Shown piece by piece: positions 1-64,000 of a DNA stretch of 64,000 nt (the first letter of the stretch is position 1; each line of letters begins with the position of its first letter). This DNA comes from Gammaproteobacteria bacterium (GTDB lineage: Bacteria > Pseudomonadota > Gammaproteobacteria > JACKNK01). The position numbers and the translations under genes are program-made. The DNA is taken from the NCBI GenBank assembly GCA_024234955.1, contig JACKNK010000006.1, positions 204,782-268,781 of the forward strand, read 5' to 3'. The notes under the pieces were generated by a model. It saw only the letters and a list, made by a program, of their open reading frames with translations, did not search any database and was not told where the DNA came from.

Positions 1-1035
1 CGAGACAACTGGTGGATTTTTGGGGAGCCTCGCAAAGATTTTCGACCCGCCTTGGTCGATCTCACTCGCTACATCGCCACCGTCGAAACCAGCAAACACC
101 GCGTATTCACCTTCCTGGACCGCGAAATCCTGCCGGACAACATGCTGGTCAACATCGCGGTCGATGACGCCTCCGTACTCGGCGTCCTCTCCAGCCGCAT
201 CCACGTCCTCTGGGCGCTGGCCGCCGGTGGCCGCCTCGGCGTCGGCAACGACCCGCGCTACAACAAGACCCGCTGCTTCGAAACCTTCCCCTTCCCCACC
301 CCCGACGCCACCCGATCATCGACCTTGGGCGCGCGCATCCGCGACCTCGCCGAACAGCTCGACGCCCACCGCAAGGCCCGCCAGGCCGCGCACCCGGAAC
401 TCACCCTGACCGGGATGTACAACGTGCTCGACAAGCTGCGCGCCCGCGACGGCCTGCAACTCTCCCCGGTCGAGCGCGCCGCCGACGGCAGCCCGCCGCC
501 GCTGACCGACAAGGAACGCGCGATCTACGACCACGGCCTGGTCGGCATCCTCAAGCAGCTCCACGACGAACTCGACGCCGCCGTGTTCGCCGCCTACGGC
601 TGGTCCGATCTGCACGCCGCCTACGCGGAGACGAAAGGCGACGCCGACGCCGTGCGCGCCGTCGACGAACAGGTGCTGCAACGCCTGGTCGACCTCAACG
701 CCGAACGCGCCGCCGAGGAGGCGCGCGGCCTGATCCGCTGGCTGCGCCCGGACTACCAGAACCCCAAGGGCGACACCGCCGCCGCCCAGACCGAAGCCGA
801 CCTCGACCCCGAGGCCATCGCCACCCCCGCCGCCAAACTCCCCTGGCCCAAAGACCTCCCCGCGCAGATCCAGGCCGTCCGCGCCGCCCTCGGCCAATCC
901 CCCACCGCCGCGACCCCGGTCGAGATCGCCCGCCAATTCAAGGCCGCCCCCGCGAAAAAGGTCGCCGAACTCCTCGACACCCTCGTCGCCCTCGGCCAAT
1001 GCCAACACACCGCCGACCGCTACACCGCCCGCTGA
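1..1035 (+). CDS. C-terminal fragment of a SAM-dependent DNA methyltransferase / type IIG restriction-modification enzyme; the gene continues upstream of the window
   Basis: Frame 1 is open from base 1 ([14 protein letters not shown]...) to the stop at 1035. It carries the conserved C-terminal blocks [29 protein letters not shown] and TLTGMYNVL seen in PglX/MmeI-like N6-adenine MTase-REase fusions. Coding-like codon usage. Confidence 0.5.
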
Positions 1036-1061
1036 TACCCCCACCCACGCATCGCCCAACA

Positions 1062-1242
1062 ACCCGCGACCGATGCGGTTCGCTGCGCTCACCACATCCT
1101 ACGTACCGGACACACCGCCAACCGCCACACCACCCGCCGACATCCCCCGTAGGATGTGGTGAGTAACACGAACCGCATCGATCGCGAACGGCCATAAATC
1201 CTCGACCGATGCGGTTCGCTACGCTCACCACATCCTACGGAT
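1062..1242. repeat. REP (repetitive extragenic palindrome) cluster, three units in alternating orientation (BIME-like)
   Basis: Near-identical 37-nt imperfect palindromes GACCGATGCGGTTCGCTGCGCTCACCACATCCTACG at 1068-1103, inverted at 1148-1184, and direct at 1204-1240. Confidence 0.8.
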
Positions 1243-1312
1243 TGCCACGGGTAAGATGCGGAGGGCTACCACCGCATCGCTCGCGCATCACCACCACGCA
1301 AAGGACCGCGTC

Positions 1313-1843
1313 ATGACCGAATATCGCCGCTTCGCACACCCTGGCGGGACGTGGTTCTTCACGGTCAATCTGGCGCAACGTCGCGGCAACACCCTGCTGG
1401 TCGATCACATCGCGGAACTCCGCGCGGCGTTCGATACGGTGAAACGCCGCCACCCGTTCGATATCGACGCCGTGGTGATCCTTCCCGATCACCTGCATTG
1501 CATCTGGACCCTGCCGCCGGGCGACGCGGATTACGCGACCCGCTGGGGCCTCATCAAGGCCAACTTCTCCCGTCGCATCGCAAGGGAGGAGCGCATCTCC
1601 GCGAGCCGCCATCAACGCGGCGAACGCGGGTTATGGCAACGGCGCTTCTGGGAACACCTGCTCCGCGACGACGAAGATGTCCGCCGCCACGTCGATTACA
1701 TCCATTGGAACCCGGTGAAACATGGCTGGGTGAATCGCGTCATCGAATGGCCCCATTCGAGCTTTCACCGCTACGTGAACGCCGGCGTGTACCCGGCGGA
1801 TTGGGGCGGCGGGGCCGCGCTGGATGTGATGGCCGGGGAATGA
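1313..1843 (+). CDS. REP-associated tyrosine transposase (RAYT, IS200/IS605 TnpA-like)
   Basis: ATG at 1313 with an AAGGA Shine-Dalgarno 7 nt upstream. Protein MTEYRRFAHPGGTWFFTVNLAQRR...ILPDHLHCIW...WQRRFWEH...YIHWNPVKHGW matches the HuH/tyrosine RAYT family. Flanked on both sides by REP clusters. Confidence 0.8.
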   Translation: MTEYRRFAHPGGTWFFTVNLAQRRGNTLLVDHIAELRAAFDTVKRRHPFDIDAVVILPDHLHCIWTLPPGDADYATRWGLIKANFSRRIAREERISASRHQRGERGLWQRRFWEHLLRDDEDVRRHVDYIHWNPVKHGWVNRVIEWPHSSFHRYVNAGVYPADWGGGAALDVMAGE

Positions 1844-1854
1844 CCCACCCGCCC

Positions 1855-2010
1855 CCGTAGGATGTGGTGAGCAACGCGAACCGCATCGGTCGAGGATCGG
1901 CGGTGGGCGCGATCGATGCGGTTCGCTGCGCTCACCACATCCTACGGACTGGCACAGGGTCAGCCCGTGAGTCCCCCGAAGTGGTGAGCCCAGCGAACCG
2001 CATCCGACGA
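1855..2010. repeat. REP cluster downstream of the RAYT gene (two full units plus one degenerate)
   Basis: CGTAGGATGTGGTGAGCAACGCGAACCGCATCGGTCGAGG at 1856-1895, the inverted unit at 1908-1946, and a partial GTGGTGAGCCCAGCGAACCGCATCCGACG at 1981-2010. Confidence 0.75.
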
Positions 2011-2202
2011 AGTTGTCACGAGCAGCCCTTGGCGCAAGCCGAAGGTGTTCCGCCGTCGGCGTTTGGTGGTCATTACGGCGCCGGTTGGTGGAACGCCCTG
2101 CGTTGAACGTGATACTCGCGTGTGACCGCCGTCATCGTGATAGGTGTGACTCGACCGGCAAAGCCGGTATAACCGCTCGATTCGTGGAATTGAGGAACGC
2201 CG

Positions 2203-3405
2203 ATGCTGACCGTCGATGAAGTCTATGAGCGCCTGCTGGCCGTTGCGCCTCGCGTATTGGAGTCCGAGATCCTGCCGCTGGCGCAGTGCGACAACCGCGT
2301 GCTGGCGGAGGATGTGATCGCCGATCTGGATGTGCCGCCGCACGACAATTCGGCAATGGATGGTTACGCGGTACGCAGTGCGGACATCACGGCCTGCGGG
2401 ACGCGGCTTCGCGTATCGCAGCGGATTCCCGCCGGGTCGATGGGCACCGAACTGGAACCGGGCACGGCGGCACGCATCTTTACCGGGGCGCCGGTGCCGC
2501 CGGGTGCCGACGCAGTGGTGATGCAGGAAGACACCGCAGCCGACGGCGATTACGTGGTCATCAACATCGTTCCGCCGCCGGGTGAGAGCGTACGCAAACG
2601 CGGTGAGGACATCAGCGCGGGCAAGCCGATCCTGCGCGCCGGGCATCATCTGCGTCCGCAGGAACTCGGGCTGGCGGCGTCGATCGGCGTCGCGGAGCTG
2701 ACGGTGTTCCGGCGCCTCCGCGTGGCGACCTTCTCGACCGGCGACGAGCTGGTGCTTCCGGGCAAGCCGCTCGGCCCGGGTCAGATATACAACTCGAACC
2801 GGTACACGATGTTCGGGCTGCTGGCGCGCATGGGCTGCGAGGTGGTCGATCTGGGCGTGGTCGAGGACACGCTTGAGGCGACCAAGGCGGCACTGACCGA
2901 AGCGGCGGCGAAGGCGGACCTGATTCTGACCAGCGGCGGGGTGTCGGTCGGCGAGGAAGACCACCTGAAACCGGCGGTTGAGTCGCTGGGGTCGCTGGAT
3001 CTGTGGCGCATCGCGATGAAGCCGGGCAAGCCGCTGGCATATGGGTCCGTGAATGGCACACCGTTCATCGGCCTGCCAGGCAATCCGGTGTCGGTATTCG
3101 CCACCTTCCTGCTGTTTGCGCGACCGTTCCTGCGCACCATGATGGGCATAGAACGCGCGCTGCCGGAGGCGATCCGCGTCGAGGCCGGTTTCGACTGGCC
3201 GAAACCGGGCAAGCGCCAGGAATATCTGCGCGCACGGCTGCGTCGCGGCGGCGACGGTCATGCGATCGCGACCCTCTATCCTCATCAGGGTTCGGGCGTA
3301 CTGACCTCGACCGTCTGGGCCGACGGTCTGGTGATCGTGCCGATCGGGGAGACGGTTGCCATCGGCGACCGCGTCCAATACCTGCCATTCGGGGACCTGC
3401 TATGA
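2203..3405 (+). CDS. moeA: Molybdopterin molybdenumtransferase MoeA
   Basis: 400 aa with a GAGGAA RBS. Contains the MDGYAVR and [10 protein letters not shown] motifs. Stop overlaps the moaC start (ATGA). Confidence 0.9.
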
Positions 3406-3887
3406 GCGGATTGACCCACATCGACGAGACCGGCGCGGCGCGCATGGTGGATGTCGGCGAGAAAGCCATCACGCAGCGCGAGGCGACCGCCGCCGCACGC
3501 ATCCGCATGTTGCCGGAGACGCTGGCACTGATTGTTGCGGGCGGCCACAAGAAGGGCGACGTGCTGGCGGTGGCGCGCATCGCCGGTATTCAGGCGGCCA
3601 AGCAGACGCCGGCCCTGATCCCGCTCTGTCATCCGCTGATGCTCTCCAAGGTCAGCGTCGATCTGCAGCCCAACCCGGCAGAATCCTGCGTGGACATCAC
3701 CGCGACCTGCGGTCTGGCCGGGCAGACCGGTGTGGAGATGGAGGCGCTGACCGCCGCCTCGGTGGCCGCGCTGACGGTCTACGACATGTGCAAGGCGGTG
3801 GATCGCGGCATGGTGATTGAACAGGTCCGACTGCTGGAAAAGAAGGGCGGCAAGAGCGGCCATTGGGTCGCGGAGGACGAGGCATGA
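3402..3887 (+). CDS. moaC: Cyclic pyranopterin monophosphate synthase MoaC
   Basis: 161 aa. Contains ...[16 protein letters not shown]...[23 protein letters not shown], characteristic of MoaC. Confidence 0.9.
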
Positions 3888-4132
3888 TCCGCGTGCTTTA
3901 TTTCGCCCGTCTGCGTGAGGCACTGGGCAGCGATGGCGAACAGATCGCCCCCGACGTCGGCAATATCGCCGACCTGAAAGCGGTTTTGGCCGCACGAGGC
4001 GGGGTGTGGCAGAGCGAATTCGCCGACAACCCGCGTCTGCTGGCCTCGGTGAATCAGGACATGGCCGGCAACGACACGCCGGTCGTCGATGGCGATGAGG
4101 TTGGATTCTTTCCGCCGGTCACCGGCGGCTGA
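3884..4132 (+). CDS. moaD: Molybdopterin synthase sulfur-carrier subunit MoaD
   Basis: 82 aa ending in GG (…FFPPVTGG). Translationally coupled to moaC. No moaE follows. Confidence 0.8.
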
Positions 4133-5849
4133 AGGCGCTCCGACGCCGCCACACCAGGCCCAGCCAGATCAGCAAGCCAAGGCCGGATGACGCGAAACCG
4201 GCCCATTCCTGCGGCAACCTTTGCCATTCGGCGCGGAAGCGATGCCGGCCCGGCGGAACCTCAACCTGGATCAGACCGGACGGATTCGCGCTGCGGTGGG
4301 CAATGGGCGCATCGTCCCGGCGCATCGTCCAGGCCGGGAAGTCAAACATCGACAGGCGCAGGGGCACGGGGGTGGCGTGCGGATTGACCACCTCCCACTG
4401 CGTGGCGCGATCCGGCATCACGATGGATGCACATTCCAGCGACTGAAGGGCGCATTCCTTGGCCTGCCCGCCCTGTTCGAGCCATTCCAGCCAGGCGGAC
4501 AGTTGCGCCTCACCGGGGCGGAACTCCGGAATGCCCTTGAAAGGGGCCGTACGCAGCGCCTCGACATCCATTGGCCGACCTTCGATGAAATCCATCTTCA
4601 CCACCAGCCCGGCCCCGATCAGCAGATGCAGGGCCAGCAACGCGACCCCGATCCGGATTGCGCGGCGTGCGTGCGTGCGGATGGCGTGATCGAGCACCAG
4701 AACCAGCGCGAGCAGCGCCGTCAACTGCACCACGACCACAAAACGGAAGGGGAACTGCACTTTCAGGAGCGGACTGTCCAGCATCCACAGCGGGTAAGCG
4801 AGTTCGCTGCCGAGCGCCAACGCGACCCCTGAGACCATCAGCAAACCGGTTATGGCGCGGCGGCGCGGGGCGTCCATTTCTGCACCCTGACCGCGCAGAT
4901 ACCCGAATACGCCAAGCACTGTAGGCAGCAGCAGCAACGGCACCGCGACCTGCATCGTCGGCCAGCGCATGCCGTGCACCGGTGCGGTGAACACGGGCAG
5001 CAGGAAGGCGTTATCCGGCTTGTAGAACGCGGTCCAGTTGACGGTGCTGGCGAGATCGAACGAGGTGAGCGCGGGAATCAGATGCAAGCCGGCCAGCATC
5101 AGCGCGATGACGACGCTCAGCGCCCACCACCGCAACCAGCTGCCGAATCGGTTCCAGGGCCTGCCGTCACCGCGCCCGATGTGCCGCAACCCCAGGTGCC
5201 GCAACCCGAGGGCGCTGAATCCGATCAAGGCCATCAAGCCGGTGAGGGTGTGCATCAGGATGACCGCTGCCAGCGCCAGGATCACGCCGGGATCGAGCCG
5301 GCTTTCGGGGTCTCGATCCCCCCGCAGCAGCGCGTAGCCCAGCGCGGTGAGCGCGGCGAAGCTGGTTGCCCAGGGCAGGCCGCTGAAATGCAGCGCGATC
5401 AGGAAAGGCACAGGCGCCAGTTGCAGGGCCATCGCGCCCAGAGTGGCCGACAGCCGGGCAACGCCATGCGAACGGAACAGAGCCAACGCGAACGCCCCGG
5501 TAAGCAGACTTGCCGCCAGCTCGAAGATACGGATCGACACCCAGATGTCGTCGATCAGCAGATTGAGCAGCGCAACCCCGTAAAAGTAACCGGGGGCGTA
5601 GTACAGCAACGCCGGACTGCCCAGACCGTAATTGCTGGCATGCACCCAACGCGGATACAGCTCCAGATTCGCCAGGCTCGCGCCCATCTGATCGACCCAC
5701 AACAGATGGGCAATGAAGTCCATGTTCGGGGCGCCGACCTCGAACCACAGATGTGGCGACTGCACCAGGGCGGCGGTCAGCAACAGCGCCAGCCAGGATG
5801 TGGCCTGGGTAAGCCGGTGCGGCATCATGGATGCGAGGAGAGCGACCAT
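4119..5849 (-). CDS. Polytopic (about 13 TM) membrane protein with a roughly 180-aa C-terminal extracytoplasmic domain; putative GT-C-type (YfhO/ArnT-like) glycosyltransferase
   Basis: Start MVALLASMMPHRL. The alternative start MMPHRL at 5828 overlaps the upstream deacetylase stop as ATGA. Many hydrophobic helices, then a soluble tail. Last gene of a five-gene overlapping operon. The N-terminal 160 aa of the raw ORF is read-through of the neighbouring gene. Confidence 0.55.
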   Translation of the reverse strand: MVALLASMMPHRLTQATSWLALLLTAALVQSPHLWFEVGAPNMDFIAHLLWVDQMGASLANLELYPRWVHASNYGLGSPALLYYAPGYFYGVALLNLLIDDIWVSIRIFELAASLLTGAFALALFRSHGVARLSATLGAMALQLAPVPFLIALHFSGLPWATSFAALTALGYALLRGDRDPESRLDPGVILALAAVILMHTLTGLMALIGFSALGLRHLGLRHIGRGDGRPWNRFGSWLRWWALSVVIALMLAGLHLIPALTSFDLASTVNWTAFYKPDNAFLLPVFTAPVHGMRWPTMQVAVPLLLLPTVLGVFGYLRGQGAEMDAPRRRAITGLLMVSGVALALGSELAYPLWMLDSPLLKVQFPFRFVVVVQLTALLALVLVLDHAIRTHARRAIRIGVALLALHLLIGAGLVVKMDFIEGRPMDVEALRTAPFKGIPEFRPGEAQLSAWLEWLEQGGQAKECALQSLECASIVMPDRATQWEVVNPHATPVPLRLSMFDFPAWTMRRDDAPIAHRSANPSGLIQVEVPPGRHRFRAEWQRLPQEWAGFASSGLGLLIWLGLVWRRRSAFSRR

Positions 5850-6703
5850 TCCGGGAGGGTATCTCGCGGGATGTGCTTGTCGAGAAGCTCGCCAATGGGT
5901 GCGAAGCGGAAGTCGCGCAGCAGTTGCGGCACTTTGACCCGCATCGCATCCAGGCGGGTGTAATGCAGCAGGCGCTCGGCGAACGGCATGGGGATGCGCG
6001 GCTTGGCTGGATCGAATTCCGGCGGATGGATGTACACCATCGCGGCACGGCCACGCCGCTGACAATGGCGCAAGGCCGCTCGCACCAGGGGATAGGGCAG
6101 CAGGCGCAGATAGATGCCGCCGGCGATCGGTAGATTGCGCAGCGGGAAACGCAGCACGGTGGGCGGATATTCGATCAGGCTGTGACCGGCGGGTGTGTGC
6201 AGGCGGAACGGATCGTGCGGCGCATCCGGAATCCCGTAGATCGGGGTCCGGGTCGGATAGATGCTGGAGTCGTATTCGATGCCCGCCTCGGCGAGGATGT
6301 CCAACGCCCAGGCGGCCTCTCGGGTGATCGACCAATAGGCGGCGCGATACCCGCGCACCGGTCCGGCCCCTGCCCGATCCAGTGCCTCCAGGCTGCGCTG
6401 CAGGTCCTCCCGGAACTGTTCCGGGGTCTGGCGGTGCACCAGGCGATGCGCGTATCCGTGGCAGGCGAGTTCATGTCCGGCATCGGCGATGCGGCGGATC
6501 AAATCCGGATGACGCGCGGCAACATGCCCAAGCACGAAAAAGGTGCCACGTGCCTGACCATCGGCAAGCACCCTGAGCAGGGTTTCGGTGGTCTCGACCA
6601 CCCGATCCGGAACCCGCTCCCAATCGCCCTCGGACAACCCGAGCACGGAGTGATACCAGTCCTCGATATCGACGCTCAGCGCGATCGGCGTGGGCTCATG
6701 CAC
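5825..6703 (-). CDS. Polysaccharide deacetylase family protein (NodB-like with DUF3473 tail; PEP-CTERM-locus subfamily type)
   Basis: Contains SVDIEDWYH...GTFFVLGHVAARHPDLIRRIADAGHELACHGYAH (NodB catalytic motifs). Probable GTG start at 6703 overlapping the upstream GT2 stop. The long upstream extension of the raw ORF is rejected. Confidence 0.75.
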   Translation of the reverse strand: MHEPTPIALSVDIEDWYHSVLGLSEGDWERVPDRVVETTETLLRVLADGQARGTFFVLGHVAARHPDLIRRIADAGHELACHGYAHRLVHRQTPEQFREDLQRSLEALDRAGAGPVRGYRAAYWSITREAAWALDILAEAGIEYDSSIYPTRTPIYGIPDAPHDPFRLHTPAGHSLIEYPPTVLRFPLRNLPIAGGIYLRLLPYPLVRAALRHCQRRGRAAMVYIHPPEFDPAKPRIPMPFAERLLHYTRLDAMRVKVPQLLRDFRFAPIGELLDKHIPRDTLPEWSLSSHP

Positions 6704-7406
6704 GCCGACTGCCCGGCAATGCGATGGCGAGACGCAGCATGTTGCGCAGGGTGCGTGGGACGCGGCGGGCGATATTGATCGGCGCGGGACGCTTTTCTTC
6801 GATCTCCATCGGCAATTCGCAGACCCGCAGATCCGCACGCTCCATGCGGATCACCAGTTCGGTGGTGAAGATGTCCGCATCGGTCTGACATTCCGCCGCG
6901 ATGCGCTTGCCGTGATCGGCACGAAACGCCTTGATGCCGTGCGTGTCCGAACACTTCATGCGGAACGCCAGACGCAGGAAGGCGTTGAATCCCCAGGTGA
7001 TGAAGCGGCGCAGGCGGGGACGATTGTCGCGCGCGCCGGGGGCGCGCTTGGAACCGATCACGGCGTCATAGCGCCGCAACAGGACTTCGCTGATTTCCAC
7101 GAAGGCGACATCGTAGAAGTCGATCTCGAAACACACGATGTCCCGACCCCGCGCATCCAGGATGCCGGCCCGGAGCGCCCCACCGTAGTTCGGTTCGGGA
7201 TAGCGCAGAACCCGCAGACTGGGCAGCCGCTGGGCGAGTTCGGCGGCAATTTCTGCGGTGCCGTCGCGGCTGCCGTTCTCGCAAAGCACCAGTTCGTACT
7301 CGATGCCGAGCGCATCGATGCCGGCAGTGAGGTCGCCGACTGCCGCTTCGAGGATGCCCATCTCGTTGTAGACCGGGATGAGCACGGACACGGCGGGGGA
7401 GGTCAT
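6696..7406 (-). CDS. Family 2 glycosyltransferase, soluble (polyprenol-phosphate sugar synthase-like)
   Basis: 236 aa. MTSPAVSVLIPVYNE...; DxD-type GT2 fold; no TM segments. ATGA overlap with the upstream gene. Confidence 0.8.
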   Translation of the reverse strand: MTSPAVSVLIPVYNEMGILEAAVGDLTAGIDALGIEYELVLCENGSRDGTAEIAAELAQRLPSLRVLRYPEPNYGGALRAGILDARGRDIVCFEIDFYDVAFVEISEVLLRRYDAVIGSKRAPGARDNRPRLRRFITWGFNAFLRLAFRMKCSDTHGIKAFRADHGKRIAAECQTDADIFTTELVIRMERADLRVCELPMEIEEKRPAPINIARRVPRTLRNMLRLAIALPGSRRA

Positions 7407-8773
7407 TTCAGATCGGTCCCCGGGCTGGGCGTTGTCGGCGCGTTCTGCGGGATGCCGAGCAGACTTTGCGCGGCGTCACGCCCGTACAGAATGGCGTCTT
7501 CCATCGATGAATAATCCCACTTGCCGTATCGACCCGTGGAAAGGATGCCGTGTGCACGCAGAAATTCATGAATCGTCGCCGTGGCCTCAGCGTGATGCGC
7601 ATCGTAGATCACATAGGCATAGGGCATGCGCAACGGCCATTCCACGGCGATTTCGGATTCATCTTTCAGCCAGCCCATGTCTTTGAGCCCGGATATCGCG
7701 TCCGCACGCGCCTGCTCGGCATCCAGCGGGCGGTCCCGATTGTAGGACTGTTCCACCCAGACGCTGCTGTGACCGTCCGGTGCCATGCTGGGTGCAATGT
7801 TGCTGAAACAGCCGACGCGGTAGAACGGGTACTTCTCCTCCGGGACATACACCCAGTGACGCCCGCCGGTGTGGTTCGCCTTGATGCCCAGACACAGCGC
7901 CCAGACCGAACTCCAGGAAAGACGGTCGCAGGCCGCGCGCACCGGTTCGGGCAGGTCGGCGATCAAGGCGCACAGCACGGGCAGCGGCAAGGTGCTGATC
8001 AGGGTTTGATAGTCGGTTTCCAGGCCGGTATCGAAACCCACACGTCGATTCACCGCATCGATCCGCACCGCCTCGTGGGCATACTCGATGGGACCGGCAT
8101 GTCGAGCCCAGGCCTCGCTGAGAATCTGGATGCCGCCGTGGCGGGGATACTCAAAACGTGCGTTGTAGCCTGACGAGGCGTCGCGCAGGCCCAGCGCTCC
8201 GGCGACGACCTTGTCCAGCGGCGCTGGCGGCACGAATCGGTTCATCCAGTCCGTGGTCATGGCGGACGGCGGCACGCCCCAGAGTTTGGTGTTGTACGGA
8301 ATCATGAAATGGCGCGCGATCCCGTTGCCGACACTGTGACGAATCCAGGTTTCAAAATCGGGGGCGTCGCGCTCCGGGGTGCGTTCCGGGGCGCGGTCCT
8401 GGTCGCGCGCCGCGATATAGCCGAGCAGGCATTCATTCACCACGGGTAAAGGCAGGCCGTACAGATTGGTCTGGAACGGGTACGGCGTATACACGCGGTG
8501 CGAGTGGATCCAGGCATCTCGGGTAACGGTGGTCAGCTCGCCGGGCAGCCACTCGTTCACCTGCGCGGCGATCTTGGGGTCGCGGAAATGCAGAAAATGG
8601 CCGGTGTAATCGAAGCGGTAGGCGCCGTTCTGTTTGCTGCGCACCAAGCCCCCTGGCGTGGTCTCCTTTTCGAACAGGGCGACATTCGGGTGTTTGCCCC
8701 GCCGGAGGTGATAGGCAGCGCTCATCCCGGTCAGGCCCGCCCCCAATATCACGACGCGATCCGGGCGACTCAT
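7403..8773 (-). CDS. FAD-dependent oxidoreductase, UDP-galactopyranose mutase-like
   Basis: N-terminal Rossmann motif VVILGAGLTGMSAAYHL. RFDYTGHFLHF and IPYNTKLWG resemble the Glf motifs HKYGAHIFH and YTEKQWG. 456 aa; overlaps both neighbours. Confidence 0.55.
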   Translation of the reverse strand: MSRPDRVVILGAGLTGMSAAYHLRRGKHPNVALFEKETTPGGLVRSKQNGAYRFDYTGHFLHFRDPKIAAQVNEWLPGELTTVTRDAWIHSHRVYTPYPFQTNLYGLPLPVVNECLLGYIAARDQDRAPERTPERDAPDFETWIRHSVGNGIARHFMIPYNTKLWGVPPSAMTTDWMNRFVPPAPLDKVVAGALGLRDASSGYNARFEYPRHGGIQILSEAWARHAGPIEYAHEAVRIDAVNRRVGFDTGLETDYQTLISTLPLPVLCALIADLPEPVRAACDRLSWSSVWALCLGIKANHTGGRHWVYVPEEKYPFYRVGCFSNIAPSMAPDGHSSVWVEQSYNRDRPLDAEQARADAISGLKDMGWLKDESEIAVEWPLRMPYAYVIYDAHHAEATATIHEFLRAHGILSTGRYGKWDYSSMEDAILYGRDAAQSLLGIPQNAPTTPSPGTDLK

Positions 8774-9822
8774 TTCGACGCGGGCCCCACCTCGTCGCCA
8801 TGCAGCCGATTCAATGAGAAGCCCCCGACAATCAGATAGACAAGCCCGACCACGGTGATGGGTACGAAAAACGCGACATGCACCAGCAGCGAATAGGCGA
8901 TGGCCGTCTCGCTGCCGACATGGAACAAGGCAAGCGACTCGACCGTGGCGAGCTGTACCGCACCGATGTATCCAGGCGCCTGTGGCACCAGACAGGCGAT
9001 ATTCACCACAACCATGACGAATAACGCACTGTGCAACGGGATTTCCTGATCCAGGCCCAACGCCACCAGGACCATGAGATACATGCAGGCCTCAAAAATC
9101 CAGCGCAGATAAACCAACACCACGAGGCGAAACGACAGATGCGGTTGATCGGGCGTATTGGCCCCGATCAGGAAGCTGCTCAGATACCAGATGAGGTGAT
9201 TGGCCACACGCGGCGACTGCGGCGCAATCCAGCGTTCGATCAAGCCGCGTCGGAGCGCGTGCGAACGCCTGAGTACCATCAGGCCTAGGGAAAACAGCAA
9301 CATTCCCAGCAACAACCATTCGGATGCGTGCTTCAGCCATGTCGGATAGGGCAATACCAAGGTAATCACCAAGGCGACCGACAGCAGTGCATAGGCGTCG
9401 AGCAAGCGCTCAATCACAATGGAACCTAATGCGGTGGTCTTGCTGACAGGCTCACGCTCCCCGACCACATATGCCCGTGCGAACTCACCCAGTCGGGCAG
9501 GCAACAAATTGTTCGCCATATAACCGATCGCCACGGGCGAAAACAGGCGAACAACAGGGATCGTCGCACTCGGCATCAAGAGAATTCGCCAACCTGCGGC
9601 ACGCGCCACAAACCCAAGCAGACCCACCAAAGCACCGCCGAAAAACCAGCCCCAATCCGCCTGACGCAAGACCGCCCAGGTTTCTGCCCAGGAGATGTCG
9701 CGAAATGCAAGGTAACTGAAAACGACGCTCACGCTGATCGCAAGCAAGGTCGAAATGAAACGTCGCACGCTGGGAGTCATGATGCCTATTCGCAAAAAAT
9801 CGCCCGCCGGTTTATGCCGCAT
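8770..9822 (-). CDS. Flippase-like UPF0104 family membrane protein (lysylphosphatidylglycerol-synthase TM-domain family)
   Basis: 8-9 predicted TM helices; ...GYMANNLLPARLGEFARAYVV... is typical of the family. First gene of the operon. The start may be the internal M at 9780. Confidence 0.65.
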   Translation of the reverse strand: MRHKPAGDFLRIGIMTPSVRRFISTLLAISVSVVFSYLAFRDISWAETWAVLRQADWGWFFGGALVGLLGFVARAAGWRILLMPSATIPVVRLFSPVAIGYMANNLLPARLGEFARAYVVGEREPVSKTTALGSIVIERLLDAYALLSVALVITLVLPYPTWLKHASEWLLLGMLLFSLGLMVLRRSHALRRGLIERWIAPQSPRVANHLIWYLSSFLIGANTPDQPHLSFRLVVLVYLRWIFEACMYLMVLVALGLDQEIPLHSALFVMVVVNIACLVPQAPGYIGAVQLATVESLALFHVGSETAIAYSLLVHVAFFVPITVVGLVYLIVGGFSLNRLHGDEVGPASK

Positions 9823-9888
9823 CGGGGTATGGGGGGAGCGTAGCTAGCGCATCGAACAGGGTCAAAACCTGTGTGCTGATTTCGTCGG

Positions 9889-9917
9889 GTGCATCAGCAA
9901 ACGCTGATCGGTATAAT
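9889..9917 (+). promoter_or_regulatory. Candidate sigma70 promoter for the cytochrome c gene
   Basis: Perfect TATAAT at 9912-9917 with a weak -35 (GTGCAT) 17 nt upstream. About 100 nt upstream of the GTG start. Confidence 0.25.
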
Positions 9918-10021
9918 CCGAACGTTTTTCCGCCCGATTTCCATCAACCACGTTTTTAACTATTGCCACTTGGACCGCATTTCCGGTCTCACAGTTCGGC
10001 GCTTTTGCAAGGGGGTTCCGC

Positions 10022-10999
10022 GTGAGCGATCACGACAGCAGTTTCTTCAAGACCTTCGTCGGCGTACTCGGCTTTCTGGTTGTTCTCGCCTTCGTCATCT
10101 TCTTTGTTGCTCAGTACGTCATCGACAAGTCCGGCATCAACGACAACGCCGAAACCCAGTCGATCCGTGATGAAGCCATCGCCAAGCGCATCGCACCGGA
10201 AGGCAAGGTTCGCATGATGGGCGACGCCGAGATCGCCAGCGCCTCCGCCGGTGCCGCCTCCGCCGGTCCGAAGAGCGCCAAGGACATCGTCGCCGCGACC
10301 TGCGCCGGCTGTCATGGTTCGGGCGTGCTGGGTGCGCCGAAGATTGGCGACAAGGCGTCCTGGGACGCGCGTTATGCAGGCGGTCTGGATGCGCTGGTCG
10401 CCTCCGCGATCGCCGGCAAGGGTGCGATGCCCCCGCGCGGTGGCAATGCCTCGCTGTCCGACGAAGAAGTCCGCGCGGCCATCGAGCAGATGCTGGCCGA
10501 TTCGGGGCTTGACGTCAGCGTGTCCGACCTGACCGCCGGTGCTGCGGCCTCCGAAGCGGCCCCGACTGCGACGTCGGATGCGGCGCCCGTTGCCGAAGCG
10601 GAAACTGCGGCCAACCCGGTTGCGGCGGCCACTGAAGCGGTGACCCATGCCGCCAGCGCGATGGCCGACTCCGCCGCTGCGGTCGCCGGTAGCGTCGCGG
10701 ACGCTGCCGGTAACGCAGCGACAGCGGTCAGCGAAGCGGTTGCTCCGGCAGCCGACAGTGCGCGCGGCAAAGAGGTTTACGGCATGGCTTGTGTCGCTTG
10801 TCATGCCGTCGGTGTTGCCGGTGCCCCGCGTCTTGGCGACAAGGCCAGCTGGTCCGCACGCATTGCTCAGGGCATCGACACCCTGCACACGCATGCCCTG
10901 AAGGGCTTCCGTGGCATGCCGCCGAAGGGAGGCCGCATGGACCTGAGCGATTCGGACGTCGCCGCAGCGGTCGATTACATGGTCTCGCAGGCCCAGTAA
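10022..10999 (+). CDS. Membrane-anchored dihaem cytochrome c (c5-like domains)
   Basis: GTG start. N-terminal TM helix. Two CXXCH motifs (CAGCH, CVACH), each followed by GAMPPRG / GMPPKG. Ala-rich low-complexity linker between the two domains. Confidence 0.8.
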   Translation: MSDHDSSFFKTFVGVLGFLVVLAFVIFFVAQYVIDKSGINDNAETQSIRDEAIAKRIAPEGKVRMMGDAEIASASAGAASAGPKSAKDIVAATCAGCHGSGVLGAPKIGDKASWDARYAGGLDALVASAIAGKGAMPPRGGNASLSDEEVRAAIEQMLADSGLDVSVSDLTAGAAASEAAPTATSDAAPVAEAETAANPVAAATEAVTHAASAMADSAAAVAGSVADAAGNAATAVSEAVAPAADSARGKEVYGMACVACHAVGVAGAPRLGDKASWSARIAQGIDTLHTHALKGFRGMPPKGGRMDLSDSDVAAAVDYMVSQAQ

Positions 11000-11049
11000 T
11001 CCCTTGAATTGACCGATGGCGTGACGCCATCGGTCAAACGCTTCATGAA

Positions 11050-11086
11050 AAGCCCCATGCCGGATTCCGGTGTGGGGCTTTTTTTA
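11050..11086 (+). terminator. Rho-independent terminator
   Basis: GCCCCA-TG-CCGGA-T-TCCGG-TG-TGGGGC nested hairpin followed by TTTTTTT, 50 nt after the cytochrome c stop. Confidence 0.7.
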
Positions 11087-11115
11087 ATGTCGCCTTATCA
11101 CGAAGGCATTCCCGT

Positions 11116-11370
11116 ATGAATCCGAGCACCCTGATCGGCTTCGCAGCCGCGACACTCACCACGCTGGCGTTTCTGCCCCAGGTATTGCATACCCTGAAAT
11201 CGCGGGACACCAAAGGCCTGTCGTTGGCCATGTACGGCGCCTTCAGCGCCGGCGTGTTTCTCTGGCTGATCTATGGCGTGATGCTCCGGGAGTGGCCCAT
11301 CATCATTGCCAACGGCATCACCTTCCTGCTGGCCATGTCGGTGCTGGTTCTCAAGCTCCGCCACGGCTGA
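11116..11370 (+). CDS. SemiSWEET / PQ-loop family small membrane transporter
   Basis: 84 aa with 3 TM helices. LAFLPQVLHTLKSRDTKGLS contains the PQ motif. Confidence 0.7.
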   Translation: MNPSTLIGFAAATLTTLAFLPQVLHTLKSRDTKGLSLAMYGAFSAGVFLWLIYGVMLREWPIIIANGITFLLAMSVLVLKLRHG

Positions 11371-11373
11371 AGC

Positions 11374-11853
11374 TCAGCCCGGATAGATCGCCACCACGCG
11401 CCACTGCCAATCGGCAAACCCGAGGCGAAAATGCAGCGGGTTTCTGCCCAATTCGCCGACACGCACCATGAATCGATTCCAGTTATCGAAGAAGGCGTAA
11501 TCGATCCGACCGACGAGGGGGGGAAACTGCCCTTTTCGCGCCTCAGCGCCGGCAAGCTGGCCGCGCACCCAGTCCACATCGACCACGGTATCGACGGCAC
11601 TCTCACCCAAACGCTTGGCGCCCGCCCGGAGCATGCTGGAAATGGGGTCATCCCCCTGTCCGATGGCGGAGTTGGCCCGTTGTTCTATGCGGGTGCGCTG
11701 ATCTTCCTTGACCGTTGCGATGTCGATCAACGCGGCCAGTGTGGCCTTGTCATTCGCTTGCAGGGCCTGATCCAGGCGGTAAATCTGGGCATAGGGATAG
11801 GCCACCCAGAGGATGGCGGCGATAAGGATCAGGGAGGACAGCAGTTTCTTCAT
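11374..11853 (-). CDS. DUF2939-like periplasmic protein
   Basis: 159 aa. N-terminal signal/anchor MKKLLSSLILIAAILWVAY. Overlaps the stop of the upstream PEP-CTERM gene. Confidence 0.5.
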   Translation of the reverse strand: MKKLLSSLILIAAILWVAYPYAQIYRLDQALQANDKATLAALIDIATVKEDQRTRIEQRANSAIGQGDDPISSMLRAGAKRLGESAVDTVVDVDWVRGQLAGAEARKGQFPPLVGRIDYAFFDNWNRFMVRVGELGRNPLHFRLGFADWQWRVVAIYPG

Positions 11854-12878
11854 GTGACTCGTCGCAGTAAGGGAATGGTGGCCGACAACATCAGCAACAA
11901 GGTTGCCGGCTCGGGAATGGGCATTTCAACGCTGTTGATCGCGGCGACCACCGCACCGGCGGCGGCAATCCGGTTGTTGGTGTCGAAGCGGATGCTCTGT
12001 TCCATCTCGATATGCACGAAATCGGCGCCCAGGGACCGGGTGTAATCCCCCTGCACATTGGTGGTCGCGCCGAGGCCGGCGAAGTCCTGTCCATCGACTG
12101 AACCGTTGATGGCCTGGTTCAGCACATCATTTACGTCAAGCGTGTTGTAGCCGTAGGTCACCAGTCCCGCCGCTTCGAGAAACGCATCGACGGCGAGCAT
12201 ACCGCTGCTAACGCTGCCGTCGCCCGCCGTGACCACGGCATCGGTATCGGCGGGCATGATCGGATGATTGTCCAGGTTGAAACCGTGTATCTGCCAGGCG
12301 TCGCGTTCCCCGGCCCCGGTCCACGCTTCATGCACTTCCTGAAAGATCGATTCGGTCAGGTGGGCCACATCGGCGGTCCCGACACCGTTGGCATTGCGGT
12401 GCGCGCCCGCCATCAGGAACCCTGCCGCGTTCACATCCCGGTAGATGCTGGCGGCGATTTCCCAGCTGTTGGTGTCAAAGCGCGGGTGCGGCGCCTCGAT
12501 CAGGACCTGGACATCGGCGCCGGTGTTGAAAAAGTACGATCCCCAGCCACGGGTCTGCTGATCGTTGACCAGTTGCTCACGCAGGCCGAGATACGTGTTC
12601 CCGGTGTTGCTGTCGGTGAATTCAACGACTTCGTAGTCCAGGGCGGCGGCCTGCGCATCCGCCGAGACCGTATCGCCACTGGCGATGCTGTTGGCGAGAC
12701 TGCGAAAGGCGCTGCGTTGGGCCAGATCCGGCGCCACATACAGATTGCTCCCGGAGACGAAACTGAGGTTCTTGAGGCGCTCGACTTCATCAATGAAGCT
12801 GCCGCTCTCGATGAGCATGGCCTGGGCCTGACTGCCCATGAACAAAATACCGGCGGCGACCAATCTTTCCAGACGCAT
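11850..12878 (-). CDS. Secreted protein with a C-terminal PEP-CTERM sorting signal (putative exosortase substrate), function unknown
   Basis: Start MRLERLVAAGILFMGSQAQA is a signal peptide. C-terminus PIPEPATLLLMLSATIPLLRRVT has a PEP motif, a TM helix and basic residues. The raw ORF's long N-terminal extension (694 aa) is rejected. Confidence 0.65.
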   Translation of the reverse strand: MRLERLVAAGILFMGSQAQAMLIESGSFIDEVERLKNLSFVSGSNLYVAPDLAQRSAFRSLANSIASGDTVSADAQAAALDYEVVEFTDSNTGNTYLGLREQLVNDQQTRGWGSYFFNTGADVQVLIEAPHPRFDTNSWEIAASIYRDVNAAGFLMAGAHRNANGVGTADVAHLTESIFQEVHEAWTGAGERDAWQIHGFNLDNHPIMPADTDAVVTAGDGSVSSGMLAVDAFLEAAGLVTYGYNTLDVNDVLNQAINGSVDGQDFAGLGATTNVQGDYTRSLGADFVHIEMEQSIRFDTNNRIAAAGAVVAAINSVEMPIPEPATLLLMLSATIPLLRRVT

Positions 12879-12944
12879 TAGAAACCGAGCCCAACCTGTC
12901 AAACACAGGCCAAATACCAGAGCGGCGCAGATTATCATGCCACC

Positions 12945-14759
12945 ATGAACAGCCCGACCATCGTTTACCGCATCCACCCCGTCGATCCGAAACTGCACAC
13001 CTTCGAGATCGTGCTCGAAATCGCCTCTCCCGACCCCGCCGGTCAGCGTCTCAGCATGCCGGCCTGGATACCCGGGAGTTACATGATTCGCGACTTTGCG
13101 CGGAACGTGACTCAGCTCGCCGCCGAATCGGCCGGCCAGTCGGTGGCAACGCGCAAGCTCGACAAGCAGACCTGGATCTGCGATCCCTGCACCGGCCCGC
13201 TCACCATCCGTTATCAGGTCTATGCCTGGGATCTTTCGGTCCGTAGCGCACACCTGGACACCACCCACGCGTATTTCAACGGCAGTTCGGTGTTTCTCGC
13301 GGTTGACGGCCAGACGGACAAGCCGTGCGCGGTGGACATCCAGCCCCCGGCGCGGGATGCCGTGACCGAGGTTGCGCAATGGCAGGTCGCGACCAGCCTG
13401 CCTCGCGACGGCGCCGCAAAGCACGGCTTCGGCAGGTACCGGGCCGACGATTACGACGCGCTGATCGACCACCCGGTCGAGATCGGCAATCTCACCTTCC
13501 TCGCCTGGGAATCGCATGGCGTACCGCACGAGATGGCGATATACGGTCGCCACGATGCCGATACCGACCGTCTGGCGGCAGACCTGAAACGCATCTGCGA
13601 AACCCATATCGATCTGTTCGGGCAACCCGCGCCGATGGATTACTACCTGTTCCTGGTCATGGCGGTCGGCGACGGTGTCGGTGGGCTCGAGCATCGCGCC
13701 TCGACCAGCCTGATATGCCGTCGCGACGATTTGCCGCGACGGGGTGCCGCAGGGATCGACAAGGGTTATCGGGACTTCCTCGGCCTGTGCAGCCACGAGT
13801 ATTTCCATACCTGGAACGTGAAACGCATCAAGCCGACGGTGTTTCTGCCCTACGACCTGTCGCAGGAAGTGCATACCCCATTGCTCTGGGCCTTCGAAGG
13901 CATCACCTCGTATTACGACGATCTCGGTCTGCATCGTTCCGGACTCGTCGATACGGCTGACTATCTCGACCTTCTGGCCAAGACCTTGACCCGAGTTCAG
14001 CGCGCGACCGGTCGTCGCCGCCAGACCGTGACCGAATCGAGCTTCGATACCTGGACGCGCTTCTACAAACAGGATGAAAACGCTCCGAATGCCATCGTCA
14101 GTTACTACACCAAGGGCGCCCAGGTGGCCTTGGCGCTGGATCTGAAATTACGTCTCGAGAGCGACGGGGCCGCCACTCTCGACGACCTGATGCGTCGCCT
14201 TTGGCAAGACTTCGGCCAGCGGAGTCGCGGTGTGGGCGACGATGACATTCAGGCCCTTGCCAGCGAGCTGGCGGGGACCGATCTCAGCGCATTTTTCACC
14301 AAGGCCCTGCATTCCACCGACGACATCGAGCTCGCCGATCTGCTTGGTGAGTTCGGTGTCGATTGGGTGTTGCGTGCGGCCGCGAACGCCGATGACGCCG
14401 GCGGACGCATCCCGACCGCTTCGACACCGCGCGTCGTGCTTGGCGCCCGCATCGGGGAAGACCCCGTCGGGGCGCGTGTACTCAATGTGTATGAACACGG
14501 CGCAGCGCATCAAGCCGGGCTTTCAGCGGGTGACGTGATCATTGCTGTGGATGGTCTGCGGGCCACCAGCAAAACCCTGGATGCGACGATCGCCCGGGGC
14601 GGCGAACGGCCGCGCACGATCAGCGCCTTTCGGCGCGATGAATTGATGAGTTTCACGTTGCGGCCCTTGCCCGCACCGCACGACACTATCGAACTGCGCC
14701 TGTCCGAGGCGACCGACGCCTCTCGCCGAGAGCGCCGCGCTTCATGGCTTCAAGACTGA
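12945..14759 (+). CDS. M61 family glycyl aminopeptidase with C-terminal PDZ domain
   Basis: 604 aa with the HEYFHTWN zinc-binding motif and a C-terminal PDZ-like region (GARVLNVYEHGAAHQAGLSAGDVIIAVDG). Confidence 0.8.
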   Translation: MNSPTIVYRIHPVDPKLHTFEIVLEIASPDPAGQRLSMPAWIPGSYMIRDFARNVTQLAAESAGQSVATRKLDKQTWICDPCTGPLTIRYQVYAWDLSVRSAHLDTTHAYFNGSSVFLAVDGQTDKPCAVDIQPPARDAVTEVAQWQVATSLPRDGAAKHGFGRYRADDYDALIDHPVEIGNLTFLAWESHGVPHEMAIYGRHDADTDRLAADLKRICETHIDLFGQPAPMDYYLFLVMAVGDGVGGLEHRASTSLICRRDDLPRRGAAGIDKGYRDFLGLCSHEYFHTWNVKRIKPTVFLPYDLSQEVHTPLLWAFEGITSYYDDLGLHRSGLVDTADYLDLLAKTLTRVQRATGRRRQTVTESSFDTWTRFYKQDENAPNAIVSYYTKGAQVALALDLKLRLESDGAATLDDLMRRLWQDFGQRSRGVGDDDIQALASELAGTDLSAFFTKALHSTDDIELADLLGEFGVDWVLRAAANADDAGGRIPTASTPRVVLGARIGEDPVGARVLNVYEHGAAHQAGLSAGDVIIAVDGLRATSKTLDATIARGGERPRTISAFRRDELMSFTLRPLPAPHDTIELRLSEATDASRRERRASWLQD

Positions 14760-14783
14760 TCCGGTTGCCGGTCTTTTTGCGTC

Positions 14784-15146
14784 TCAATGTCCTTTGAGAC
14801 GCAAGGGCATGTCATCGAATTCAATGCCACCCCAGCCATAGGCCATGAAATTGCGGATATTGCGGTGATCGTTGCCGTCCGGGTCCGCGAGGACCGCCCG
14901 ATAATGCTCCCCGAAAGCGGCCAGCACGGCTTCATCGATGAGATTGTTGATCAGTCCGAAGGCAAACAACTTGCAGGCACCCTGATTCTGCCCGGCCGGG
15001 TTTTCCAGCAGGTCATCACCCAGGCCGCTGCGGAAGGCGCAGGGATGGTAGTCGTACAAGGCCTCGATCAGATTCAGCGTATCGGCAAACTCGACCTCTT
15101 CCTGGGCGAGACGCGCAATGAATTCGTCCAGTGCAATCGGGTTCAT
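14784..15146 (-). CDS. HopJ type III effector family protein
   Basis: MNPIALDEFIARL...ALYDYHPCAF...FMAYGWGGIEFDD. ATG at 15146 with a GGAGC RBS. Confidence 0.65.
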   Translation of the reverse strand: MNPIALDEFIARLAQEEVEFADTLNLIEALYDYHPCAFRSGLGDDLLENPAGQNQGACKLFAFGLINNLIDEAVLAAFGEHYRAVLADPDGNDHRNIRNFMAYGWGGIEFDDMPLRLKGH

Positions 15147-15185
15147 ATCGGAGCTCCGGGGCGTTGGGGCCGCGAGCATAGCCGC

Positions 15186-16256
15186 TCAGTCGTATCGCCG
15201 AAAACCGATCAGAGCGAGGCCGGCACCCAACAGTGCCAGCGGCATCGGCATCGGAACGCCATTGAGTTGGTCCGGGGTCAGCAACAACACATGGCGGTTG
15301 CCATTGATATCCAGCGCATCGACCAGGATCTGACCGAGATCGTTGATGGCATTGGCGCGTTCAATCGTCCAGCCCGTTGCCCCGGGATCGAGCAGGGTAT
15401 TGAGGTCATAGAACATGCCACCGCTGAACAAGAAGGCATAAATACCGGAAAGCCCATCGACGTAACCGATCGCCTGACCGTAATTATTGACATCCTGGGC
15501 GTAGGACCAGCGTTCGCCTGACAAGGCGCCCAAGTCCACCAGATCACCATTCGCTTCCCAGAGAATTGCATGGGTATCGCCGCCGGCCGTCTGGGCCCAT
15601 CCGACCGTGACGTTGTTGTCGTTGATGGCGTTGGCGCGAGCGCCCTGATTGGAATCCAGACCATCCAGGGTAACGACATCGCCATTGCTGGTGGCCCGGA
15701 AGCCGCGCTGCACGCTGCCGCCGTTGGCTTCATAGTGGCCGGCAATGGTGCCGCTTGCGTTGATGTCCAGGCCTTCGCTATACGTCGGCCCGAGTTCGGC
15801 CAATGGCGCACCGGTGCTGATGTCGTCGGCCCAGCGCGTCGCTTCACCCGTGCCGTTGTTGTAGACCGTCCCCGCAATCTGGCCACTATTGTTGATGGCG
15901 CCGACATAGGAGCCGCTACCGGTATGGCTCAGCGTATTGCTGGTCGTTCCGGAGAAGGATTGGGTGCTGTAGCCAGCCCCGATATATCCCACCACCGTTC
16001 CGGAGTCGTTGATGCCGACGCCTCTTCCGGTGCCCAGGACGGTCTCGGTGACCCCCCCGAACGTGTCCCACCGCACCGCATTTCCATCATGCGTACCGGC
16101 GATCTGTCCGGATTCGTTCAGGTCCAGGCCTTCCACGTCCGCGCTCAATCCGATGCCCTGAGCGACATCCGTGATGGTGAAGACCACGGCGTGTGCGGAA
16201 GCCCCGAGGATCAGCGAGAACGCGCCGATGAATATTGCCAAGCGGTTCGACGTCAT
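15186..16256 (-). CDS. HAF-repeat extracellular protein with a variant PEP-CTERM-like C-terminal anchor
   Basis: Signal peptide MTSNRLAIFIGAFSLILGASAHA. Repeated NDSGTVVGY / NNSGQIAGT / NASGTIAGH / NNYGQAIGY units. Tail VPMPMPLALLGAGLALIGFRRYD. GGAG Shine-Dalgarno before the second ATG, at 16256. Confidence 0.65.
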   Translation of the reverse strand: MTSNRLAIFIGAFSLILGASAHAVVFTITDVAQGIGLSADVEGLDLNESGQIAGTHDGNAVRWDTFGGVTETVLGTGRGVGINDSGTVVGYIGAGYSTQSFSGTTSNTLSHTGSGSYVGAINNSGQIAGTVYNNGTGEATRWADDISTGAPLAELGPTYSEGLDINASGTIAGHYEANGGSVQRGFRATSNGDVVTLDGLDSNQGARANAINDNNVTVGWAQTAGGDTHAILWEANGDLVDLGALSGERWSYAQDVNNYGQAIGYVDGLSGIYAFLFSGGMFYDLNTLLDPGATGWTIERANAINDLGQILVDALDINGNRHVLLLTPDQLNGVPMPMPLALLGAGLALIGFRRYD

Positions 16257-16400
16257 ATCCGTCTCCATGTCGATGAATCGTTGTCGCCGTCCTTAGCAAA
16301 ACTCGCGCCTCAGCGGTCGGAAACACGGCGGGACAGCGGAAAATGACGCATCTCGATCCGGGGTGTCACGCGGCTCGCGACATCGTTGTCAGGTCGGCTG

Positions 16401-16838
16401 TCAGTCCGCTTCGACCTTCAAGCTGGCACCGTCCACGCCGACAACCTTCACACGGCTGCCTGCCGGCATGTCGTCGCCGACCGCGCGCCACAGGCTGTCC
16501 CCGACACGGACCCGGCCAACACCGTTATCGATGGCCGTTTCCAGCGTGAAACTGCGACCGATGTATTGTTCGCCACGGCGATTCAGGTTGGGCTGATCGG
16601 TCTCTTCCGGATACTTCCGGAACCACATCCTCCAGCCCACGATGGTGGCGATCGAAAGGCCCGCGAAGATCAGGAACTGGGCTTCCCAGGTCATGACCGG
16701 GATCAGCCAGAGCAGGAAACCGACCGCAATTGCGGCCACGCCCATCCAGACGAAGAACGCCCCCGGCGCAAACGCTTCGAGGATCACCAGGGCGACGCCG
16801 AGGATCCACCAATGCCAGAAGTCCGGGCTGTAATTCAT
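16401..16838 (-). CDS. NfeD family membrane protein (short form)
   Basis: 145 aa: N-terminal TM helices plus a C-terminal OB-fold. Overlaps the stop of the SPFH gene. Classic NfeD-stomatin pairing. Confidence 0.75.
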
Positions 16839-17755
16839 GATTTCTTTTCCATCGCGGCCTTGGCGAGTTCGGCGACGCCACCGATGGCACCGATCACACC
16901 TGACGCCTCCATCGGCATGAAGATCAACTTCTGGTTGGGTGCCGATCCGATGGTTTGCAGGGCTTCGACGTATTTCTGCGCGACGAAGTAGTTGATTGCC
17001 TGAACATCGCCCTGGGCGATCGCCACCGAGACCACCTGGGTTGCCTTGGCTTCTGCCTCAGCAAGTCGCTCACGCGCCTCGGCCTCGCGGAACGCGGCCT
17101 CTTTCTGGCCTTCCGCCTTGAGCACCGCCGCCTGCTTGTCGCCATCCGCCTTGAGGATTTCGGCCTGACGCTTGCCTTCGGCTTCGAGAATCGAGGCCCG
17201 CTTGTCGCGCTCGGCCTTCATCTGGCGCGCCATCGACTCAACCAGATCGGTTGGCGGCGAGATGTCCTTGATCTCGATTCGGGTGACCTTGACGCCCCAG
17301 GGTGTGGTGGCTTCATCGACCACGGTCAGCAACCGGGCATTGATTTCGTCCCGCTTGGAGAGCAGTTCGTCCAGGTCCATCGAGCCCATGACGGTACGGA
17401 TGTTGGTCATGGTGAGATTCAGGGTCGCGTACTCGCGGTTGTTGACCTCGTAGGCGGCCTTTGCCGAATCGAGCACTTGATAGAACACCACGCCGTCCAC
17501 CGAGACCATCGCGTTGTCCTTGGTGATGATCTCCTGTGTCGGCACGTCCAGCACCTGTTCCATCATGTTCAGCTTCTGGCCGATCTGATCGACCACCGGC
17601 ACGATCAGATTCAGGCCCGGGCGCAGGCTGCGGGTGTATTTGCCGAACCGCTCCACCGTCCATTCGTTGCCCTGCGGCACCGACTTGACACCGAGGAATA
17701 TGACGACGGCGGCCAGGCCGAAGATGAACAATACGAGGATGCCGAATTCGCTCAT
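16835..17755 (-). CDS. SPFH/Band 7 (stomatin-like) protein
   Basis: 306 aa: N-terminal TM helix, SPFH core (…[25 protein letters not shown]…), coiled-coil tail. Confidence 0.85.
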
Positions 17756-17856
17756 GGCAGACGCTCCGAGGGATTGAAAGTGGGGGCAGTATAGCCGTGC
17801 GCCTTGAGGTAACGTTGTGACACAGGTCGCACCTCCTGCGCACCGCTGTTTGAGCC

Positions 17857-18219
17857 ATGTCGATGTCCAGCAACCTGTTTACCGTTACCGCACCGTTGAT
17901 GATTCGATCCGCCGATGGCGGGGAGCACGTCATTGCGGAGCTGTTCGAGCATCCACTCGGTATCCTCTGGTTCGAACCGTATTGGCACCTTGGCGACCCG
18001 AAGACCACCTTGCACCTGGTCGAAGGCGAGGTGCGTGGCGAGGGTCCCTGGCGCGTTGCTGACCACATCCTCAACGTGCTCGGCTGCCACGGCACCAACG
18101 CCGAACTGGCCATCGGCTTTGAACGCTGGCGCGAATTTCTCCTCGACCCGGCGAGCGATTACCCACCGGTGGAGTTGGTCAAGGCCATTGCGCGTCATCG
18201 GGGCGCGATCACGGATTGA
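17857..18219 (+). CDS. Hypothetical protein
   Basis: 120-aa ORF with balanced composition in the gap between the SPFH and ttcA loci. No recognisable motif and no clear RBS. Confidence 0.35.
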
Positions 18220-18224
18220 CCGCC

Positions 18225-18605
18225 TCAGTGCACCGGTACGATCACCGTATGAGGTCGGCGATCGACGTGGCGTTCACTGACTCGCACGGGCGCATCGACC
18301 ACCCGCAGATGATGTCCGCGATCGATGTAAAAGCGGCCCTTGTAGTACAGGTAATCGACTCGGTCGAAGCGGAACGCCAACGGCGCATCGGCATCGCGGA
18401 CGTAGATGGTCGGGCGCATATCACGGTCATGGGGCGCGCCGTATTCACGCTGCCGGTCGTCCTCACCGAGAATCCTGACGCGCGGATCGTTCGCCCAGAC
18501 CGCATCGTCGTGGTTGTCGAAACTGCGTGCCTGGGCTGCCGCCATCGGAAGCACGGTCAAGGTGAGCAGGGCCAACAAGGTGTTGCGCAAGGTGTCGTTC
18601 TTCAT
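18225..18605 (-). CDS. Hypothetical secreted protein
   Basis: 126 aa. Signal peptide MKNDTLRNTLLALLTLTVLPMAAAQA. Confidence 0.45.
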   Translation of the reverse strand: MKNDTLRNTLLALLTLTVLPMAAAQARSFDNHDDAVWANDPRVRILGEDDRQREYGAPHDRDMRPTIYVRDADAPLAFRFDRVDYLYYKGRFYIDRGHHLRVVDAPVRVSERHVDRRPHTVIVPVH

Positions 18606-18723
18606 GTCTTGATCTCTTCGTCGTTCTGGGACGGCGACAGAGTGACGGCGGAACGCGCAAACAATGCGTATTTAAACGTGCAACAAGCATGAAACCGCAG
18701 GCACTCGCTTACACTTCGCGGCC

Positions 18724-19485
18724 ATGAGTCACATGCCCAAGCCTCCCAAGTCCCTGTTGCGACCGGTCGGTCGAGCATTGGTGGATTACCGGATGATCGA
18801 AAACGGTGATCGCGTCCTGCTGGCCTTGTCCGGCGGCAAGGATTCACTCTCCCTGCTGCATCTGCTGCGCCATTTCCAGCGTCATGCCCCGGTGCAGTTC
18901 GATCTCGGCGCGGTCACCATCGATCCGGGCGCTGAGGATTTCGACCCGTCGCCACTCAAACCCTATCTGGCCGAACTGGGCATCCCGTATTTCTATCGCG
19001 AAGAACCCATCGTCGAACGCGCCAGGACACAGATGGGCAAGCCCTCGTACTGCGCCTTCTGTGCGCGCATGAAGCGCGGCTCGCTGTATTCCTGCGCGCG
19101 CGAGAACGGCTATAACGTACTCGCGCTGGGGCAGCACCTCGACGATCTGGCGGAGAGCTTTCTGATGTCGGCGCTGTTTGAAGGTCGGCTGAACACCATG
19201 AAGGCCAACTACATCAACCAGGCCGGGGACGTGCGCGTGATCCGCCCCCTGATCTACGCACGCGAACGACAGACCGCCGCGTTTGCCGTGCAGGCCGAAT
19301 TGCCGGTGATTTACGAAACCTGTCCGGCCTGTTTTGCGCATCCTTCTCAGCGGGCGCACATGAAGACGCTGCTCGCGCAGCAGGAGAAAGCCAATCGGCA
19401 GGTCTTCAAGACACTCCTGCATACGATGCGGCCATTGATGGCACGGGGCGTGTCCGGGTCTGATAATTCCGATGCAGAAAAGTAA
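18724..19485 (+). CDS. ttcA: tRNA 2-thiocytidine(32) synthetase TtcA
   Basis: SGGKDS PP-loop and the CAFCARMKRG / CPACF cysteine clusters. Confidence 0.85.
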   Translation: MSHMPKPPKSLLRPVGRALVDYRMIENGDRVLLALSGGKDSLSLLHLLRHFQRHAPVQFDLGAVTIDPGAEDFDPSPLKPYLAELGIPYFYREEPIVERARTQMGKPSYCAFCARMKRGSLYSCARENGYNVLALGQHLDDLAESFLMSALFEGRLNTMKANYINQAGDVRVIRPLIYARERQTAAFAVQAELPVIYETCPACFAHPSQRAHMKTLLAQQEKANRQVFKTLLHTMRPLMARGVSGSDNSDAEK

Positions 19486-19514
19486 AAAGGGGCACCGAAG
19501 AGGGTGCCCCTTTT
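19484..19514. terminator. Bidirectional rho-independent terminator between convergent ttcA and the rhodanese gene
   Basis: AAAAA-GGGGCACC-GAAGA-GGGTGCCCC-TTTT. Confidence 0.75.
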
Positions 19515-19556
19515 AATTTCCACGTTGCCCTGACTTGTTCAGGGTATACCGCGAGT

Positions 19557-20273
19557 TCAGTCCTCAGGCACGATCGTCGTCAGGCCGAGGACCTGCCAGA
19601 GCTGCATGCCGCCACGGTAATAGAACAGTTTCTCCGGTGGGTAGCCCTGCTTGAGCAGCGCGTTAATGGCGCGCGGTGACTGATCGCACCAGGGGCCGTT
19701 ACACCAGAACAGCGCTTCCTTGGCGTTGCTGAAGTCCCACACCTGACTGCCGCCGGAGCCGAGCCCGATCATGTCGAGCAGGGAATTCATCGACAAGCCG
19801 CTGTCCGGTCCTTTACGACTCACCCCAAGCTTGCTCATGGCGGCTGCCAACTCCGGGTCGCTGGTGTCGCGGCTGAATACCGTGAACGGCAGATTGATCG
19901 ATCCCGGAATCGTTCCGCGCTTGTGCCAGGCCGGGGTACGGGCATCGACCAGAACGCCAGAGCCGTTACGCAGTTGACGTTCCATGAAGTCGAAGATCTC
20001 GACTTCACCTACCGTCTCTACGGCCGGATCTACCCTGATCGGGTGAATACAGAATGGCGGGCATTTACGGGATGTCTTCGCAAAGCCGCCGGTCAGTACG
20101 TTGTTTTCATCCTGAATCCTTTCTACTCGGACGCTGCGTCCCTCATGGTTCACGGTCACGAAATCCCGGGTCTCCGTGAGCTTGACGTCCAGCGCGGAAG
20201 CCGCGCCAGTCACGGACATGACCAGGACGGCAGAAATGATTTGCAGGGTTCTGAAGCGGGTTCGGGCTTTCAT
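19557..20273 (-). CDS. Periplasmic rhodanese-domain sulfurtransferase
   Basis: Signal peptide. CNGPWCDQSP active-site loop typical of rhodanese. Confidence 0.65.
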   Translation of the reverse strand: MKARTRFRTLQIISAVLVMSVTGAASALDVKLTETRDFVTVNHEGRSVRVERIQDENNVLTGGFAKTSRKCPPFCIHPIRVDPAVETVGEVEIFDFMERQLRNGSGVLVDARTPAWHKRGTIPGSINLPFTVFSRDTSDPELAAAMSKLGVSRKGPDSGLSMNSLLDMIGLGSGGSQVWDFSNAKEALFWCNGPWCDQSPRAINALLKQGYPPEKLFYYRGGMQLWQVLGLTTIVPED

Positions 20274-20328
20274 TGTTATTCCTCAAGGTCCTCCGATGGG
20301 TGCGCGATCACGCCGATTGCGTACGCAA

Positions 20329-20685
20329 TCAATGTGACGAGAACAGCGAGATGATCTTCTTTCGGATCGATTCGATGTCTTTGCTGCTCAGGTATTCGTC
20401 ATAGACAGAGGTTTTATCTCCGTCGCTGAGTTTGTTGTAGAACATGTAACTGCCGATGTAGCGCGAACGCAGCAACTCTTCGAAGCCGGCAATGTCGAGG
20501 TCCTTTGGGATACTGGGAGCCTCGGCGCCCTGTGGCTGGCCGGACGCGTCCAGCGACACGGCAGAATCGACCGTGATGTCGTCGGCCTCCCCGTTGATCG
20601 AGTCGAGGTACGAATCCTTGGCGTGCGAAAGCGGTCCCCAACTCAAGGACCCCACCAACAATATGGCGACGATGAATGAGGACAT
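20329..20685 (-). CDS. Hypothetical small secreted protein (low-GC gene)
   Basis: Signal peptide MSSFIVAILLVGSLSWGPLSHA. GAGGG RBS 9 nt before the ATG. GC about 52% against a window average of about 65%. Confidence 0.45.
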   Translation of the reverse strand: MSSFIVAILLVGSLSWGPLSHAKDSYLDSINGEADDITVDSAVSLDASGQPQGAEAPSIPKDLDIAGFEELLRSRYIGSYMFYNKLSDGDKTSVYDEYLSSKDIESIRKKIISLFSSH

Positions 20686-20897
20686 CAGAGCACCCTCAGG
20701 GGTTTTGGACACCGTGTACATATGGCTCCCGCAATTCCTGCAGCGATGAGTGGCGTTGGATGAGCGTAGTCAGGTTTATGATCCATGTCATCGCAAAAGC
20801 GTTACAAATTTGCGATTGCGCTGGTTATCTTAGTTCGCGAATTCCTATTCTGCCCGCTGGCTTCGGGACAACACTCGGACATCCTAAGATCCCTTGC

Positions 20898-20926
20898 TTG
20901 ACAGCATTTTGGGGGGTCCCTAGCAT
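20898..20926 (+). promoter_or_regulatory. Sigma70-type promoter upstream of ispB
   Basis: TTGACA (20898-20903), 17-nt spacer, TAGCAT (20921-20926). About 30 nt upstream of the ispB ATG. Confidence 0.5.
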
Positions 20927-20956
20927 CCGCCGGGCCTTTTCCAGACCGTTTTCCCA

Positions 20957-21931
20957 ATGCCCATGCAGCTTGACGTCATCCGCGATTTGGTCGCCGACGA
21001 TCTGCGCGCGGTCGATACCCTGATCCAGGACCGCCTCCGTTCCGACGTCGCCCTTGTCAATCAACTGGGCGCGTACATCGTCAACAGTGGTGGCAAACGC
21101 CTCCGCCCGCTTCTTGTCGTCCTTGCCGCGCGTGCCTGCGGTTATCGCGGCGATCGTCATGTCGATCTTGCCGCGATCGTCGAATTCATTCATACCGCAA
21201 CCCTGTTGCACGACGATGTCGTTGATGCGTCCGATTTGCGCCGTGGCCGCGACACCGCGAATGCGCTTTGGGGGAATGAGGCCAGCGTTTTGGTCGGCGA
21301 CTTCCTCTACTCCCGCGCCTTCCAGATGATGACGGCGCTGCATGAACTGCGGATCATGGAAATCCTCGCCGTCACCACCAACGTGATCGCGGAAGGCGAG
21401 GTGCTGCAGCTGATGAATTGCCATGACCCGGACGTGGACGAGGCCGGTTACATGGCGGTCATCCGTTACAAGACCGCCAAGTTGTTCGAGGCCGGGACCC
21501 GTCTGGGCGCGGTGATCAATCAGGATGACGCGGCCATCGAGTCCGCGATGGCCGCTTACGGCATGCATCTAGGGACGGCGTTCCAGATCATCGACGATGT
21601 GCTCGATTACAGCTCCGACAGCGATGAAATGGGCAAAAATGTCGGCGACGATCTCGCCGAGGGCAAACCCACGCTGCCGTTGATTTATGTGATGCGTCAT
21701 GGCGATCCGACGCAGGCGGCGGTGGTGCGCAAAGCCATCGAGGAAGGGGGCCGCGACAAGATCGACGCGGTGATCAAAGCGATTGAATCGACCGATGCCA
21801 TCCCCTACACTACGCGGCTCGCGCGACAGGAGGCAGATCTCGCCAAGGCGGCTCTCGCCCAGCTACCTGCCTCTCCGTATCGCGAAGCGCTGTTGGCCTT
21901 GGCGGATTTCGCGGTCGAACGTAGTCACTGA
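20957..21931 (+). CDS. ispB: Octaprenyl-diphosphate synthase (trans-polyprenyl synthetase)
   Basis: DDxxD motifs LLHDDVVDASDLRRG and FQIIDDVLD. 324 aa. Confidence 0.85.
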   Translation: MPMQLDVIRDLVADDLRAVDTLIQDRLRSDVALVNQLGAYIVNSGGKRLRPLLVVLAARACGYRGDRHVDLAAIVEFIHTATLLHDDVVDASDLRRGRDTANALWGNEASVLVGDFLYSRAFQMMTALHELRIMEILAVTTNVIAEGEVLQLMNCHDPDVDEAGYMAVIRYKTAKLFEAGTRLGAVINQDDAAIESAMAAYGMHLGTAFQIIDDVLDYSSDSDEMGKNVGDDLAEGKPTLPLIYVMRHGDPTQAAVVRKAIEEGGRDKIDAVIKAIESTDAIPYTTRLARQEADLAKAALAQLPASPYREALLALADFAVERSH

Positions 21932-21974
21932 TCCGGTGGCGGCGTTAGCGGTTCTCCAGCAACGCGTTCATTTC

Positions 21975-22053
<79 letters not shown>

Positions 22054-22132
22054 ACTCTGATTCGGTCCCGAATCATCGGCGGCGTGTCCCGACGCGCCGC
22101 CATCGCTGTCCTCTCACCTCCGTGGGTGCGAC

Positions 22133-22921
22133 ATGAGTCGCATCCAGCGGGTGGTGCAGATCACCGATACCCATCTGTTCTCCGATCCATCGCGTGCCCT
22201 CAAGGGCATCGTCACCGATGCCTCCTTGCGTGCGGTATTGGCGGCAGCGCACAACGATCTCGTCGGTGCGGATCTGTTGTTGCTGACGGGAGACCTGGCT
22301 CACGATGAGGTCGAAGCGACGTATCAGCGCCTCCGTGCGACGCTTGCAGCGCTCATTCCCGGACAATTGCCCGTCCGCGCCATTCCAGGGAACCATGACG
22401 ACCCCGCCTTGATGATTCGCCATTTCGGGCAAGCGGACAGCGTTGTCCTGGGCGATTGGTTGTGCCTATCGCTGGATTCCCATCGTGATGGACAGGTCGA
22501 AGGCACACTCCGCGCCTCCGAACTCCAACGCCTCGATCGGGAGCTGGCCGAAACGCGTGCCAGCCATGCCCTGATCGCCGTGCATCATCATCCGGTTGAT
22601 GTCGGTTCACTGTGGATGGACGGCATCGGTCTGAGCAATCATGCCGCGCTGTTTGAGGTGCTCAACCGTCACGACAAGGCCCGCGCGATCCTCAACGGGC
22701 ACATTCATCAGGAATTCGAGGGTGGGCGCGATGGCATTGCAGTTTACGGTACGCCATCGACCAACGTTCAGTTCCGCGCACGCAGCGATGAGCCTCAATT
22801 TGCCGATCTGGAGCCGGGGTACCGTCGCTTGGCCTTGTACCCGGATGGCCGCATCGACACCGAGGTGGTGCGTGTCCCCGGCGTGGTCTGCAACCTGAAC
22901 GACGAAGGGAGTTACGAGTGA
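22133..22921 (+). CDS. cpdA: 3',5'-cyclic-AMP phosphodiesterase CpdA (class III metallophosphoesterase)
   Basis: ITDTHLF, GDLAHD, GNHD and HHHP metallophosphoesterase motifs. 262 aa. Confidence 0.8.
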   Translation: MSRIQRVVQITDTHLFSDPSRALKGIVTDASLRAVLAAAHNDLVGADLLLLTGDLAHDEVEATYQRLRATLAALIPGQLPVRAIPGNHDDPALMIRHFGQADSVVLGDWLCLSLDSHRDGQVEGTLRASELQRLDRELAETRASHALIAVHHHPVDVGSLWMDGIGLSNHAALFEVLNRHDKARAILNGHIHQEFEGGRDGIAVYGTPSTNVQFRARSDEPQFADLEPGYRRLALYPDGRIDTEVVRVPGVVCNLNDEGSYE

Positions 22922-23763
22922 CCGCCGCACCGCGTTTTGCCACCATCAACGAAACCCTGGGGCTCGACGACGCGCAGCTCGGGCTAGCCGATCTTGCCTT
23001 GTTGCTGGCACGGGACGCCTATCCGGAGCTCGATGTTGCCCACTATTTGGCGCGTCTCGATGAGATGGCGATGGAAGCGCGCGCGAACCTGCCGGCGAAA
23101 GCGGACGTCTTCGTCACGCTTGCCGCACTCAATCGTTATCTGTTCACGGAACAAGGTTTCAAAGGCAATTTCGACGACTATTACGACCCGAGAAACAGCT
23201 ATCTCAACGAGGTTCTGGATCGCCGTACCGGCATCCCGATCACGCTATCTTTGGTCTATATCGAAGTCGGTCGTCGTCTGGGACTGTCCCTGGACGGGGT
23301 GTCCTTTCCCGGTCATTTCCTGGTGAAGTGTTCGGTGGACGGTGGCGACGTGGTTCTCGATCCCTACTCCGGCGGGGTCTCGCTGGGTACCGACGAACTC
23401 GAACACCGCCTCAGCGATGTGGTCGGCGAGAAGCACGCGGCTCGCATCAACCTCGCTGACGTATTGGGCGCCGCGCCCACGCGCGACATCCTGGTCCGCA
23501 TGCTGCATAACCTGAAGGCCGTTTATATGCGCGACGAGGAACTGCACAAAGCCCTGCAGATCAGCGGCCGTGTGCTGCAGCTCAAGCCCGGCAGCAGCGA
23601 CGATTTGCGCGATCGCGGCGTTCTGTATGCGGCTCTGGATTGCTTCCGGCCAGCGCTGGACGACCTGCGCCGCTACCTGAAACTACGTCCGAACGCTGCC
23701 GATGCCGATGACATCCGCGAGCGCGTGATCCAGTTGCAGGGCCGGGTTGCACAACTGCATTGA
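22918..23763 (+). CDS. SirB1-like protein (transglutaminase-like N-domain plus TPR C-domain)
   Basis: 281 aa. Overlaps the cpdA stop. Confidence 0.55.
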   Translation: MTAAPRFATINETLGLDDAQLGLADLALLLARDAYPELDVAHYLARLDEMAMEARANLPAKADVFVTLAALNRYLFTEQGFKGNFDDYYDPRNSYLNEVLDRRTGIPITLSLVYIEVGRRLGLSLDGVSFPGHFLVKCSVDGGDVVLDPYSGGVSLGTDELEHRLSDVVGEKHAARINLADVLGAAPTRDILVRMLHNLKAVYMRDEELHKALQISGRVLQLKPGSSDDLRDRGVLYAALDCFRPALDDLRRYLKLRPNAADADDIRERVIQLQGRVAQLH

Positions 23764-24416
23764 GCACCATGAACACGCCGCTCATCGTGCTGCTCATCGC
23801 CTGGTTGGCTTACTTCGCGCTGCATTCCCTGCTCGCCGGTCTGCCGATCAAACGCTGGGTGGCGACGCAACACGCCGCTTGGATGCCGGCGTACCGGCTC
23901 GTTTACAACACGGTTGCCGTGCTCGCGCTGCTGCCGGTGTTGTGGCTGAGCTATGCGATTGACGCCCCACCGTTATGGCAATGGCATGGATGGCAGGCTT
24001 GGGTGGCGAATGGCCTTGCGATGCTCGCCCTGCTGGGCTTTCTGTGGTCCACACGTTGGTACGACGGCAGTGAATTCCTCGGTCTGCGGCAATGGCGCGA
24101 GCGCGCATGCCGCGTCGAGGATCAGGAAAAACTGCATATCTCGCCGATGCATCGCTTCGTGCGTCACCCCTGGTACAGCCTCGGTCTGGTGCTGATCTGG
24201 ACGCGCGAACTCAACGCCCCGCTGTTGCTGGGTGCGATCGCTATCAGCCTCTATTTCGCGATCGGCTCCCGCCTGGAAGAGCGCAAGTTGATCTGTTACC
24301 ACGGCGATGCCTATCGTCAATATCGAGCGCGCGTTCCCGGGTTGATCCCGTTGCCGTGGCGCTGGCTGAGTGCCGCCGACGCCGAGAAACTCGTGAACAC
24401 CGACGCATCGGCGTAA
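23760..24416 (+). CDS. Membrane methyltransferase of the isoprenylcysteine carboxyl methyltransferase / PEMT superfamily
   Basis: 218 aa, 4-5 TM helices. HRFVRHPWYSLGLVLIW...LEERKLICYHGDAYRQY is the ICMT-type C-terminal motif. Confidence 0.6.
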   Translation: MSTMNTPLIVLLIAWLAYFALHSLLAGLPIKRWVATQHAAWMPAYRLVYNTVAVLALLPVLWLSYAIDAPPLWQWHGWQAWVANGLAMLALLGFLWSTRWYDGSEFLGLRQWRERACRVEDQEKLHISPMHRFVRHPWYSLGLVLIWTRELNAPLLLGAIAISLYFAIGSRLEERKLICYHGDAYRQYRARVPGLIPLPWRWLSAADAEKLVNTDASA

Positions 24417-24555
24417 CCAGGGCAAGCCGCCTGCGCGTGCCCGGGACGCACATTTCCCGCCAAACTTGTCCCGCTTGACCGGCTTGCCCACAATGCGGCG
24501 CATGTTCTTGCCCATCCCGTCACGATCCGCCCCTGCGCGCCGCTGAGGAACTCCG

Positions 24556-24753
24556 ATGTCCGACGCCACCTTCCGCGTTCAATCTCCCGCCGAAGCCTTC
24601 CAGGAATACACCGAGTCGGAAATTCGCCGTCTGCGCGAAACCGACGCCCAGTTCGACGAAGACTTCTTTCGCCGTGCGCAGACCCTGGTCGCCGGTCGTC
24701 TTCTGGTGGCACATGCGGAAATGGAAAGCGAAGTCGGGGAGGGCACGGCATGA
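24556..24753 (+). CDS. Small acidic hypothetical protein, translationally coupled to the downstream SMC-like ATPase
   Basis: 65 aa. GAGGAA RBS 8 nt upstream. Stop overlaps the next start (ATGA). Confidence 0.5.
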   Translation: MSDATFRVQSPAEAFQEYTESEIRRLRETDAQFDEDFFRRAQTLVAGRLLVAHAEMESEVGEGTA

Positions 24754-27050
24754 TCATTCGCGAATTTCATGCCGAGAACATCCTCAAATACCGGAGTCTC
24801 AAGCTCGAAAACATTCCCGAGCGCGGCCTGATCGGCATCTCCGGCCCCAATGAGGCCGGCAAGACCGCAATTGTCGAGGCCATCTGCCTGGCCCTGTTCG
24901 GGCGCACCTTCTCCTACGAACCCGAGGAGGTGCTCAAGACCATGAAATGGGGCGCGGCCAAGGCGAGCGCCGAACTCGTGTTCAGCGGCGCCGACGGCAA
25001 GCATTACCGGGTTGCGCGCTACCTCAACATCGAAGGCCATCACAGCGCCAGCCTGAGTCTCGTCGGGAGTGGCGATGCCATCGCCCAGGGCGCGCAGGCG
25101 GTGACCCGTGCGATCGAGGAACGGGTCGGTTTCAGCTTCGACCAATACGTCGAATCCTTCTATCTGGCGCAACGCGAAATCACCATGCCGCACGCCAGCA
25201 GCGGCATGGTGCGCGGCTTGCTTGGCATTGCCGAACTCGACCGCGTCGCCGATGAGCTGCAAGGCGAGGTCGATGCCGATCGTCGCCACATCGATGAACT
25301 GCAGGCATCGATCGAAGCCATCGACGATCAGCTTGGCACGCTCAATGTCGAGGAATCCGCACTGGCCGAGCTGCAGGCGGCGTTGTCGTCGTGCGGAGAT
25401 GACGCACGCGATGCGCAACGCCGGGTTGCGGTCGCCAGCGCCCGGCGCGCGCAGCTGGAAGAGCTCGGCAGCGATGTCGAGACCCAGGTCAACGGCATCC
25501 TCAGCAGCGATGTCGAGACCCGTTTCCGCCATTGGCAGGAACGTGCCGACCATCTTGGCGAGCAGGTCAGCACCCTTGAAGAGGCGTGTCTGGTGGCCGA
25601 ATCGGACCCGCCCGGAACCGCACCGGGGACCGACCTGATCGCCTGGATCGGTGGCCTGCGCGATCGGGTGGCCGCGTTTGCCGCAATCCGCGCACGGGCC
25701 GATGTTCATGCCGAGGAAGAAAAGCAGTGGCTGGGGCGCAAGCCGCTCTCGTCCGACACCGAAGCAGACCCCGAAGCCGAAGCTGACGTGGCTCCGGTCA
25801 GCGACCATGACGACAGTTATCCGGCACAACGTGCGCACATCGAACAGGAGCTTGCCGGTCTGCCCGGCAAACGTCGCGTGTTCCGCCTGCTGGCGTTTTT
25901 CGGATTGGTGATCGCGGTGGCGACGATTACGGTGCGCTGGTTGCTGGCGCCGGAAGTCGCGCTCCCGGAAGGCGAGCAGCTCGTCGCGCAACTGCGTGTG
26001 TGGTTCCCGAACTGGGACCCGCAAACCGTCGAAAGCCTGCTCGCCATGCGCTGGACTGCGGGCGGCGCGTTGACGATCGGATTGTTATCGATCCTGCGGG
26101 GCAGCGCCTTGTCGCGCCGTATCCGCCGGCTGAGATTTGAACGCGAACGACTGGATGCGCACGCGCTTGAAGCGCGGGAACACATCGACCTGATCGCCGA
26201 GATCGATGAACACCCGATGTCCAAGCAACTTGAAAGCCTGCGCGCCCTGCACGACCCGGACATCGACGACGCTCTGGATGCGTTCACCGAGGGCGACGGC
26301 AAGGCGCTGATCGATGCCGAGGCGCTGGCGGCCTGGCGCGAGCCGCTGGCCGACGATCGCGACATGTTCCGTGAAGACCTGGACACCCTGCTCGACACCC
26401 TCGGCAAGTCGGTCGCCGAAGCGCGTCATGGCGCCGACACGTCGGATCGTGCCCTGGCCGATGCCGAAACCGCCGTTGAGAACGAAGAGCGTCGCCGCGC
26501 CGAAGCCGAGGCCCTGAGCGAGCGTCAGCGCGGCTTGCGGGGGCAACTTCAGGAACCCCGCGAACGCATCAAGCTGCGCAAGCTCGGTCTCGATCAGATA
26601 CGCGGCACCTGTCGTCGCATCTACAACGACTTCAACGTGCAGATGCGCGACTACCTGGTGCGCATCGTGCCGCTATTTACCGAAGGCCGATACCGCCACC
26701 TCAAGATCGACGACGAATTCAAGGTGCAGGTGTTTTCCAACGACAAAAATGATTTCGTCGAATTGGAAGAACTCTCCAGCGGCACCCATCGCCAACTCGT
26801 CCTGGGCGTGCGCCTGGCGCTGTCGCAGGCCATGGTGGACGCGCAATCGCATGGCGCCCAGTCGATGATCCTCGATGAACCGTTCGCGTTCTTCGACCGC
26901 GAACGCATCCGGCAGACGCTCGAAACCTTGCCCACGGTCAGCGAAGAGATCAGCCAGATATGGGTGATCTCGCAGGAATTCGACGGCGCCAGCTTCGACC
27001 TGCATCTGGCCTGTCGCAGGGACAGCGACACCCTGACCGCCATAGGCTGA
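24750..27050 (+). CDS. SbcC/SMC-like ABC ATPase with a central transmembrane hairpin
   Basis: N-terminal Walker A GISGPNEAGKT in an SbcC-type head. Long heptad-rich segments. Two hydrophobic helices (VFRLLAFFGLVIAVATITVRWLL and GALTIGLLSILRG) near the middle. C-terminal signature LSSGTHRQL and Walker B MILDEPFAFFD. Confidence 0.75.
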   Translation: MIIREFHAENILKYRSLKLENIPERGLIGISGPNEAGKTAIVEAICLALFGRTFSYEPEEVLKTMKWGAAKASAELVFSGADGKHYRVARYLNIEGHHSASLSLVGSGDAIAQGAQAVTRAIEERVGFSFDQYVESFYLAQREITMPHASSGMVRGLLGIAELDRVADELQGEVDADRRHIDELQASIEAIDDQLGTLNVEESALAELQAALSSCGDDARDAQRRVAVASARRAQLEELGSDVETQVNGILSSDVETRFRHWQERADHLGEQVSTLEEACLVAESDPPGTAPGTDLIAWIGGLRDRVAAFAAIRARADVHAEEEKQWLGRKPLSSDTEADPEAEADVAPVSDHDDSYPAQRAHIEQELAGLPGKRRVFRLLAFFGLVIAVATITVRWLLAPEVALPEGEQLVAQLRVWFPNWDPQTVESLLAMRWTAGGALTIGLLSILRGSALSRRIRRLRFERERLDAHALEAREHIDLIAEIDEHPMSKQLESLRALHDPDIDDALDAFTEGDGKALIDAEALAAWREPLADDRDMFREDLDTLLDTLGKSVAEARHGADTSDRALADAETAVENEERRRAEAEALSERQRGLRGQLQEPRERIKLRKLGLDQIRGTCRRIYNDFNVQMRDYLVRIVPLFTEGRYRHLKIDDEFKVQVFSNDKNDFVELEELSSGTHRQLVLGVRLALSQAMVDAQSHGAQSMILDEPFAFFDRERIRQTLETLPTVSEEISQIWVISQEFDGASFDLHLACRRDSDTLTAIG

Positions 27051-27069
27051 CCCGGGCGTTCCGGTTGCG

Positions 27070-27807
27070 ATGCGCAATCCCCGTATCCATGTTGATCAGC
27101 GTTTGGGCGTCGGGGACGAATTCGCACTTCCGGAGGGGCCGGCCCGGCATGTCGCACAGGTACTGCGCATGCGGGTCGGCGACGCCCTGACCCTGTTCAA
27201 CGGCGACGGCAACGACTACGGCGGCGAACTGCTCGACGTCACCCGCCGCGACGCCCGGGTGCGCATCGATACCTGCAACGTCGTCGAAAAGGAGTCGTCG
27301 CTCCGCATCACCTTGCTGCAAGGCATCTCCAAGGGCGAACGCATGGACTGGGTGATGCAGAAATCCGTGGAACTGGGGGTGCATGCCATCGTCCCGGTGG
27401 TCACCGAACGCACCGTGGTACGCATTGACGACAGTCGTAGCGACAAGAAGCTCGCCCATTGGCAGGGCGTGGTGATTTCGGCCTGCGAGCAATCCGGGCG
27501 TGCGGTGATCCCCGAGGTGCGGGAGCCGATCCGCTTTGCCGAGGCGATCGCGCAATTCAAGGGCGCGGTGCTCGATCCGCTGGCCTCGATATCGCTCACC
27601 GCCGGGCGACCGGAAGCGGCCCAGAGCCCGTTGGCGGCCAGCTTGTTGATCGGTCCGGAAGGCGGGCTCAGCGATGTCGAGATCGACCAAGCGAAACAGG
27701 CGGGCTGGGTCGGCGCCCGACTCGGACCGCGCGTGCTGCGTACCGAGACTGCCGCCCTGGCGGCGCTGGCGGTGATGCAGGCCAGCTGGGGTGATCTGGC
27801 GAACTGA
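27070..27807 (+). CDS. rsmE: 16S rRNA (uracil1498-N3)-methyltransferase RsmE
   Basis: 245 aa. PUA-like N-domain plus SPOUT core (…LIGPEGGLSDVEI…). Confidence 0.85.
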   Translation: MRNPRIHVDQRLGVGDEFALPEGPARHVAQVLRMRVGDALTLFNGDGNDYGGELLDVTRRDARVRIDTCNVVEKESSLRITLLQGISKGERMDWVMQKSVELGVHAIVPVVTERTVVRIDDSRSDKKLAHWQGVVISACEQSGRAVIPEVREPIRFAEAIAQFKGAVLDPLASISLTAGRPEAAQSPLAASLLIGPEGGLSDVEIDQAKQAGWVGARLGPRVLRTETAALAALAVMQASWGDLAN

Positions 27808-27814
27808 CGCTTGC

Positions 27815-28300
27815 TCAGGTCGTATCGCCAATCAGCCGCGATAGCATCGCGTCCACATCCGAGCCCCGGGGCGTTTGGTCCAACGGGGTCCAGGATTGAT
27901 CCGCCTCCAGCCGAAAACTACCGACGAATTCATGGGGCGGTCGGCTTCCCCATTCACGGGGTGACAACATCGACCAGAGCGTGCGGTCATCGTCGCGTCG
28001 ATACAGGTGGTAAACCTTCCCCGGGATACGTTTGAAGGCGCATTCGGCGCGATGCAGTTCCTGGTCCCGGCGCGCACCCTCCAGAATGCGCCGGGCCTCT
28101 TCCTGCAAGGCCTGCATCTGGTCGGCGATGACCCGCAGCTTGGCGTGCGTATGGGTCGCGACCGAGGCATCCGCGCCACTGATCTGGCGGGCGATGTCCA
28201 CCAGATCGGTCGCCGCCCCGAGTCGGCTGACTGGGTAAGGCGCACTGCGGGCATCGCCCTGATGGTTCGGGCCGGAATACTTGCTGGCGTCATCGGCCAT
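27815..28300 (-). CDS. Conserved hypothetical protein (possibly DUF2452-like)
   Basis: 161 aa. Last gene of the minus-strand operon 30809→27815. Confidence 0.45.
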   Translation of the reverse strand: MADDASKYSGPNHQGDARSAPYPVSRLGAATDLVDIARQISGADASVATHTHAKLRVIADQMQALQEEARRILEGARRDQELHRAECAFKRIPGKVYHLYRRDDDRTLWSMLSPREWGSRPPHEFVGSFRLEADQSWTPLDQTPRGSDVDAMLSRLIGDTT

Positions 28301-28309
28301 GTCGTTCGC

Positions 28310-28783
28310 TCACAGGTGTTCGTCGATACCGTGCGCCTTCAGGCCCCAGGCGAACAGCGAACTGACCCGCTTGTTGGCGGTGCGCAGGCGCTCGGCCAGG
28401 GTGTTGAGCAGGTCTTTGAGAACCGGATACCCGACTTCCGGATGGGCATCGAGGTACACGCGCAGGATGTCGCCGGGGATCACGCCCAGCTCGCAGTCGC
28501 TGATCGCGACCACGCTGCCACTGCGCGGTTTCAGGTCGAACAGGCACATTTCGCCAAACACCGTGCCCGGCCCAAGATCGCTGTATCCGGGGCGCAGACT
28601 GCGGTCGTCGTCGAGCGCGACTTCACCGACCACCCGTACCGTCCCGCTCAAGACCACGAACACATCGCACTGGCTGTCGCCTTCGTTGAAAACGTGTTCG
28701 TGCACCGTGCAAAGGCGCCGCTGCCACGCGTCACCTTCGGGAAAGTCGGGGGAGTCGAGCAGATTCTTGAGTGCGTTGGACAT
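28310..28783 (-). CDS. Stand-alone cyclic-nucleotide-binding (CAP-family) domain protein without a DNA-binding domain
   Basis: 157 aa. …GTVFGEMCLFDLKPRSGSVVAISDCEL… is the cNMP-binding beta-roll with the phosphate-binding cassette (GEM…R.A). No HTH. Confidence 0.7.
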   Translation of the reverse strand: MSNALKNLLDSPDFPEGDAWQRRLCTVHEHVFNEGDSQCDVFVVLSGTVRVVGEVALDDDRSLRPGYSDLGPGTVFGEMCLFDLKPRSGSVVAISDCELGVIPGDILRVYLDAHPEVGYPVLKDLLNTLAERLRTANKRVSSLFAWGLKAHGIDEHL

Positions 28784-28788
28784 GAGAT

Positions 28789-29625
28789 CTATCCGGGGTG
28801 ATCGGTGGGTTTGTGACCGGTGGCAACAAAGACGGCGGCGAAGCCCCAGGCTTCGGGATCGTCGCTGATCTGACGGATCACGGCTTCTTCCGCCTGACCG
28901 AGCTGCTTCTGTTCGTCGCTGAGCTGTTCGAGTTTGAAGCCGGTGGTGATGTCGAGAAAGTTGCGCATGCCGAGGTCGGCACTGGTCACGGTATGCACGA
29001 ACACGCCAACCTGATCGAACCCGTTGCGCGCCAGCAGGGTGCCAAGCTTGCGCCCGACATGGCGGTCACCTCCCCGTGCCTGCTGAGCCTGGGCGGCACG
29101 TTGCGTGAACGAGGTGAAGGTTTCCGGTTCCGGGAACAGCGTCAGCCAATCGTCATCGATGTCGAGAATCGCAAGAATGCCGCCCGGCTTTAGTGTGCGC
29201 AGAGCCGCTTCGAAGGCGCGTTCCGGGTGTTCGAGATGCTGAAACAGGAAACGTGCGTAAATGAAATCGAACTGCGCCTCGCCCAGATCGAGTTCATAGA
29301 CATTGGCCTGCTGGAAACGGAGATTCGTCAGCCCGGCGGCGTCCGCCGCCGCCTGCGCTTCCTTGAGCAGATCGGGACTCAGGTCAACACCCGTGACCCG
29401 ACCGTTACCCACCATGCGCGCGATCTCGCAACTGACGATCCCGGGGCCGCAGGCCATGTCCAGGACATCCATGCCTTCCCGCAATCCGGCCCGACTGAGC
29501 AACTGACGTTCCAGCGCGGTGGCAATCGCCGCCTGCTGCTTCAGACGATCGAGCTCCTTCTGGTTCTCATCGAAGCTGCCAAAGGCGTAGGAACCCGCAG
29601 CGGTATGGGTATTGCTGGTGCTCAT
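28789..29625 (-). CDS. Class I SAM-dependent methyltransferase
   Basis: VLDMACGPGIVS is motif I. 278 aa. ATGA overlap with the upstream gene. Confidence 0.75.
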   Translation of the reverse strand: MSTSNTHTAAGSYAFGSFDENQKELDRLKQQAAIATALERQLLSRAGLREGMDVLDMACGPGIVSCEIARMVGNGRVTGVDLSPDLLKEAQAAADAAGLTNLRFQQANVYELDLGEAQFDFIYARFLFQHLEHPERAFEAALRTLKPGGILAILDIDDDWLTLFPEPETFTSFTQRAAQAQQARGGDRHVGRKLGTLLARNGFDQVGVFVHTVTSADLGMRNFLDITTGFKLEQLSDEQKQLGQAEEAVIRQISDDPEAWGFAAVFVATGHKPTDHPG

Positions 29626-30809
29626 TCGTTTTCGGTTTCCTCAAGTTGTTGCAGGGTATCGAGCCAGTTCTGGGTGGTGCCGCGCAGGCGCTCGCAGAGA
29701 ATCACCGACAGATTCAGCAGCACCGGGGCAACGATTTCCGGCATCTTTTTCAAGGCGCGCTTGATGAAGGACTGGGTCAGGATCAGCAGTTCCATATCGG
29801 TATTGGCCACCACCTGGGCGGTGCGCGGCGTCTTGGCGACGAACGCGATCTCGCCGAACACCTGACCAGGACCGACCACCGCCAGGGAATGGCGTTTGCC
29901 ATCCGCATCCCGCCCCCAGACCTCGGCGACGCCATCGAGCACGACGAACATCTCGTTACCGATGTCCCCCGGACGGATGATGATCTCACCCGCCTTGCAG
30001 GGCAGCACCGTACCGGAATCCAGAAAGGCCCGCGCCTGCACTTCGTCCAGGCCTTTGAGCAGGCCGATGCCTTCGCGCGGATCGACATGCAGGCGGTCTT
30101 CCATCAAGGCCCAGAACCCATCGGTATCGACCAGGCGCTTGTTGATATGGACGGCATGCGCCGGGAATTCCGCGATAAACCATGCGGTCCCGGTCGCATC
30201 CGCCGGCAGTTTGCGGGCCTCGCGCCAGAACGGGGAGCGCACCGCCCTCATGTGTTCGATGTCCTCGGCCATGAACACCAGCGGGACGTGGTAGCCGGCA
30301 TCCTTGTCCATGAAGCCATCGGCGTAACGGCGATACCCGAGCTGCTCGTAAAACTCGACCAGGGACGGGGTGCAATTGCAGAAATCGAAACGCACGCCGT
30401 TTTCGCGGGCGAAGCGGAATATGGCCGCGAGCAACGCGGCGAGAACCGTGGACCCGCGCCAGTCCGGCGCCACCATCAGGCGAGAGGTCATGGACAGGGA
30501 TTTCGCGGGAAATTCGGCCCAATGTTCGAGCTGATAAATCCGGTTCCAGTACGCATCGAAGCCGGTCTCACCCGCGAGATTGATGCGCACCGTGGCCACA
30601 ATCTCTTCCCCGGCGGCGGCATAAAGCAGGGTCGCTTCATCGTCCAACGGGTCGTAAAGTCGCTTGCCCGCATGGTCGGCGTAGCTCGGGCGTTTGCCCA
30701 TTTCTTCTACGTAAACCGCATAGCGAAACCGATAAATACGCTCCCGCTCCGCTTCCGTAGCGGCAACCTGAATCTCAGGCCGGACGAGATTATCGATGGA
30801 TTCGTTCAC
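29622..30809 (-). CDS. Autoinducer-synthase-like N-acyl amino acid synthase (GNAT) fused to a C-terminal cNMP-binding domain
   Basis: N-terminal half RIYRFRYAVYVEEMGKRP…FCNCTPSLVEFYEQLGYRRY resembles LuxI/FeeM-type acyltransferases (exosortase-associated N-acyl amino acid synthase family). C-terminal half …PGQVFGEIAFVAKTPRTAQVVANTDMELLIL… is a cNMP-binding domain. 395 aa. Confidence 0.6.
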   Translation of the reverse strand: MNESIDNLVRPEIQVAATEAERERIYRFRYAVYVEEMGKRPSYADHAGKRLYDPLDDEATLLYAAAGEEIVATVRINLAGETGFDAYWNRIYQLEHWAEFPAKSLSMTSRLMVAPDWRGSTVLAALLAAIFRFARENGVRFDFCNCTPSLVEFYEQLGYRRYADGFMDKDAGYHVPLVFMAEDIEHMRAVRSPFWREARKLPADATGTAWFIAEFPAHAVHINKRLVDTDGFWALMEDRLHVDPREGIGLLKGLDEVQARAFLDSGTVLPCKAGEIIIRPGDIGNEMFVVLDGVAEVWGRDADGKRHSLAVVGPGQVFGEIAFVAKTPRTAQVVANTDMELLILTQSFIKRALKKMPEIVAPVLLNLSVILCERLRGTTQNWLDTLQQLEETENE

Positions 30810-30847
30810 AAGGGCTCCGCATCAATGTCGAGAAATACGCACCGGAT

Positions 30848-30864
30848 TGTAATAAACAGTTACT
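30848..30864. promoter_or_regulatory. Imperfect inverted repeat TGTAA-N7-TTACT in the divergent promoter region; candidate regulator operator
   Basis: Lies in an AT-rich 120-bp intergenic region between the two divergent operons. Half-sites are reverse complements apart from the last base. Confidence 0.2.
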
Positions 30865-30929
30865 TTCTTGATCGCTGTCCGCATCGTATTCTTACCCGAC
30901 TCAGAGTTTCTGTTCCAAGTCATTGATAA

Positions 30930-32249
30930 ATGAAACGTCTTCTTTCCCTGACGCTTTTCGTCACCTGTTTGTCAACCACCACCCCAGGTGTGGCCGGCAT
31001 TGTCGAAGACATCCAAAAGCTATTCCAATCGGGAGATGCCGCCGGTGCTTACGCGCTTGGACAGCAACACCTGCTGGCGCTGGAGGGAGATCCGGCCTTC
31101 GACTACGAATACGGTGTGGCCGCCATTGATGCAGGCCATTACAGCCAAGGGGTATTTGCGCTCGAACGTGTGCTGCTGCAGACGCCAAATGATCACCGTA
31201 CCCGCCTTGAGCTCGCACGCGGCTATTTCTTGCTGGAACAGTTTGATCGGGCGCGCAAGGAATTCGAAACCGTGCTGGCATCGGAGCCCCCCCAAAGCGT
31301 GGCGGAAAATATCCAGCGCTTCCTCAACATCATCCGAATCCAGGAAGGCCGATACAAATCCACGGCCAGCCTCACCCTGGATCTTGATCGCGGCTGGGAC
31401 AGCAACGTCAACAGCGCGCCCTTCAGCCCAAACTTCGAGTCCCCCGTGCTTGGCCCAGGCACTCTGGCGGCTGGGTCCACCCAACTCGGTGATTATTACA
31501 CTGAGGCCAATGTCGGAACGTCGCTGACCATCCCGGTTTCACCAGGCCGTTACATCGGTGCGGCTTTCGACATCCATCACCGCAGCAACGATCAGCGGGA
31601 TCTGTTTGATACCGACGCACAGACCCTGACCCTGTCCCTCACCGACAATGTCGACACCCTGCAGACCCGCTTCGCTTTCCGTGCGCAGAACTACGAGCTC
31701 GACCACAGCACCTACCGAACCTTGGGCAGCCTTTCCGTCGACGCGCGTCAAACACTCAGTGCGGACACCCAGATCACCGGGTTCCTCAGTTTGGCGAGCC
31801 AACATTACCCTGGGGGAGATGTTCGCGACTCACACCTGATGAACGCAGGTATCGGCGTCATTCACGCCTTGCCGCTTCCGGGTAAACCAGTCGCCTTTGC
31901 CACCGCGTACATTGGTCAGGAAACGCCCCGCCAGAACAACACCGACGCTGATGTGGTGGCCAATCGAGCGATCAAGGGACTGAGCGGTGGGATCCAATGG
32001 ACGCTTGGACCCTCGACCAGTCTGACAGCTACGCTCGCATGGCAGAACAGCCGCTATGCAGGCGAGAGCCCGATCTTTCTCGCCCGTCGCGAGGACGATT
32101 TTGGCAGTGCCGGCGTCACCCTCAAACACCTGCTTGATGACCGATGGAGTCTCAGTGCGGAATTGAGCACCTCCACCAACGACTCCAATTTCGCGATCAA
32201 CAAATACGACCGTGATGTGGTCAACATGAACTTGCGTTACGAGTACTGA
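30930..32249 (+). CDS. Outer-membrane protein with N-terminal TPR-like domain and C-terminal beta-barrel (DUF560 / Slam-like surface-protein translocon)
   Basis: Signal peptide MKRLLSLTLFVTCLSTTTPGVAG. TPR-like helices. Alternating amphipathic strands. C-terminal …MNLRYEY with an aromatic last residue. Confidence 0.5.
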   Translation: MKRLLSLTLFVTCLSTTTPGVAGIVEDIQKLFQSGDAAGAYALGQQHLLALEGDPAFDYEYGVAAIDAGHYSQGVFALERVLLQTPNDHRTRLELARGYFLLEQFDRARKEFETVLASEPPQSVAENIQRFLNIIRIQEGRYKSTASLTLDLDRGWDSNVNSAPFSPNFESPVLGPGTLAAGSTQLGDYYTEANVGTSLTIPVSPGRYIGAAFDIHHRSNDQRDLFDTDAQTLTLSLTDNVDTLQTRFAFRAQNYELDHSTYRTLGSLSVDARQTLSADTQITGFLSLASQHYPGGDVRDSHLMNAGIGVIHALPLPGKPVAFATAYIGQETPRQNNTDADVVANRAIKGLSGGIQWTLGPSTSLTATLAWQNSRYAGESPIFLARREDDFGSAGVTLKHLLDDRWSLSAELSTSTNDSNFAINKYDRDVVNMNLRYEY

Positions 32250-32260
32250 CGCTCGTCTCA

Positions 32261-34474
32261 ATGTCCCGTCAACGTCTCGTCCGACTCCTGCTCAGCCTTG
32301 CAATCACCGCGCTCTTCGCTATTCACGCGATGGGCGCCCGTAGCCTGCCCTTCATCGAACAACTGGAACGCTGGGGCTACGACCTGCGCCTGATCGCCAC
32401 ACTCAAGGGTGGCATCGACAAACGCATCGTGATTGTCGACGTCGACGAAGCCAGCCTCGCTGAGGTCGGGCACTGGCCCTGGCCACGCGACACCCTGGCG
32501 CAACTACTGGACCAATTATTCGCGCACTACCAGATTTACATTCTCGGCATGGATATGGTTTTCGCCGAGGCTGAAGGCAAATCCGTCCTCTACGAGCTGG
32601 ACCGCCTCGCAACCGGCCCCCTCTCAGGCCAGCCCGGGTTTATCGAGGCCTACCACACCTTGCGCCCAGGACTTGAGCATGATCGCCTGTTCGCGGAAGC
32701 CATCGGTCGGGGGTTTGTCGTCACTGGCTTCTCCGCCTCACAGCGCCCCGGCACACATGGCGCCTTGCCGATCCCCTTGGTCAGCCCGGTGCCACCCGAT
32801 ATTGATGCCCTGCCACTGTTTGAACGCTATGGCGTCACCGGCAACCTTGCCGAGATCCAATCGGCAGCCGTTGGCGGGGGCTTCTTTGACAACCCTGCGT
32901 TTGACCCGGACGGCGTCTATCGCGGTGTGCCGCTGGTCTACAAGCACGCGAATGCCCTATACAGCTCCCTGACACTGTCCATGCTGCGGGCGATGCTCGG
33001 CGACCCGCCGGTTGAGCTGGAATATGGCGATCCCCGAAATTCGGAACTCGATTCAATCCGGATTGGCGAAATCCGCATCCCGGTCAATCAACAGGGAATC
33101 GCCTTGGTCCCCTATCAAGGCCGCACCCCCGCATTCCGCTATGTATCGGCTGCGGATGTGCTCACTGGCCGCACCCCTGAGGAAGTCCTCGACAACGTCG
33201 TAGTGATCCTGGGTACCACCGCTCCCGGCCTTTACGACCAACGCACCACACCAATGCAGTCGAATTATCCCGGGGTAGAGGTGCATGCAAACCTGCTCGC
33301 CGGATTGATGAATGAAATGCAGGCAGACACCGCATTGCACAGCATCCGTCACCGGCCCGGCTGGACAGTTGCTTACGATTTGGTGTTGGTACTCGCTCTT
33401 GGTCTCATCCTCTCATTGACGCTCCCCTGGTGGGGGCCAGCATCCGGCATCTCCCTGGTATTGGCACTCGGAGCCGGTCTGATCGGCGGCAATCTCTACG
33501 CCTGGCAGACGCACAACATGGTATTGCCGTTGGCAGGACAGCTGTTACTTCTGTTGACACTTCTGCTTTTCCATAGCGCCTACGGGTACCTAATCGAAGC
33601 CCGCAACAAACGCCGTATCGGTCGCCTGTTCGGGCAATACGTGCCGCCCGAAATCGTGGGTGAAATGAGCAAGCATCACAGCAGTTTCGGCATTGGCGGT
33701 GAATCGAGGGAAATGACCGTGCTGTTCTCCGATGTGCGCGGCTTCACCACGGTTTCTGAAGGGCTCGCACCGGATCAGCTCACTGCACTGATGAATGCGT
33801 TCCTCACGCCTCTGACCGGCGTCATACATAGCCATCGCGGCACCATCGACAAGTACATGGGTGACGCGATCATGGCCTTCTGGGGTGCCCCTCTGGATAA
33901 CCCCGCACACGCCTCGCTGGCAGTAGAGGCCGCACTAGCGATGCAGAGCCGCGTGCGCGAACTGGACACACAATTCAAGGCTCGAGGCTGGCCGGCGCTG
34001 GCCATCGGCATCGGTCTCAACACCGGTCATATGAACGTGGGCAACATGGGGTCGGAGTTTCGCATGGCATATACCGTGCTTGGCGATGCGGTAAACCTCG
34101 GCTCGCGTCTCGAAGGTCTGACCAAGTTTTATGGCGTCGGCATCATTGTCAGCGCGAGCACCCAAGACGCAGCAACGGGTTTCGTTTATCGCGAACTGGA
34201 TCGGGTCCGGGTCAAAGGCAAACACGAACCGGTGGCGATTTTCGAACCACTGGGTTCGGTTGACAGCATCGCTGAAGAGCGCGCCGCCGAGTTGGATTTG
34301 TGGAACCGCGCATTGACGGCTTACCGAGGCCAGAATTGGGCGAAAGCCCTGGAAACGCTGGATCGACTGGCTGATGACCGCCTGACCGAGATCTACCGCA
34401 TGCGCATCGAACAACTGTCAACGCAAACGCTGCCCGACGACTGGGACGCCGTATTCGAGCATCAGAGCAAATAG
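32261..34474 (+). CDS. CHASE2 sensor-domain class III adenylate/guanylate cyclase
   Basis: Periplasmic CHASE2-like region between an N-terminal TM helix and three further TM helices. Cyclase core FSDVRGFTT…DKYMGDAIMAFWG…YTVLGDAVNLGSRLE. Confidence 0.8.
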   Translation: MSRQRLVRLLLSLAITALFAIHAMGARSLPFIEQLERWGYDLRLIATLKGGIDKRIVIVDVDEASLAEVGHWPWPRDTLAQLLDQLFAHYQIYILGMDMVFAEAEGKSVLYELDRLATGPLSGQPGFIEAYHTLRPGLEHDRLFAEAIGRGFVVTGFSASQRPGTHGALPIPLVSPVPPDIDALPLFERYGVTGNLAEIQSAAVGGGFFDNPAFDPDGVYRGVPLVYKHANALYSSLTLSMLRAMLGDPPVELEYGDPRNSELDSIRIGEIRIPVNQQGIALVPYQGRTPAFRYVSAADVLTGRTPEEVLDNVVVILGTTAPGLYDQRTTPMQSNYPGVEVHANLLAGLMNEMQADTALHSIRHRPGWTVAYDLVLVLALGLILSLTLPWWGPASGISLVLALGAGLIGGNLYAWQTHNMVLPLAGQLLLLLTLLLFHSAYGYLIEARNKRRIGRLFGQYVPPEIVGEMSKHHSSFGIGGESREMTVLFSDVRGFTTVSEGLAPDQLTALMNAFLTPLTGVIHSHRGTIDKYMGDAIMAFWGAPLDNPAHASLAVEAALAMQSRVRELDTQFKARGWPALAIGIGLNTGHMNVGNMGSEFRMAYTVLGDAVNLGSRLEGLTKFYGVGIIVSASTQDAATGFVYRELDRVRVKGKHEPVAIFEPLGSVDSIAEERAAELDLWNRALTAYRGQNWAKALETLDRLADDRLTEIYRMRIEQLSTQTLPDDWDAVFEHQSK

Positions 34475-34476
34475 CC

Positions 34477-37167
34477 ATGAGCCATACATCATCCTTGAAA
34501 CCCCAGCTCATCCCGCCAGCCACTGTGGCCTGGCTGGGGCTGGTCGTGGTCGCCATGTTGCTGCTGGTATCACCGACATGGGCGGCTGAACCGATCGGAA
34601 AACTGATTGTCGCAGCGGGCAAGATTGAGGCCCTTGGCGTGGACGGCAAAGTCCGACGTCTGCGTCGCCAGGCCGAAATCTACAAGGGCGACACCCTGAT
34701 CACCGGCGGAGATGTGTTCGCGCAATTGCGCTTCAAGGATGGGGCATTGATCGCGCTGCGTCCAGACACCGAGTTCACCATCGAGGACTACCGCTTCGAC
34801 GGTGCCGAGGATGGCAGTGAACGCGCCATCTTCAAGCTGATCAAGGGCGGCTTCCGCACCATTACCGGCGCGATCGGCCACAAGAACAAGGAGAACTACC
34901 AGGTCTCCACCCCAGTCGCGACCATCGGCATCCGTGGCACCCACTATGGTGTCCGTCAGGTTACCCCTGAGCTCGCCGCGCAACGGCGGCAAGCTGGGGA
35001 GGACATTCAGCCCGGGTTATATGGCGGCGTCGTTGACGGAGAAATTGCTGTCCGCAACGGCGGTGGCGAAAATACCTTCGGCAATGATCGTTACTTCTAT
35101 GTGGCCAGCCCCGATGCCGCACCAGAGACCCTGATTGCGCCGCCCGGCGTGGTCTTCGATGAGGACGCCTCCAAACAGGCGGACAACCAGGACGACAATG
35201 CGGCGGATGGCGACAATCAGGGACAGGACGACACTCAGCAAGCACAGGGCAATGGGGACGACCAACAGGGCGATGGAGAAGGGACGGAAACCGCGCAGGG
35301 TGGGGCAGAAGGCGATGGCGCCTCTGCGGACCAGCAAGCGGGCGTCGAGGATGGGAATGGCGATACGACAGGTGACGGGGGCGAACCGGTCGGATCAGTC
35401 GCCGGCGATAGCACTAGCTCATCGAGCGATTCCGGCACCAGCTCGCGCACGGGCAATAGCACAGGCACCGGACCGTTAAGCAGCGCACTGGTGGTATCGA
35501 TCAATCCGGACACCAGCACCCTGCCAACGACTCTCAATAACAACGTCGTGCTGAGCACGTCGACCGAGAGCGTATTCACGTCCAACGAAACCGTGACGGT
35601 GAGCCAGGCCACCTCATCCTCGTTCACCCGGGCACCGGTGGGTGCCGGGGTGTCGCTGGCTTTCATTGATCGGCAAACCAGCCGCCTGGAACTGATAAGC
35701 AGTGTGCTTACCGACAACGGAACCGATAACTTTGCGATTTTTTACGACGTTGGAAGCAAGGACAACATTCAGGTCAAACAAGCTCGGACCCAAGGTTCCG
35801 GGGAATCCAATCAGACCCAGACGCATGCCTTCAATTTCGGTACTGCCACACTCGCGGAATTCGGGAAAGACGCTGCAAGCGGTGCCAGCTGGGGGCGTTG
35901 GTCTGGCGACTATGTCGTGACCACCGATGGCGCGAACAACGATCCGGTGACAGATCTTCACTTCGTGTATTCGCCCAGCCAGGCATCTTCCGCGACGATT
36001 TCCGCAGCCTCGAGCCGTGCCGAGCCAATCACTTTGTTTGACAAGATCAGCGACGCCACTACCGCCCCCACGGACCTTAACGGTAACGTCGGCAGTTACG
36101 AGTACTTTCTCGTTGGCATCAACTTCGCCACGCAAAAGCTCGTCGGGTACGAGGTCAAAGCCACTGTCGGCGGGGCAACCTATCAGGTCGAACTGCAGAA
36201 TGATCTGGCGCTTGCCGACGTTCTCAAAGATCAAAGTGCACAACTGACGGGCAAATGCACCGGTTGCGGAACCAGCACCAGCGTCACTTTGACCGGTGAT
36301 GGTTCGGTCATGTTCATCGACGATGCACTGAGTTACATCGGCGCCAGCTATTCACTTCGCGACAACAGCAGCAGCTACGGCATCGCCGGTGCTGCCGTAC
36401 TGCAGAGTGCGTTGACTCGGACCCAAGAGGTTAATGCCCCAAGCGGAGCAACCGCCCTCACCGCGTTTATCAGCGTGGACAGCAATTCCACCAAGAAGCG
36501 GGAAATTCAAGCCACCGTCCAGAATGGCACTACGAATTTGGTCAAGACCGCCACCGTGAACTCCGTCGGCAACGTCGTCACAAACACCATACAAGGCGCA
36601 AACACCAGCACAGAGAGTCGTTTCGAATCGAACCGTGCCTTCCTGACGGATACCGGTGGAAACACCGTCGGTGTCAACTGGGGGCGCTGGCAGGATGGCT
36701 GGAGCACCAAGATTTCAGGCGTCAACTCCGGTTCGGCGGGGCACGCCCATTTCATCTATTCAGACAAAGTCACCAATACCGCGAATTATCCCGCGCTCTC
36801 CTCGGCCTCATTCACATATCTGGGCGGAACATCCCCGACCGACGAGCTGGGACGGACAGGAAGTATCACCTCGGCAACGATGAGCGTGGATTTCCTCTCG
36901 CAATCCATCACTTCCTACAACATAAACGCGACCACTCCGGGAAGAACCTGGGCGCTCAACTCCACAACCACGACAAGCTTCGTCAGCGCCAAGAGCGGCA
37001 ACATGGCTCTCACCGGAACATGTACAGGTTGTAGCACAACGCCGGTAGTGGGTAGCGCGTCCACCGAATTCGTCGGCAACAACGCAAGCCATGCAATAAG
37101 CAGTTTTGGCGGCTCGATCGCCGACAACAGCAATCAGATTGTCGGCACCGCGTTGTTCAAGCGCTGA
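34477..37167 (+). CDS. Large secreted surface protein: N-terminal FecR domain, acidic low-complexity linker, Ser/Thr-rich region and two tandem roughly 260-aa C-terminal repeats
   Basis: Signal peptide. FecR-like GDTLITGGDVFAQLRFKDGALIALRPDTEF…GTHYGV. D/Q/G-rich linker at 35160-35420. Repeats start at SWGRWSGDY (about 35887) and NWGRWQDGW (about 36676). Each repeat ends with a C…TGxCTGC block. The protein ends …IVGTALFKR. Confidence 0.7.
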   Translation: MSHTSSLKPQLIPPATVAWLGLVVVAMLLLVSPTWAAEPIGKLIVAAGKIEALGVDGKVRRLRRQAEIYKGDTLITGGDVFAQLRFKDGALIALRPDTEFTIEDYRFDGAEDGSERAIFKLIKGGFRTITGAIGHKNKENYQVSTPVATIGIRGTHYGVRQVTPELAAQRRQAGEDIQPGLYGGVVDGEIAVRNGGGENTFGNDRYFYVASPDAAPETLIAPPGVVFDEDASKQADNQDDNAADGDNQGQDDTQQAQGNGDDQQGDGEGTETAQGGAEGDGASADQQAGVEDGNGDTTGDGGEPVGSVAGDSTSSSSDSGTSSRTGNSTGTGPLSSALVVSINPDTSTLPTTLNNNVVLSTSTESVFTSNETVTVSQATSSSFTRAPVGAGVSLAFIDRQTSRLELISSVLTDNGTDNFAIFYDVGSKDNIQVKQARTQGSGESNQTQTHAFNFGTATLAEFGKDAASGASWGRWSGDYVVTTDGANNDPVTDLHFVYSPSQASSATISAASSRAEPITLFDKISDATTAPTDLNGNVGSYEYFLVGINFATQKLVGYEVKATVGGATYQVELQNDLALADVLKDQSAQLTGKCTGCGTSTSVTLTGDGSVMFIDDALSYIGASYSLRDNSSSYGIAGAAVLQSALTRTQEVNAPSGATALTAFISVDSNSTKKREIQATVQNGTTNLVKTATVNSVGNVVTNTIQGANTSTESRFESNRAFLTDTGGNTVGVNWGRWQDGWSTKISGVNSGSAGHAHFIYSDKVTNTANYPALSSASFTYLGGTSPTDELGRTGSITSATMSVDFLSQSITSYNINATTPGRTWALNSTTTTSFVSAKSGNMALTGTCTGCSTTPVVGSASTEFVGNNASHAISSFGGSIADNSNQIVGTALFKR

Positions 37168-37521
37168 TTACCAGCTGAACAGCTTCCACATGGTTGGCAC
37201 CATGTCCTGCATGTTGCCCATCCGGCGCTGGTCGAGTCGCCCATCGCCGTCGGTATCGACGATATAGTAGGCGGGACCGATCGATGGGGTCACGCGGACC
37301 ATGTAAACCCGGCCGTTCTGCTTGTATTCCTCAATCCGTGCCGGCCCCTGGGGTGTCTGGATGATGCGCACGTCGGCAGGCGCGATCTGCGACGACTCTT
37401 CCGGGATGTCTGCAGGCATCGGCGGCGGGATTTCCGGCTCCGGAAATTGCGGGACAGGCGATGCTGCGAACACCGTCGCAGTAAACATCATGGCAGGCAG
37501 GGCAAGGCTCAAACGACGCAT
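37168..37521 (-). CDS. DUF2782-like periplasmic protein
   Basis: 117 aa. Signal peptide MRRLSLALPAMMFTATVFA. Convergent with the surface-protein gene with zero gap. Confidence 0.5.
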   Translation of the reverse strand: MRRLSLALPAMMFTATVFAASPVPQFPEPEIPPPMPADIPEESSQIAPADVRIIQTPQGPARIEEYKQNGRVYMVRVTPSIGPAYYIVDTDGDGRLDQRRMGNMQDMVPTMWKLFSW

Positions 37522-37648
37522 GGCGGTTTTCCCGATGTGGCAGGCTAAGTTCCCTTAGCGTCCTCAACCCCGGGCGGTTTGTCCAGCCTCGAACACAAGC
37601 GGGACGCGCAACGGGCATAATGACCGCCTCGAAATTCGCAGGCCCGTC

Positions 37649-40360
37649 ATGTCCGACATCAAGCCCTTCATCCTGATCGACGGCGCGAGCTATCTGTTCC
37701 GCGCCTTCCACGCCCTGCCGCCGCTGACCAATGTGCACGGCGAACCGACCGGTGCGATCTTCGGCGTTGCCAACATGTTGCGGCGCATGCTCGACGAAGA
37801 CCGCCCTGAACACATTGCCTTCGTATTCGACGCCAAGGGACCGACCTTCCGCAACGAGATGTACCCGGACTACAAGGCCAATCGCCCGCCGATGCCGCAG
37901 GAACTGGCCGTACAGATCGAACCCTTGCTGACCCTGGTGCGCGCAATGGGCCTGCCGGTGGTGATGGAGTCGGGCGTCGAAGCGGACGACGTGATCGGCA
38001 CGCTGGCACGCCAAGCCAGCGCCGAAGGTCGCCACACCCTGATCTCGACCGGCGACAAGGACATTGCCCAGTTGGTCGATGAGCACGTCACCCTGATCAA
38101 TACCATGACCAATACGCGCATGGATCGGGACGGCGTGCGCGCCAAGTTCGGGGTGCCGCCGGAGCGCATCGTCGATTACCTCGCGCTGATCGGGGACAGT
38201 GTCGATAACGTGCCGGGCGTTCCCAAGGTCGGCCCGAAGACGGCGGTCAAATGGCTGGATCAATACGACAGCCTGGACGCGATCATGGCCGCTGCGGACG
38301 CGTTTACCGGCAAGATTGGTGAAAACCTGCGCGCCAGCCTCGAATGGCTGCCGATGGCACGCGAACTGGTGACCATCAAATGCGACGTTCCGCTGGATCG
38401 CACACCGGAACAGCTCAATCTTGCGCCCGCCGACACCGATACCCTGAAGACGCTGCTGGCCCGGTTCGAGTTCACCACCTGGCTCGCTCAAATCGAGGCA
38501 GGCAGTGATTCAAGCACCGCCCCGATCGTGGCCGCACCCGTTCCCGATGCCGCGCCCGAATACGACATCGTGCTCAGCGCCGACCAACTCCATCACTGGA
38601 TGGCGCGCCTGGAAGAGGCGGAACTGTTCGCCTTCGACACCGAAACCACCAGCCTGGATTACATGCAGGCGCGCATCGTCGGCTGCTCGTTCGCGGTCGA
38701 AGCGGGCAAGGCCGCGTATGTGCCGCTTGCGCACGATTACCCGGGCGCTCCCGAGCAACTCGATCTGCAAGTCGTGCTCGCCCGTCTCAAGCCGCTGCTT
38801 GAAGACCCCAAGAAGCTCAAAGTCGGACAAAACCTGAAATACGACATGGCGGTACTCGCCAATCACGGTATCGCGCTGGCCGGGATCGCGTTCGACACCA
38901 TGCTGGAGTCGTATGTCGCCGATTCCACCGGCAGTCGTCACGACATGGATTCCCTCGCCGAGAAGTATCTGGGCAAACAGACCATCCATTTTGAGGACAT
39001 CGCCGGCAAAGGTGCCAAGCAGCTGCGTTTCAACGACATAGCGATCGACGATGCCGGGCCATATGCCGCCGAAGACGCCGACATTACCCTGCGCCTGCAT
39101 CAGGCCTTGTGGCCGCGTGTGGCGGCGCAGGAAGGCACCAAATCGGTGTTCGAAAACATCGAGTTGCCGCTGATTCCGGTTTTGTCGCGGATGGAACGCG
39201 GCGGCGTGCTGATCGATGTCGCGCAGCTCAAACGTCAGTCCACCGAGATGGCGAAACGCATCCTGCAACTGGAAAAGCAGGCGCACGAAGCCGCCGGTCA
39301 ACCGTTCAATCTGGGCTCACCGAAGCAGTTGCAGGAAATTCTCTACGGCAAGCTGGGCATCGAGGTCATCAAGAAGACGCCGAAAGGACAACCTTCGACC
39401 GCCGAAGAGGTGCTCGAACAACTCGCCGAGACCCATGCCCTTCCGCGCCTTATCCTCGATTGGCGCGGCCTCTCCAAGCTCAAGTCCACCTATACCGATC
39501 GTCTGCCCGAGCAGCTCAATCCGGACACCGGGCGCGTTCATACCTCCTACCATCAAGCCGTGGCTGCCACCGGGCGGTTGTCCTCGTCGGACCCGAACCT
39601 GCAGAACATTCCGGTGCGCAGCGAGGAAGGGCGACGTATCCGCCAGGCCTTCATCGCCCCGCCAGGCCAGATCGTGATGGCGGCCGACTATTCCCAGATC
39701 GAACTGCGCATCATGGCGCATCTGTCCGGCGATGCCGGGCTGCTGGATGCCTTCGCGCACGGCGCCGACATCCATCGAGCCACGGCGGCAGAGGTGTTCG
39801 GACGTAACCCGGACGATGTTTCCAGCAACGAGCGCCGTGCCGCCAAGGCGATCAATTTCGGCTTGATCTATGGGATGTCTGCGTTCGGCCTGTCACGGCA
39901 GCTCGGTATCGAGCCCAAGGAGGCGCAGAAATACGTGGACCTGTATTTCGAGCGCTACCCCGGGGTAAAGGATTTCATGGAACGCACCCGCAAGCAGGCC
40001 CGTGAACAAGGCTTTGTGGAGACCGTGTTCGGTCGGCGCCTGTACCTGCCTGAGATCAATTCCAGCAATGTGCCCCGTCGTCAGGGTGCGGAGCGCGCCG
40101 CGATCAATGCGCCGATGCAGGGCACTGCCGCCGACATCATCAAGCGAGCGATGATCGCGGTGGATGCCTGGATCGAGAAGAAATCACCGCCCTTACGCAT
40201 GGTCATGCAGGTCCACGACGAACTGGTGTTCGAAGTGGACGCCGGTTTTGCCGACCAGGCCGAGAAGCAGATCGTCAAACTCATGGCCGGGGCCGCCGAA
40301 CTGGCGGTTCCACTGGTCGTTGACGTCGGGCGCGGAATCAACTGGGATGAAGCCCATTAA
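37649..40360 (+). CDS. polA: DNA polymerase I
   Basis: 903 aa with 5'-3' exonuclease, 3'-5' exonuclease and polymerase (…RRAAKAINFGLIYGMSAFGL…QVHDELVFE…) domains. Confidence 0.95.
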   Translation: MSDIKPFILIDGASYLFRAFHALPPLTNVHGEPTGAIFGVANMLRRMLDEDRPEHIAFVFDAKGPTFRNEMYPDYKANRPPMPQELAVQIEPLLTLVRAMGLPVVMESGVEADDVIGTLARQASAEGRHTLISTGDKDIAQLVDEHVTLINTMTNTRMDRDGVRAKFGVPPERIVDYLALIGDSVDNVPGVPKVGPKTAVKWLDQYDSLDAIMAAADAFTGKIGENLRASLEWLPMARELVTIKCDVPLDRTPEQLNLAPADTDTLKTLLARFEFTTWLAQIEAGSDSSTAPIVAAPVPDAAPEYDIVLSADQLHHWMARLEEAELFAFDTETTSLDYMQARIVGCSFAVEAGKAAYVPLAHDYPGAPEQLDLQVVLARLKPLLEDPKKLKVGQNLKYDMAVLANHGIALAGIAFDTMLESYVADSTGSRHDMDSLAEKYLGKQTIHFEDIAGKGAKQLRFNDIAIDDAGPYAAEDADITLRLHQALWPRVAAQEGTKSVFENIELPLIPVLSRMERGGVLIDVAQLKRQSTEMAKRILQLEKQAHEAAGQPFNLGSPKQLQEILYGKLGIEVIKKTPKGQPSTAEEVLEQLAETHALPRLILDWRGLSKLKSTYTDRLPEQLNPDTGRVHTSYHQAVAATGRLSSSDPNLQNIPVRSEEGRRIRQAFIAPPGQIVMAADYSQIELRIMAHLSGDAGLLDAFAHGADIHRATAAEVFGRNPDDVSSNERRAAKAINFGLIYGMSAFGLSRQLGIEPKEAQKYVDLYFERYPGVKDFMERTRKQAREQGFVETVFGRRLYLPEINSSNVPRRQGAERAAINAPMQGTAADIIKRAMIAVDAWIEKKSPPLRMVMQVHDELVFEVDAGFADQAEKQIVKLMAGAAELAVPLVVDVGRGINWDEAH

Positions 40361-40381
40361 CCCACGTCGAGGGAAATCGTA

Positions 40382-40531
40382 ATGGCCGAATGGCTGGTGG
40401 AAAATTTCATCTGGGTCGGACTTGGCATCGTTGTGCTGCTGGTCGGCATCAAGGTCGTGATCGGCGGGATGCTTAAAAAGCTCATGGATGATTCTGCGGC
40501 GGCCAACGCCGACGCAAGCAACCAGGACTGA
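40382..40531 (+). CDS. Small single-TM hypothetical membrane protein
   Basis: 49 aa, MAEWLVENFIWVGLGIVVLLVGIKVVIGGMLKKLMDD… Not in the ORF track because it is under 60 aa. Found by reading the polA-cytochrome gap. Confidence 0.35.
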   Translation: MAEWLVENFIWVGLGIVVLLVGIKVVIGGMLKKLMDDSAAANADASNQD

Positions 40532-40544
40532 TTCCGAGGTATCC

Positions 40545-41489
40545 ATGCGTCGCGATTTGTTCGAACGCGAACCCCGCCGAAGCGCCTGGGGGGGCTTGCT
40601 CCTGATTCTGGTGGGCATCGGCCTCGCGCTTGGCGTCGATTACGGCGTGAAGCAATCCAACGCCGATACCTTCTGCACCTCCTGTCATTCCATGCAATGG
40701 GTGGCGGCGGAAGCCGGACACGGCGGACATGCGCACAATCCCAGCGGCGTCACCGCCAGGTGCGCCGATTGCCATGTCCCCCGCGATCCCGGTCCCTTGC
40801 TCTGGAACAAGCTGATGGCCGCCAGGAGTTTGCTCGCGGAATATCGGGGCGAGCTGGAGACGGAGGCGCAGTTCGAAGCCCATCGTTTCGATCTCGCCGA
40901 AACCGTGTGGCAACGCATGCTCGCCAACGATTCACGCGAGTGCCGCGCCTGTCATGACGCGCAGGCAATGGATACCGTCCGCCAGAATTCGCACGCCGCC
41001 AGCAAACACGAACAGGCGGAACGCGATCATCAGACCTGCGTCGAATGTCACAAGGGGATCGCCCATACGATGCCTGCGGAACCGGTAATCGCCAACACAG
41101 CCAATCCCGCAACGTCGCCAACCGAGCCTCATGGCCCGATCGTGCTGGACGATCTGACGCTGCAACCGATCCAGCCCGACTCGCCCCTTCCGCCGCCGCC
41201 TGTTCCCCCCGCAGCGACCAACCTGGATCGAACTTTTGTGATGGCCTCACAGTGTTTCGGATGTCATGGGGTGGATGGCATTTCTGCCGGGCCAGCGACC
41301 CCAAGCATCGCCGGCCTCCCTCACGACTCTCTGCGGGATTCGATGCGGGATATGCGTAGCGGCAAGCAGCCCAGCACGATCATGGGGCGCTTGTTGACGG
41401 GACTGTCCGACGCCGACATCGATGCGCTGGCCAACTATTTCAGTCGCCTGCCTGATCTCCGGCCAGCACAGATTGCCGATCCGGAATAG
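40545..41489 (+). CDS. NapC/NirT/TorC-family pentahaem cytochrome c (tetrahaem quinol dehydrogenase module plus C-terminal monohaem c domain)
   Basis: N-terminal TM helix. CTSCH, CADCH, CRACH and CVECH, plus C-terminal CFGCH followed by …IDALANYFSRL. Confidence 0.75.
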   Translation: MRRDLFEREPRRSAWGGLLLILVGIGLALGVDYGVKQSNADTFCTSCHSMQWVAAEAGHGGHAHNPSGVTARCADCHVPRDPGPLLWNKLMAARSLLAEYRGELETEAQFEAHRFDLAETVWQRMLANDSRECRACHDAQAMDTVRQNSHAASKHEQAERDHQTCVECHKGIAHTMPAEPVIANTANPATSPTEPHGPIVLDDLTLQPIQPDSPLPPPPVPPAATNLDRTFVMASQCFGCHGVDGISAGPATPSIAGLPHDSLRDSMRDMRSGKQPSTIMGRLLTGLSDADIDALANYFSRLPDLRPAQIADPE

Positions 41490-41786
41490 ACGAGGACGAT
41501 TCGTCCTCCAGGCCCTGTGTATTGGCAAAACATCACCGCAATGACAGACGCTGCGGCGGACAGGACGCCGATGCCTACTCTTTGAAAAGCCACCTCGAGA
41601 TAAGCATACCGGGGCAGATTCCAGTAATCACCGCGAAACTGAAGAACACCGCCGGCACATAAAATAGCCAGTGAACGTCGCGGAATCCTGGTTAGCGATT
41701 TCTAACAATACAGATTCCCGTTGCATATCTCGGTTTGGATGACCGAATGAACACGTATTGCGGTCTTGCGACCACGCCAGCAATGG

Positions 41787-42581
41787 TCAGATCGACATCA
41801 GACGTATTGCGACCAAGGCAAGAAAGCCCGCGAACACGCGCCGCAAGACCTTTTCCGGGAGAAGGTACGCCAGGCGGGTGCCAATCGGGGCGGTGAACAG
41901 GCTGGCGCCGGCGATCGCCATCATTGCCGGCCATGACAGGTAACCAATCTGAGCGCCGCCGGTCGCCTCGCCAATACCGTTCATCAGAAACCCGATCGCG
42001 CCGGCGAGCGCTATTGGGATGCCCATCGCCGCTGCAGTACCAATCGCCTCCCGGATCGAGACCCGACACCATCGCAACATGGGCACGGACAAGGTCCCGC
42101 CTCCGATCCCGAGGACACTCGACACGGTACCGATCAGCGTACCTGCGCCGAAGAGCGTCCATCTTCCGGGCAGACTCCGATGTGCGTCGGGTTCCTTCCC
42201 GAAAGCCAATTCCAGTGCAATAAGCAATTCAAAGCCGCCGAACAGGCGGCGCAGCAGATCGCCACTCATTGCGTCGGCCAGGGCCGCACCGAGCAAAGCG
42301 CCAATCAGAAGGCCAGGGGTCGCGGCACGCCATACAGGCCAGAGCACCCCATTGCGGCGGTGATGCGCGCGCGTTGAGGCAATCGCCGTGAACACGATCA
42401 CCGCCAACGAGGTACCGACCGCAACGTGAACGATGTACGTGGCGGGCGGTGCGTAGTCAGAGCCCAGCAAGGGCAGGCTGAAAATCAGCGCCGGAACGAT
42501 GATCAGACCCCCTCCAACCCCGAGCAGTCCGGCCGCGACGCCCGACATAAGTCCGGTAGCGATGAACGCCGCAAGCGCCAT
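41787..42581 (-). CDS. TauE/SafE family sulfite/anion exporter
   Basis: 264 aa, 8 TM helices. Internal repeat with GxGGG motifs (LLGVGGGLIIVP / VLGIGGGTLSVP). Confidence 0.75.
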   Translation of the reverse strand: MALAAFIATGLMSGVAAGLLGVGGGLIIVPALIFSLPLLGSDYAPPATYIVHVAVGTSLAVIVFTAIASTRAHHRRNGVLWPVWRAATPGLLIGALLGAALADAMSGDLLRRLFGGFELLIALELAFGKEPDAHRSLPGRWTLFGAGTLIGTVSSVLGIGGGTLSVPMLRWCRVSIREAIGTAAAMGIPIALAGAIGFLMNGIGEATGGAQIGYLSWPAMMAIAGASLFTAPIGTRLAYLLPEKVLRRVFAGFLALVAIRLMSI

Positions 42582-42595
42582 CCAAAGGTTGGCGC

Positions 42596-43156
42596 TCAGA
42601 AACGGCGCTCCTGGTATTGGGTGAGTTCACGCAGCAGGCGATCGACCACCACGGGGACCGGCTTGCCGTCGGTTTCCAGAATTACATCCGCCACCTCGGT
42701 ATAAAGCGGATCGCGAATCTTGAAGAGCGATTCAAGCCGCGCACGCGGATCGTCGGTTTGCAGCAAGGGGCGGTTCTTATCGTGCGCGGTGCGCTTGAGT
42801 TGCTGATCGATGGAAGTGCGCAGATAGATCGTGACACCCCGCTCCTGCAAGCACCGACGATTCTCCTCCGCAAGGACCGCACCGCCACCTGTGGCCAGAA
42901 CGATCCCGGTCATTGCGGTGAGATCGTCGATCACAGCCGCTTCGCGGCGCCGGAAACCTTCCTCACCCTCGAGTTCAAAAATCAGCGGGATGTCGGCCCC
43001 GGTGCGCTCGACAATCTCTCGGTCACTATCAATGAAAGGTCGTTTCATCACCGCAGCGAGCCTGCGACCAATCGTGGACTTTCCGGCCCCCATCGGGCCG
43101 ACGAGAAACAGATTGTCCGTCAACCCCGATGGCGGTGGCGTACGACGCCGGCTCAT
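42596..43156 (-). CDS. aroK: Shikimate kinase
   Basis: NLFLVGPMGAGKSTIGRRLA is the Walker A motif. Downstream of pilQ as in many gammaproteobacteria. Confidence 0.85.
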   Translation of the reverse strand: MSRRRTPPPSGLTDNLFLVGPMGAGKSTIGRRLAAVMKRPFIDSDREIVERTGADIPLIFELEGEEGFRRREAAVIDDLTAMTGIVLATGGGAVLAEENRRCLQERGVTIYLRTSIDQQLKRTAHDKNRPLLQTDDPRARLESLFKIRDPLYTEVADVILETDGKPVPVVVDRLLRELTQYQERRF

Positions 43157-45363
43157 TTGCGAGCCAGATCGATCTTGTCGATGATCTCCGGGGTGATGAA
43201 CACCAACAGTTCATTCTTGCTATCGCTTTGTGCGGTGCGCTTGAACAGATTTCCGACCACCGGCAGGTCTCCGAAGAACGGCACCTTGTTCACCGCGTGG
43301 CTCAGGCTGCGCTCGTAAACGCCGCCCAGGACCAGGGTTTCGTCGTTATCGACCAGCACCGTAGAGGTGATCTCGCGCGTGGCGATCGCGATCTGCCCGG
43401 GGATTGTCGTGTCATCCGGGTCCTGTTTCTTCAGCGCAATCTCCATGATCACCCGATTGTCCGGGGTGATCTGCGGGGTCACATTCAGCTCCAGCACCGC
43501 CTCCTTGAATTCAATGCTCACCGTGGCATTGGCACCCGTGCCCTCAACGGACTGGTATGGAATCTCGATACCCTGGGAAATCTTGGCGGGCGCACGATCC
43601 GCCGTGACGACACGCGGACTGGCCACAGTTTCTGACCGGCCATCAATCTGCGCGGCGGTCAATTCGAGGCGCAGCAGGTACTTGCCGACCGACCCGATCG
43701 CCAAACCGATGCCGCTGGTGGCGGCCGCAACCGGGAGATCGACCAGGAACTGCTCCTGTCCAGCCGTACCCGAATTGAAGCCGGCGGCGGTTTCCACCGG
43801 GTTCCAGGTGCGTCCCGCACCGACGGAACCGCCTGCGGCGGTGAAGAAATTCGTGGTGGGGTCATAGTGGTCATACCCCAGGCCGAACTGGACGCCGAGG
43901 TCCTTGGAGAACGTATCGCTCGCGATGACGATGCGGGACTCGATCATGACCTGGCGGATGGGTATATCGAGTTGGTCCAGGACGGCCTTGATCTGATTCA
44001 AACGATCCTCGGTGTCCTGAATCAGGATGCTGTTGGTGCGTTCATCGGCCTTGGCGGTGCCGCGCGCCGACAGCAGACCCCCGGTATTCGCGGCGGTATC
44101 CGCCGTGGCGGTCGCCGCCGCCTCACCCGCCGCTGCCGCGTCGCCGCCAGCTGCATCACCGCCACCGGCATTGCCACTTAATAGTTTTTCGATGTCACCC
44201 GCCGAGGCATATCTCAGGCGAATGATCTCGGTGACCAGCGGTGCCAGTTCCTGAATCTGCTGCTTTGATTCGAGCTCCAGCTTTTCACGCGCCGCAATTT
44301 CCTCGCTCGGCGCCACCAGAATGACGTTGTCCTTGCGACGCATGGCCAGGCCCTGCGTCTTGAGGATGATGTCCAGGGCATGGTCCCAGGGCACCTGCTT
44401 CAGGCGAAGGGTCAGATTCCCCGTCACCGTGTCGCTCACCACGATATTCAGGCCGGTGAAATCGGCAATGATCTGCAGAATCGCACGGGTCTCGATATTC
44501 TGGAAATTCAGCGATAAGCGTTCCCCGGTGTATTCCTTCTCGCCCTCGGCACTGGGGATTTCCGCCTTGTCCGGTGGAGGCGGCTCCGCGATTTCGACGG
44601 TGAACAGCTCATTGGTCTGATAAGCGCTTTGTACATAGTCACCGGCGCTGGTGATGACGATACGGGTGTCGTTACCGCGTAGCATGGCATCCACGGTGCG
44701 CACCGGCGTCGCAAAGTCGATGACGTCAAGCAGACGCTCCAAGCGCTCCGGCACCTTGGTTTCGCGGACTTCAACGACTACCTGCTCACCGGTTCGGTTC
44801 ACATCCACAATGGTCTGCGGGTCGGTCAAGCGAATCTCGACCAGGCCCTGGCCCTTGTCACCGCGCCGGAAATCGATGTTTTCGATGCTACGCGCGGATG
44901 GTGCCGATCCGGTTGCGGCTTTTCCAAACGGGGCGAGCGTCAGCGCAATGACATTGCCACCGCGCCGCAGGGTCTCGTAACTGACCGGACCGGTGAGTGA
45001 AATGACGGCGCGCGTCCGATCTCCGCCCTCCACCAGCTGTACGCCACCGATCAATCCGATGGCGTAGGGCAGATAGCTCTGGCCGACATTGTTGAGCGTG
45101 CCGGGAAAATCGAGCACCAGGCGGTTCGGGCGCTCCAACATGAAACTCCGCGCCACAGGCGGTTCTGCGGTGAACTCGAACAACAACTCCGTGGCGGTGG
45201 CGGCTTCGTTCAGCTTTACCGACGTCAAGCCATTCAAGGCCGCGTACGCGGAAGTCGTCGGCAGGAGCATGGCCACGACGAACCAACACGGCAATGTCCC
45301 GATCTGGCCGGGACGTCGCCTCAGATAGGCACGGACTCTCTCAATCGCGGTCATGACTCGCAT
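43153..45363 (-). CDS. pilQ: Type IV pilus secretin PilQ
   Basis: AMIN and secretin domains (…VLVDNDETLVLGGV…). Signal peptide from MRVMTAI…. The upstream extension of the raw ORF is rejected. Confidence 0.9.
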   Translation of the reverse strand: MRVMTAIERVRAYLRRRPGQIGTLPCWFVVAMLLPTTSAYAALNGLTSVKLNEAATATELLFEFTAEPPVARSFMLERPNRLVLDFPGTLNNVGQSYLPYAIGLIGGVQLVEGGDRTRAVISLTGPVSYETLRRGGNVIALTLAPFGKAATGSAPSARSIENIDFRRGDKGQGLVEIRLTDPQTIVDVNRTGEQVVVEVRETKVPERLERLLDVIDFATPVRTVDAMLRGNDTRIVITSAGDYVQSAYQTNELFTVEIAEPPPPDKAEIPSAEGEKEYTGERLSLNFQNIETRAILQIIADFTGLNIVVSDTVTGNLTLRLKQVPWDHALDIILKTQGLAMRRKDNVILVAPSEEIAAREKLELESKQQIQELAPLVTEIIRLRYASAGDIEKLLSGNAGGGDAAGGDAAAAGEAAATATADTAANTGGLLSARGTAKADERTNSILIQDTEDRLNQIKAVLDQLDIPIRQVMIESRIVIASDTFSKDLGVQFGLGYDHYDPTTNFFTAAGGSVGAGRTWNPVETAAGFNSGTAGQEQFLVDLPVAAATSGIGLAIGSVGKYLLRLELTAAQIDGRSETVASPRVVTADRAPAKISQGIEIPYQSVEGTGANATVSIEFKEAVLELNVTPQITPDNRVIMEIALKKQDPDDTTIPGQIAIATREITSTVLVDNDETLVLGGVYERSLSHAVNKVPFFGDLPVVGNLFKRTAQSDSKNELLVFITPEIIDKIDLARK

Positions 45364-45367
45364 GTCT

Positions 45368-45949
45368 TCAACCTCCCTCGGGCACGGCAAAGCCGAACAC
45401 CGTGGATCTTCGCTGCCAACGCCCCGTGTCATCCTTGACGATCTCACGTAACACCAGGCTTTGCTGGTCCATGGATTCGACCAAGCCAAAATTCCGCCCC
45501 ATATAGTTGCCTTGCTGGACTCGGATCACTTCCCCCTGAGGGGTCTTGACCAGTGCGATCATGCCTTCACCGCGTATCAGCGTGCCTACCAGACTGAGCT
45601 CGCTCAACGCGAATTCCTCCAAGGGTTCGCGCTGACGTTGCAAATCCGGGCTGATCTCGGAGGCCAATGGCTTGACGTCAGGAACACTCAACACCACCGG
45701 TTCAAATGGTGTCCGCTCTTCATGCGGACGGTACGGCACGGGCTCGTAAACGACGGGTGCCGGCAACGGATCGATATTGGGTGCCTTCCGAGCTTTCACG
45801 CTGTGCAGCCATTGGTTGAGGTCATCGCCTCCCGACTCACAGCCCGCAAATAATGCCAAACCGCACAACAACAGCATCGCCCGGACAACACTTCGTAAAC
45901 CAGTCTTTCTCGGACCGAACGCAAAGGAAGGGTAGGTGGCCGAAATCAT
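45368..45949 (-). CDS. pilP: Type IV pilus assembly lipoprotein PilP
   Basis: Lipobox …LFAGC. Conserved C-terminal beta-domain. Confidence 0.75.
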   Translation of the reverse strand: MISATYPSFAFGPRKTGLRSVVRAMLLLCGLALFAGCESGGDDLNQWLHSVKARKAPNIDPLPAPVVYEPVPYRPHEERTPFEPVVLSVPDVKPLASEISPDLQRQREPLEEFALSELSLVGTLIRGEGMIALVKTPQGEVIRVQQGNYMGRNFGLVESMDQQSLVLREIVKDDTGRWQRRSTVFGFAVPEGG

Positions 45950-46527
45950 TTTGCCAGATACCAATATGTCTTCGCGGTGGCGCTCAATTTCAACGGCGCC
46001 TGGCCAGCATCGACATGGGTAATGGAAATATCGTGCAGGGTGAGTATGCGCGGCAATGCAGACAGTCGGCTCACAAACCGACCGAACTCATGGTAGTTCC
46101 CCCAGACACTTATTTCGATTGGCAGCTCGGCATAAAACTCCAGATGGGCTTCGGCCTTCGGTGTAATGGAATCGAAGATCAGGCCTTCCTCAAGCCCCGC
46201 ATCGGAAATATCGGCCAGCAACTCGGCGACATCGACGCTGCTCGGCAACTGACGCAACGATTCGGCGAATGCGACCTCGCCCTCTTCCAACTGTTCCTTG
46301 AGTTTCGGGACGCTCGCAGTCTTGGTGATCGCAAACTGAACCTCTTTCTTAAGTTTCGGCTCCAGACGCTCTTCGTTTTCCTGAAGAACCATCTGGTCGT
46401 CCAGATCAAACCAGTAACCGGCAAACAAGGTCAGGCCAAACACGATGATCACGGCGGCAATGCGCGCACCTGTCGGCCAGCCGCCTACGTCGGAAAAATC
46501 GAGTTCGTTGAGATCGGACAGATTCAT
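45946..46527 (-). CDS. pilO: Type IV pilus assembly protein PilO
   Basis: 193 aa, single TM helix plus periplasmic domain. Operon position. Confidence 0.75.
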   Translation of the reverse strand: MNLSDLNELDFSDVGGWPTGARIAAVIIVFGLTLFAGYWFDLDDQMVLQENEERLEPKLKKEVQFAITKTASVPKLKEQLEEGEVAFAESLRQLPSSVDVAELLADISDAGLEEGLIFDSITPKAEAHLEFYAELPIEISVWGNYHEFGRFVSRLSALPRILTLHDISITHVDAGQAPLKLSATAKTYWYLAK

Positions 46528-46544
46528 TGACTCATCTCATCACG

Positions 46545-47147
46545 TCAGTGCGTTTTCCGACTGGGCTTCTTCTTGGCTTTCGACTTCTTCGCCGGTTCCG
46601 GTTCGGGCATTTCCATGCCTTTGACGACAACCTCAAGATCGAAATCCACCGTGTGATCCTTATCGTCGGAGACGATGGATAGCAATCGCGGCTCCCCAAC
46701 CACCTCGCTCTTACTCAGGCTTCGCATCAATTCGGAGACATCCGCATTCGATCCGGCCCGGCCTTGCACACGCAGCAACTCGTTTTTCATCTCCAGCGAA
46801 TTGAGAAAGGTGCCGGAGGGCAAGACGGCCCCGATCTCATTGAACAAAAGCACGCTGACCGAGCGACTGCGCTGCAGACGTTCGATGATCGCCATGCGCG
46901 ACAACAAATCGTCACGTTTCTGCTCCAACTCTGCCATGGCCTTGGTAATGCCGTTGAGCCGGGCTTTCTCCTTTTTCAGGATCGCGTTGCGCTCGCGTTG
47001 CGCCTCAATGGCGCCATCGATCATCCAATGCCCATAGACGGATACCAGGGCACCCAACAGAACGGCGCCCGCCGCCATGATCTTGAACTGCTTCTCACGT
47101 TCAACGCGCCGCGTTTCACGCCAGGGCAGCAGGTTGATGCGTGGCAT
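46545..47147 (-). CDS. pilN: Type IV pilus assembly protein PilN
   Basis: MPRINLLPWRE N-terminus, TM helix, coiled coil. Confidence 0.8.
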   Translation of the reverse strand: MPRINLLPWRETRRVEREKQFKIMAAGAVLLGALVSVYGHWMIDGAIEAQRERNAILKKEKARLNGITKAMAELEQKRDDLLSRMAIIERLQRSRSVSVLLFNEIGAVLPSGTFLNSLEMKNELLRVQGRAGSNADVSELMRSLSKSEVVGEPRLLSIVSDDKDHTVDFDLEVVVKGMEMPEPEPAKKSKAKKKPSRKTH

Positions 47148-48406
47148 CAGTCAAAGCCTCGCATCGCCAGGCCGCAGGCCGTCAACAAAGCCGGCGCGTC
47201 GGCCTGCAGATTGTTGCGCTGAACCTTGTCCGACAGCGACATATTGGCGACAGGATTGGCAATCACCACCGGCAACCCGACCTGATGGGAAATGAATCCG
47301 GCGACCCCCGAGATCGCCGCCGAGCCACCGGCCAGAATCACTTGATCGACATCCTCCTGCTCATTGGAGGCGTTGAAGAACTGCAAGGCCCGCAGGACCT
47401 GCTGGGCCATTGCGGCTTTGAACGGTTCGAGGAGTTCACGCTGGTACTCCGGTGGAAGACCGCCCATGCGCTTGGCCATGCCCGCTTCCTCATAACTCAT
47501 CCCGAAGCGGCGCATGATCTCCTCGGTGAGTTGTTTGCCGCCGAAATCCTGCTCCCGTGAATAGATGATTTCCATGTTCCGGACCACGCTTACCGAGGTC
47601 ACGACGGCCCCAACATCGACCAGCGCGACGGTTGCGTTCTTGCCATGATTGGGCATCTGCGGCGCCATCAATGTCAGCGCGTGCTCCAGAGCATACGACT
47701 CGACATCCACCACTTTGGCAGTCAAACCCGCAAGTTCCAACGCCGCTGAGCGCATATCGACATTCTCGGCGCGGGACGCCACCAACAGCACATCGACCAA
47801 TGCCGGATCGTGCTCGCTCGGCCCCAGAACTTCGAAGTCATAGTTGATCTCGCTGAGGGGGAACGGGATGTATTTCGGCGCCTCCAATTCCACAAGGCCT
47901 GCCATTTCGGCATCGTTCGGCGCAGTCACCAACTGAATTGTCTTGGTGATGACGGCGGATGCGGGTACCGCGACCGCCGCATCCTTGGTTTTGGTCTTGG
48001 CCCGACGGACGACCCGGCGGATCGCCTCCGCAACCCCATCGACATCCGCAATGTTGTGTTCGGAAATCGCGTTCGGTGGCAACGGCTCGACGCCGTAACT
48101 TTCGACCTTGTAACCGTTGCCATCGCGGCTGAACTCAAGAAGCTTGACGGCCATCGAAGAAATATCGATGCCAAGCACCGGCTTCGCGGGTTTCAAGCGT
48201 GCACGCAGCTGCTCCGCCAGCGCAGGCTTTTTCCCGACATCGTTCCCCGGGGTTGCGCTGGAATCGCCGGGGGCGGGTTTTCCCCGACCGAAAAATCCGG
48301 ACAAGCCGCCACCCGCCGAGGTCGAACCGGCTTGGTCACCACTTTCATTCCTGGCCTTCCCGAGACCGAGGAATGAAGATATTGAACCTGCTTTTTTCTC
48401 TGACAT
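47147..48406 (-). CDS. pilM: Type IV pilus assembly ATPase-like protein PilM (with a roughly 65-aa Gly/Ser-rich N-terminal extension)
   Basis: Actin-like fold (…LGIDISSMAVKLLEF…). 419 aa. Divergent from mrcA. Confidence 0.85.
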   Translation of the reverse strand: MSEKKAGSISSFLGLGKARNESGDQAGSTSAGGGLSGFFGRGKPAPGDSSATPGNDVGKKPALAEQLRARLKPAKPVLGIDISSMAVKLLEFSRDGNGYKVESYGVEPLPPNAISEHNIADVDGVAEAIRRVVRRAKTKTKDAAVAVPASAVITKTIQLVTAPNDAEMAGLVELEAPKYIPFPLSEINYDFEVLGPSEHDPALVDVLLVASRAENVDMRSAALELAGLTAKVVDVESYALEHALTLMAPQMPNHGKNATVALVDVGAVVTSVSVVRNMEIIYSREQDFGGKQLTEEIMRRFGMSYEEAGMAKRMGGLPPEYQRELLEPFKAAMAQQVLRALQFFNASNEQEDVDQVILAGGSAAISGVAGFISHQVGLPVVIANPVANMSLSDKVQRNNLQADAPALLTACGLAMRGFD

Positions 48407-48630
48407 TCCGCAAGTTAGCGCCGCTTTTTATGTCGCCACATTAAATATGCTGGATCGCCATTTATCAAGCATCCGGAACAATATCAAGGTCGGCCCAAGC
48501 CCGAGCATCATTTTGTCGCAGTGCGGCTGGCAGCTGGTCGGCAATGAATTCACGAGCGCCGGGAATCGGCCTTCGGACGGTTATACTTGTCCCTGTTTTT
48601 CCCCACCTTCATAACTACGCTCTCCTCCGC

Positions 48631-51135
48631 ATGCGCCGCTTCCTTCTAAAAGCCCTTCTCATCCTCACCCTGCTTGGGGTCTTCGGCGCCGCCGGTGTCG
48701 CCGCTTGGATCTGGTTCGCACTGGTGCCGGTGTTGCCGGACACCGAAGAGCTGCAGGATGTCCGCCTCCAGGTACCGCTGCGTGTTTACAGCCGCGACGG
48801 CGCGCTGCTGGCGGAATTCGGTGAGCAACGACGGGTCCCGGTCGTCTATTCGGAGATCCCGGAGCGGCTGGTGAACGCGTTCCTGTCTGCCGAGGATGAT
48901 CGTTTCTTCGTCCATCCCGGCGTTGACTATCACGGCCTGTTGCGCGCTGCGTATACCCTGGCGACCACCGGCGAAAAGAAGCAGGGTGGTTCCACGATCA
49001 CCATGCAGGTTGCGCGCAACTTCTTCCTGAGTCGCAAAAAGAGCTACCTCCGCAAGATCAACGAAATCCTGCTGGCGCTGAAAATCGAACGCGAATTCAG
49101 TAAGGAGAAGATCTTCGAGTTGTACGTCAACAAGATCTACCTTGGCCATCGCGCCTACGGCATCGGCTCCGCCGCACAGGTGTATTACGGCGCGGAACTC
49201 AAAGACCTGACGTTGCCGCAGATTGCGATGATCGCAGGCCTGCCCAAAGCCCCTTCTGCGTACAACCCGATCAGCAATCCACCCCGCGCCAAGCTGCGCC
49301 GCAATTACGTGCTGGGCCGCATGAAGGACCTGGGCTACATCAATGAGGCCGAGTACAACGAAGCGGTCGCGGCGCCGGTGGTCGCCCGTTTGCATGGGCC
49401 GCAAGTCGACCTGCCTGCCGGTTATGTTGCGGAAATGGCGCGTGCCTGGATGCTCGACAAATACGGCGAGGAAGCCACCTATACCGACGGCATGAAGGTC
49501 TATCTGAGCATCGATTCGAAACTTCAGCGCGCCGCCCAGGACGGATTGCGCGCCGCATTGGTCAACTATGACCGTCGTCACGGCTGGCGTGGGGCAGAGG
49601 CGCATATCGAGACACTCCCCGACAATGATGCCGGCCTGGATGACCTGCTCGCGCCCTATCAGAAACTCGGGGCATTGCGTGCCGGTATCGTGCTGGCGAA
49701 TCCCGAGAAGACTGCGCAGATTTATCTGCGCGGCGGTGAGCGGATCGATCTGCCCTGGGATGCGATCAAATGGACGCGACCTTACATCGACGAAAACCGG
49801 CGCGGCGCGGTGCCCAAACAGAGCAGCGACGTACTGGCGGTCGGCGATGTGATCCGGGTTTTCGAAGATCCGGAAGACGGCTGGCAACTCGGGCAGGTGC
49901 CGGCAGTCGCCGGCGCCATCGTGTCCTTGTCCCCGCACGATGGCGGGATCAATGCGTTGGCGGGCGGCTTCGATTTCGACCTCAGCAAGTTCAATCGCGC
50001 GATCCAGGCCCAGAGACAGGCCGGGTCGGGGCTGAAACCCTTCATCTATTCCGCCGCGCTGGACAAGGGCATGACCGTTGCGACCCTGATCAACGACGCG
50101 CCGGTGGTCTTCAACGATCCCTCGCTGGAAGGTTCATGGCGGCCAGAAAATTACAGCGGCAAGGTGTTCGGTCCGACCCGCCTTCGCGTTGCCCTGTATA
50201 ACTCCCGCAACTTGGTTTCCATCCGCGTGTTGCGCCAGACTGGGGTCGATCACACATCCGCCTACCTGGAACGTATCGGTTTTGACCCGAACCGCATCCC
50301 GCACAATCTGTCGCTCGCGCTCGGCAGCGCCCAGGTCACCCCGTTGGAAATGGCGGCAGCGCAATCGGTCTGGGCCAATGGCGGATTTCGTATCGAGCCC
50401 TGGCTGATCCTGCGCGTCGAAGACACGCGCGGCGACACCCTCTATCAGGCCGATCCTGCGGTCGTGTGTAGGTCCTGTGACTATCCGGATCTTACCCAAG
50501 CGACCAATGACGGGTCCCTTGAGGACGAACCCACCGGTGAGCAACCGGTCGCAGCGAGCGCCGAAGGCAGCGACGCGCCCAAACCGCATCTTGCTCCTCG
50601 TGTCGTCGAAGCACGCAACGCCTATCTCATTTACAGCATGATGCGCGACGTCGTGAAACGCGGCACCGCTCGCCGTGCGCTGGCCTTGGGTCGGGATGAT
50701 CTCGCCGGTAAGACCGGCACCACCAACGATCAACGCGATGCCTGGTTCTCCGGCTATAACGCCGACATGGTCACCATTGCCTGGGTCGGTTTCGACCAGA
50801 TGGACCCTATGGGGCGCGGTGAAGTCGGCGGTCGCGCCGCACTGCCCGCGTGGATGAACTACATGAAGGTTGCGCTGGATGGCCGCCCTGCCGCCTATGT
50901 TCCGGAACCGCCCGGCCTGGTCCGGGTTCGTATCGATCCGGAAACCGGCGAGCCCGCCGATCCCGCCAACCCGGCCGCCGAGTTTGAAATCTTTCGCGCG
51001 GAGTACGCCCCCAAATCGACACCACGGGGACGCTCAACGCTGCCGTCCGTGGTGCCGACCCCGTCGGTGGTGGATCAACCGGGCACGCCCGATGCGCCAC
51101 GTCCTTCAGGAACCCTCGACGGCGGTTTGTTCTGA
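48631..51135 (+). CDS. mrcA: Penicillin-binding protein 1A (bifunctional transglycosylase/transpeptidase)
   Basis: TM anchor. GT51 motifs (EDDRFFVHPGVD, GGSTITMQVARN). Transpeptidase domain. Confidence 0.9.
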   Translation: MRRFLLKALLILTLLGVFGAAGVAAWIWFALVPVLPDTEELQDVRLQVPLRVYSRDGALLAEFGEQRRVPVVYSEIPERLVNAFLSAEDDRFFVHPGVDYHGLLRAAYTLATTGEKKQGGSTITMQVARNFFLSRKKSYLRKINEILLALKIEREFSKEKIFELYVNKIYLGHRAYGIGSAAQVYYGAELKDLTLPQIAMIAGLPKAPSAYNPISNPPRAKLRRNYVLGRMKDLGYINEAEYNEAVAAPVVARLHGPQVDLPAGYVAEMARAWMLDKYGEEATYTDGMKVYLSIDSKLQRAAQDGLRAALVNYDRRHGWRGAEAHIETLPDNDAGLDDLLAPYQKLGALRAGIVLANPEKTAQIYLRGGERIDLPWDAIKWTRPYIDENRRGAVPKQSSDVLAVGDVIRVFEDPEDGWQLGQVPAVAGAIVSLSPHDGGINALAGGFDFDLSKFNRAIQAQRQAGSGLKPFIYSAALDKGMTVATLINDAPVVFNDPSLEGSWRPENYSGKVFGPTRLRVALYNSRNLVSIRVLRQTGVDHTSAYLERIGFDPNRIPHNLSLALGSAQVTPLEMAAAQSVWANGGFRIEPWLILRVEDTRGDTLYQADPAVVCRSCDYPDLTQATNDGSLEDEPTGEQPVAASAEGSDAPKPHLAPRVVEARNAYLIYSMMRDVVKRGTARRALALGRDDLAGKTGTTNDQRDAWFSGYNADMVTIAWVGFDQMDPMGRGEVGGRAALPAWMNYMKVALDGRPAAYVPEPPGLVRVRIDPETGEPADPANPAAEFEIFRAEYAPKSTPRGRSTLPSVVPTPSVVDQPGTPDAPRPSGTLDGGLF

Positions 51136-51137
51136 TC

Positions 51138-51752
51138 ATGGGCGCGCGGCCTCACTCAGGAAGGAACCGGGCGCGCGATCAGATCGCTCAGGAGGCGGCA
51201 CGCCTGATCATCGATGAAGGGGTTCTCGATTTCGCGCTTGCGAAGCGTAAAGCGGTGTCACGATTGGGTTACGACGGTATCGGCGATCTTCCCAACAATC
51301 AGGAAATCGAGTCGGCGGCCCTGGAATATCAGCGCCTGTTTCTCGGTCAGGCTGGCGAGGACCGCCTGCGCGTGTTGCGGCAATCAGCGCTCGCGGCCAT
51401 GCAATTCCTTGCGCCGTTCCAGCCGCAACTGGTCGGGCCGGTCCTGACCGGCATCGCCGGCGAAAACACCCGGGTGACCCTGCATCTGTTTGCCAATCGG
51501 GCGGAAGACGTACTGCTGTTTCTGCTCGATCAGGACATCCCATTCGAAGACGCCAGCAAGCGGATCAATATCGGTGGTACCCAACGTGAGTTTCCCACCT
51601 ACCGCTTTTACGCCGGCGACGCACCGCTCGAATTGGTGGTCCTGCCGATGGAACTGCAACGGCGCCCACCCTTGAGTCCGATCGATGGAAAGCCGATGCC
51701 GCACGCGGATGCCGACGCCGTGCACTCCCTGCTCGGCACGGCATCCGATTAA
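51138..51752 (+). CDS. Hypothetical protein
   Basis: 204-aa ORF starting 2 nt after the mrcA stop. No recognisable motif. Confidence 0.4.
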   Translation: MGARPHSGRNRARDQIAQEAARLIIDEGVLDFALAKRKAVSRLGYDGIGDLPNNQEIESAALEYQRLFLGQAGEDRLRVLRQSALAAMQFLAPFQPQLVGPVLTGIAGENTRVTLHLFANRAEDVLLFLLDQDIPFEDASKRINIGGTQREFPTYRFYAGDAPLELVVLPMELQRRPPLSPIDGKPMPHADADAVHSLLGTASD

Positions 51753-51766
51753 CCAGCGTTCGCGAA

Positions 51767-53059
<1,293 letters not shown>

Positions 53060-53321
53060 GCAAGCCTCCTCCGGGAGCGACGCTGTCGGTGCTATGGCAC
53101 GCTACAGGCTGGCGCAAAGGGGTTTGTGTCCGTGCCCGGCGACCACGATGGCCACCGAACACACGCATGTGTGTTGGTGTACGCCTACTTCCAGCAGGAC
53201 ATTCTTATGACACGGGATTGTACCCTTCCCGTACTCACGATTTTGTTCGTTTCACGTCGTGAATCCCGCATCGATACGTCCTAGGGCACACCTTGCGGTA
53301 CCCTCCTGCCGACGATGGATC

Positions 53322-54578
53322 TTATACCTCGCTCATCGGCGGATAATGCGCGGGATAACCCAGACGGGCCACGCCGGTCTCCACGGCGGCACGGGCTACC
53401 GCTGGCGGCACCCACTCGATCAGGCGCGGATCCAACGGCTTGGGGACCAGATATTCACGCCCGAACGCGATGCGATCGACTCGATAGGCCTCCAGTACCG
53501 CACGCGGGACCTCAACGTGCGTCAGGTCCCGCAGTGCCCGGACGGCGGCAATCTTCATTTCTTCGTTGATCCGGCGTGCGCGAACGTCCAATGCACCCCG
53601 AAAGATGTACGGGAAGCCCAGCACATTGTTGACCTGGTTCGGATAATCGGAGCGGCCGGTCGCCATGATCACGTCGTCGCGGGTCGCGTGCGCGACCTTC
53701 GGATTGATCTCCGGATCGGGGTTGGATAAAGCGAATACCAGCGGATCGCGTGCCATGACCCGCAACATGTCCGCGCTCATGACGTCCGGCCCGGACAGGC
53801 CGATGAACACGTCCGCGTCGGTGAGCGCGTCATGCAGGGTCCGACGATCGGTATCGACCGCAAACTCCGCCTTGAAACGGTTCAGGTCGCTGCGCCCCGT
53901 ATGCACGACGCCGTTCCGGTCGCACATCATGATGTGCGCAGCGGGGACACCCATCGCCTTCAGCAGACGCATCGAGGCGATGCCCGCCGCACCCGCGCCC
54001 ACGCAGACAATCCGGATTTCCTCGATCTTCTTCCCATTCAGCCTCAAGGCGTTTTCCAAAGCCGCGCCAATGATGATCGCGGTGCCGTGCTGGTCGTCGT
54101 GAAAAACCGGAATATCGAGGCGTTCGATCAATTCCGCCTCGATGTCGAAACACTCCGGGGCCTTGATGTCTTCCAGGTTGATGCCGCCAAAGGTCGGTGC
54201 AATCCGCGCTACGGTCTCGATCAGATCGCGGGGGTCCGCCGCATCAACCTCGATATCGAACACGTCCACGCCGGCGAACTTCTTGAACAGGACCGCCTTG
54301 CCTTCCATCACCGGCTTCGAGGCCAACGGACCCTTGTCGCCCAGGCCCAGGATGGCGGTGCCGTTACTGATTACAGCAACCAGGTTGCCCTTCGCAGTGT
54401 ATCGATACGCCGCATCCGGGTCCTTGGCAATCTCACGCACCGGGGCGGCGACACCCGGTGTATAGGCGAGCACAAGATCCGCCTGGGTCGCGCTCGGCTT
54501 GGTGATCTCGATGCCGATCTTTCCCGGTGTCGGTAGCTGGTGGTAAGCGAGTGCGCGCTCGCGCAAGGTGTCGGACAT
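53322..54578 (-). CDS. NAD(P)-dependent malic enzyme (short form, no PTA domain)
   Basis: 418 aa. …[39 protein letters not shown]…. Confidence 0.85.
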
Positions 54579-54596
54579 GGTGCTTACGTTCCTGAT

Positions 54597-56429
54597 TTAT
54601 TCGACGGTGACGGACTTGGCCAGGTTGCGCGGCTGATCGACATCCGTACCGCGCAATACCGCAACATGGTACGCGAGCAACTGCAGCGGTACCGTGTAGA
54701 TCATTGGGGTTACCACCTCGTCCACGGTCGGCACGATCACCACTCTGATGTCGTCTTTCGCGGTAATTCCGCTCCGGTCGTCGGCGAACACATACAGCCG
54801 TCCGCCCCGCGCGCGCACTTCTTCCAGATTGGATTTGAGCTTCTCGAGCAATTCGTCGTTCGGGGCGACGGTGACGACCGGCATATCCGCATCCACCAGT
54901 GCCAGCGGTCCGTGCTTGAGCTCGCCTGCCGGGTATGCCTCGGCATGGATGTAGGAGATCTCCTTGAGCTTCAAGGCGCCTTCCAAGGAAACCGGATATT
55001 GGACGCCGCGCCCGAGGAACAGCGCGTGATGCAATTCGGCGAAATCTTCGGCAACGGCATGGATCGGCTCATCCAGATGTAATGCGGCTTCGATCTGGGC
55101 CGGCAGCGTGGTCAGTGCCCGAACGATACTGGCCTCTTTGGTGGCGTCGATCCGATGACGGCGTCCCACCACGGTCACCAACATTAGCAACGCGACCAGT
55201 TGAGTGGTAAAGGCCTTGGTCGAGGCAACACCGATCTCCGGGCCAGCCCGGGTCATCAGACTCAGGTCGGACTCCCGAACCAGCGAACTTTCCGGGACGT
55301 TACAGACCGTCAAGGTGGTGCGAAAACCCTGTTCCTTGGCCTGTCGGAGTGCAGCGAGGGTGTCGGCGGTCTCGCCGGATTGGGAAATAGTGACAAACAA
55401 GGTGCCGGGACGGACCACGCTCCTGCGGTATCGGAACTCGCTTGCGACCTCTACGTTACAGCGCACGCCGGCAATGCCTTCGAACCAATATTTGGCCACC
55501 AGCCCGGCGTGATAGGAGGTCCCACAGGCGATGATCTGGACCTCTTCTATATCCTCAAGCAGCGCGTGCTCTTCGGGGCCGAGTATGCCTGGCAACACTC
55601 GGTCGGTCCCCAATCGGGCCTCCAGCGTTTCGCTGATGGCGCGCGGCTGCTCATGGATTTCCTTGAGCATGAAATGGCGGTACGGGCCGCGCTCAGCCGC
55701 ATCGGCGCTGAGTTCCGACTCCCGTATCGGACGCTCGACCACATCGCCGTTCTGGGCGTACACGACGACCCGATCAATCGTGATGTCGGCAATATCGCCT
55801 TCTTCCAAAAACATGAACCGGCGCGTCACCGGAAGCAGCGCGGCGACATCCGATGCGATGAAATGTTCACCAATACCAATTCCGATGACTAATGGCGATC
55901 CTTTACGGGCTGCAATCATGCGGGTCGGGTCGTCGGTGGCGATGACCCCGAGGGCGTAAGCGCCATGCAAAGCGGTAACGGCTTTGCGTACGGCGCTGAG
56001 GAGATCCAGGCCGGTCTCCATCTCGTCGTAGACCTGATGGACGATCACTTCGGTGTCGGTCTGCGAGGTGAACTGATGACCTCGTCCGGTCTGCGCCTCC
56101 CGTAGGGACTGATGGTTCTCGATGATGCCATTGTGGACCACGGCGACTCGTTGGCGGCAAATATGCGGATGGGCATTTTGCTCTGATGGCAGGCCGTGCG
56201 TTGCCCAGCGGGTATGGGCGATGCCTAGGCGCCCCTCGAATGGTGACAGGTCGATCGCCGTAGCCAGTTTCTCCACTTTGCCCAATGTCCGACGTCGATC
56301 CAGCGTTCCTTTGTCGGTCAGCAAGGCGATGCCGGCGGAATCGTATCCCCGATATTCGAGCCGCCGCAGACCTTCCAGGAGAATGGGAGAAACATTGCGT
56401 TGGGCGATCGCGCCGACGATTCCACACAT
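54597..56429 (-). CDS. glmS: Glutamine--fructose-6-phosphate aminotransferase
   Basis: Starts MCGIVGAI (catalytic Cys2) at 56429. Two SIS domains. The 85-aa upstream extension of the raw ORF is rejected. Confidence 0.95.
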
Positions 56430-56499
56430 TGCGTTTACTGACCTCGGGAGATTTTCTTTGTCAAACGGATGATGCGCGTACCACTCCGTCAGCGCCAGA

Positions 56500-57861
56500 T
56501 CAGGATTTCGGTTTCTTGATCGGACGCTTCCAGGCTTCGATGGTGACCTGCTTCGCCCGGGACAAGGTGAGCTTTTCGGGGGGGGCATTTCGGACGATGG
56601 TGGAACCGGCACCGATCGTCGCTCCCGCGCCAACTTCAACCGGCGCGACCAATTGGGTGCAGCTGCCGATGAATGCGTTGTCACCGATCACGGTGCGGTG
56701 TTTGTTCGCACCATCGTAATTGCAGGTAATCGTTCCAGCGCCCACATTTACCCCTGAGCCAATCGTGGTGTCGCCGATGTAAGTAAGGTGGTTGACCTTA
56801 CTGCCGCTGGCAACGGTCGATTTCTTGATCTCGACAAAGTTCCCTATGTGTACGTGATCGGCGAGTACGGCTTCCGGGCGTAGGCGTGCGAACGGGCCGA
56901 TTCGGGTCTGTGCGCCGACTTCACAATCTTCCAGTACGCAGTTGGCAAGGATCTCCACGCCATCCCCGATCACCACATTTCGGAGCACGTTGTTCGGCCC
57001 GATACGGACGTTTTTTCCAAGTTTGACGCGACCTTCAAAAACCACGTTTACATCGATGTCACAGTCTTCCCCGCACGCGACCGAGCCGCGAATGTCGATG
57101 CGATCCGGATCCCGTAAAGTGGCCCCATCCCGCATAAGCGCGTCTGCCTGACGGCGTTGATAAATGCGCTCCAATTTCGCGAGTTGCACCCTATCGTTCA
57201 CGCCCGCAACATCGAATTCACTGGAAGCGCGATGCGCCCGAACGGCGTGGCCGTCTCTGGATGCCATCTCGATGACGTCGGTCAGATAGAACTCACCCTG
57301 GACGTTCCGGTTATCCAGATTTGCCACCCAGCGCTTCAAGTCAGCGGCTCCGACCGCGATGATTCCGGTGTTGATTTCCGTGATCATCCGCTCCGCCTGA
57401 TCCGCATCCTTATGCTCGACAATGCGGGCGATGGATCCATCCTGGTTGCGGATAATTCGTCCATATCCGGTCGGGTCGGCCAGCTTCACCGTTAATACAC
57501 CGACTTCTTCGGACGCGACCAGCGGCGCGATGTCGGCGACGGCAATCATCGGAACATCTCCGTAAAGCACCAATACGCGCCGTGCGTCATCGATCGTAGG
57601 AAGCGCTTGGGCAACGGCGTGTCCGGTCCCGAGCTGAGGTTCCTGGAGCACCCAGTGGACACTTAAGTCGGCCAACTGCTCCGTTACCTGCTCCCCGCCA
57701 TGGCCGTAGACCACGTGGATGTCGTCGGTCCCAAGTTGCCGTGCCGCATCAACGACGTGTTCAAGGAGCGGCTTTCCGGCAAGTTCATGCAGGACTTTGG
57801 GCAGCGCAGATCGCATCCGCGTACCTTTTCCCGCTGCAAGGATCACAACGCTCAGGTCCAT
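56500..57861 (-). CDS. glmU: Bifunctional UDP-GlcNAc pyrophosphorylase / GlcN-1-P acetyltransferase
   Basis: N-terminal LAAGKGTRM plus C-terminal left-handed beta-helix hexapeptide repeats. Confidence 0.95.
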
Positions 57862-58014
57862 ATCGACATTCCTAATATTGGGTAGGTTGTCAGTTTAGCG
57901 ACCGTCTGGGAGCCGTACAGATACGCACGGTTGAATTGCCGCGCGTGCGGCCCTCTTCGTGCAGTCGCACTTGCGAAGTCGCCCCCGCCGCGCAGGGAAT
58001 TGGAGACGATTGCG

Positions 58015-58506
58015 CTATTGCAGCGTGCCACCCTCGGCGTCCATCGCTTCCCCAGACCCGATTTCCTGGGGGGTCGCATCCCGGATTGCGACCACGGTGA
58101 CATGGAATGTCACCGCTTTTCCGGCAAACGGGTGATTCCCATCCAGCGTCACCATGCCGTCCTCAATCTTGGACACCACAAACGTTTTTACGTCGCCACT
58201 TTCATTTTGAAATTGGACTTCGGCCCCTATCCGTTGATATTGAGGCGGGACGTTTGCAATCGCTTCGGCAATGGTCAGGTCCTCGCGGTGAGGACCGAAT
58301 GCCGCGGCCGGGGAGAGTGTCACACTGACATGGTCATCGACCGTTCGGCCTTGCAGGGCGCGCTCAATCTCGGGAAATATTTTCGACTTTCCGCCATGAA
58401 TATAGGTAACTGGCACGTCATGTTGTTCGATGACGTTATCTTCCACGTCGGTTATCGAGTAGGTAATGGAAACTGCCTTGTCGGCACACGCTGTGGTTCG
58501 GGTCAT
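58015..58506 (-). CDS. FKBP-type peptidyl-prolyl cis-trans isomerase (SlyD/FkpB-like)
   Basis: 163 aa. …YIHGGKSKIFPEIERALQG… FKBP fold with IF-like insert. Confidence 0.7.
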   Translation of the reverse strand: MTRTTACADKAVSITYSITDVEDNVIEQHDVPVTYIHGGKSKIFPEIERALQGRTVDDHVSVTLSPAAAFGPHREDLTIAEAIANVPPQYQRIGAEVQFQNESGDVKTFVVSKIEDGMVTLDGNHPFAGKAVTFHVTVVAIRDATPQEIGSGEAMDAEGGTLQ

Positions 58507-58510
58507 TGTG

Positions 58511-58538
58511 AAAAAAAAGGGGGCTTGCGCCCCCGTTT
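58511..58538 (-). terminator. Rho-independent terminator of the atp operon
   Basis: Read on the minus strand: GGGGGC-GCAA-GCCCCC followed by TTTTTTTT, 20 nt after the atpC stop. Confidence 0.75.
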
Positions 58539-58557
58539 ACTCATCATGTGATTTGGT

Positions 58558-58983
58558 TTACCCGCGCGTCCGCTTGCGCAGGTTCTCAAGAGCACGGAGT
58601 TGGGCAATCGCTTCCGCCAACTGGGACTGGGCCTTGGCGTAATCGATATCGGCCTGTTTGTCCGTCATGGCCTTTTCGGCCATTTCGACGGCTTCCCGGG
58701 CCGCCGCTTCGTCCAGGTCCTTGGCGCGCATGGCGGTGTCTGCCAGTACGGTAACGACGTTTGGCTGCACTTCGATGATCCCGGAAGACACATAGAAGTA
58801 ATGGCCTTCGCCGTCGGGTGTGTCTACACGAACCTCACCAGGCTTCAGCTTGGATATGAACGGGCTGTGACGCGGCATGATACCGACCTCACCCATCTGG
58901 GCGGGGGCGACCAGCATCGTCGCCTGTCCGGAGAAGATTTCGTTCTCCGCGCTGACGATATCAACGTGCATGGTCATGGCCAT
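58558..58983 (-). CDS. atpC: ATP synthase F1 epsilon subunit
   Basis: 141 aa. Operon position after atpD. Confidence 0.9.
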   Translation of the reverse strand: MAMTMHVDIVSAENEIFSGQATMLVAPAQMGEVGIMPRHSPFISKLKPGEVRVDTPDGEGHYFYVSSGIIEVQPNVVTVLADTAMRAKDLDEAAAREAVEMAEKAMTDKQADIDYAKAQSQLAEAIAQLRALENLRKRTRG

Positions 58984-59012
58984 AATTGCTTACCTCGGCT
59001 CGCTGCGCGTGA

Positions 59013-60413
<1,401 letters not shown>

Positions 60414-60453
60414 TTAAACGCTTCGGGTAAATGTATTTTTGAATGTGTTTGGG

Positions 60454-61314
60454 TCAGACAGCTGCGGCGCCCGCGACGATTTCGCTGAGTTCCTGCGTGA
60501 TCGCAGCTTGGCGAGCCTTGTTATAGGCGAGGTTTAGCTCGTCGATCAGGCTGCCTGCATTGTCGGTCGCGCTCTTCATCGCGATCATGCGTGCGGCCTG
60601 CTCGCAGGCAATATTCTCGACCAGCCCCTGATAAACCAGTGACTCGATATACCGTTGTAACAGGCCATCCAGCACGTCCTTCGCATCCGGCTCGTAGATG
60701 TAATCCCAGTGATGGGATTGTTCTTCGAGCTCTTCGGACTCGACCGGGAGGAGCTGCTCCACTCTCGGGCTCTGGGTCATCGTGTTCACAAAATCGTTGA
60801 ACACCAGGAACAACCGATCAATGCGACCTTCGTCATATGCTTGCAACATGACGTTGACCGGCCCAATCACGTCTTCGACACCAGGCGCATCGCCAAGGTG
60901 TTCCGCCTGGGCGGTAATGTTCGCACCCAGACGGCGGAAGAATGCAGAACCTTTGGTGCCCACGGTCACCAGATCAATCGCTGCGCCCTTGTCGGACCAC
61001 GCCTTCATGTCTTTGACGACAGTCTTGAACACGTTGACGTTCAGCGGACCGCAAAGTCCACGATCCGAGGTTACGACGATATAGCCGACCCGTTTGGCGT
61101 CACGAGGATCGAGATAGCCGTGACGGTACTCAGGATGCGCGTGCGCCAGATGGGAAATGACCTGACGCATCTTTTCCCCGTAGGGACGAGCCGCCTTCAT
61201 CCGATCCTGAGCCTTGCGCATCTTCGATGCGGCAACCATCTCCATCGCGCTGGTGATCTTGCGCGTGTTTTGGATGCTCTTGATCTGCGTGCGGATTTCT
61301 TTGGCGTTAGCCAT
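60454..61314 (-). CDS. atpG: ATP synthase F1 gamma subunit
   Basis: 286 aa. [21 protein letters not shown]. Confidence 0.95.
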
Positions 61315-61365
61315 ATCGCTTCAATGCTCCCCTGATAGGCCCTTGAGTGTGATTACCCGGACTTA

Positions 61366-62907
61366 CTACCAGCTGTGGTTCTTCTTGAAGTTATCCAACG
61401 CGGCTTTGAGCTTGTTGTTTACGTCGTCGCTCGCGCTCGGTTCGGCGTTGATGCCGTCGAGGAGATCCTTATGCTCGCTGTTCATATACGAAAGCAAGGC
61501 GGACTCGAAGTCGACAACCTTGTTCTTCTCAACGTCATCGAGGTAGCCATTGTTGGCGGCATACAGAGAGGTCGCCATTTCCGCCACGGAAAGCGGCGAG
61601 TACTGCGCCTGCTTCATCAGCTCGGTGACGCGCTGACCGCGCTCCAGCTGCTTGCGGGTTGCATCGTCGAGATCGGAGGCGAACTGAGCGAATGCCGCCA
61701 ACTCGCGATACTGCGCCAGCGCGAGACGCACACCACCGCCGAATTTCTTCATGATATTGGTCTGCGCGGCGCCGCCGACGCGCGACACCGACAGGCCCGC
61801 GTTGATAGCCGGGCGGATGTTGGCGTTGAACAGATCGGTCTCAAGGAAGATCTGACCATCGGTGATGGAAATAACGTTGGTCGGAACGAACGCGGAGACG
61901 TCACCCGCCTGGGTCTCGATGACCGGCAGTGCCGTCAATGAACCCGTCTTGCCTTTTACCTTGCCGTTGGTCATGCGTTCGACGTAGTCCGCGTTGACGC
62001 GGGACGAACGTTCCAGCAAACGGGAATGGAGATAGAACACGTCGCCCGGATAGGCTTCACGACCCGGAGGACGGCGCAGCAGCAGGGAAACCTGACGGTA
62101 GGCCCAGGCCTGCTTGGTGAGATCGTCATAGATGATCAGGGCGTCTTCACCCTTGTCGCGGAAGTACTCACCCATCGCACAACCCGCGTACGGGGCGATG
62201 TACTGCATCGCTGCGGAATCGGATGCACCGGCGGCGACCACGATGGTGTGCTCCATGGCGCCGTGCTCCTGGAGCTTGCGCACCACACCGGCGATCGACG
62301 AAGACTTCTGTCCGATCGCGACGTAAATGCACTTAATACCGGTGCCTTTCTGGTTGATGATCGCGTCGATCGCGATCGCGGTCTTACCGGTCTGGCGGTC
62401 GCCAATGATCAACTCGCGCTGGCCGCGACCGATCGGCACCATGGCGTCGATGGCCTTCAAACCCGTCTGCACAGGCTCATCGACCGACTTGCGATCAATG
62501 ACGCCCGGGGCGATCTTTTCGATCGGTGACGATTCCGTCGCGTTCAGATCGCCCTTGCCGTCAATCGGGTTACCAAGGGAGTCAACGACACGACCGAGTA
62601 GGGCGTCGCCAACTGGGACTTCAAGGATGCGCCCGGTACATTTGACCGTATCGCCTTCGGTGATTCCTTCGTAATCGCCAAGAATAACGGCACCAACCGA
62701 GTCACGCTCCAGGTTGAGCGCCATGCCGTAGACACCACCCGGGAACTCGATCATCTCACTGGCCATGACATCGCTTAGGCCATGGACGCGTGCGATACCG
62801 TCGGTGAGGCTGACGACCGTGCCCTCGGTACGGGCTTCAGCGCCCATATCAAAGTTTTCGATCTTTTTCTTGATGAGATCACTGATCTCTGCGGGACTGA
62901 GTTGCAT
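61366..62907 (-). CDS. atpA: ATP synthase F1 alpha subunit
   Basis: GDRQTGKT P-loop. 513 aa. Confidence 0.97.
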
Positions 62908-62969
62908 GGTCTAACCCCTTGAACCTTCTCGAATTCGGCGCCGTCGGGCTGTATTTCTGGGGATGGGCA

Positions 62970-63506
62970 TCAGCCCATCAGTTCCTGCGTCAGCGCCTGT
63001 AGGCGGCCACGCGCGGAAATGTCTATTACGTGGTCGCCAGCCTTGATGATGACACCGGCCAGCAAATCGCGATCAATCTGGGAATGGACAATCACGTCAC
63101 GCTTGAAACGCTCGCGCATCGCATCCTCGATGACCTTCTGATGTTTCGCGTTGAGCTTGTAGGCGGAGATGACTTCAACCTCGACGCGATCTTCGGCTTC
63201 CGCCTTAAGGCGGTCGAACTGCGCAGCCACCTCCGGCAACGCCGAAAGGCGGCGATACTGAGCCATCGCACGGACCAGATTGCCCGCCGTGTCGGTGAGG
63301 CGACCACCGGCCACATCGATGACCAGCGCCATCCGCTGATCTTCGGTGACCTTCGGGTTGCCGAGTACCGCCTGCATGTCTGCATCACGAATCACGTCAG
63401 CAAGGAAGTGCAGCATCTCGGACCAAAGGTCGAGCTTGCCTTCTTCACTTGCCTGCGCGAATGCCGCTGCAGCGTAGGGGCGGGCGACGGTGTTCAAATC
63501 ATCCAT
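62970..63506 (-). CDS. atpH: ATP synthase F1 delta subunit
   Basis: 178 aa. Operon position. Confidence 0.9.
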   Translation of the reverse strand: MDDLNTVARPYAAAAFAQASEEGKLDLWSEMLHFLADVIRDADMQAVLGNPKVTEDQRMALVIDVAGGRLTDTAGNLVRAMAQYRRLSALPEVAAQFDRLKAEAEDRVEVEVISAYKLNAKHQKVIEDAMRERFKRDVIVHSQIDRDLLAGVIIKAGDHVIDISARGRLQALTQELMG

Positions 63507-63515
63507 TGCGCGGCC

Positions 63516-63986
63516 TTAGAGCTGGGCGCTCATCTTGGTCAGGTAGTCGTTGTGTTCGGTCGCGTTAATCTCACGCCCCAACACCTTTTCAGCACCAGCC
63601 AGCGCAAGCGAAACCACCTGAGCACGCAATTCTTCTCGTGCCTGGTTGCGCTCCTTATCGATCTCGGCGCGGGCCGCAACGACGATACGCTCACCTTCAG
63701 TGCGGGCATCGCCTTTGGACTCTTCCACGATCTCGTTGGCGCGCTTGTTGGCATTGGCAATGATTTCGGCGGCTTCGCGCTTGGCCTCCACCAACAGATC
63801 CTTGGCGCGTTTTTCCGCCAATTCCTGTTCGTGCTTACCCCGATCAGCGGCAGCCAGACCGTCGGCGATCTTGGCCTTGCGCTCTTCCAATGCCTGCATG
63901 ATCGGCGGCCACACGAATTTCATGCAGAACCACACGAACAAGAAGAACGAAATCGTCTGGCCAAACAAGGTCAGATTGATGTTCAT
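63516..63986 (-). CDS. atpF: ATP synthase F0 subunit b
   Basis: 156 aa. N-terminal TM helix plus charged coiled coil. Confidence 0.9.
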   Translation of the reverse strand: MNINLTLFGQTISFFLFVWFCMKFVWPPIMQALEERKAKIADGLAAADRGKHEQELAEKRAKDLLVEAKREAAEIIANANKRANEIVEESKGDARTEGERIVVAARAEIDKERNQAREELRAQVVSLALAGAEKVLGREINATEHNDYLTKMSAQL

Positions 63987-64000
63987 ACCGGAACCTCGGT

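Follow-up and report, generated by a model that had tools for sequence, protein, structure and literature searches.

In type 11 secretion systems (T11SS), an outer-membrane protein (OMP) of the Slam/DUF560 type, built of a TPR region and a 14-strand barrel, is encoded beside a Sec-dependent cargo; TbpB, LbpB, fHbp, HpuA, hemophilin and Pls are such cargo proteins. By its published definition (PMC12282271), T11SS cargo has a signal peptide, an effector, a pedestal (or handle) and, at the C-terminus, an 8-strand barrel that some cargo carries in several copies. TbpB and surface proteins of Sphingomonas and Psychrobacter exemplify cargo with more than one handle-barrel copy, hemophilin provides a non-lipidated example, and cluster-1 cargo is usually partnered with a TonB-dependent receptor.

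FecR proteins, for their part, are encoded beside CHASE2 sensors (PMC5192318), as in the Burkholderia “BiofilmReg” operon, which consists of a response regulator, a LysM-FecR protein, a CHASE2 histidine kinase and a DUF4136 protein (PMC5192318). A cluster described in Campylobacterota brings together a CHASE2 adenylate cyclase, a phosphodiesterase, a “FecR domain-containing OMP” and a TPR protein; the paper notes the clustering and calls the FecR protein an OMP, and contains neither a link to T11SS/Slam nor an analysis of cargo barrels (PMC9239204). In Sinorhizobium meliloti, perception of an external protein signal by CHASE2 cyclases, with cAMP as the output, is reported to require the outer-membrane protein NsrA (PMC7529298, PMC13001267); the same cAMP regulon includes SMc02177, a FecR-domain protein (PMC5498481).

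The locus considered here lies within a 64,000-nucleotide stretch of gammaproteobacterial DNA (the window; contig JACKNK010000006.1) and encodes a TPR-barrel OMP (p1), a CHASE2 cyclase (p2) and a FecR-domain protein with C-terminal repeats (p3). We regard it as reasonably probable that p1 and p3 form a cognate T11SS-like OMP/cargo pair feeding p2. The trio seems to represent a so far undescribed class of type-11 secretion cargo whose ties are to cAMP signalling and not to nutrient capture.

Operon layout and the CHASE2 adenylate cyclase

The original observation of a cyclase gene placed between those of an OMP and a surface protein is confirmed, all three ORFs being on the + strand: p1, the T11SS/Slam-like OMP (439 aa), at 30930..32249; p2, the CHASE2 sensor adenylate cyclase (737 aa), at 32261..34474; and p3, the candidate T11SS cargo (896 aa), a secreted protein with a FecR domain and, at its C-terminus, two handle-barrel modules, at 34477..37167. 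The gaps measure 11 nt between p1 and p2 and 2 nt between p2 and p3, and the genes are read as one operon. Across a 120-nt intergenic region (30810..30929), in which no consensus promoter was found above chance, lies a divergent operon on the minus strand. Its first gene encodes a 395-aa fusion of a GNAT (FeeM-like N-acyltransferase) with a cNMP-binding domain (29622..30809; Pfam cNMP_binding 3.1e-21, FeeM 8.2e-15), a probable cAMP effector, which overlaps by 4 nt the gene of a SAM-dependent methyltransferase (28789..29625; Pfam Methyltransf_25 4e-24); a stand-alone cNMP-binding protein of 157 aa (28310..28783; Pfam cNMP_binding 8.5e-15) completes the operon. The GNAT-cNMP gene also neighbours the related loci L001, L006 and L025, which thus have cNMP-binding genes beside the operon as the window does, and L001 and L006 keep the methyltransferase and the small cNMP-binding gene too.

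Judged by its sequence, p2 is a CyaB-type CHASE2 adenylate cyclase, in agreement with the CHASE2 cyclase first proposed. Pfam detects CHASE2 (7.9e-51) and Guanylate_cyc (3.6e-19), and together with hydropathy gives a domain order that fits a CyaB-like architecture: a first transmembrane helix (aa 6-24), a periplasmic CHASE2 domain (aa 22-383, 32324-33409), a bundle of three transmembrane helices (aa 370-440) and a class III catalytic domain, predicted to be cytoplasmic (aa 483-657, 33707-34231). The catalytic motifs FSDVRGFT, KYMGDAIM and YTVLGDAVNLGSRLE were read from alignment to structures 3r5g (CyaB) and 2w01; both metal-binding Asp residues, the Asn/Arg pair and the adenine-specifying Lys with its Thr are kept. 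The catalytic domain aligns with that of the Pseudomonas aeruginosa class IIIb enzyme CyaB (3r5g) at 1e-33, and the two proteins have in common the Lys/Thr specificity pair and the combination of CHASE2 with Guanylate_cyc. No Slam-like OMP or FecR-module gene is known to flank P. aeruginosa cyaB.

The TPR-barrel protein and its candidate cargo

A signal peptide, a TPR region (aa 21-139, 30990-31346; Pfam TPR_19 5.7e-10, plus TPR_2 and TPR_9) and a barrel (aa 145-438, 31362-32243) make up p1, whose C-terminus ...LRYEY has the aromatic end typical of OMPs. The AlphaFold2 model (pLDDT 94.5) combines TPR helices with exactly 14 long β-strands (aa 145-438, pLDDT above 90), the strand number that had been anticipated. 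In Foldseek, the best E-values go to BcsC (1.3e-12) and PelBC and the best target-normalised TM-scores to the 14-strand barrels OmpG (0.64-0.70) and CymA (0.54-0.57); the PDB matches included no Slam structure. The expected match to DUF560 is seen in relatives of p1 and not in p1 itself, which has no match to Pfam SlipAM/DUF560 (PF04575) at E<=0.1 and scores 14.8 bits against TPR_Slam, below the cutoff of 35.2. About 77 of 120 p1 homologs carry the PF04575 annotation, and all 10 homologs tested (31-41% identity to p1, E 1e-52 to 1e-98) exceed the threshold with 25.8-56.8 bits (cutoff 22), covering nearly the whole model; family membership of p1 is therefore transitive. Because p1 misses the DUF560/SlipAM model, its Slam likeness is drawn from these homologs and from the predicted fold, by which p1 is predicted to be a Slam/T11SS-like OMP of TPR plus 14-strand barrel.

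The candidate cargo p3 begins with a signal peptide (aa 1-36, 34477..34584, +), read from the sequence, with the h-region VAWLGLVVVAMLLLV, a cleavage site between TWA and AEP, and no lipobox Cys; p3 is, as had been proposed, a non-lipoprotein, and its hydropathy profile contains a single, N-terminal hydrophobic helix and no internal transmembrane helix. By heuristic calls, here as for p3, the N-termini of the module family are SPI-like in 105 of 111 members and carry a lipobox-like string in 5, so that the family is almost entirely non-lipidated, unlike T11SS cargo generally. The N-terminal FecR region inferred at the outset is found at aa 37-232 (34585..35172, +; Pfam core aa 72-162, FecR 2.7e-11; NCBIfam Lsa33 7.4e-8); an N-terminal FecR occurs in 59 of 63 family members, and some members show a sub-threshold LysM-like N-terminus. 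An acidic, low-complexity linker of 143 aa follows (35173..35601, +), rich in Gly (16%), Thr (13%), Ser (13%) and Asp (13%); the median linker length in the family is 69 aa.

The remainder of p3 consists of two repeats of about 260 aa, real but divergent: Smith-Waterman alignment of aa 378-643 with aa 646-895 scores 236, against 44 +/- 7 (maximum 70) for 300 shuffles, whereas BLASTP of p3 against itself detects no repeat. Repeat 1 (aa 378-643, 35608..36405, +; HMM domain match 2.9e-66), handle plus barrel, is the more divergent copy; repeat 2 (aa 646-896, 36412..37164, +) comprises the terminal handle and a barrel of roughly eight strands. The motifs WGRW, HF[VI]YS, PTD and LTGxCTGC are common to both. 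The ...G.ALFKR ending pointed out originally is present as VGTALFKR and is conserved across the family as ...G[TA]A.L.[KQT]R. The AlphaFold2 model of repeat 2 is all-β (pLDDT 95.8, pTM 0.92), with about 9 strands by DSSP in its C-terminal half, and in Foldseek Slam/T11SS cargo accounts for 47 of the 50 best PDB matches (19 of the 47 at E<=1e-3). The best is the TbpB C-lobe (8.5e-5); the TbpB lobes, fHbp, HphA, HpuA, hemophilin and NHBA are all matched with probability 1.00 (E 8.5e-5 to 1e-3), with global TM-scores of just 0.3-0.43 for TbpB, fHbp and others and 0.55 for the NHBA barrel.

The proposed likeness to TbpB stands at the level of fold and is only sporadic at that of sequence: p3 matches neither PF01298 (TbpB_B_D) nor NCBIfam slam_lipo, matches in the family are few (TbpB_B_D at 0.1 and 0.0017; slam_lipo at 5.3e-5 in 1 of 44 members), and a module-profile search of PDB sequences matched no cargo. 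Like p1 with PF04575, the p3 module is too divergent for a direct match, a difference from described T11SS. On the strength of the models, the module is predicted to be a handle plus 8-strand soluble barrel of the T11SS cargo type. Its family comprises 1,211 clusters, with 1-8 copies per protein (the largest proteins exceed 2,400 aa), and the module occupies the extreme C-terminus, at most 10 residues following the last copy in 157 of 171 proteins. C-terminal modules and SPI-type N-termini fit the definition of T11SS cargo (PMC12282271), while the number of modules, and an effector that is FecR, absent from the roughly ten described cargo architectures, set the family apart. With a barrel OMP and a cargo-like repeat fold both predicted by modelling, the original interpretation is supported.

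p3 does not resemble an NsrA-type receptor, in which a large membrane-embedded barrel ends the polypeptide: the ...FKR C-terminus of p3 is not the aromatic one of an OMP, and the Foldseek matches of its modules are soluble barrels of the lipoprotein type, not OmpA/OmpX. NsrA is reported to unite everything in one polypeptide of about 1,200 aa, with a membrane barrel as its C-terminal half (PMC7529298); in the window, by contrast, the membrane barrel belongs to p1 and the FecR domain to another protein, p3, whose own barrels are of the soluble TbpB type.

Gene pairing across related loci

The OMP gene adjoins the module gene in every informative related locus, whether found via the module (15/15) or via the OMP (5/5), in line with the expectation that the OMP would be encoded beside its candidate cargo. 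A CHASE2 cyclase lies at most 10 kb from the pair in 7 of 17 loci, in shuffled positions and orientations, and linkage to CHASE2 cyclases and cAMP genes is enriched; in about half of the related loci, no CHASE2 gene is found over the same distance, and some pairs stand, with no cyclase, between unrelated housekeeping genes. With such cyclase-free pairs, the link is frequent rather than universal, and signalling to a cyclase may be neither the original nor the general function of the pair. Burkholderiales-type loci adjoin genes for giant DUF7933/DUF11 surface proteins.

In Marinobacterium and Motiliproteus, a class II cAMP phosphodiesterase and a GAF-ATPase are encoded between cargo and cyclase. 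A CHASE2 cyclase, a phosphodiesterase, a FecR protein and a TPR protein occur together in L011 and L022, the same four gene types as in the Campylobacterota cluster (PMC9239204), and the window has three of them, lacking the phosphodiesterase. The Campylobacterota cluster probably represents this system in a different phylum. Burkholderia BiofilmReg likewise encodes a periplasmic FecR-domain protein beside a CHASE2 sensor (PMC5192318), but it signals through a histidine kinase instead of a cyclase and has no T11SS-like OMP. Published neighbourhoods (PMC5192318, PMC9239204, PMC5498481) and the 7 cyclase-linked loci together support the FecR-CHASE2 partnership that was originally put forward. 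In place of the TonB-dependent receptor or metal-uptake context of described T11SS, the window pair is accompanied by a CHASE2 adenylate cyclase and cAMP genes.

Proposed export and sensing, and competing readings

Our inferences on translocation by p1, on contact between FecR and CHASE2, on the topology that p3 finally adopts, on the signal and on the targets of cAMP run as follows. p3 would be exported by Sec and its signal peptide cleaved; its TbpB-like handle-barrel modules would be recognised by the TPR region and 14-strand barrel of p1, which would take them to or through the outer membrane. In the lineage of the window, with the p2 gene between p1 and p3, the pair would be wired to p2: FecR, as a protein-protein relay domain, would communicate with the periplasmic CHASE2 domain, and an outer-membrane or surface event would alter cAMP synthesis. 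The cAMP would then be read by two proteins of the divergent operon, the GNAT acyltransferase with its cNMP-binding domain and the small stand-alone cNMP-binding protein. Weighing against this reading are the missing PF04575 match of p1, the low global TM-scores of the module, the lack of cargo in the profile search of PDB sequences, the many related loci without a CHASE2 gene, and the absence of a TonB-dependent receptor.

That p1 instead belongs with the BcsC/PelB/PgaA-type porins, which export exopolysaccharide, and has no functional relation to p3 is very improbable. While BcsC and PelBC give its best Foldseek E-values and PF04575 also captures some PgaA proteins (bioRxiv 10.1101/2020.01.20.912956), the predicted 14 strands differ from the 16 reported for PgaA, no glycosyltransferase or synthase genes were found near p1, and the p1-type OMP always neighbours a FecR-module gene. 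A FecR-type anti-sigma factor in classical FecI/FecR/FecA iron signalling, a role that the Pfam FecR match taken alone would allow for p3, is effectively refuted by domain architecture and gene context: p3 starts with a cleavable signal peptide, has neither a cytoplasmic anti-sigma domain nor an internal transmembrane helix, and has no ECF sigma factor or TonB-dependent receptor among its annotated neighbours.

It is unlikely that p1 and p3 are a plain T11SS pair, in which p3, fully exported by p1, acts outside the cell as a binding protein or adhesin that is either secreted or bound to the surface, FecR is an extracellular effector that never contacts CHASE2, and the cyclase and cAMP genes merely regulate the pair or are co-regulated with it. 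Were the whole cargo exported in the manner of hemophilin, a non-lipidated cargo that is released (PMC12282271), FecR would lie outside the cell and thus be unable to touch the periplasmic CHASE2 domain, which counts against the main reading; the self-sufficiency of the pair in roughly half of the loci, the giant surface proteins beside Burkholderiales-type loci, and the resemblance of the p3 FecR region to a Leptospira protein named “surface adhesin Lsa33” by NCBI (7.4e-8) all agree with such export. However, the cyclase gene is inserted between p1 and p3 with gaps of 2-11 nt, the CHASE2 linkage survives several rearrangements, and a direct periplasmic partnership is suggested because FecR-CHASE2 adjacency recurs in operons devoid of any T11SS OMP (PMC5192318). 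Quite improbable, too, is the absence of any translocation, p3 being a periplasmic co-sensor of the cyclase whose modules bind ligand or dock on the TPR region of p1, itself a channel or scaffold admitting or relaying the signal. This would agree with the periplasmic location of both CHASE2 and FecR domains in studied systems (PMC5192318, PMC5498481), with the LysM-like N-termini, which would bind peptidoglycan, and with the Foldseek resemblance of p1 to TPR-barrel channels. Against it, the fold and C-terminal position of the modules and their pairing with a DUF560-family OMP match the T11SS secretion signal (PMC12282271), and the longest proteins of the family, with up to 8 modules, resemble surface fibres rather than sensors of the periplasm.

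The operon and its outer-membrane protein

Three co-directional open reading frames (ORFs) are called on the forward strand exactly where the original prediction had placed them: p1 (30930-32249, 439 aa), a Slam-like outer-membrane protein (OMP); p2 (32261-34474, 737 aa), a CHASE2-domain cyclase; and p3 (34477-37167, 896 aa), a FecR-domain protein and candidate cargo. With gaps of only 11 nt between p1 and p2 and 2 nt between p2 and p3, the genes form a tight operon; promoter and terminator scans returned nothing above chance. The longest ORF for p3 starts at 34477, while the identical NCBI protein P0121 (MKPQL..., 890 aa) starts six codons later, at 34495; both versions keep the signal peptide. 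Downstream lie genes for a DUF2782 protein (37168-37521, reverse strand), DNA polymerase I (37649-40360, forward) and a NapC/NirT-type tetrahaem cytochrome (40488-41489, forward), an order that recurs at L001, a locus of a Chromatiales-like MAG, which is for that reason a close relative of the source of the window; its p3 counterpart is 58% identical to p3 over the repeat region. At L006, the closest non-identical locus type, a 111-aa ORF without Pfam match (11564-11899), absent from the window, separates the cyclase gene from the p3 counterpart.

Pfam detects TPR repeats in p1, but the expected DUF560 assignment held for its homologs and not for p1 itself, which gives no match to SlipAM/DUF560 (PF04575) at E ≤ 0.1 and scores 14.8 bits against TPR_Slam, where the cutoff is 35.2. 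NCBIfam and Pfam scans of the window proteins likewise gave no DUF560, TbpB_B_D or slam_lipo match. A homolog search with p1 recovered 154 relatives; among the best 120 of these, about 77 carry a precomputed PF04575 annotation and several bear the NCBI name “surface lipoprotein assembly modifier”. All ten homologs that were rescanned (31-41% identity to p1, one of them the OMP of a cyclase-free locus) pass the SlipAM gathering threshold, with 25.8-56.8 bits against 22 and matches spanning nearly the full 288-position model.

The AlphaFold2 model of p1 (pLDDT 94.5, from a 115-sequence alignment) places TPR helices at aa 21-139 and, after them, exactly 14 long β-strands at aa 145-438, the 14-strand barrel that had been anticipated. 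Foldseek aligns this model with the TPR-barrel exporters BcsC (1.3e-12) and PelBC, and the best target-normalized TM-scores belong to the 14-strand barrels OmpG (0.64-0.70) and CymA (0.54-0.57); there is no Slam structure among the PDB matches of p1, whether by sequence or by fold. PDB sequence searches with p1, p3 and both family profiles retrieved TPR proteins or noise only, with neither a Slam nor a cargo. Predicted architecture and transitive homology, as opposed to a direct profile match, thus point to p1 as a divergent member of the OMP superfamily of DUF560 and the type-11 secretion system (T11SS). A role of p1 as a polysaccharide porin is very improbable, being effectively excluded by strand number and gene context.

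The C-terminal modules of p3 and their family

The FecR domain of p3 lies at aa 72-162 (Pfam, 2.7e-11) and is followed by an acidic linker of 143 aa and by two C-terminal modules of about 260 aa, each a handle plus a barrel. The N-terminus is a single hydrophobic helix followed by TWA|AEP, and the lipobox cysteine is absent; p3 is therefore of Sec/SPI type and, as claimed, no lipoprotein. The claimed tandem repeats are divergent but real: BLASTP of p3 against itself detected none, and the Smith-Waterman score between aa 378-643 and aa 646-895 is 236, against 44 ± 7 (maximum 70) in 300 shuffles. Both repeats contain the motifs WGRW, HF[VI]YS, PTD and LTGxCTGC, and the protein ends in VGTALFKR. 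The string ALTGTCTG falls at aa 840-847 (window 36994-37017) and has an equivalent in repeat 1; at family level, the CxxC-like L.G.C.GC motif occurs in at least 70% of the members; almost invariant are WGRW, a His some 20 residues after it, and GGT.PTD. These conserved motifs could mark a disulfide, a metal site, a ligand surface or an OMP-recognition surface.

At the sequence level, the link between module and known cargo is weak: the module profile has no cargo match among PDB sequences, TbpB_B_D is touched by single family members only (E = 0.1 and E = 0.0017), and NCBIfam slam_lipo matches 1 of 44 modules (5.3e-5). At the fold level, the predicted structure makes it clear. The AlphaFold2 model of repeat 2 (aa 641-896; pLDDT 95.8, pTM 0.92, 44-sequence alignment) is an all-β domain in two parts, with the barrel strands counted from the DSSP string of the model, and agrees with the handle and barrel expected of the C-terminal repeats. 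Slam/T11SS cargo accounts for 47 of its top 50 PDB matches in Foldseek, namely TbpB lobes (best 8.5e-5), HphA/hemophilin, fHbp, HpuA and the NHBA C-domain, and 19 matches have E ≤ 1e-3. Global TM-scores are modest (0.30-0.43; 0.55 for the isolated NHBA barrel), plausibly owing to a different orientation of the handle. T11SS cargo has been defined by a signal peptide, a variable N-terminal effector, a β pedestal or handle and a C-terminal 8-strand barrel that is sometimes duplicated (PMC12282271), and the architecture of p3 agrees with this definition.

The core of the repeat recurs C-terminally in many FecR proteins of about 470-500 aa. A word-indexed homolog search with the module profile found 8 proteins only; an exhaustive search of 1.84 billion representative proteins with the same profile found at least 1,211 clusters, defined at 50% identity, at E ≤ 1e-3 and 694 at E ≤ 1e-10. 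Modules occur in one to eight tandem copies, repeating about every 270 aa, and 157 of 171 proteins end with the last copy. Of the 63 members scanned, 59 contain FecR; an SPI-like signal peptide is seen in 105 of 111 full-length members (a lipobox-like string in 5 of 111), and a low-complexity linker, with a median of 69 aa, lies between FecR and the first module. Short module-only proteins were considered as lipoproteins and rejected, as they lack a lipobox and look like truncated metagenomic fragments. Some members, such as P0148 (2412 aa), P0149 (2735 aa) and P0229 (3351 aa), carry up to eight modules, which suggests long surface fibers; we know of no described T11SS cargo with nearly as many.

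In some members, FecR is preceded by 70-130 additional residues that begin with a LysM-like WTV.SGDTLY (L026 8393-8860; L027 8450-8840 and 10778-11190; L007 9295-9900). If real, this extension would tie the N-terminus to peptidoglycan; the Pfam LysM matches are sub-threshold (18.5 and 13.4 bits against 20.9), and LysM was set aside as support for periplasmic anchoring.

Pairing of OMP and candidate cargo genes across genomes

A scan of GTDB species representatives by module motif alone, with a 7-sequence alignment as query that is biased toward modules containing GVNWGRW, yielded 17 loci, annotated with our own HMMs, from organisms that include Marinobacterium ramblicola, M. lacunae, Motiliproteus, Thiotrichaceae, Burkholderiales and Pseudomonadales. 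In 15 of these, the gene directly upstream of the FecR-module gene encodes a p1-family OMP (E ≤ 1e-117), and in the other two the sequence ends on the upstream side. Conversely, a FecR-module gene adjoins the OMP gene in all five loci found through OMP homologs; in one of them, L027 (8450-12796), a single OMP gene is followed by two paralogs of the FecR-module type (652 and 672 aa), and multiple cargos per OMP also occur in known T11SSs. In cyclase-free loci the pair sits between unrelated housekeeping genes (ccm, PFK, H⁺-PPase), and the invariant unit is therefore OMP plus cargo.

Study of T11SS/Slam has dealt almost entirely with the display of nutrient-capture and immune-evasion lipoproteins in host-associated bacteria. 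The locus described here defines a large family of environmental cargo, no fewer than 1,211 clusters of non-lipidated proteins with FecR and one to eight handle-barrel modules, each member with its own cognate OMP lineage, which standard Pfam OMP and cargo models mostly miss. While the T11SS itself is known, this large class of non-lipidated FecR-effector cargo with a dedicated OMP lineage appears undescribed, as does its repeated link to CHASE2/cAMP signaling. T11SS OMPs fall into ten sequence clusters, and cargo has been surveyed for just two (PMC12282271). The gene cluster was glimpsed in Campylobacterota in 2022, without this interpretation; FecR figures in the T11SS papers examined only as a neighboring anti-sigma regulator, and our literature search found no link of T11SS/Slam to FecR-domain cargo or cyclases.

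In Burkholderiales-type loci, the pair stands without a cyclase beside giant DUF7933/DUF11(CLIPPER)/SdrD_B repeat proteins of 1,500-2,100 aa (L003/L004 1-7861; L005 1-7862; L019 11175-17417), with an OmpA-family gene too in L003-L005; the OMP is longer there, at about 600 aa with extra TPRs.

Cyclase linkage and candidate signaling models

In p2, whose topology runs from TM1 through a periplasmic CHASE2 and three TM helices to a cytoplasmic cyclase domain, Pfam identifies CHASE2 (7.9e-51) together with a cyclase domain of class III (3.6e-19). The protein aligns with Pseudomonas aeruginosa CyaB (3r5g) at 1e-33 and has in common with it the Lys…Thr substrate pair, while both metal-binding Asp and the Asn/Arg pair are kept; in the same alignment, the two specificity positions of Cya2 (2w01) are occupied by Glu…Gly. 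Topology and alignment together mark p2 as a predicted CyaB-like adenylate cyclase. In 7 of the 17 loci, a CHASE2 cyclase gene is found no more than 10 kb from the OMP-cargo pair. It may sit between the two genes, downstream in the same orientation, in convergent orientation or upstream; as the linkage outlasts such rearrangement, it argues for functional coupling. By a rough estimate, not a computed one, the chance of meeting so rare a gene type in a 20-kb window is well under 1%.

Genes that may handle cAMP are also found nearby. A four-gene operon on the reverse strand (27815-30809), divergent from the OMP gene, encodes a fusion of a GNAT (FeeM/OlsB-like N-acyltransferase) with a cNMP-binding domain, a SAM methyltransferase, a 157-aa cNMP-binding protein and DUF2452. 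The genes for the fusion, the methyltransferase and the small cNMP-binding protein are kept beside the OMP-cyclase-cargo operon in L001 and L006, and DUF2452 also in L001; at L025, one ORF of 353 aa matches the GNAT query as well as the cNMP query. In Marinobacterium and Motiliproteus, the cargo and cyclase genes are separated by those for a cAMP phosphodiesterase of class II and a T2SSE/MshE-type ATPase with a GAF domain (M. ramblicola, L011 10545-15844; Motiliproteus MAG, L022 10534-15869), a hint that an ATPase for pili or secretion may be gated by cAMP from such systems. Downstream, L011 encodes a GAF-HD protein as well.

On balance, the interpretation we favor, and regard as fairly probable, is that p1, as a T11SS-like OMP, and p3, as its cargo, form a cognate pair, that the FecR domain of p3 would couple this pair to the CHASE2 adenylate cyclase in this lineage, and that cAMP would be read by the adjacent cNMP-binding proteins. 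The analysis itself shows the predicted folds, the families to which the proteins belong, how often the genes adjoin and which catalytic residues are kept; export of p3 through p1, contact of FecR with CHASE2, and the topology, signal and targets of the system are inferred. The original prediction of p3 as both Slam cargo and ligand-sensing partner of the cyclase is, overall, supported by the in silico tests proposed with it, direct profile matches of p1 to DUF560 and of p3 to TbpB_B_D excepted. In Burkholderia, FecR proteins are encoded beside CHASE2 histidine kinases (PMC5192318); in Campylobacterota, genes for a CHASE2 adenylate cyclase, a phosphodiesterase, a FecR-domain “OMP” and a TPR protein are clustered (PMC9239204); and in Sinorhizobium meliloti, perception of a protein signal by CHASE2 cyclases depends on NsrA, a protein of the outer membrane (PMC7529298, PMC13001267). 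That genes for CHASE2 cyclases, cAMP phosphodiesterases and cNMP/GAF-binding proteins keep recurring near the pair suggests a secretion system that feeds second-messenger signaling, whatever signal and targets it may have.

The final topology of p3 bears directly on the putative FecR-CHASE2 contact. Full export would place FecR out of reach of the periplasmic CHASE2, which leaves three arrangements. Plain secretion of p3, with regulation being indirect only, is unlikely in our judgment. A p3 that acts as a purely periplasmic co-sensor seems quite improbable. As a tentative possibility, the T11SS may have been co-opted as a signaling device spanning the outer membrane: p1 would carry no more of p3 than its C-terminal handle-barrel modules to the cell surface, the acidic linker, being long, would be threaded through or alongside the 14-strand barrel, the N-terminal FecR would be kept in the periplasm, bound to CHASE2, and ligand binding at the surface would be passed mechanically to the inner-membrane adenylate cyclase. 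A classical FecIR anti-sigma role of p3 is hardly conceivable, gene context and architecture effectively excluding it.

The inputs of CHASE2 are described as unknown (PMC5192318). Partial translocation of p3 with FecR retained at CHASE2 would, if true, be the first defined input pathway for this domain and a FecA/FecR-like relay made from a secretion system. The recurrent linkage of the pair to CHASE2 cyclases offers a concrete, testable candidate for the way in which CHASE2 sensors obtain their input, parallel to the genetically defined, mechanistically open NsrA-CyaK pathway of S. meliloti. Experiments are feasible in cultured carriers, namely Marinobacterium lacunae AK27 and M. ramblicola D7. 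Were the GNAT-cNMP fusion a cyclic-nucleotide-gated synthase of N-acyl amino acids or lipids, that would be unusual in itself. L008 (11098-16276) has two unrelated cAMP synthases in adjacent genes, one an adenylate cyclase of class I (CyaA-type) and the other the CHASE2 class III cyclase, which flanks the OMP-cargo pair.
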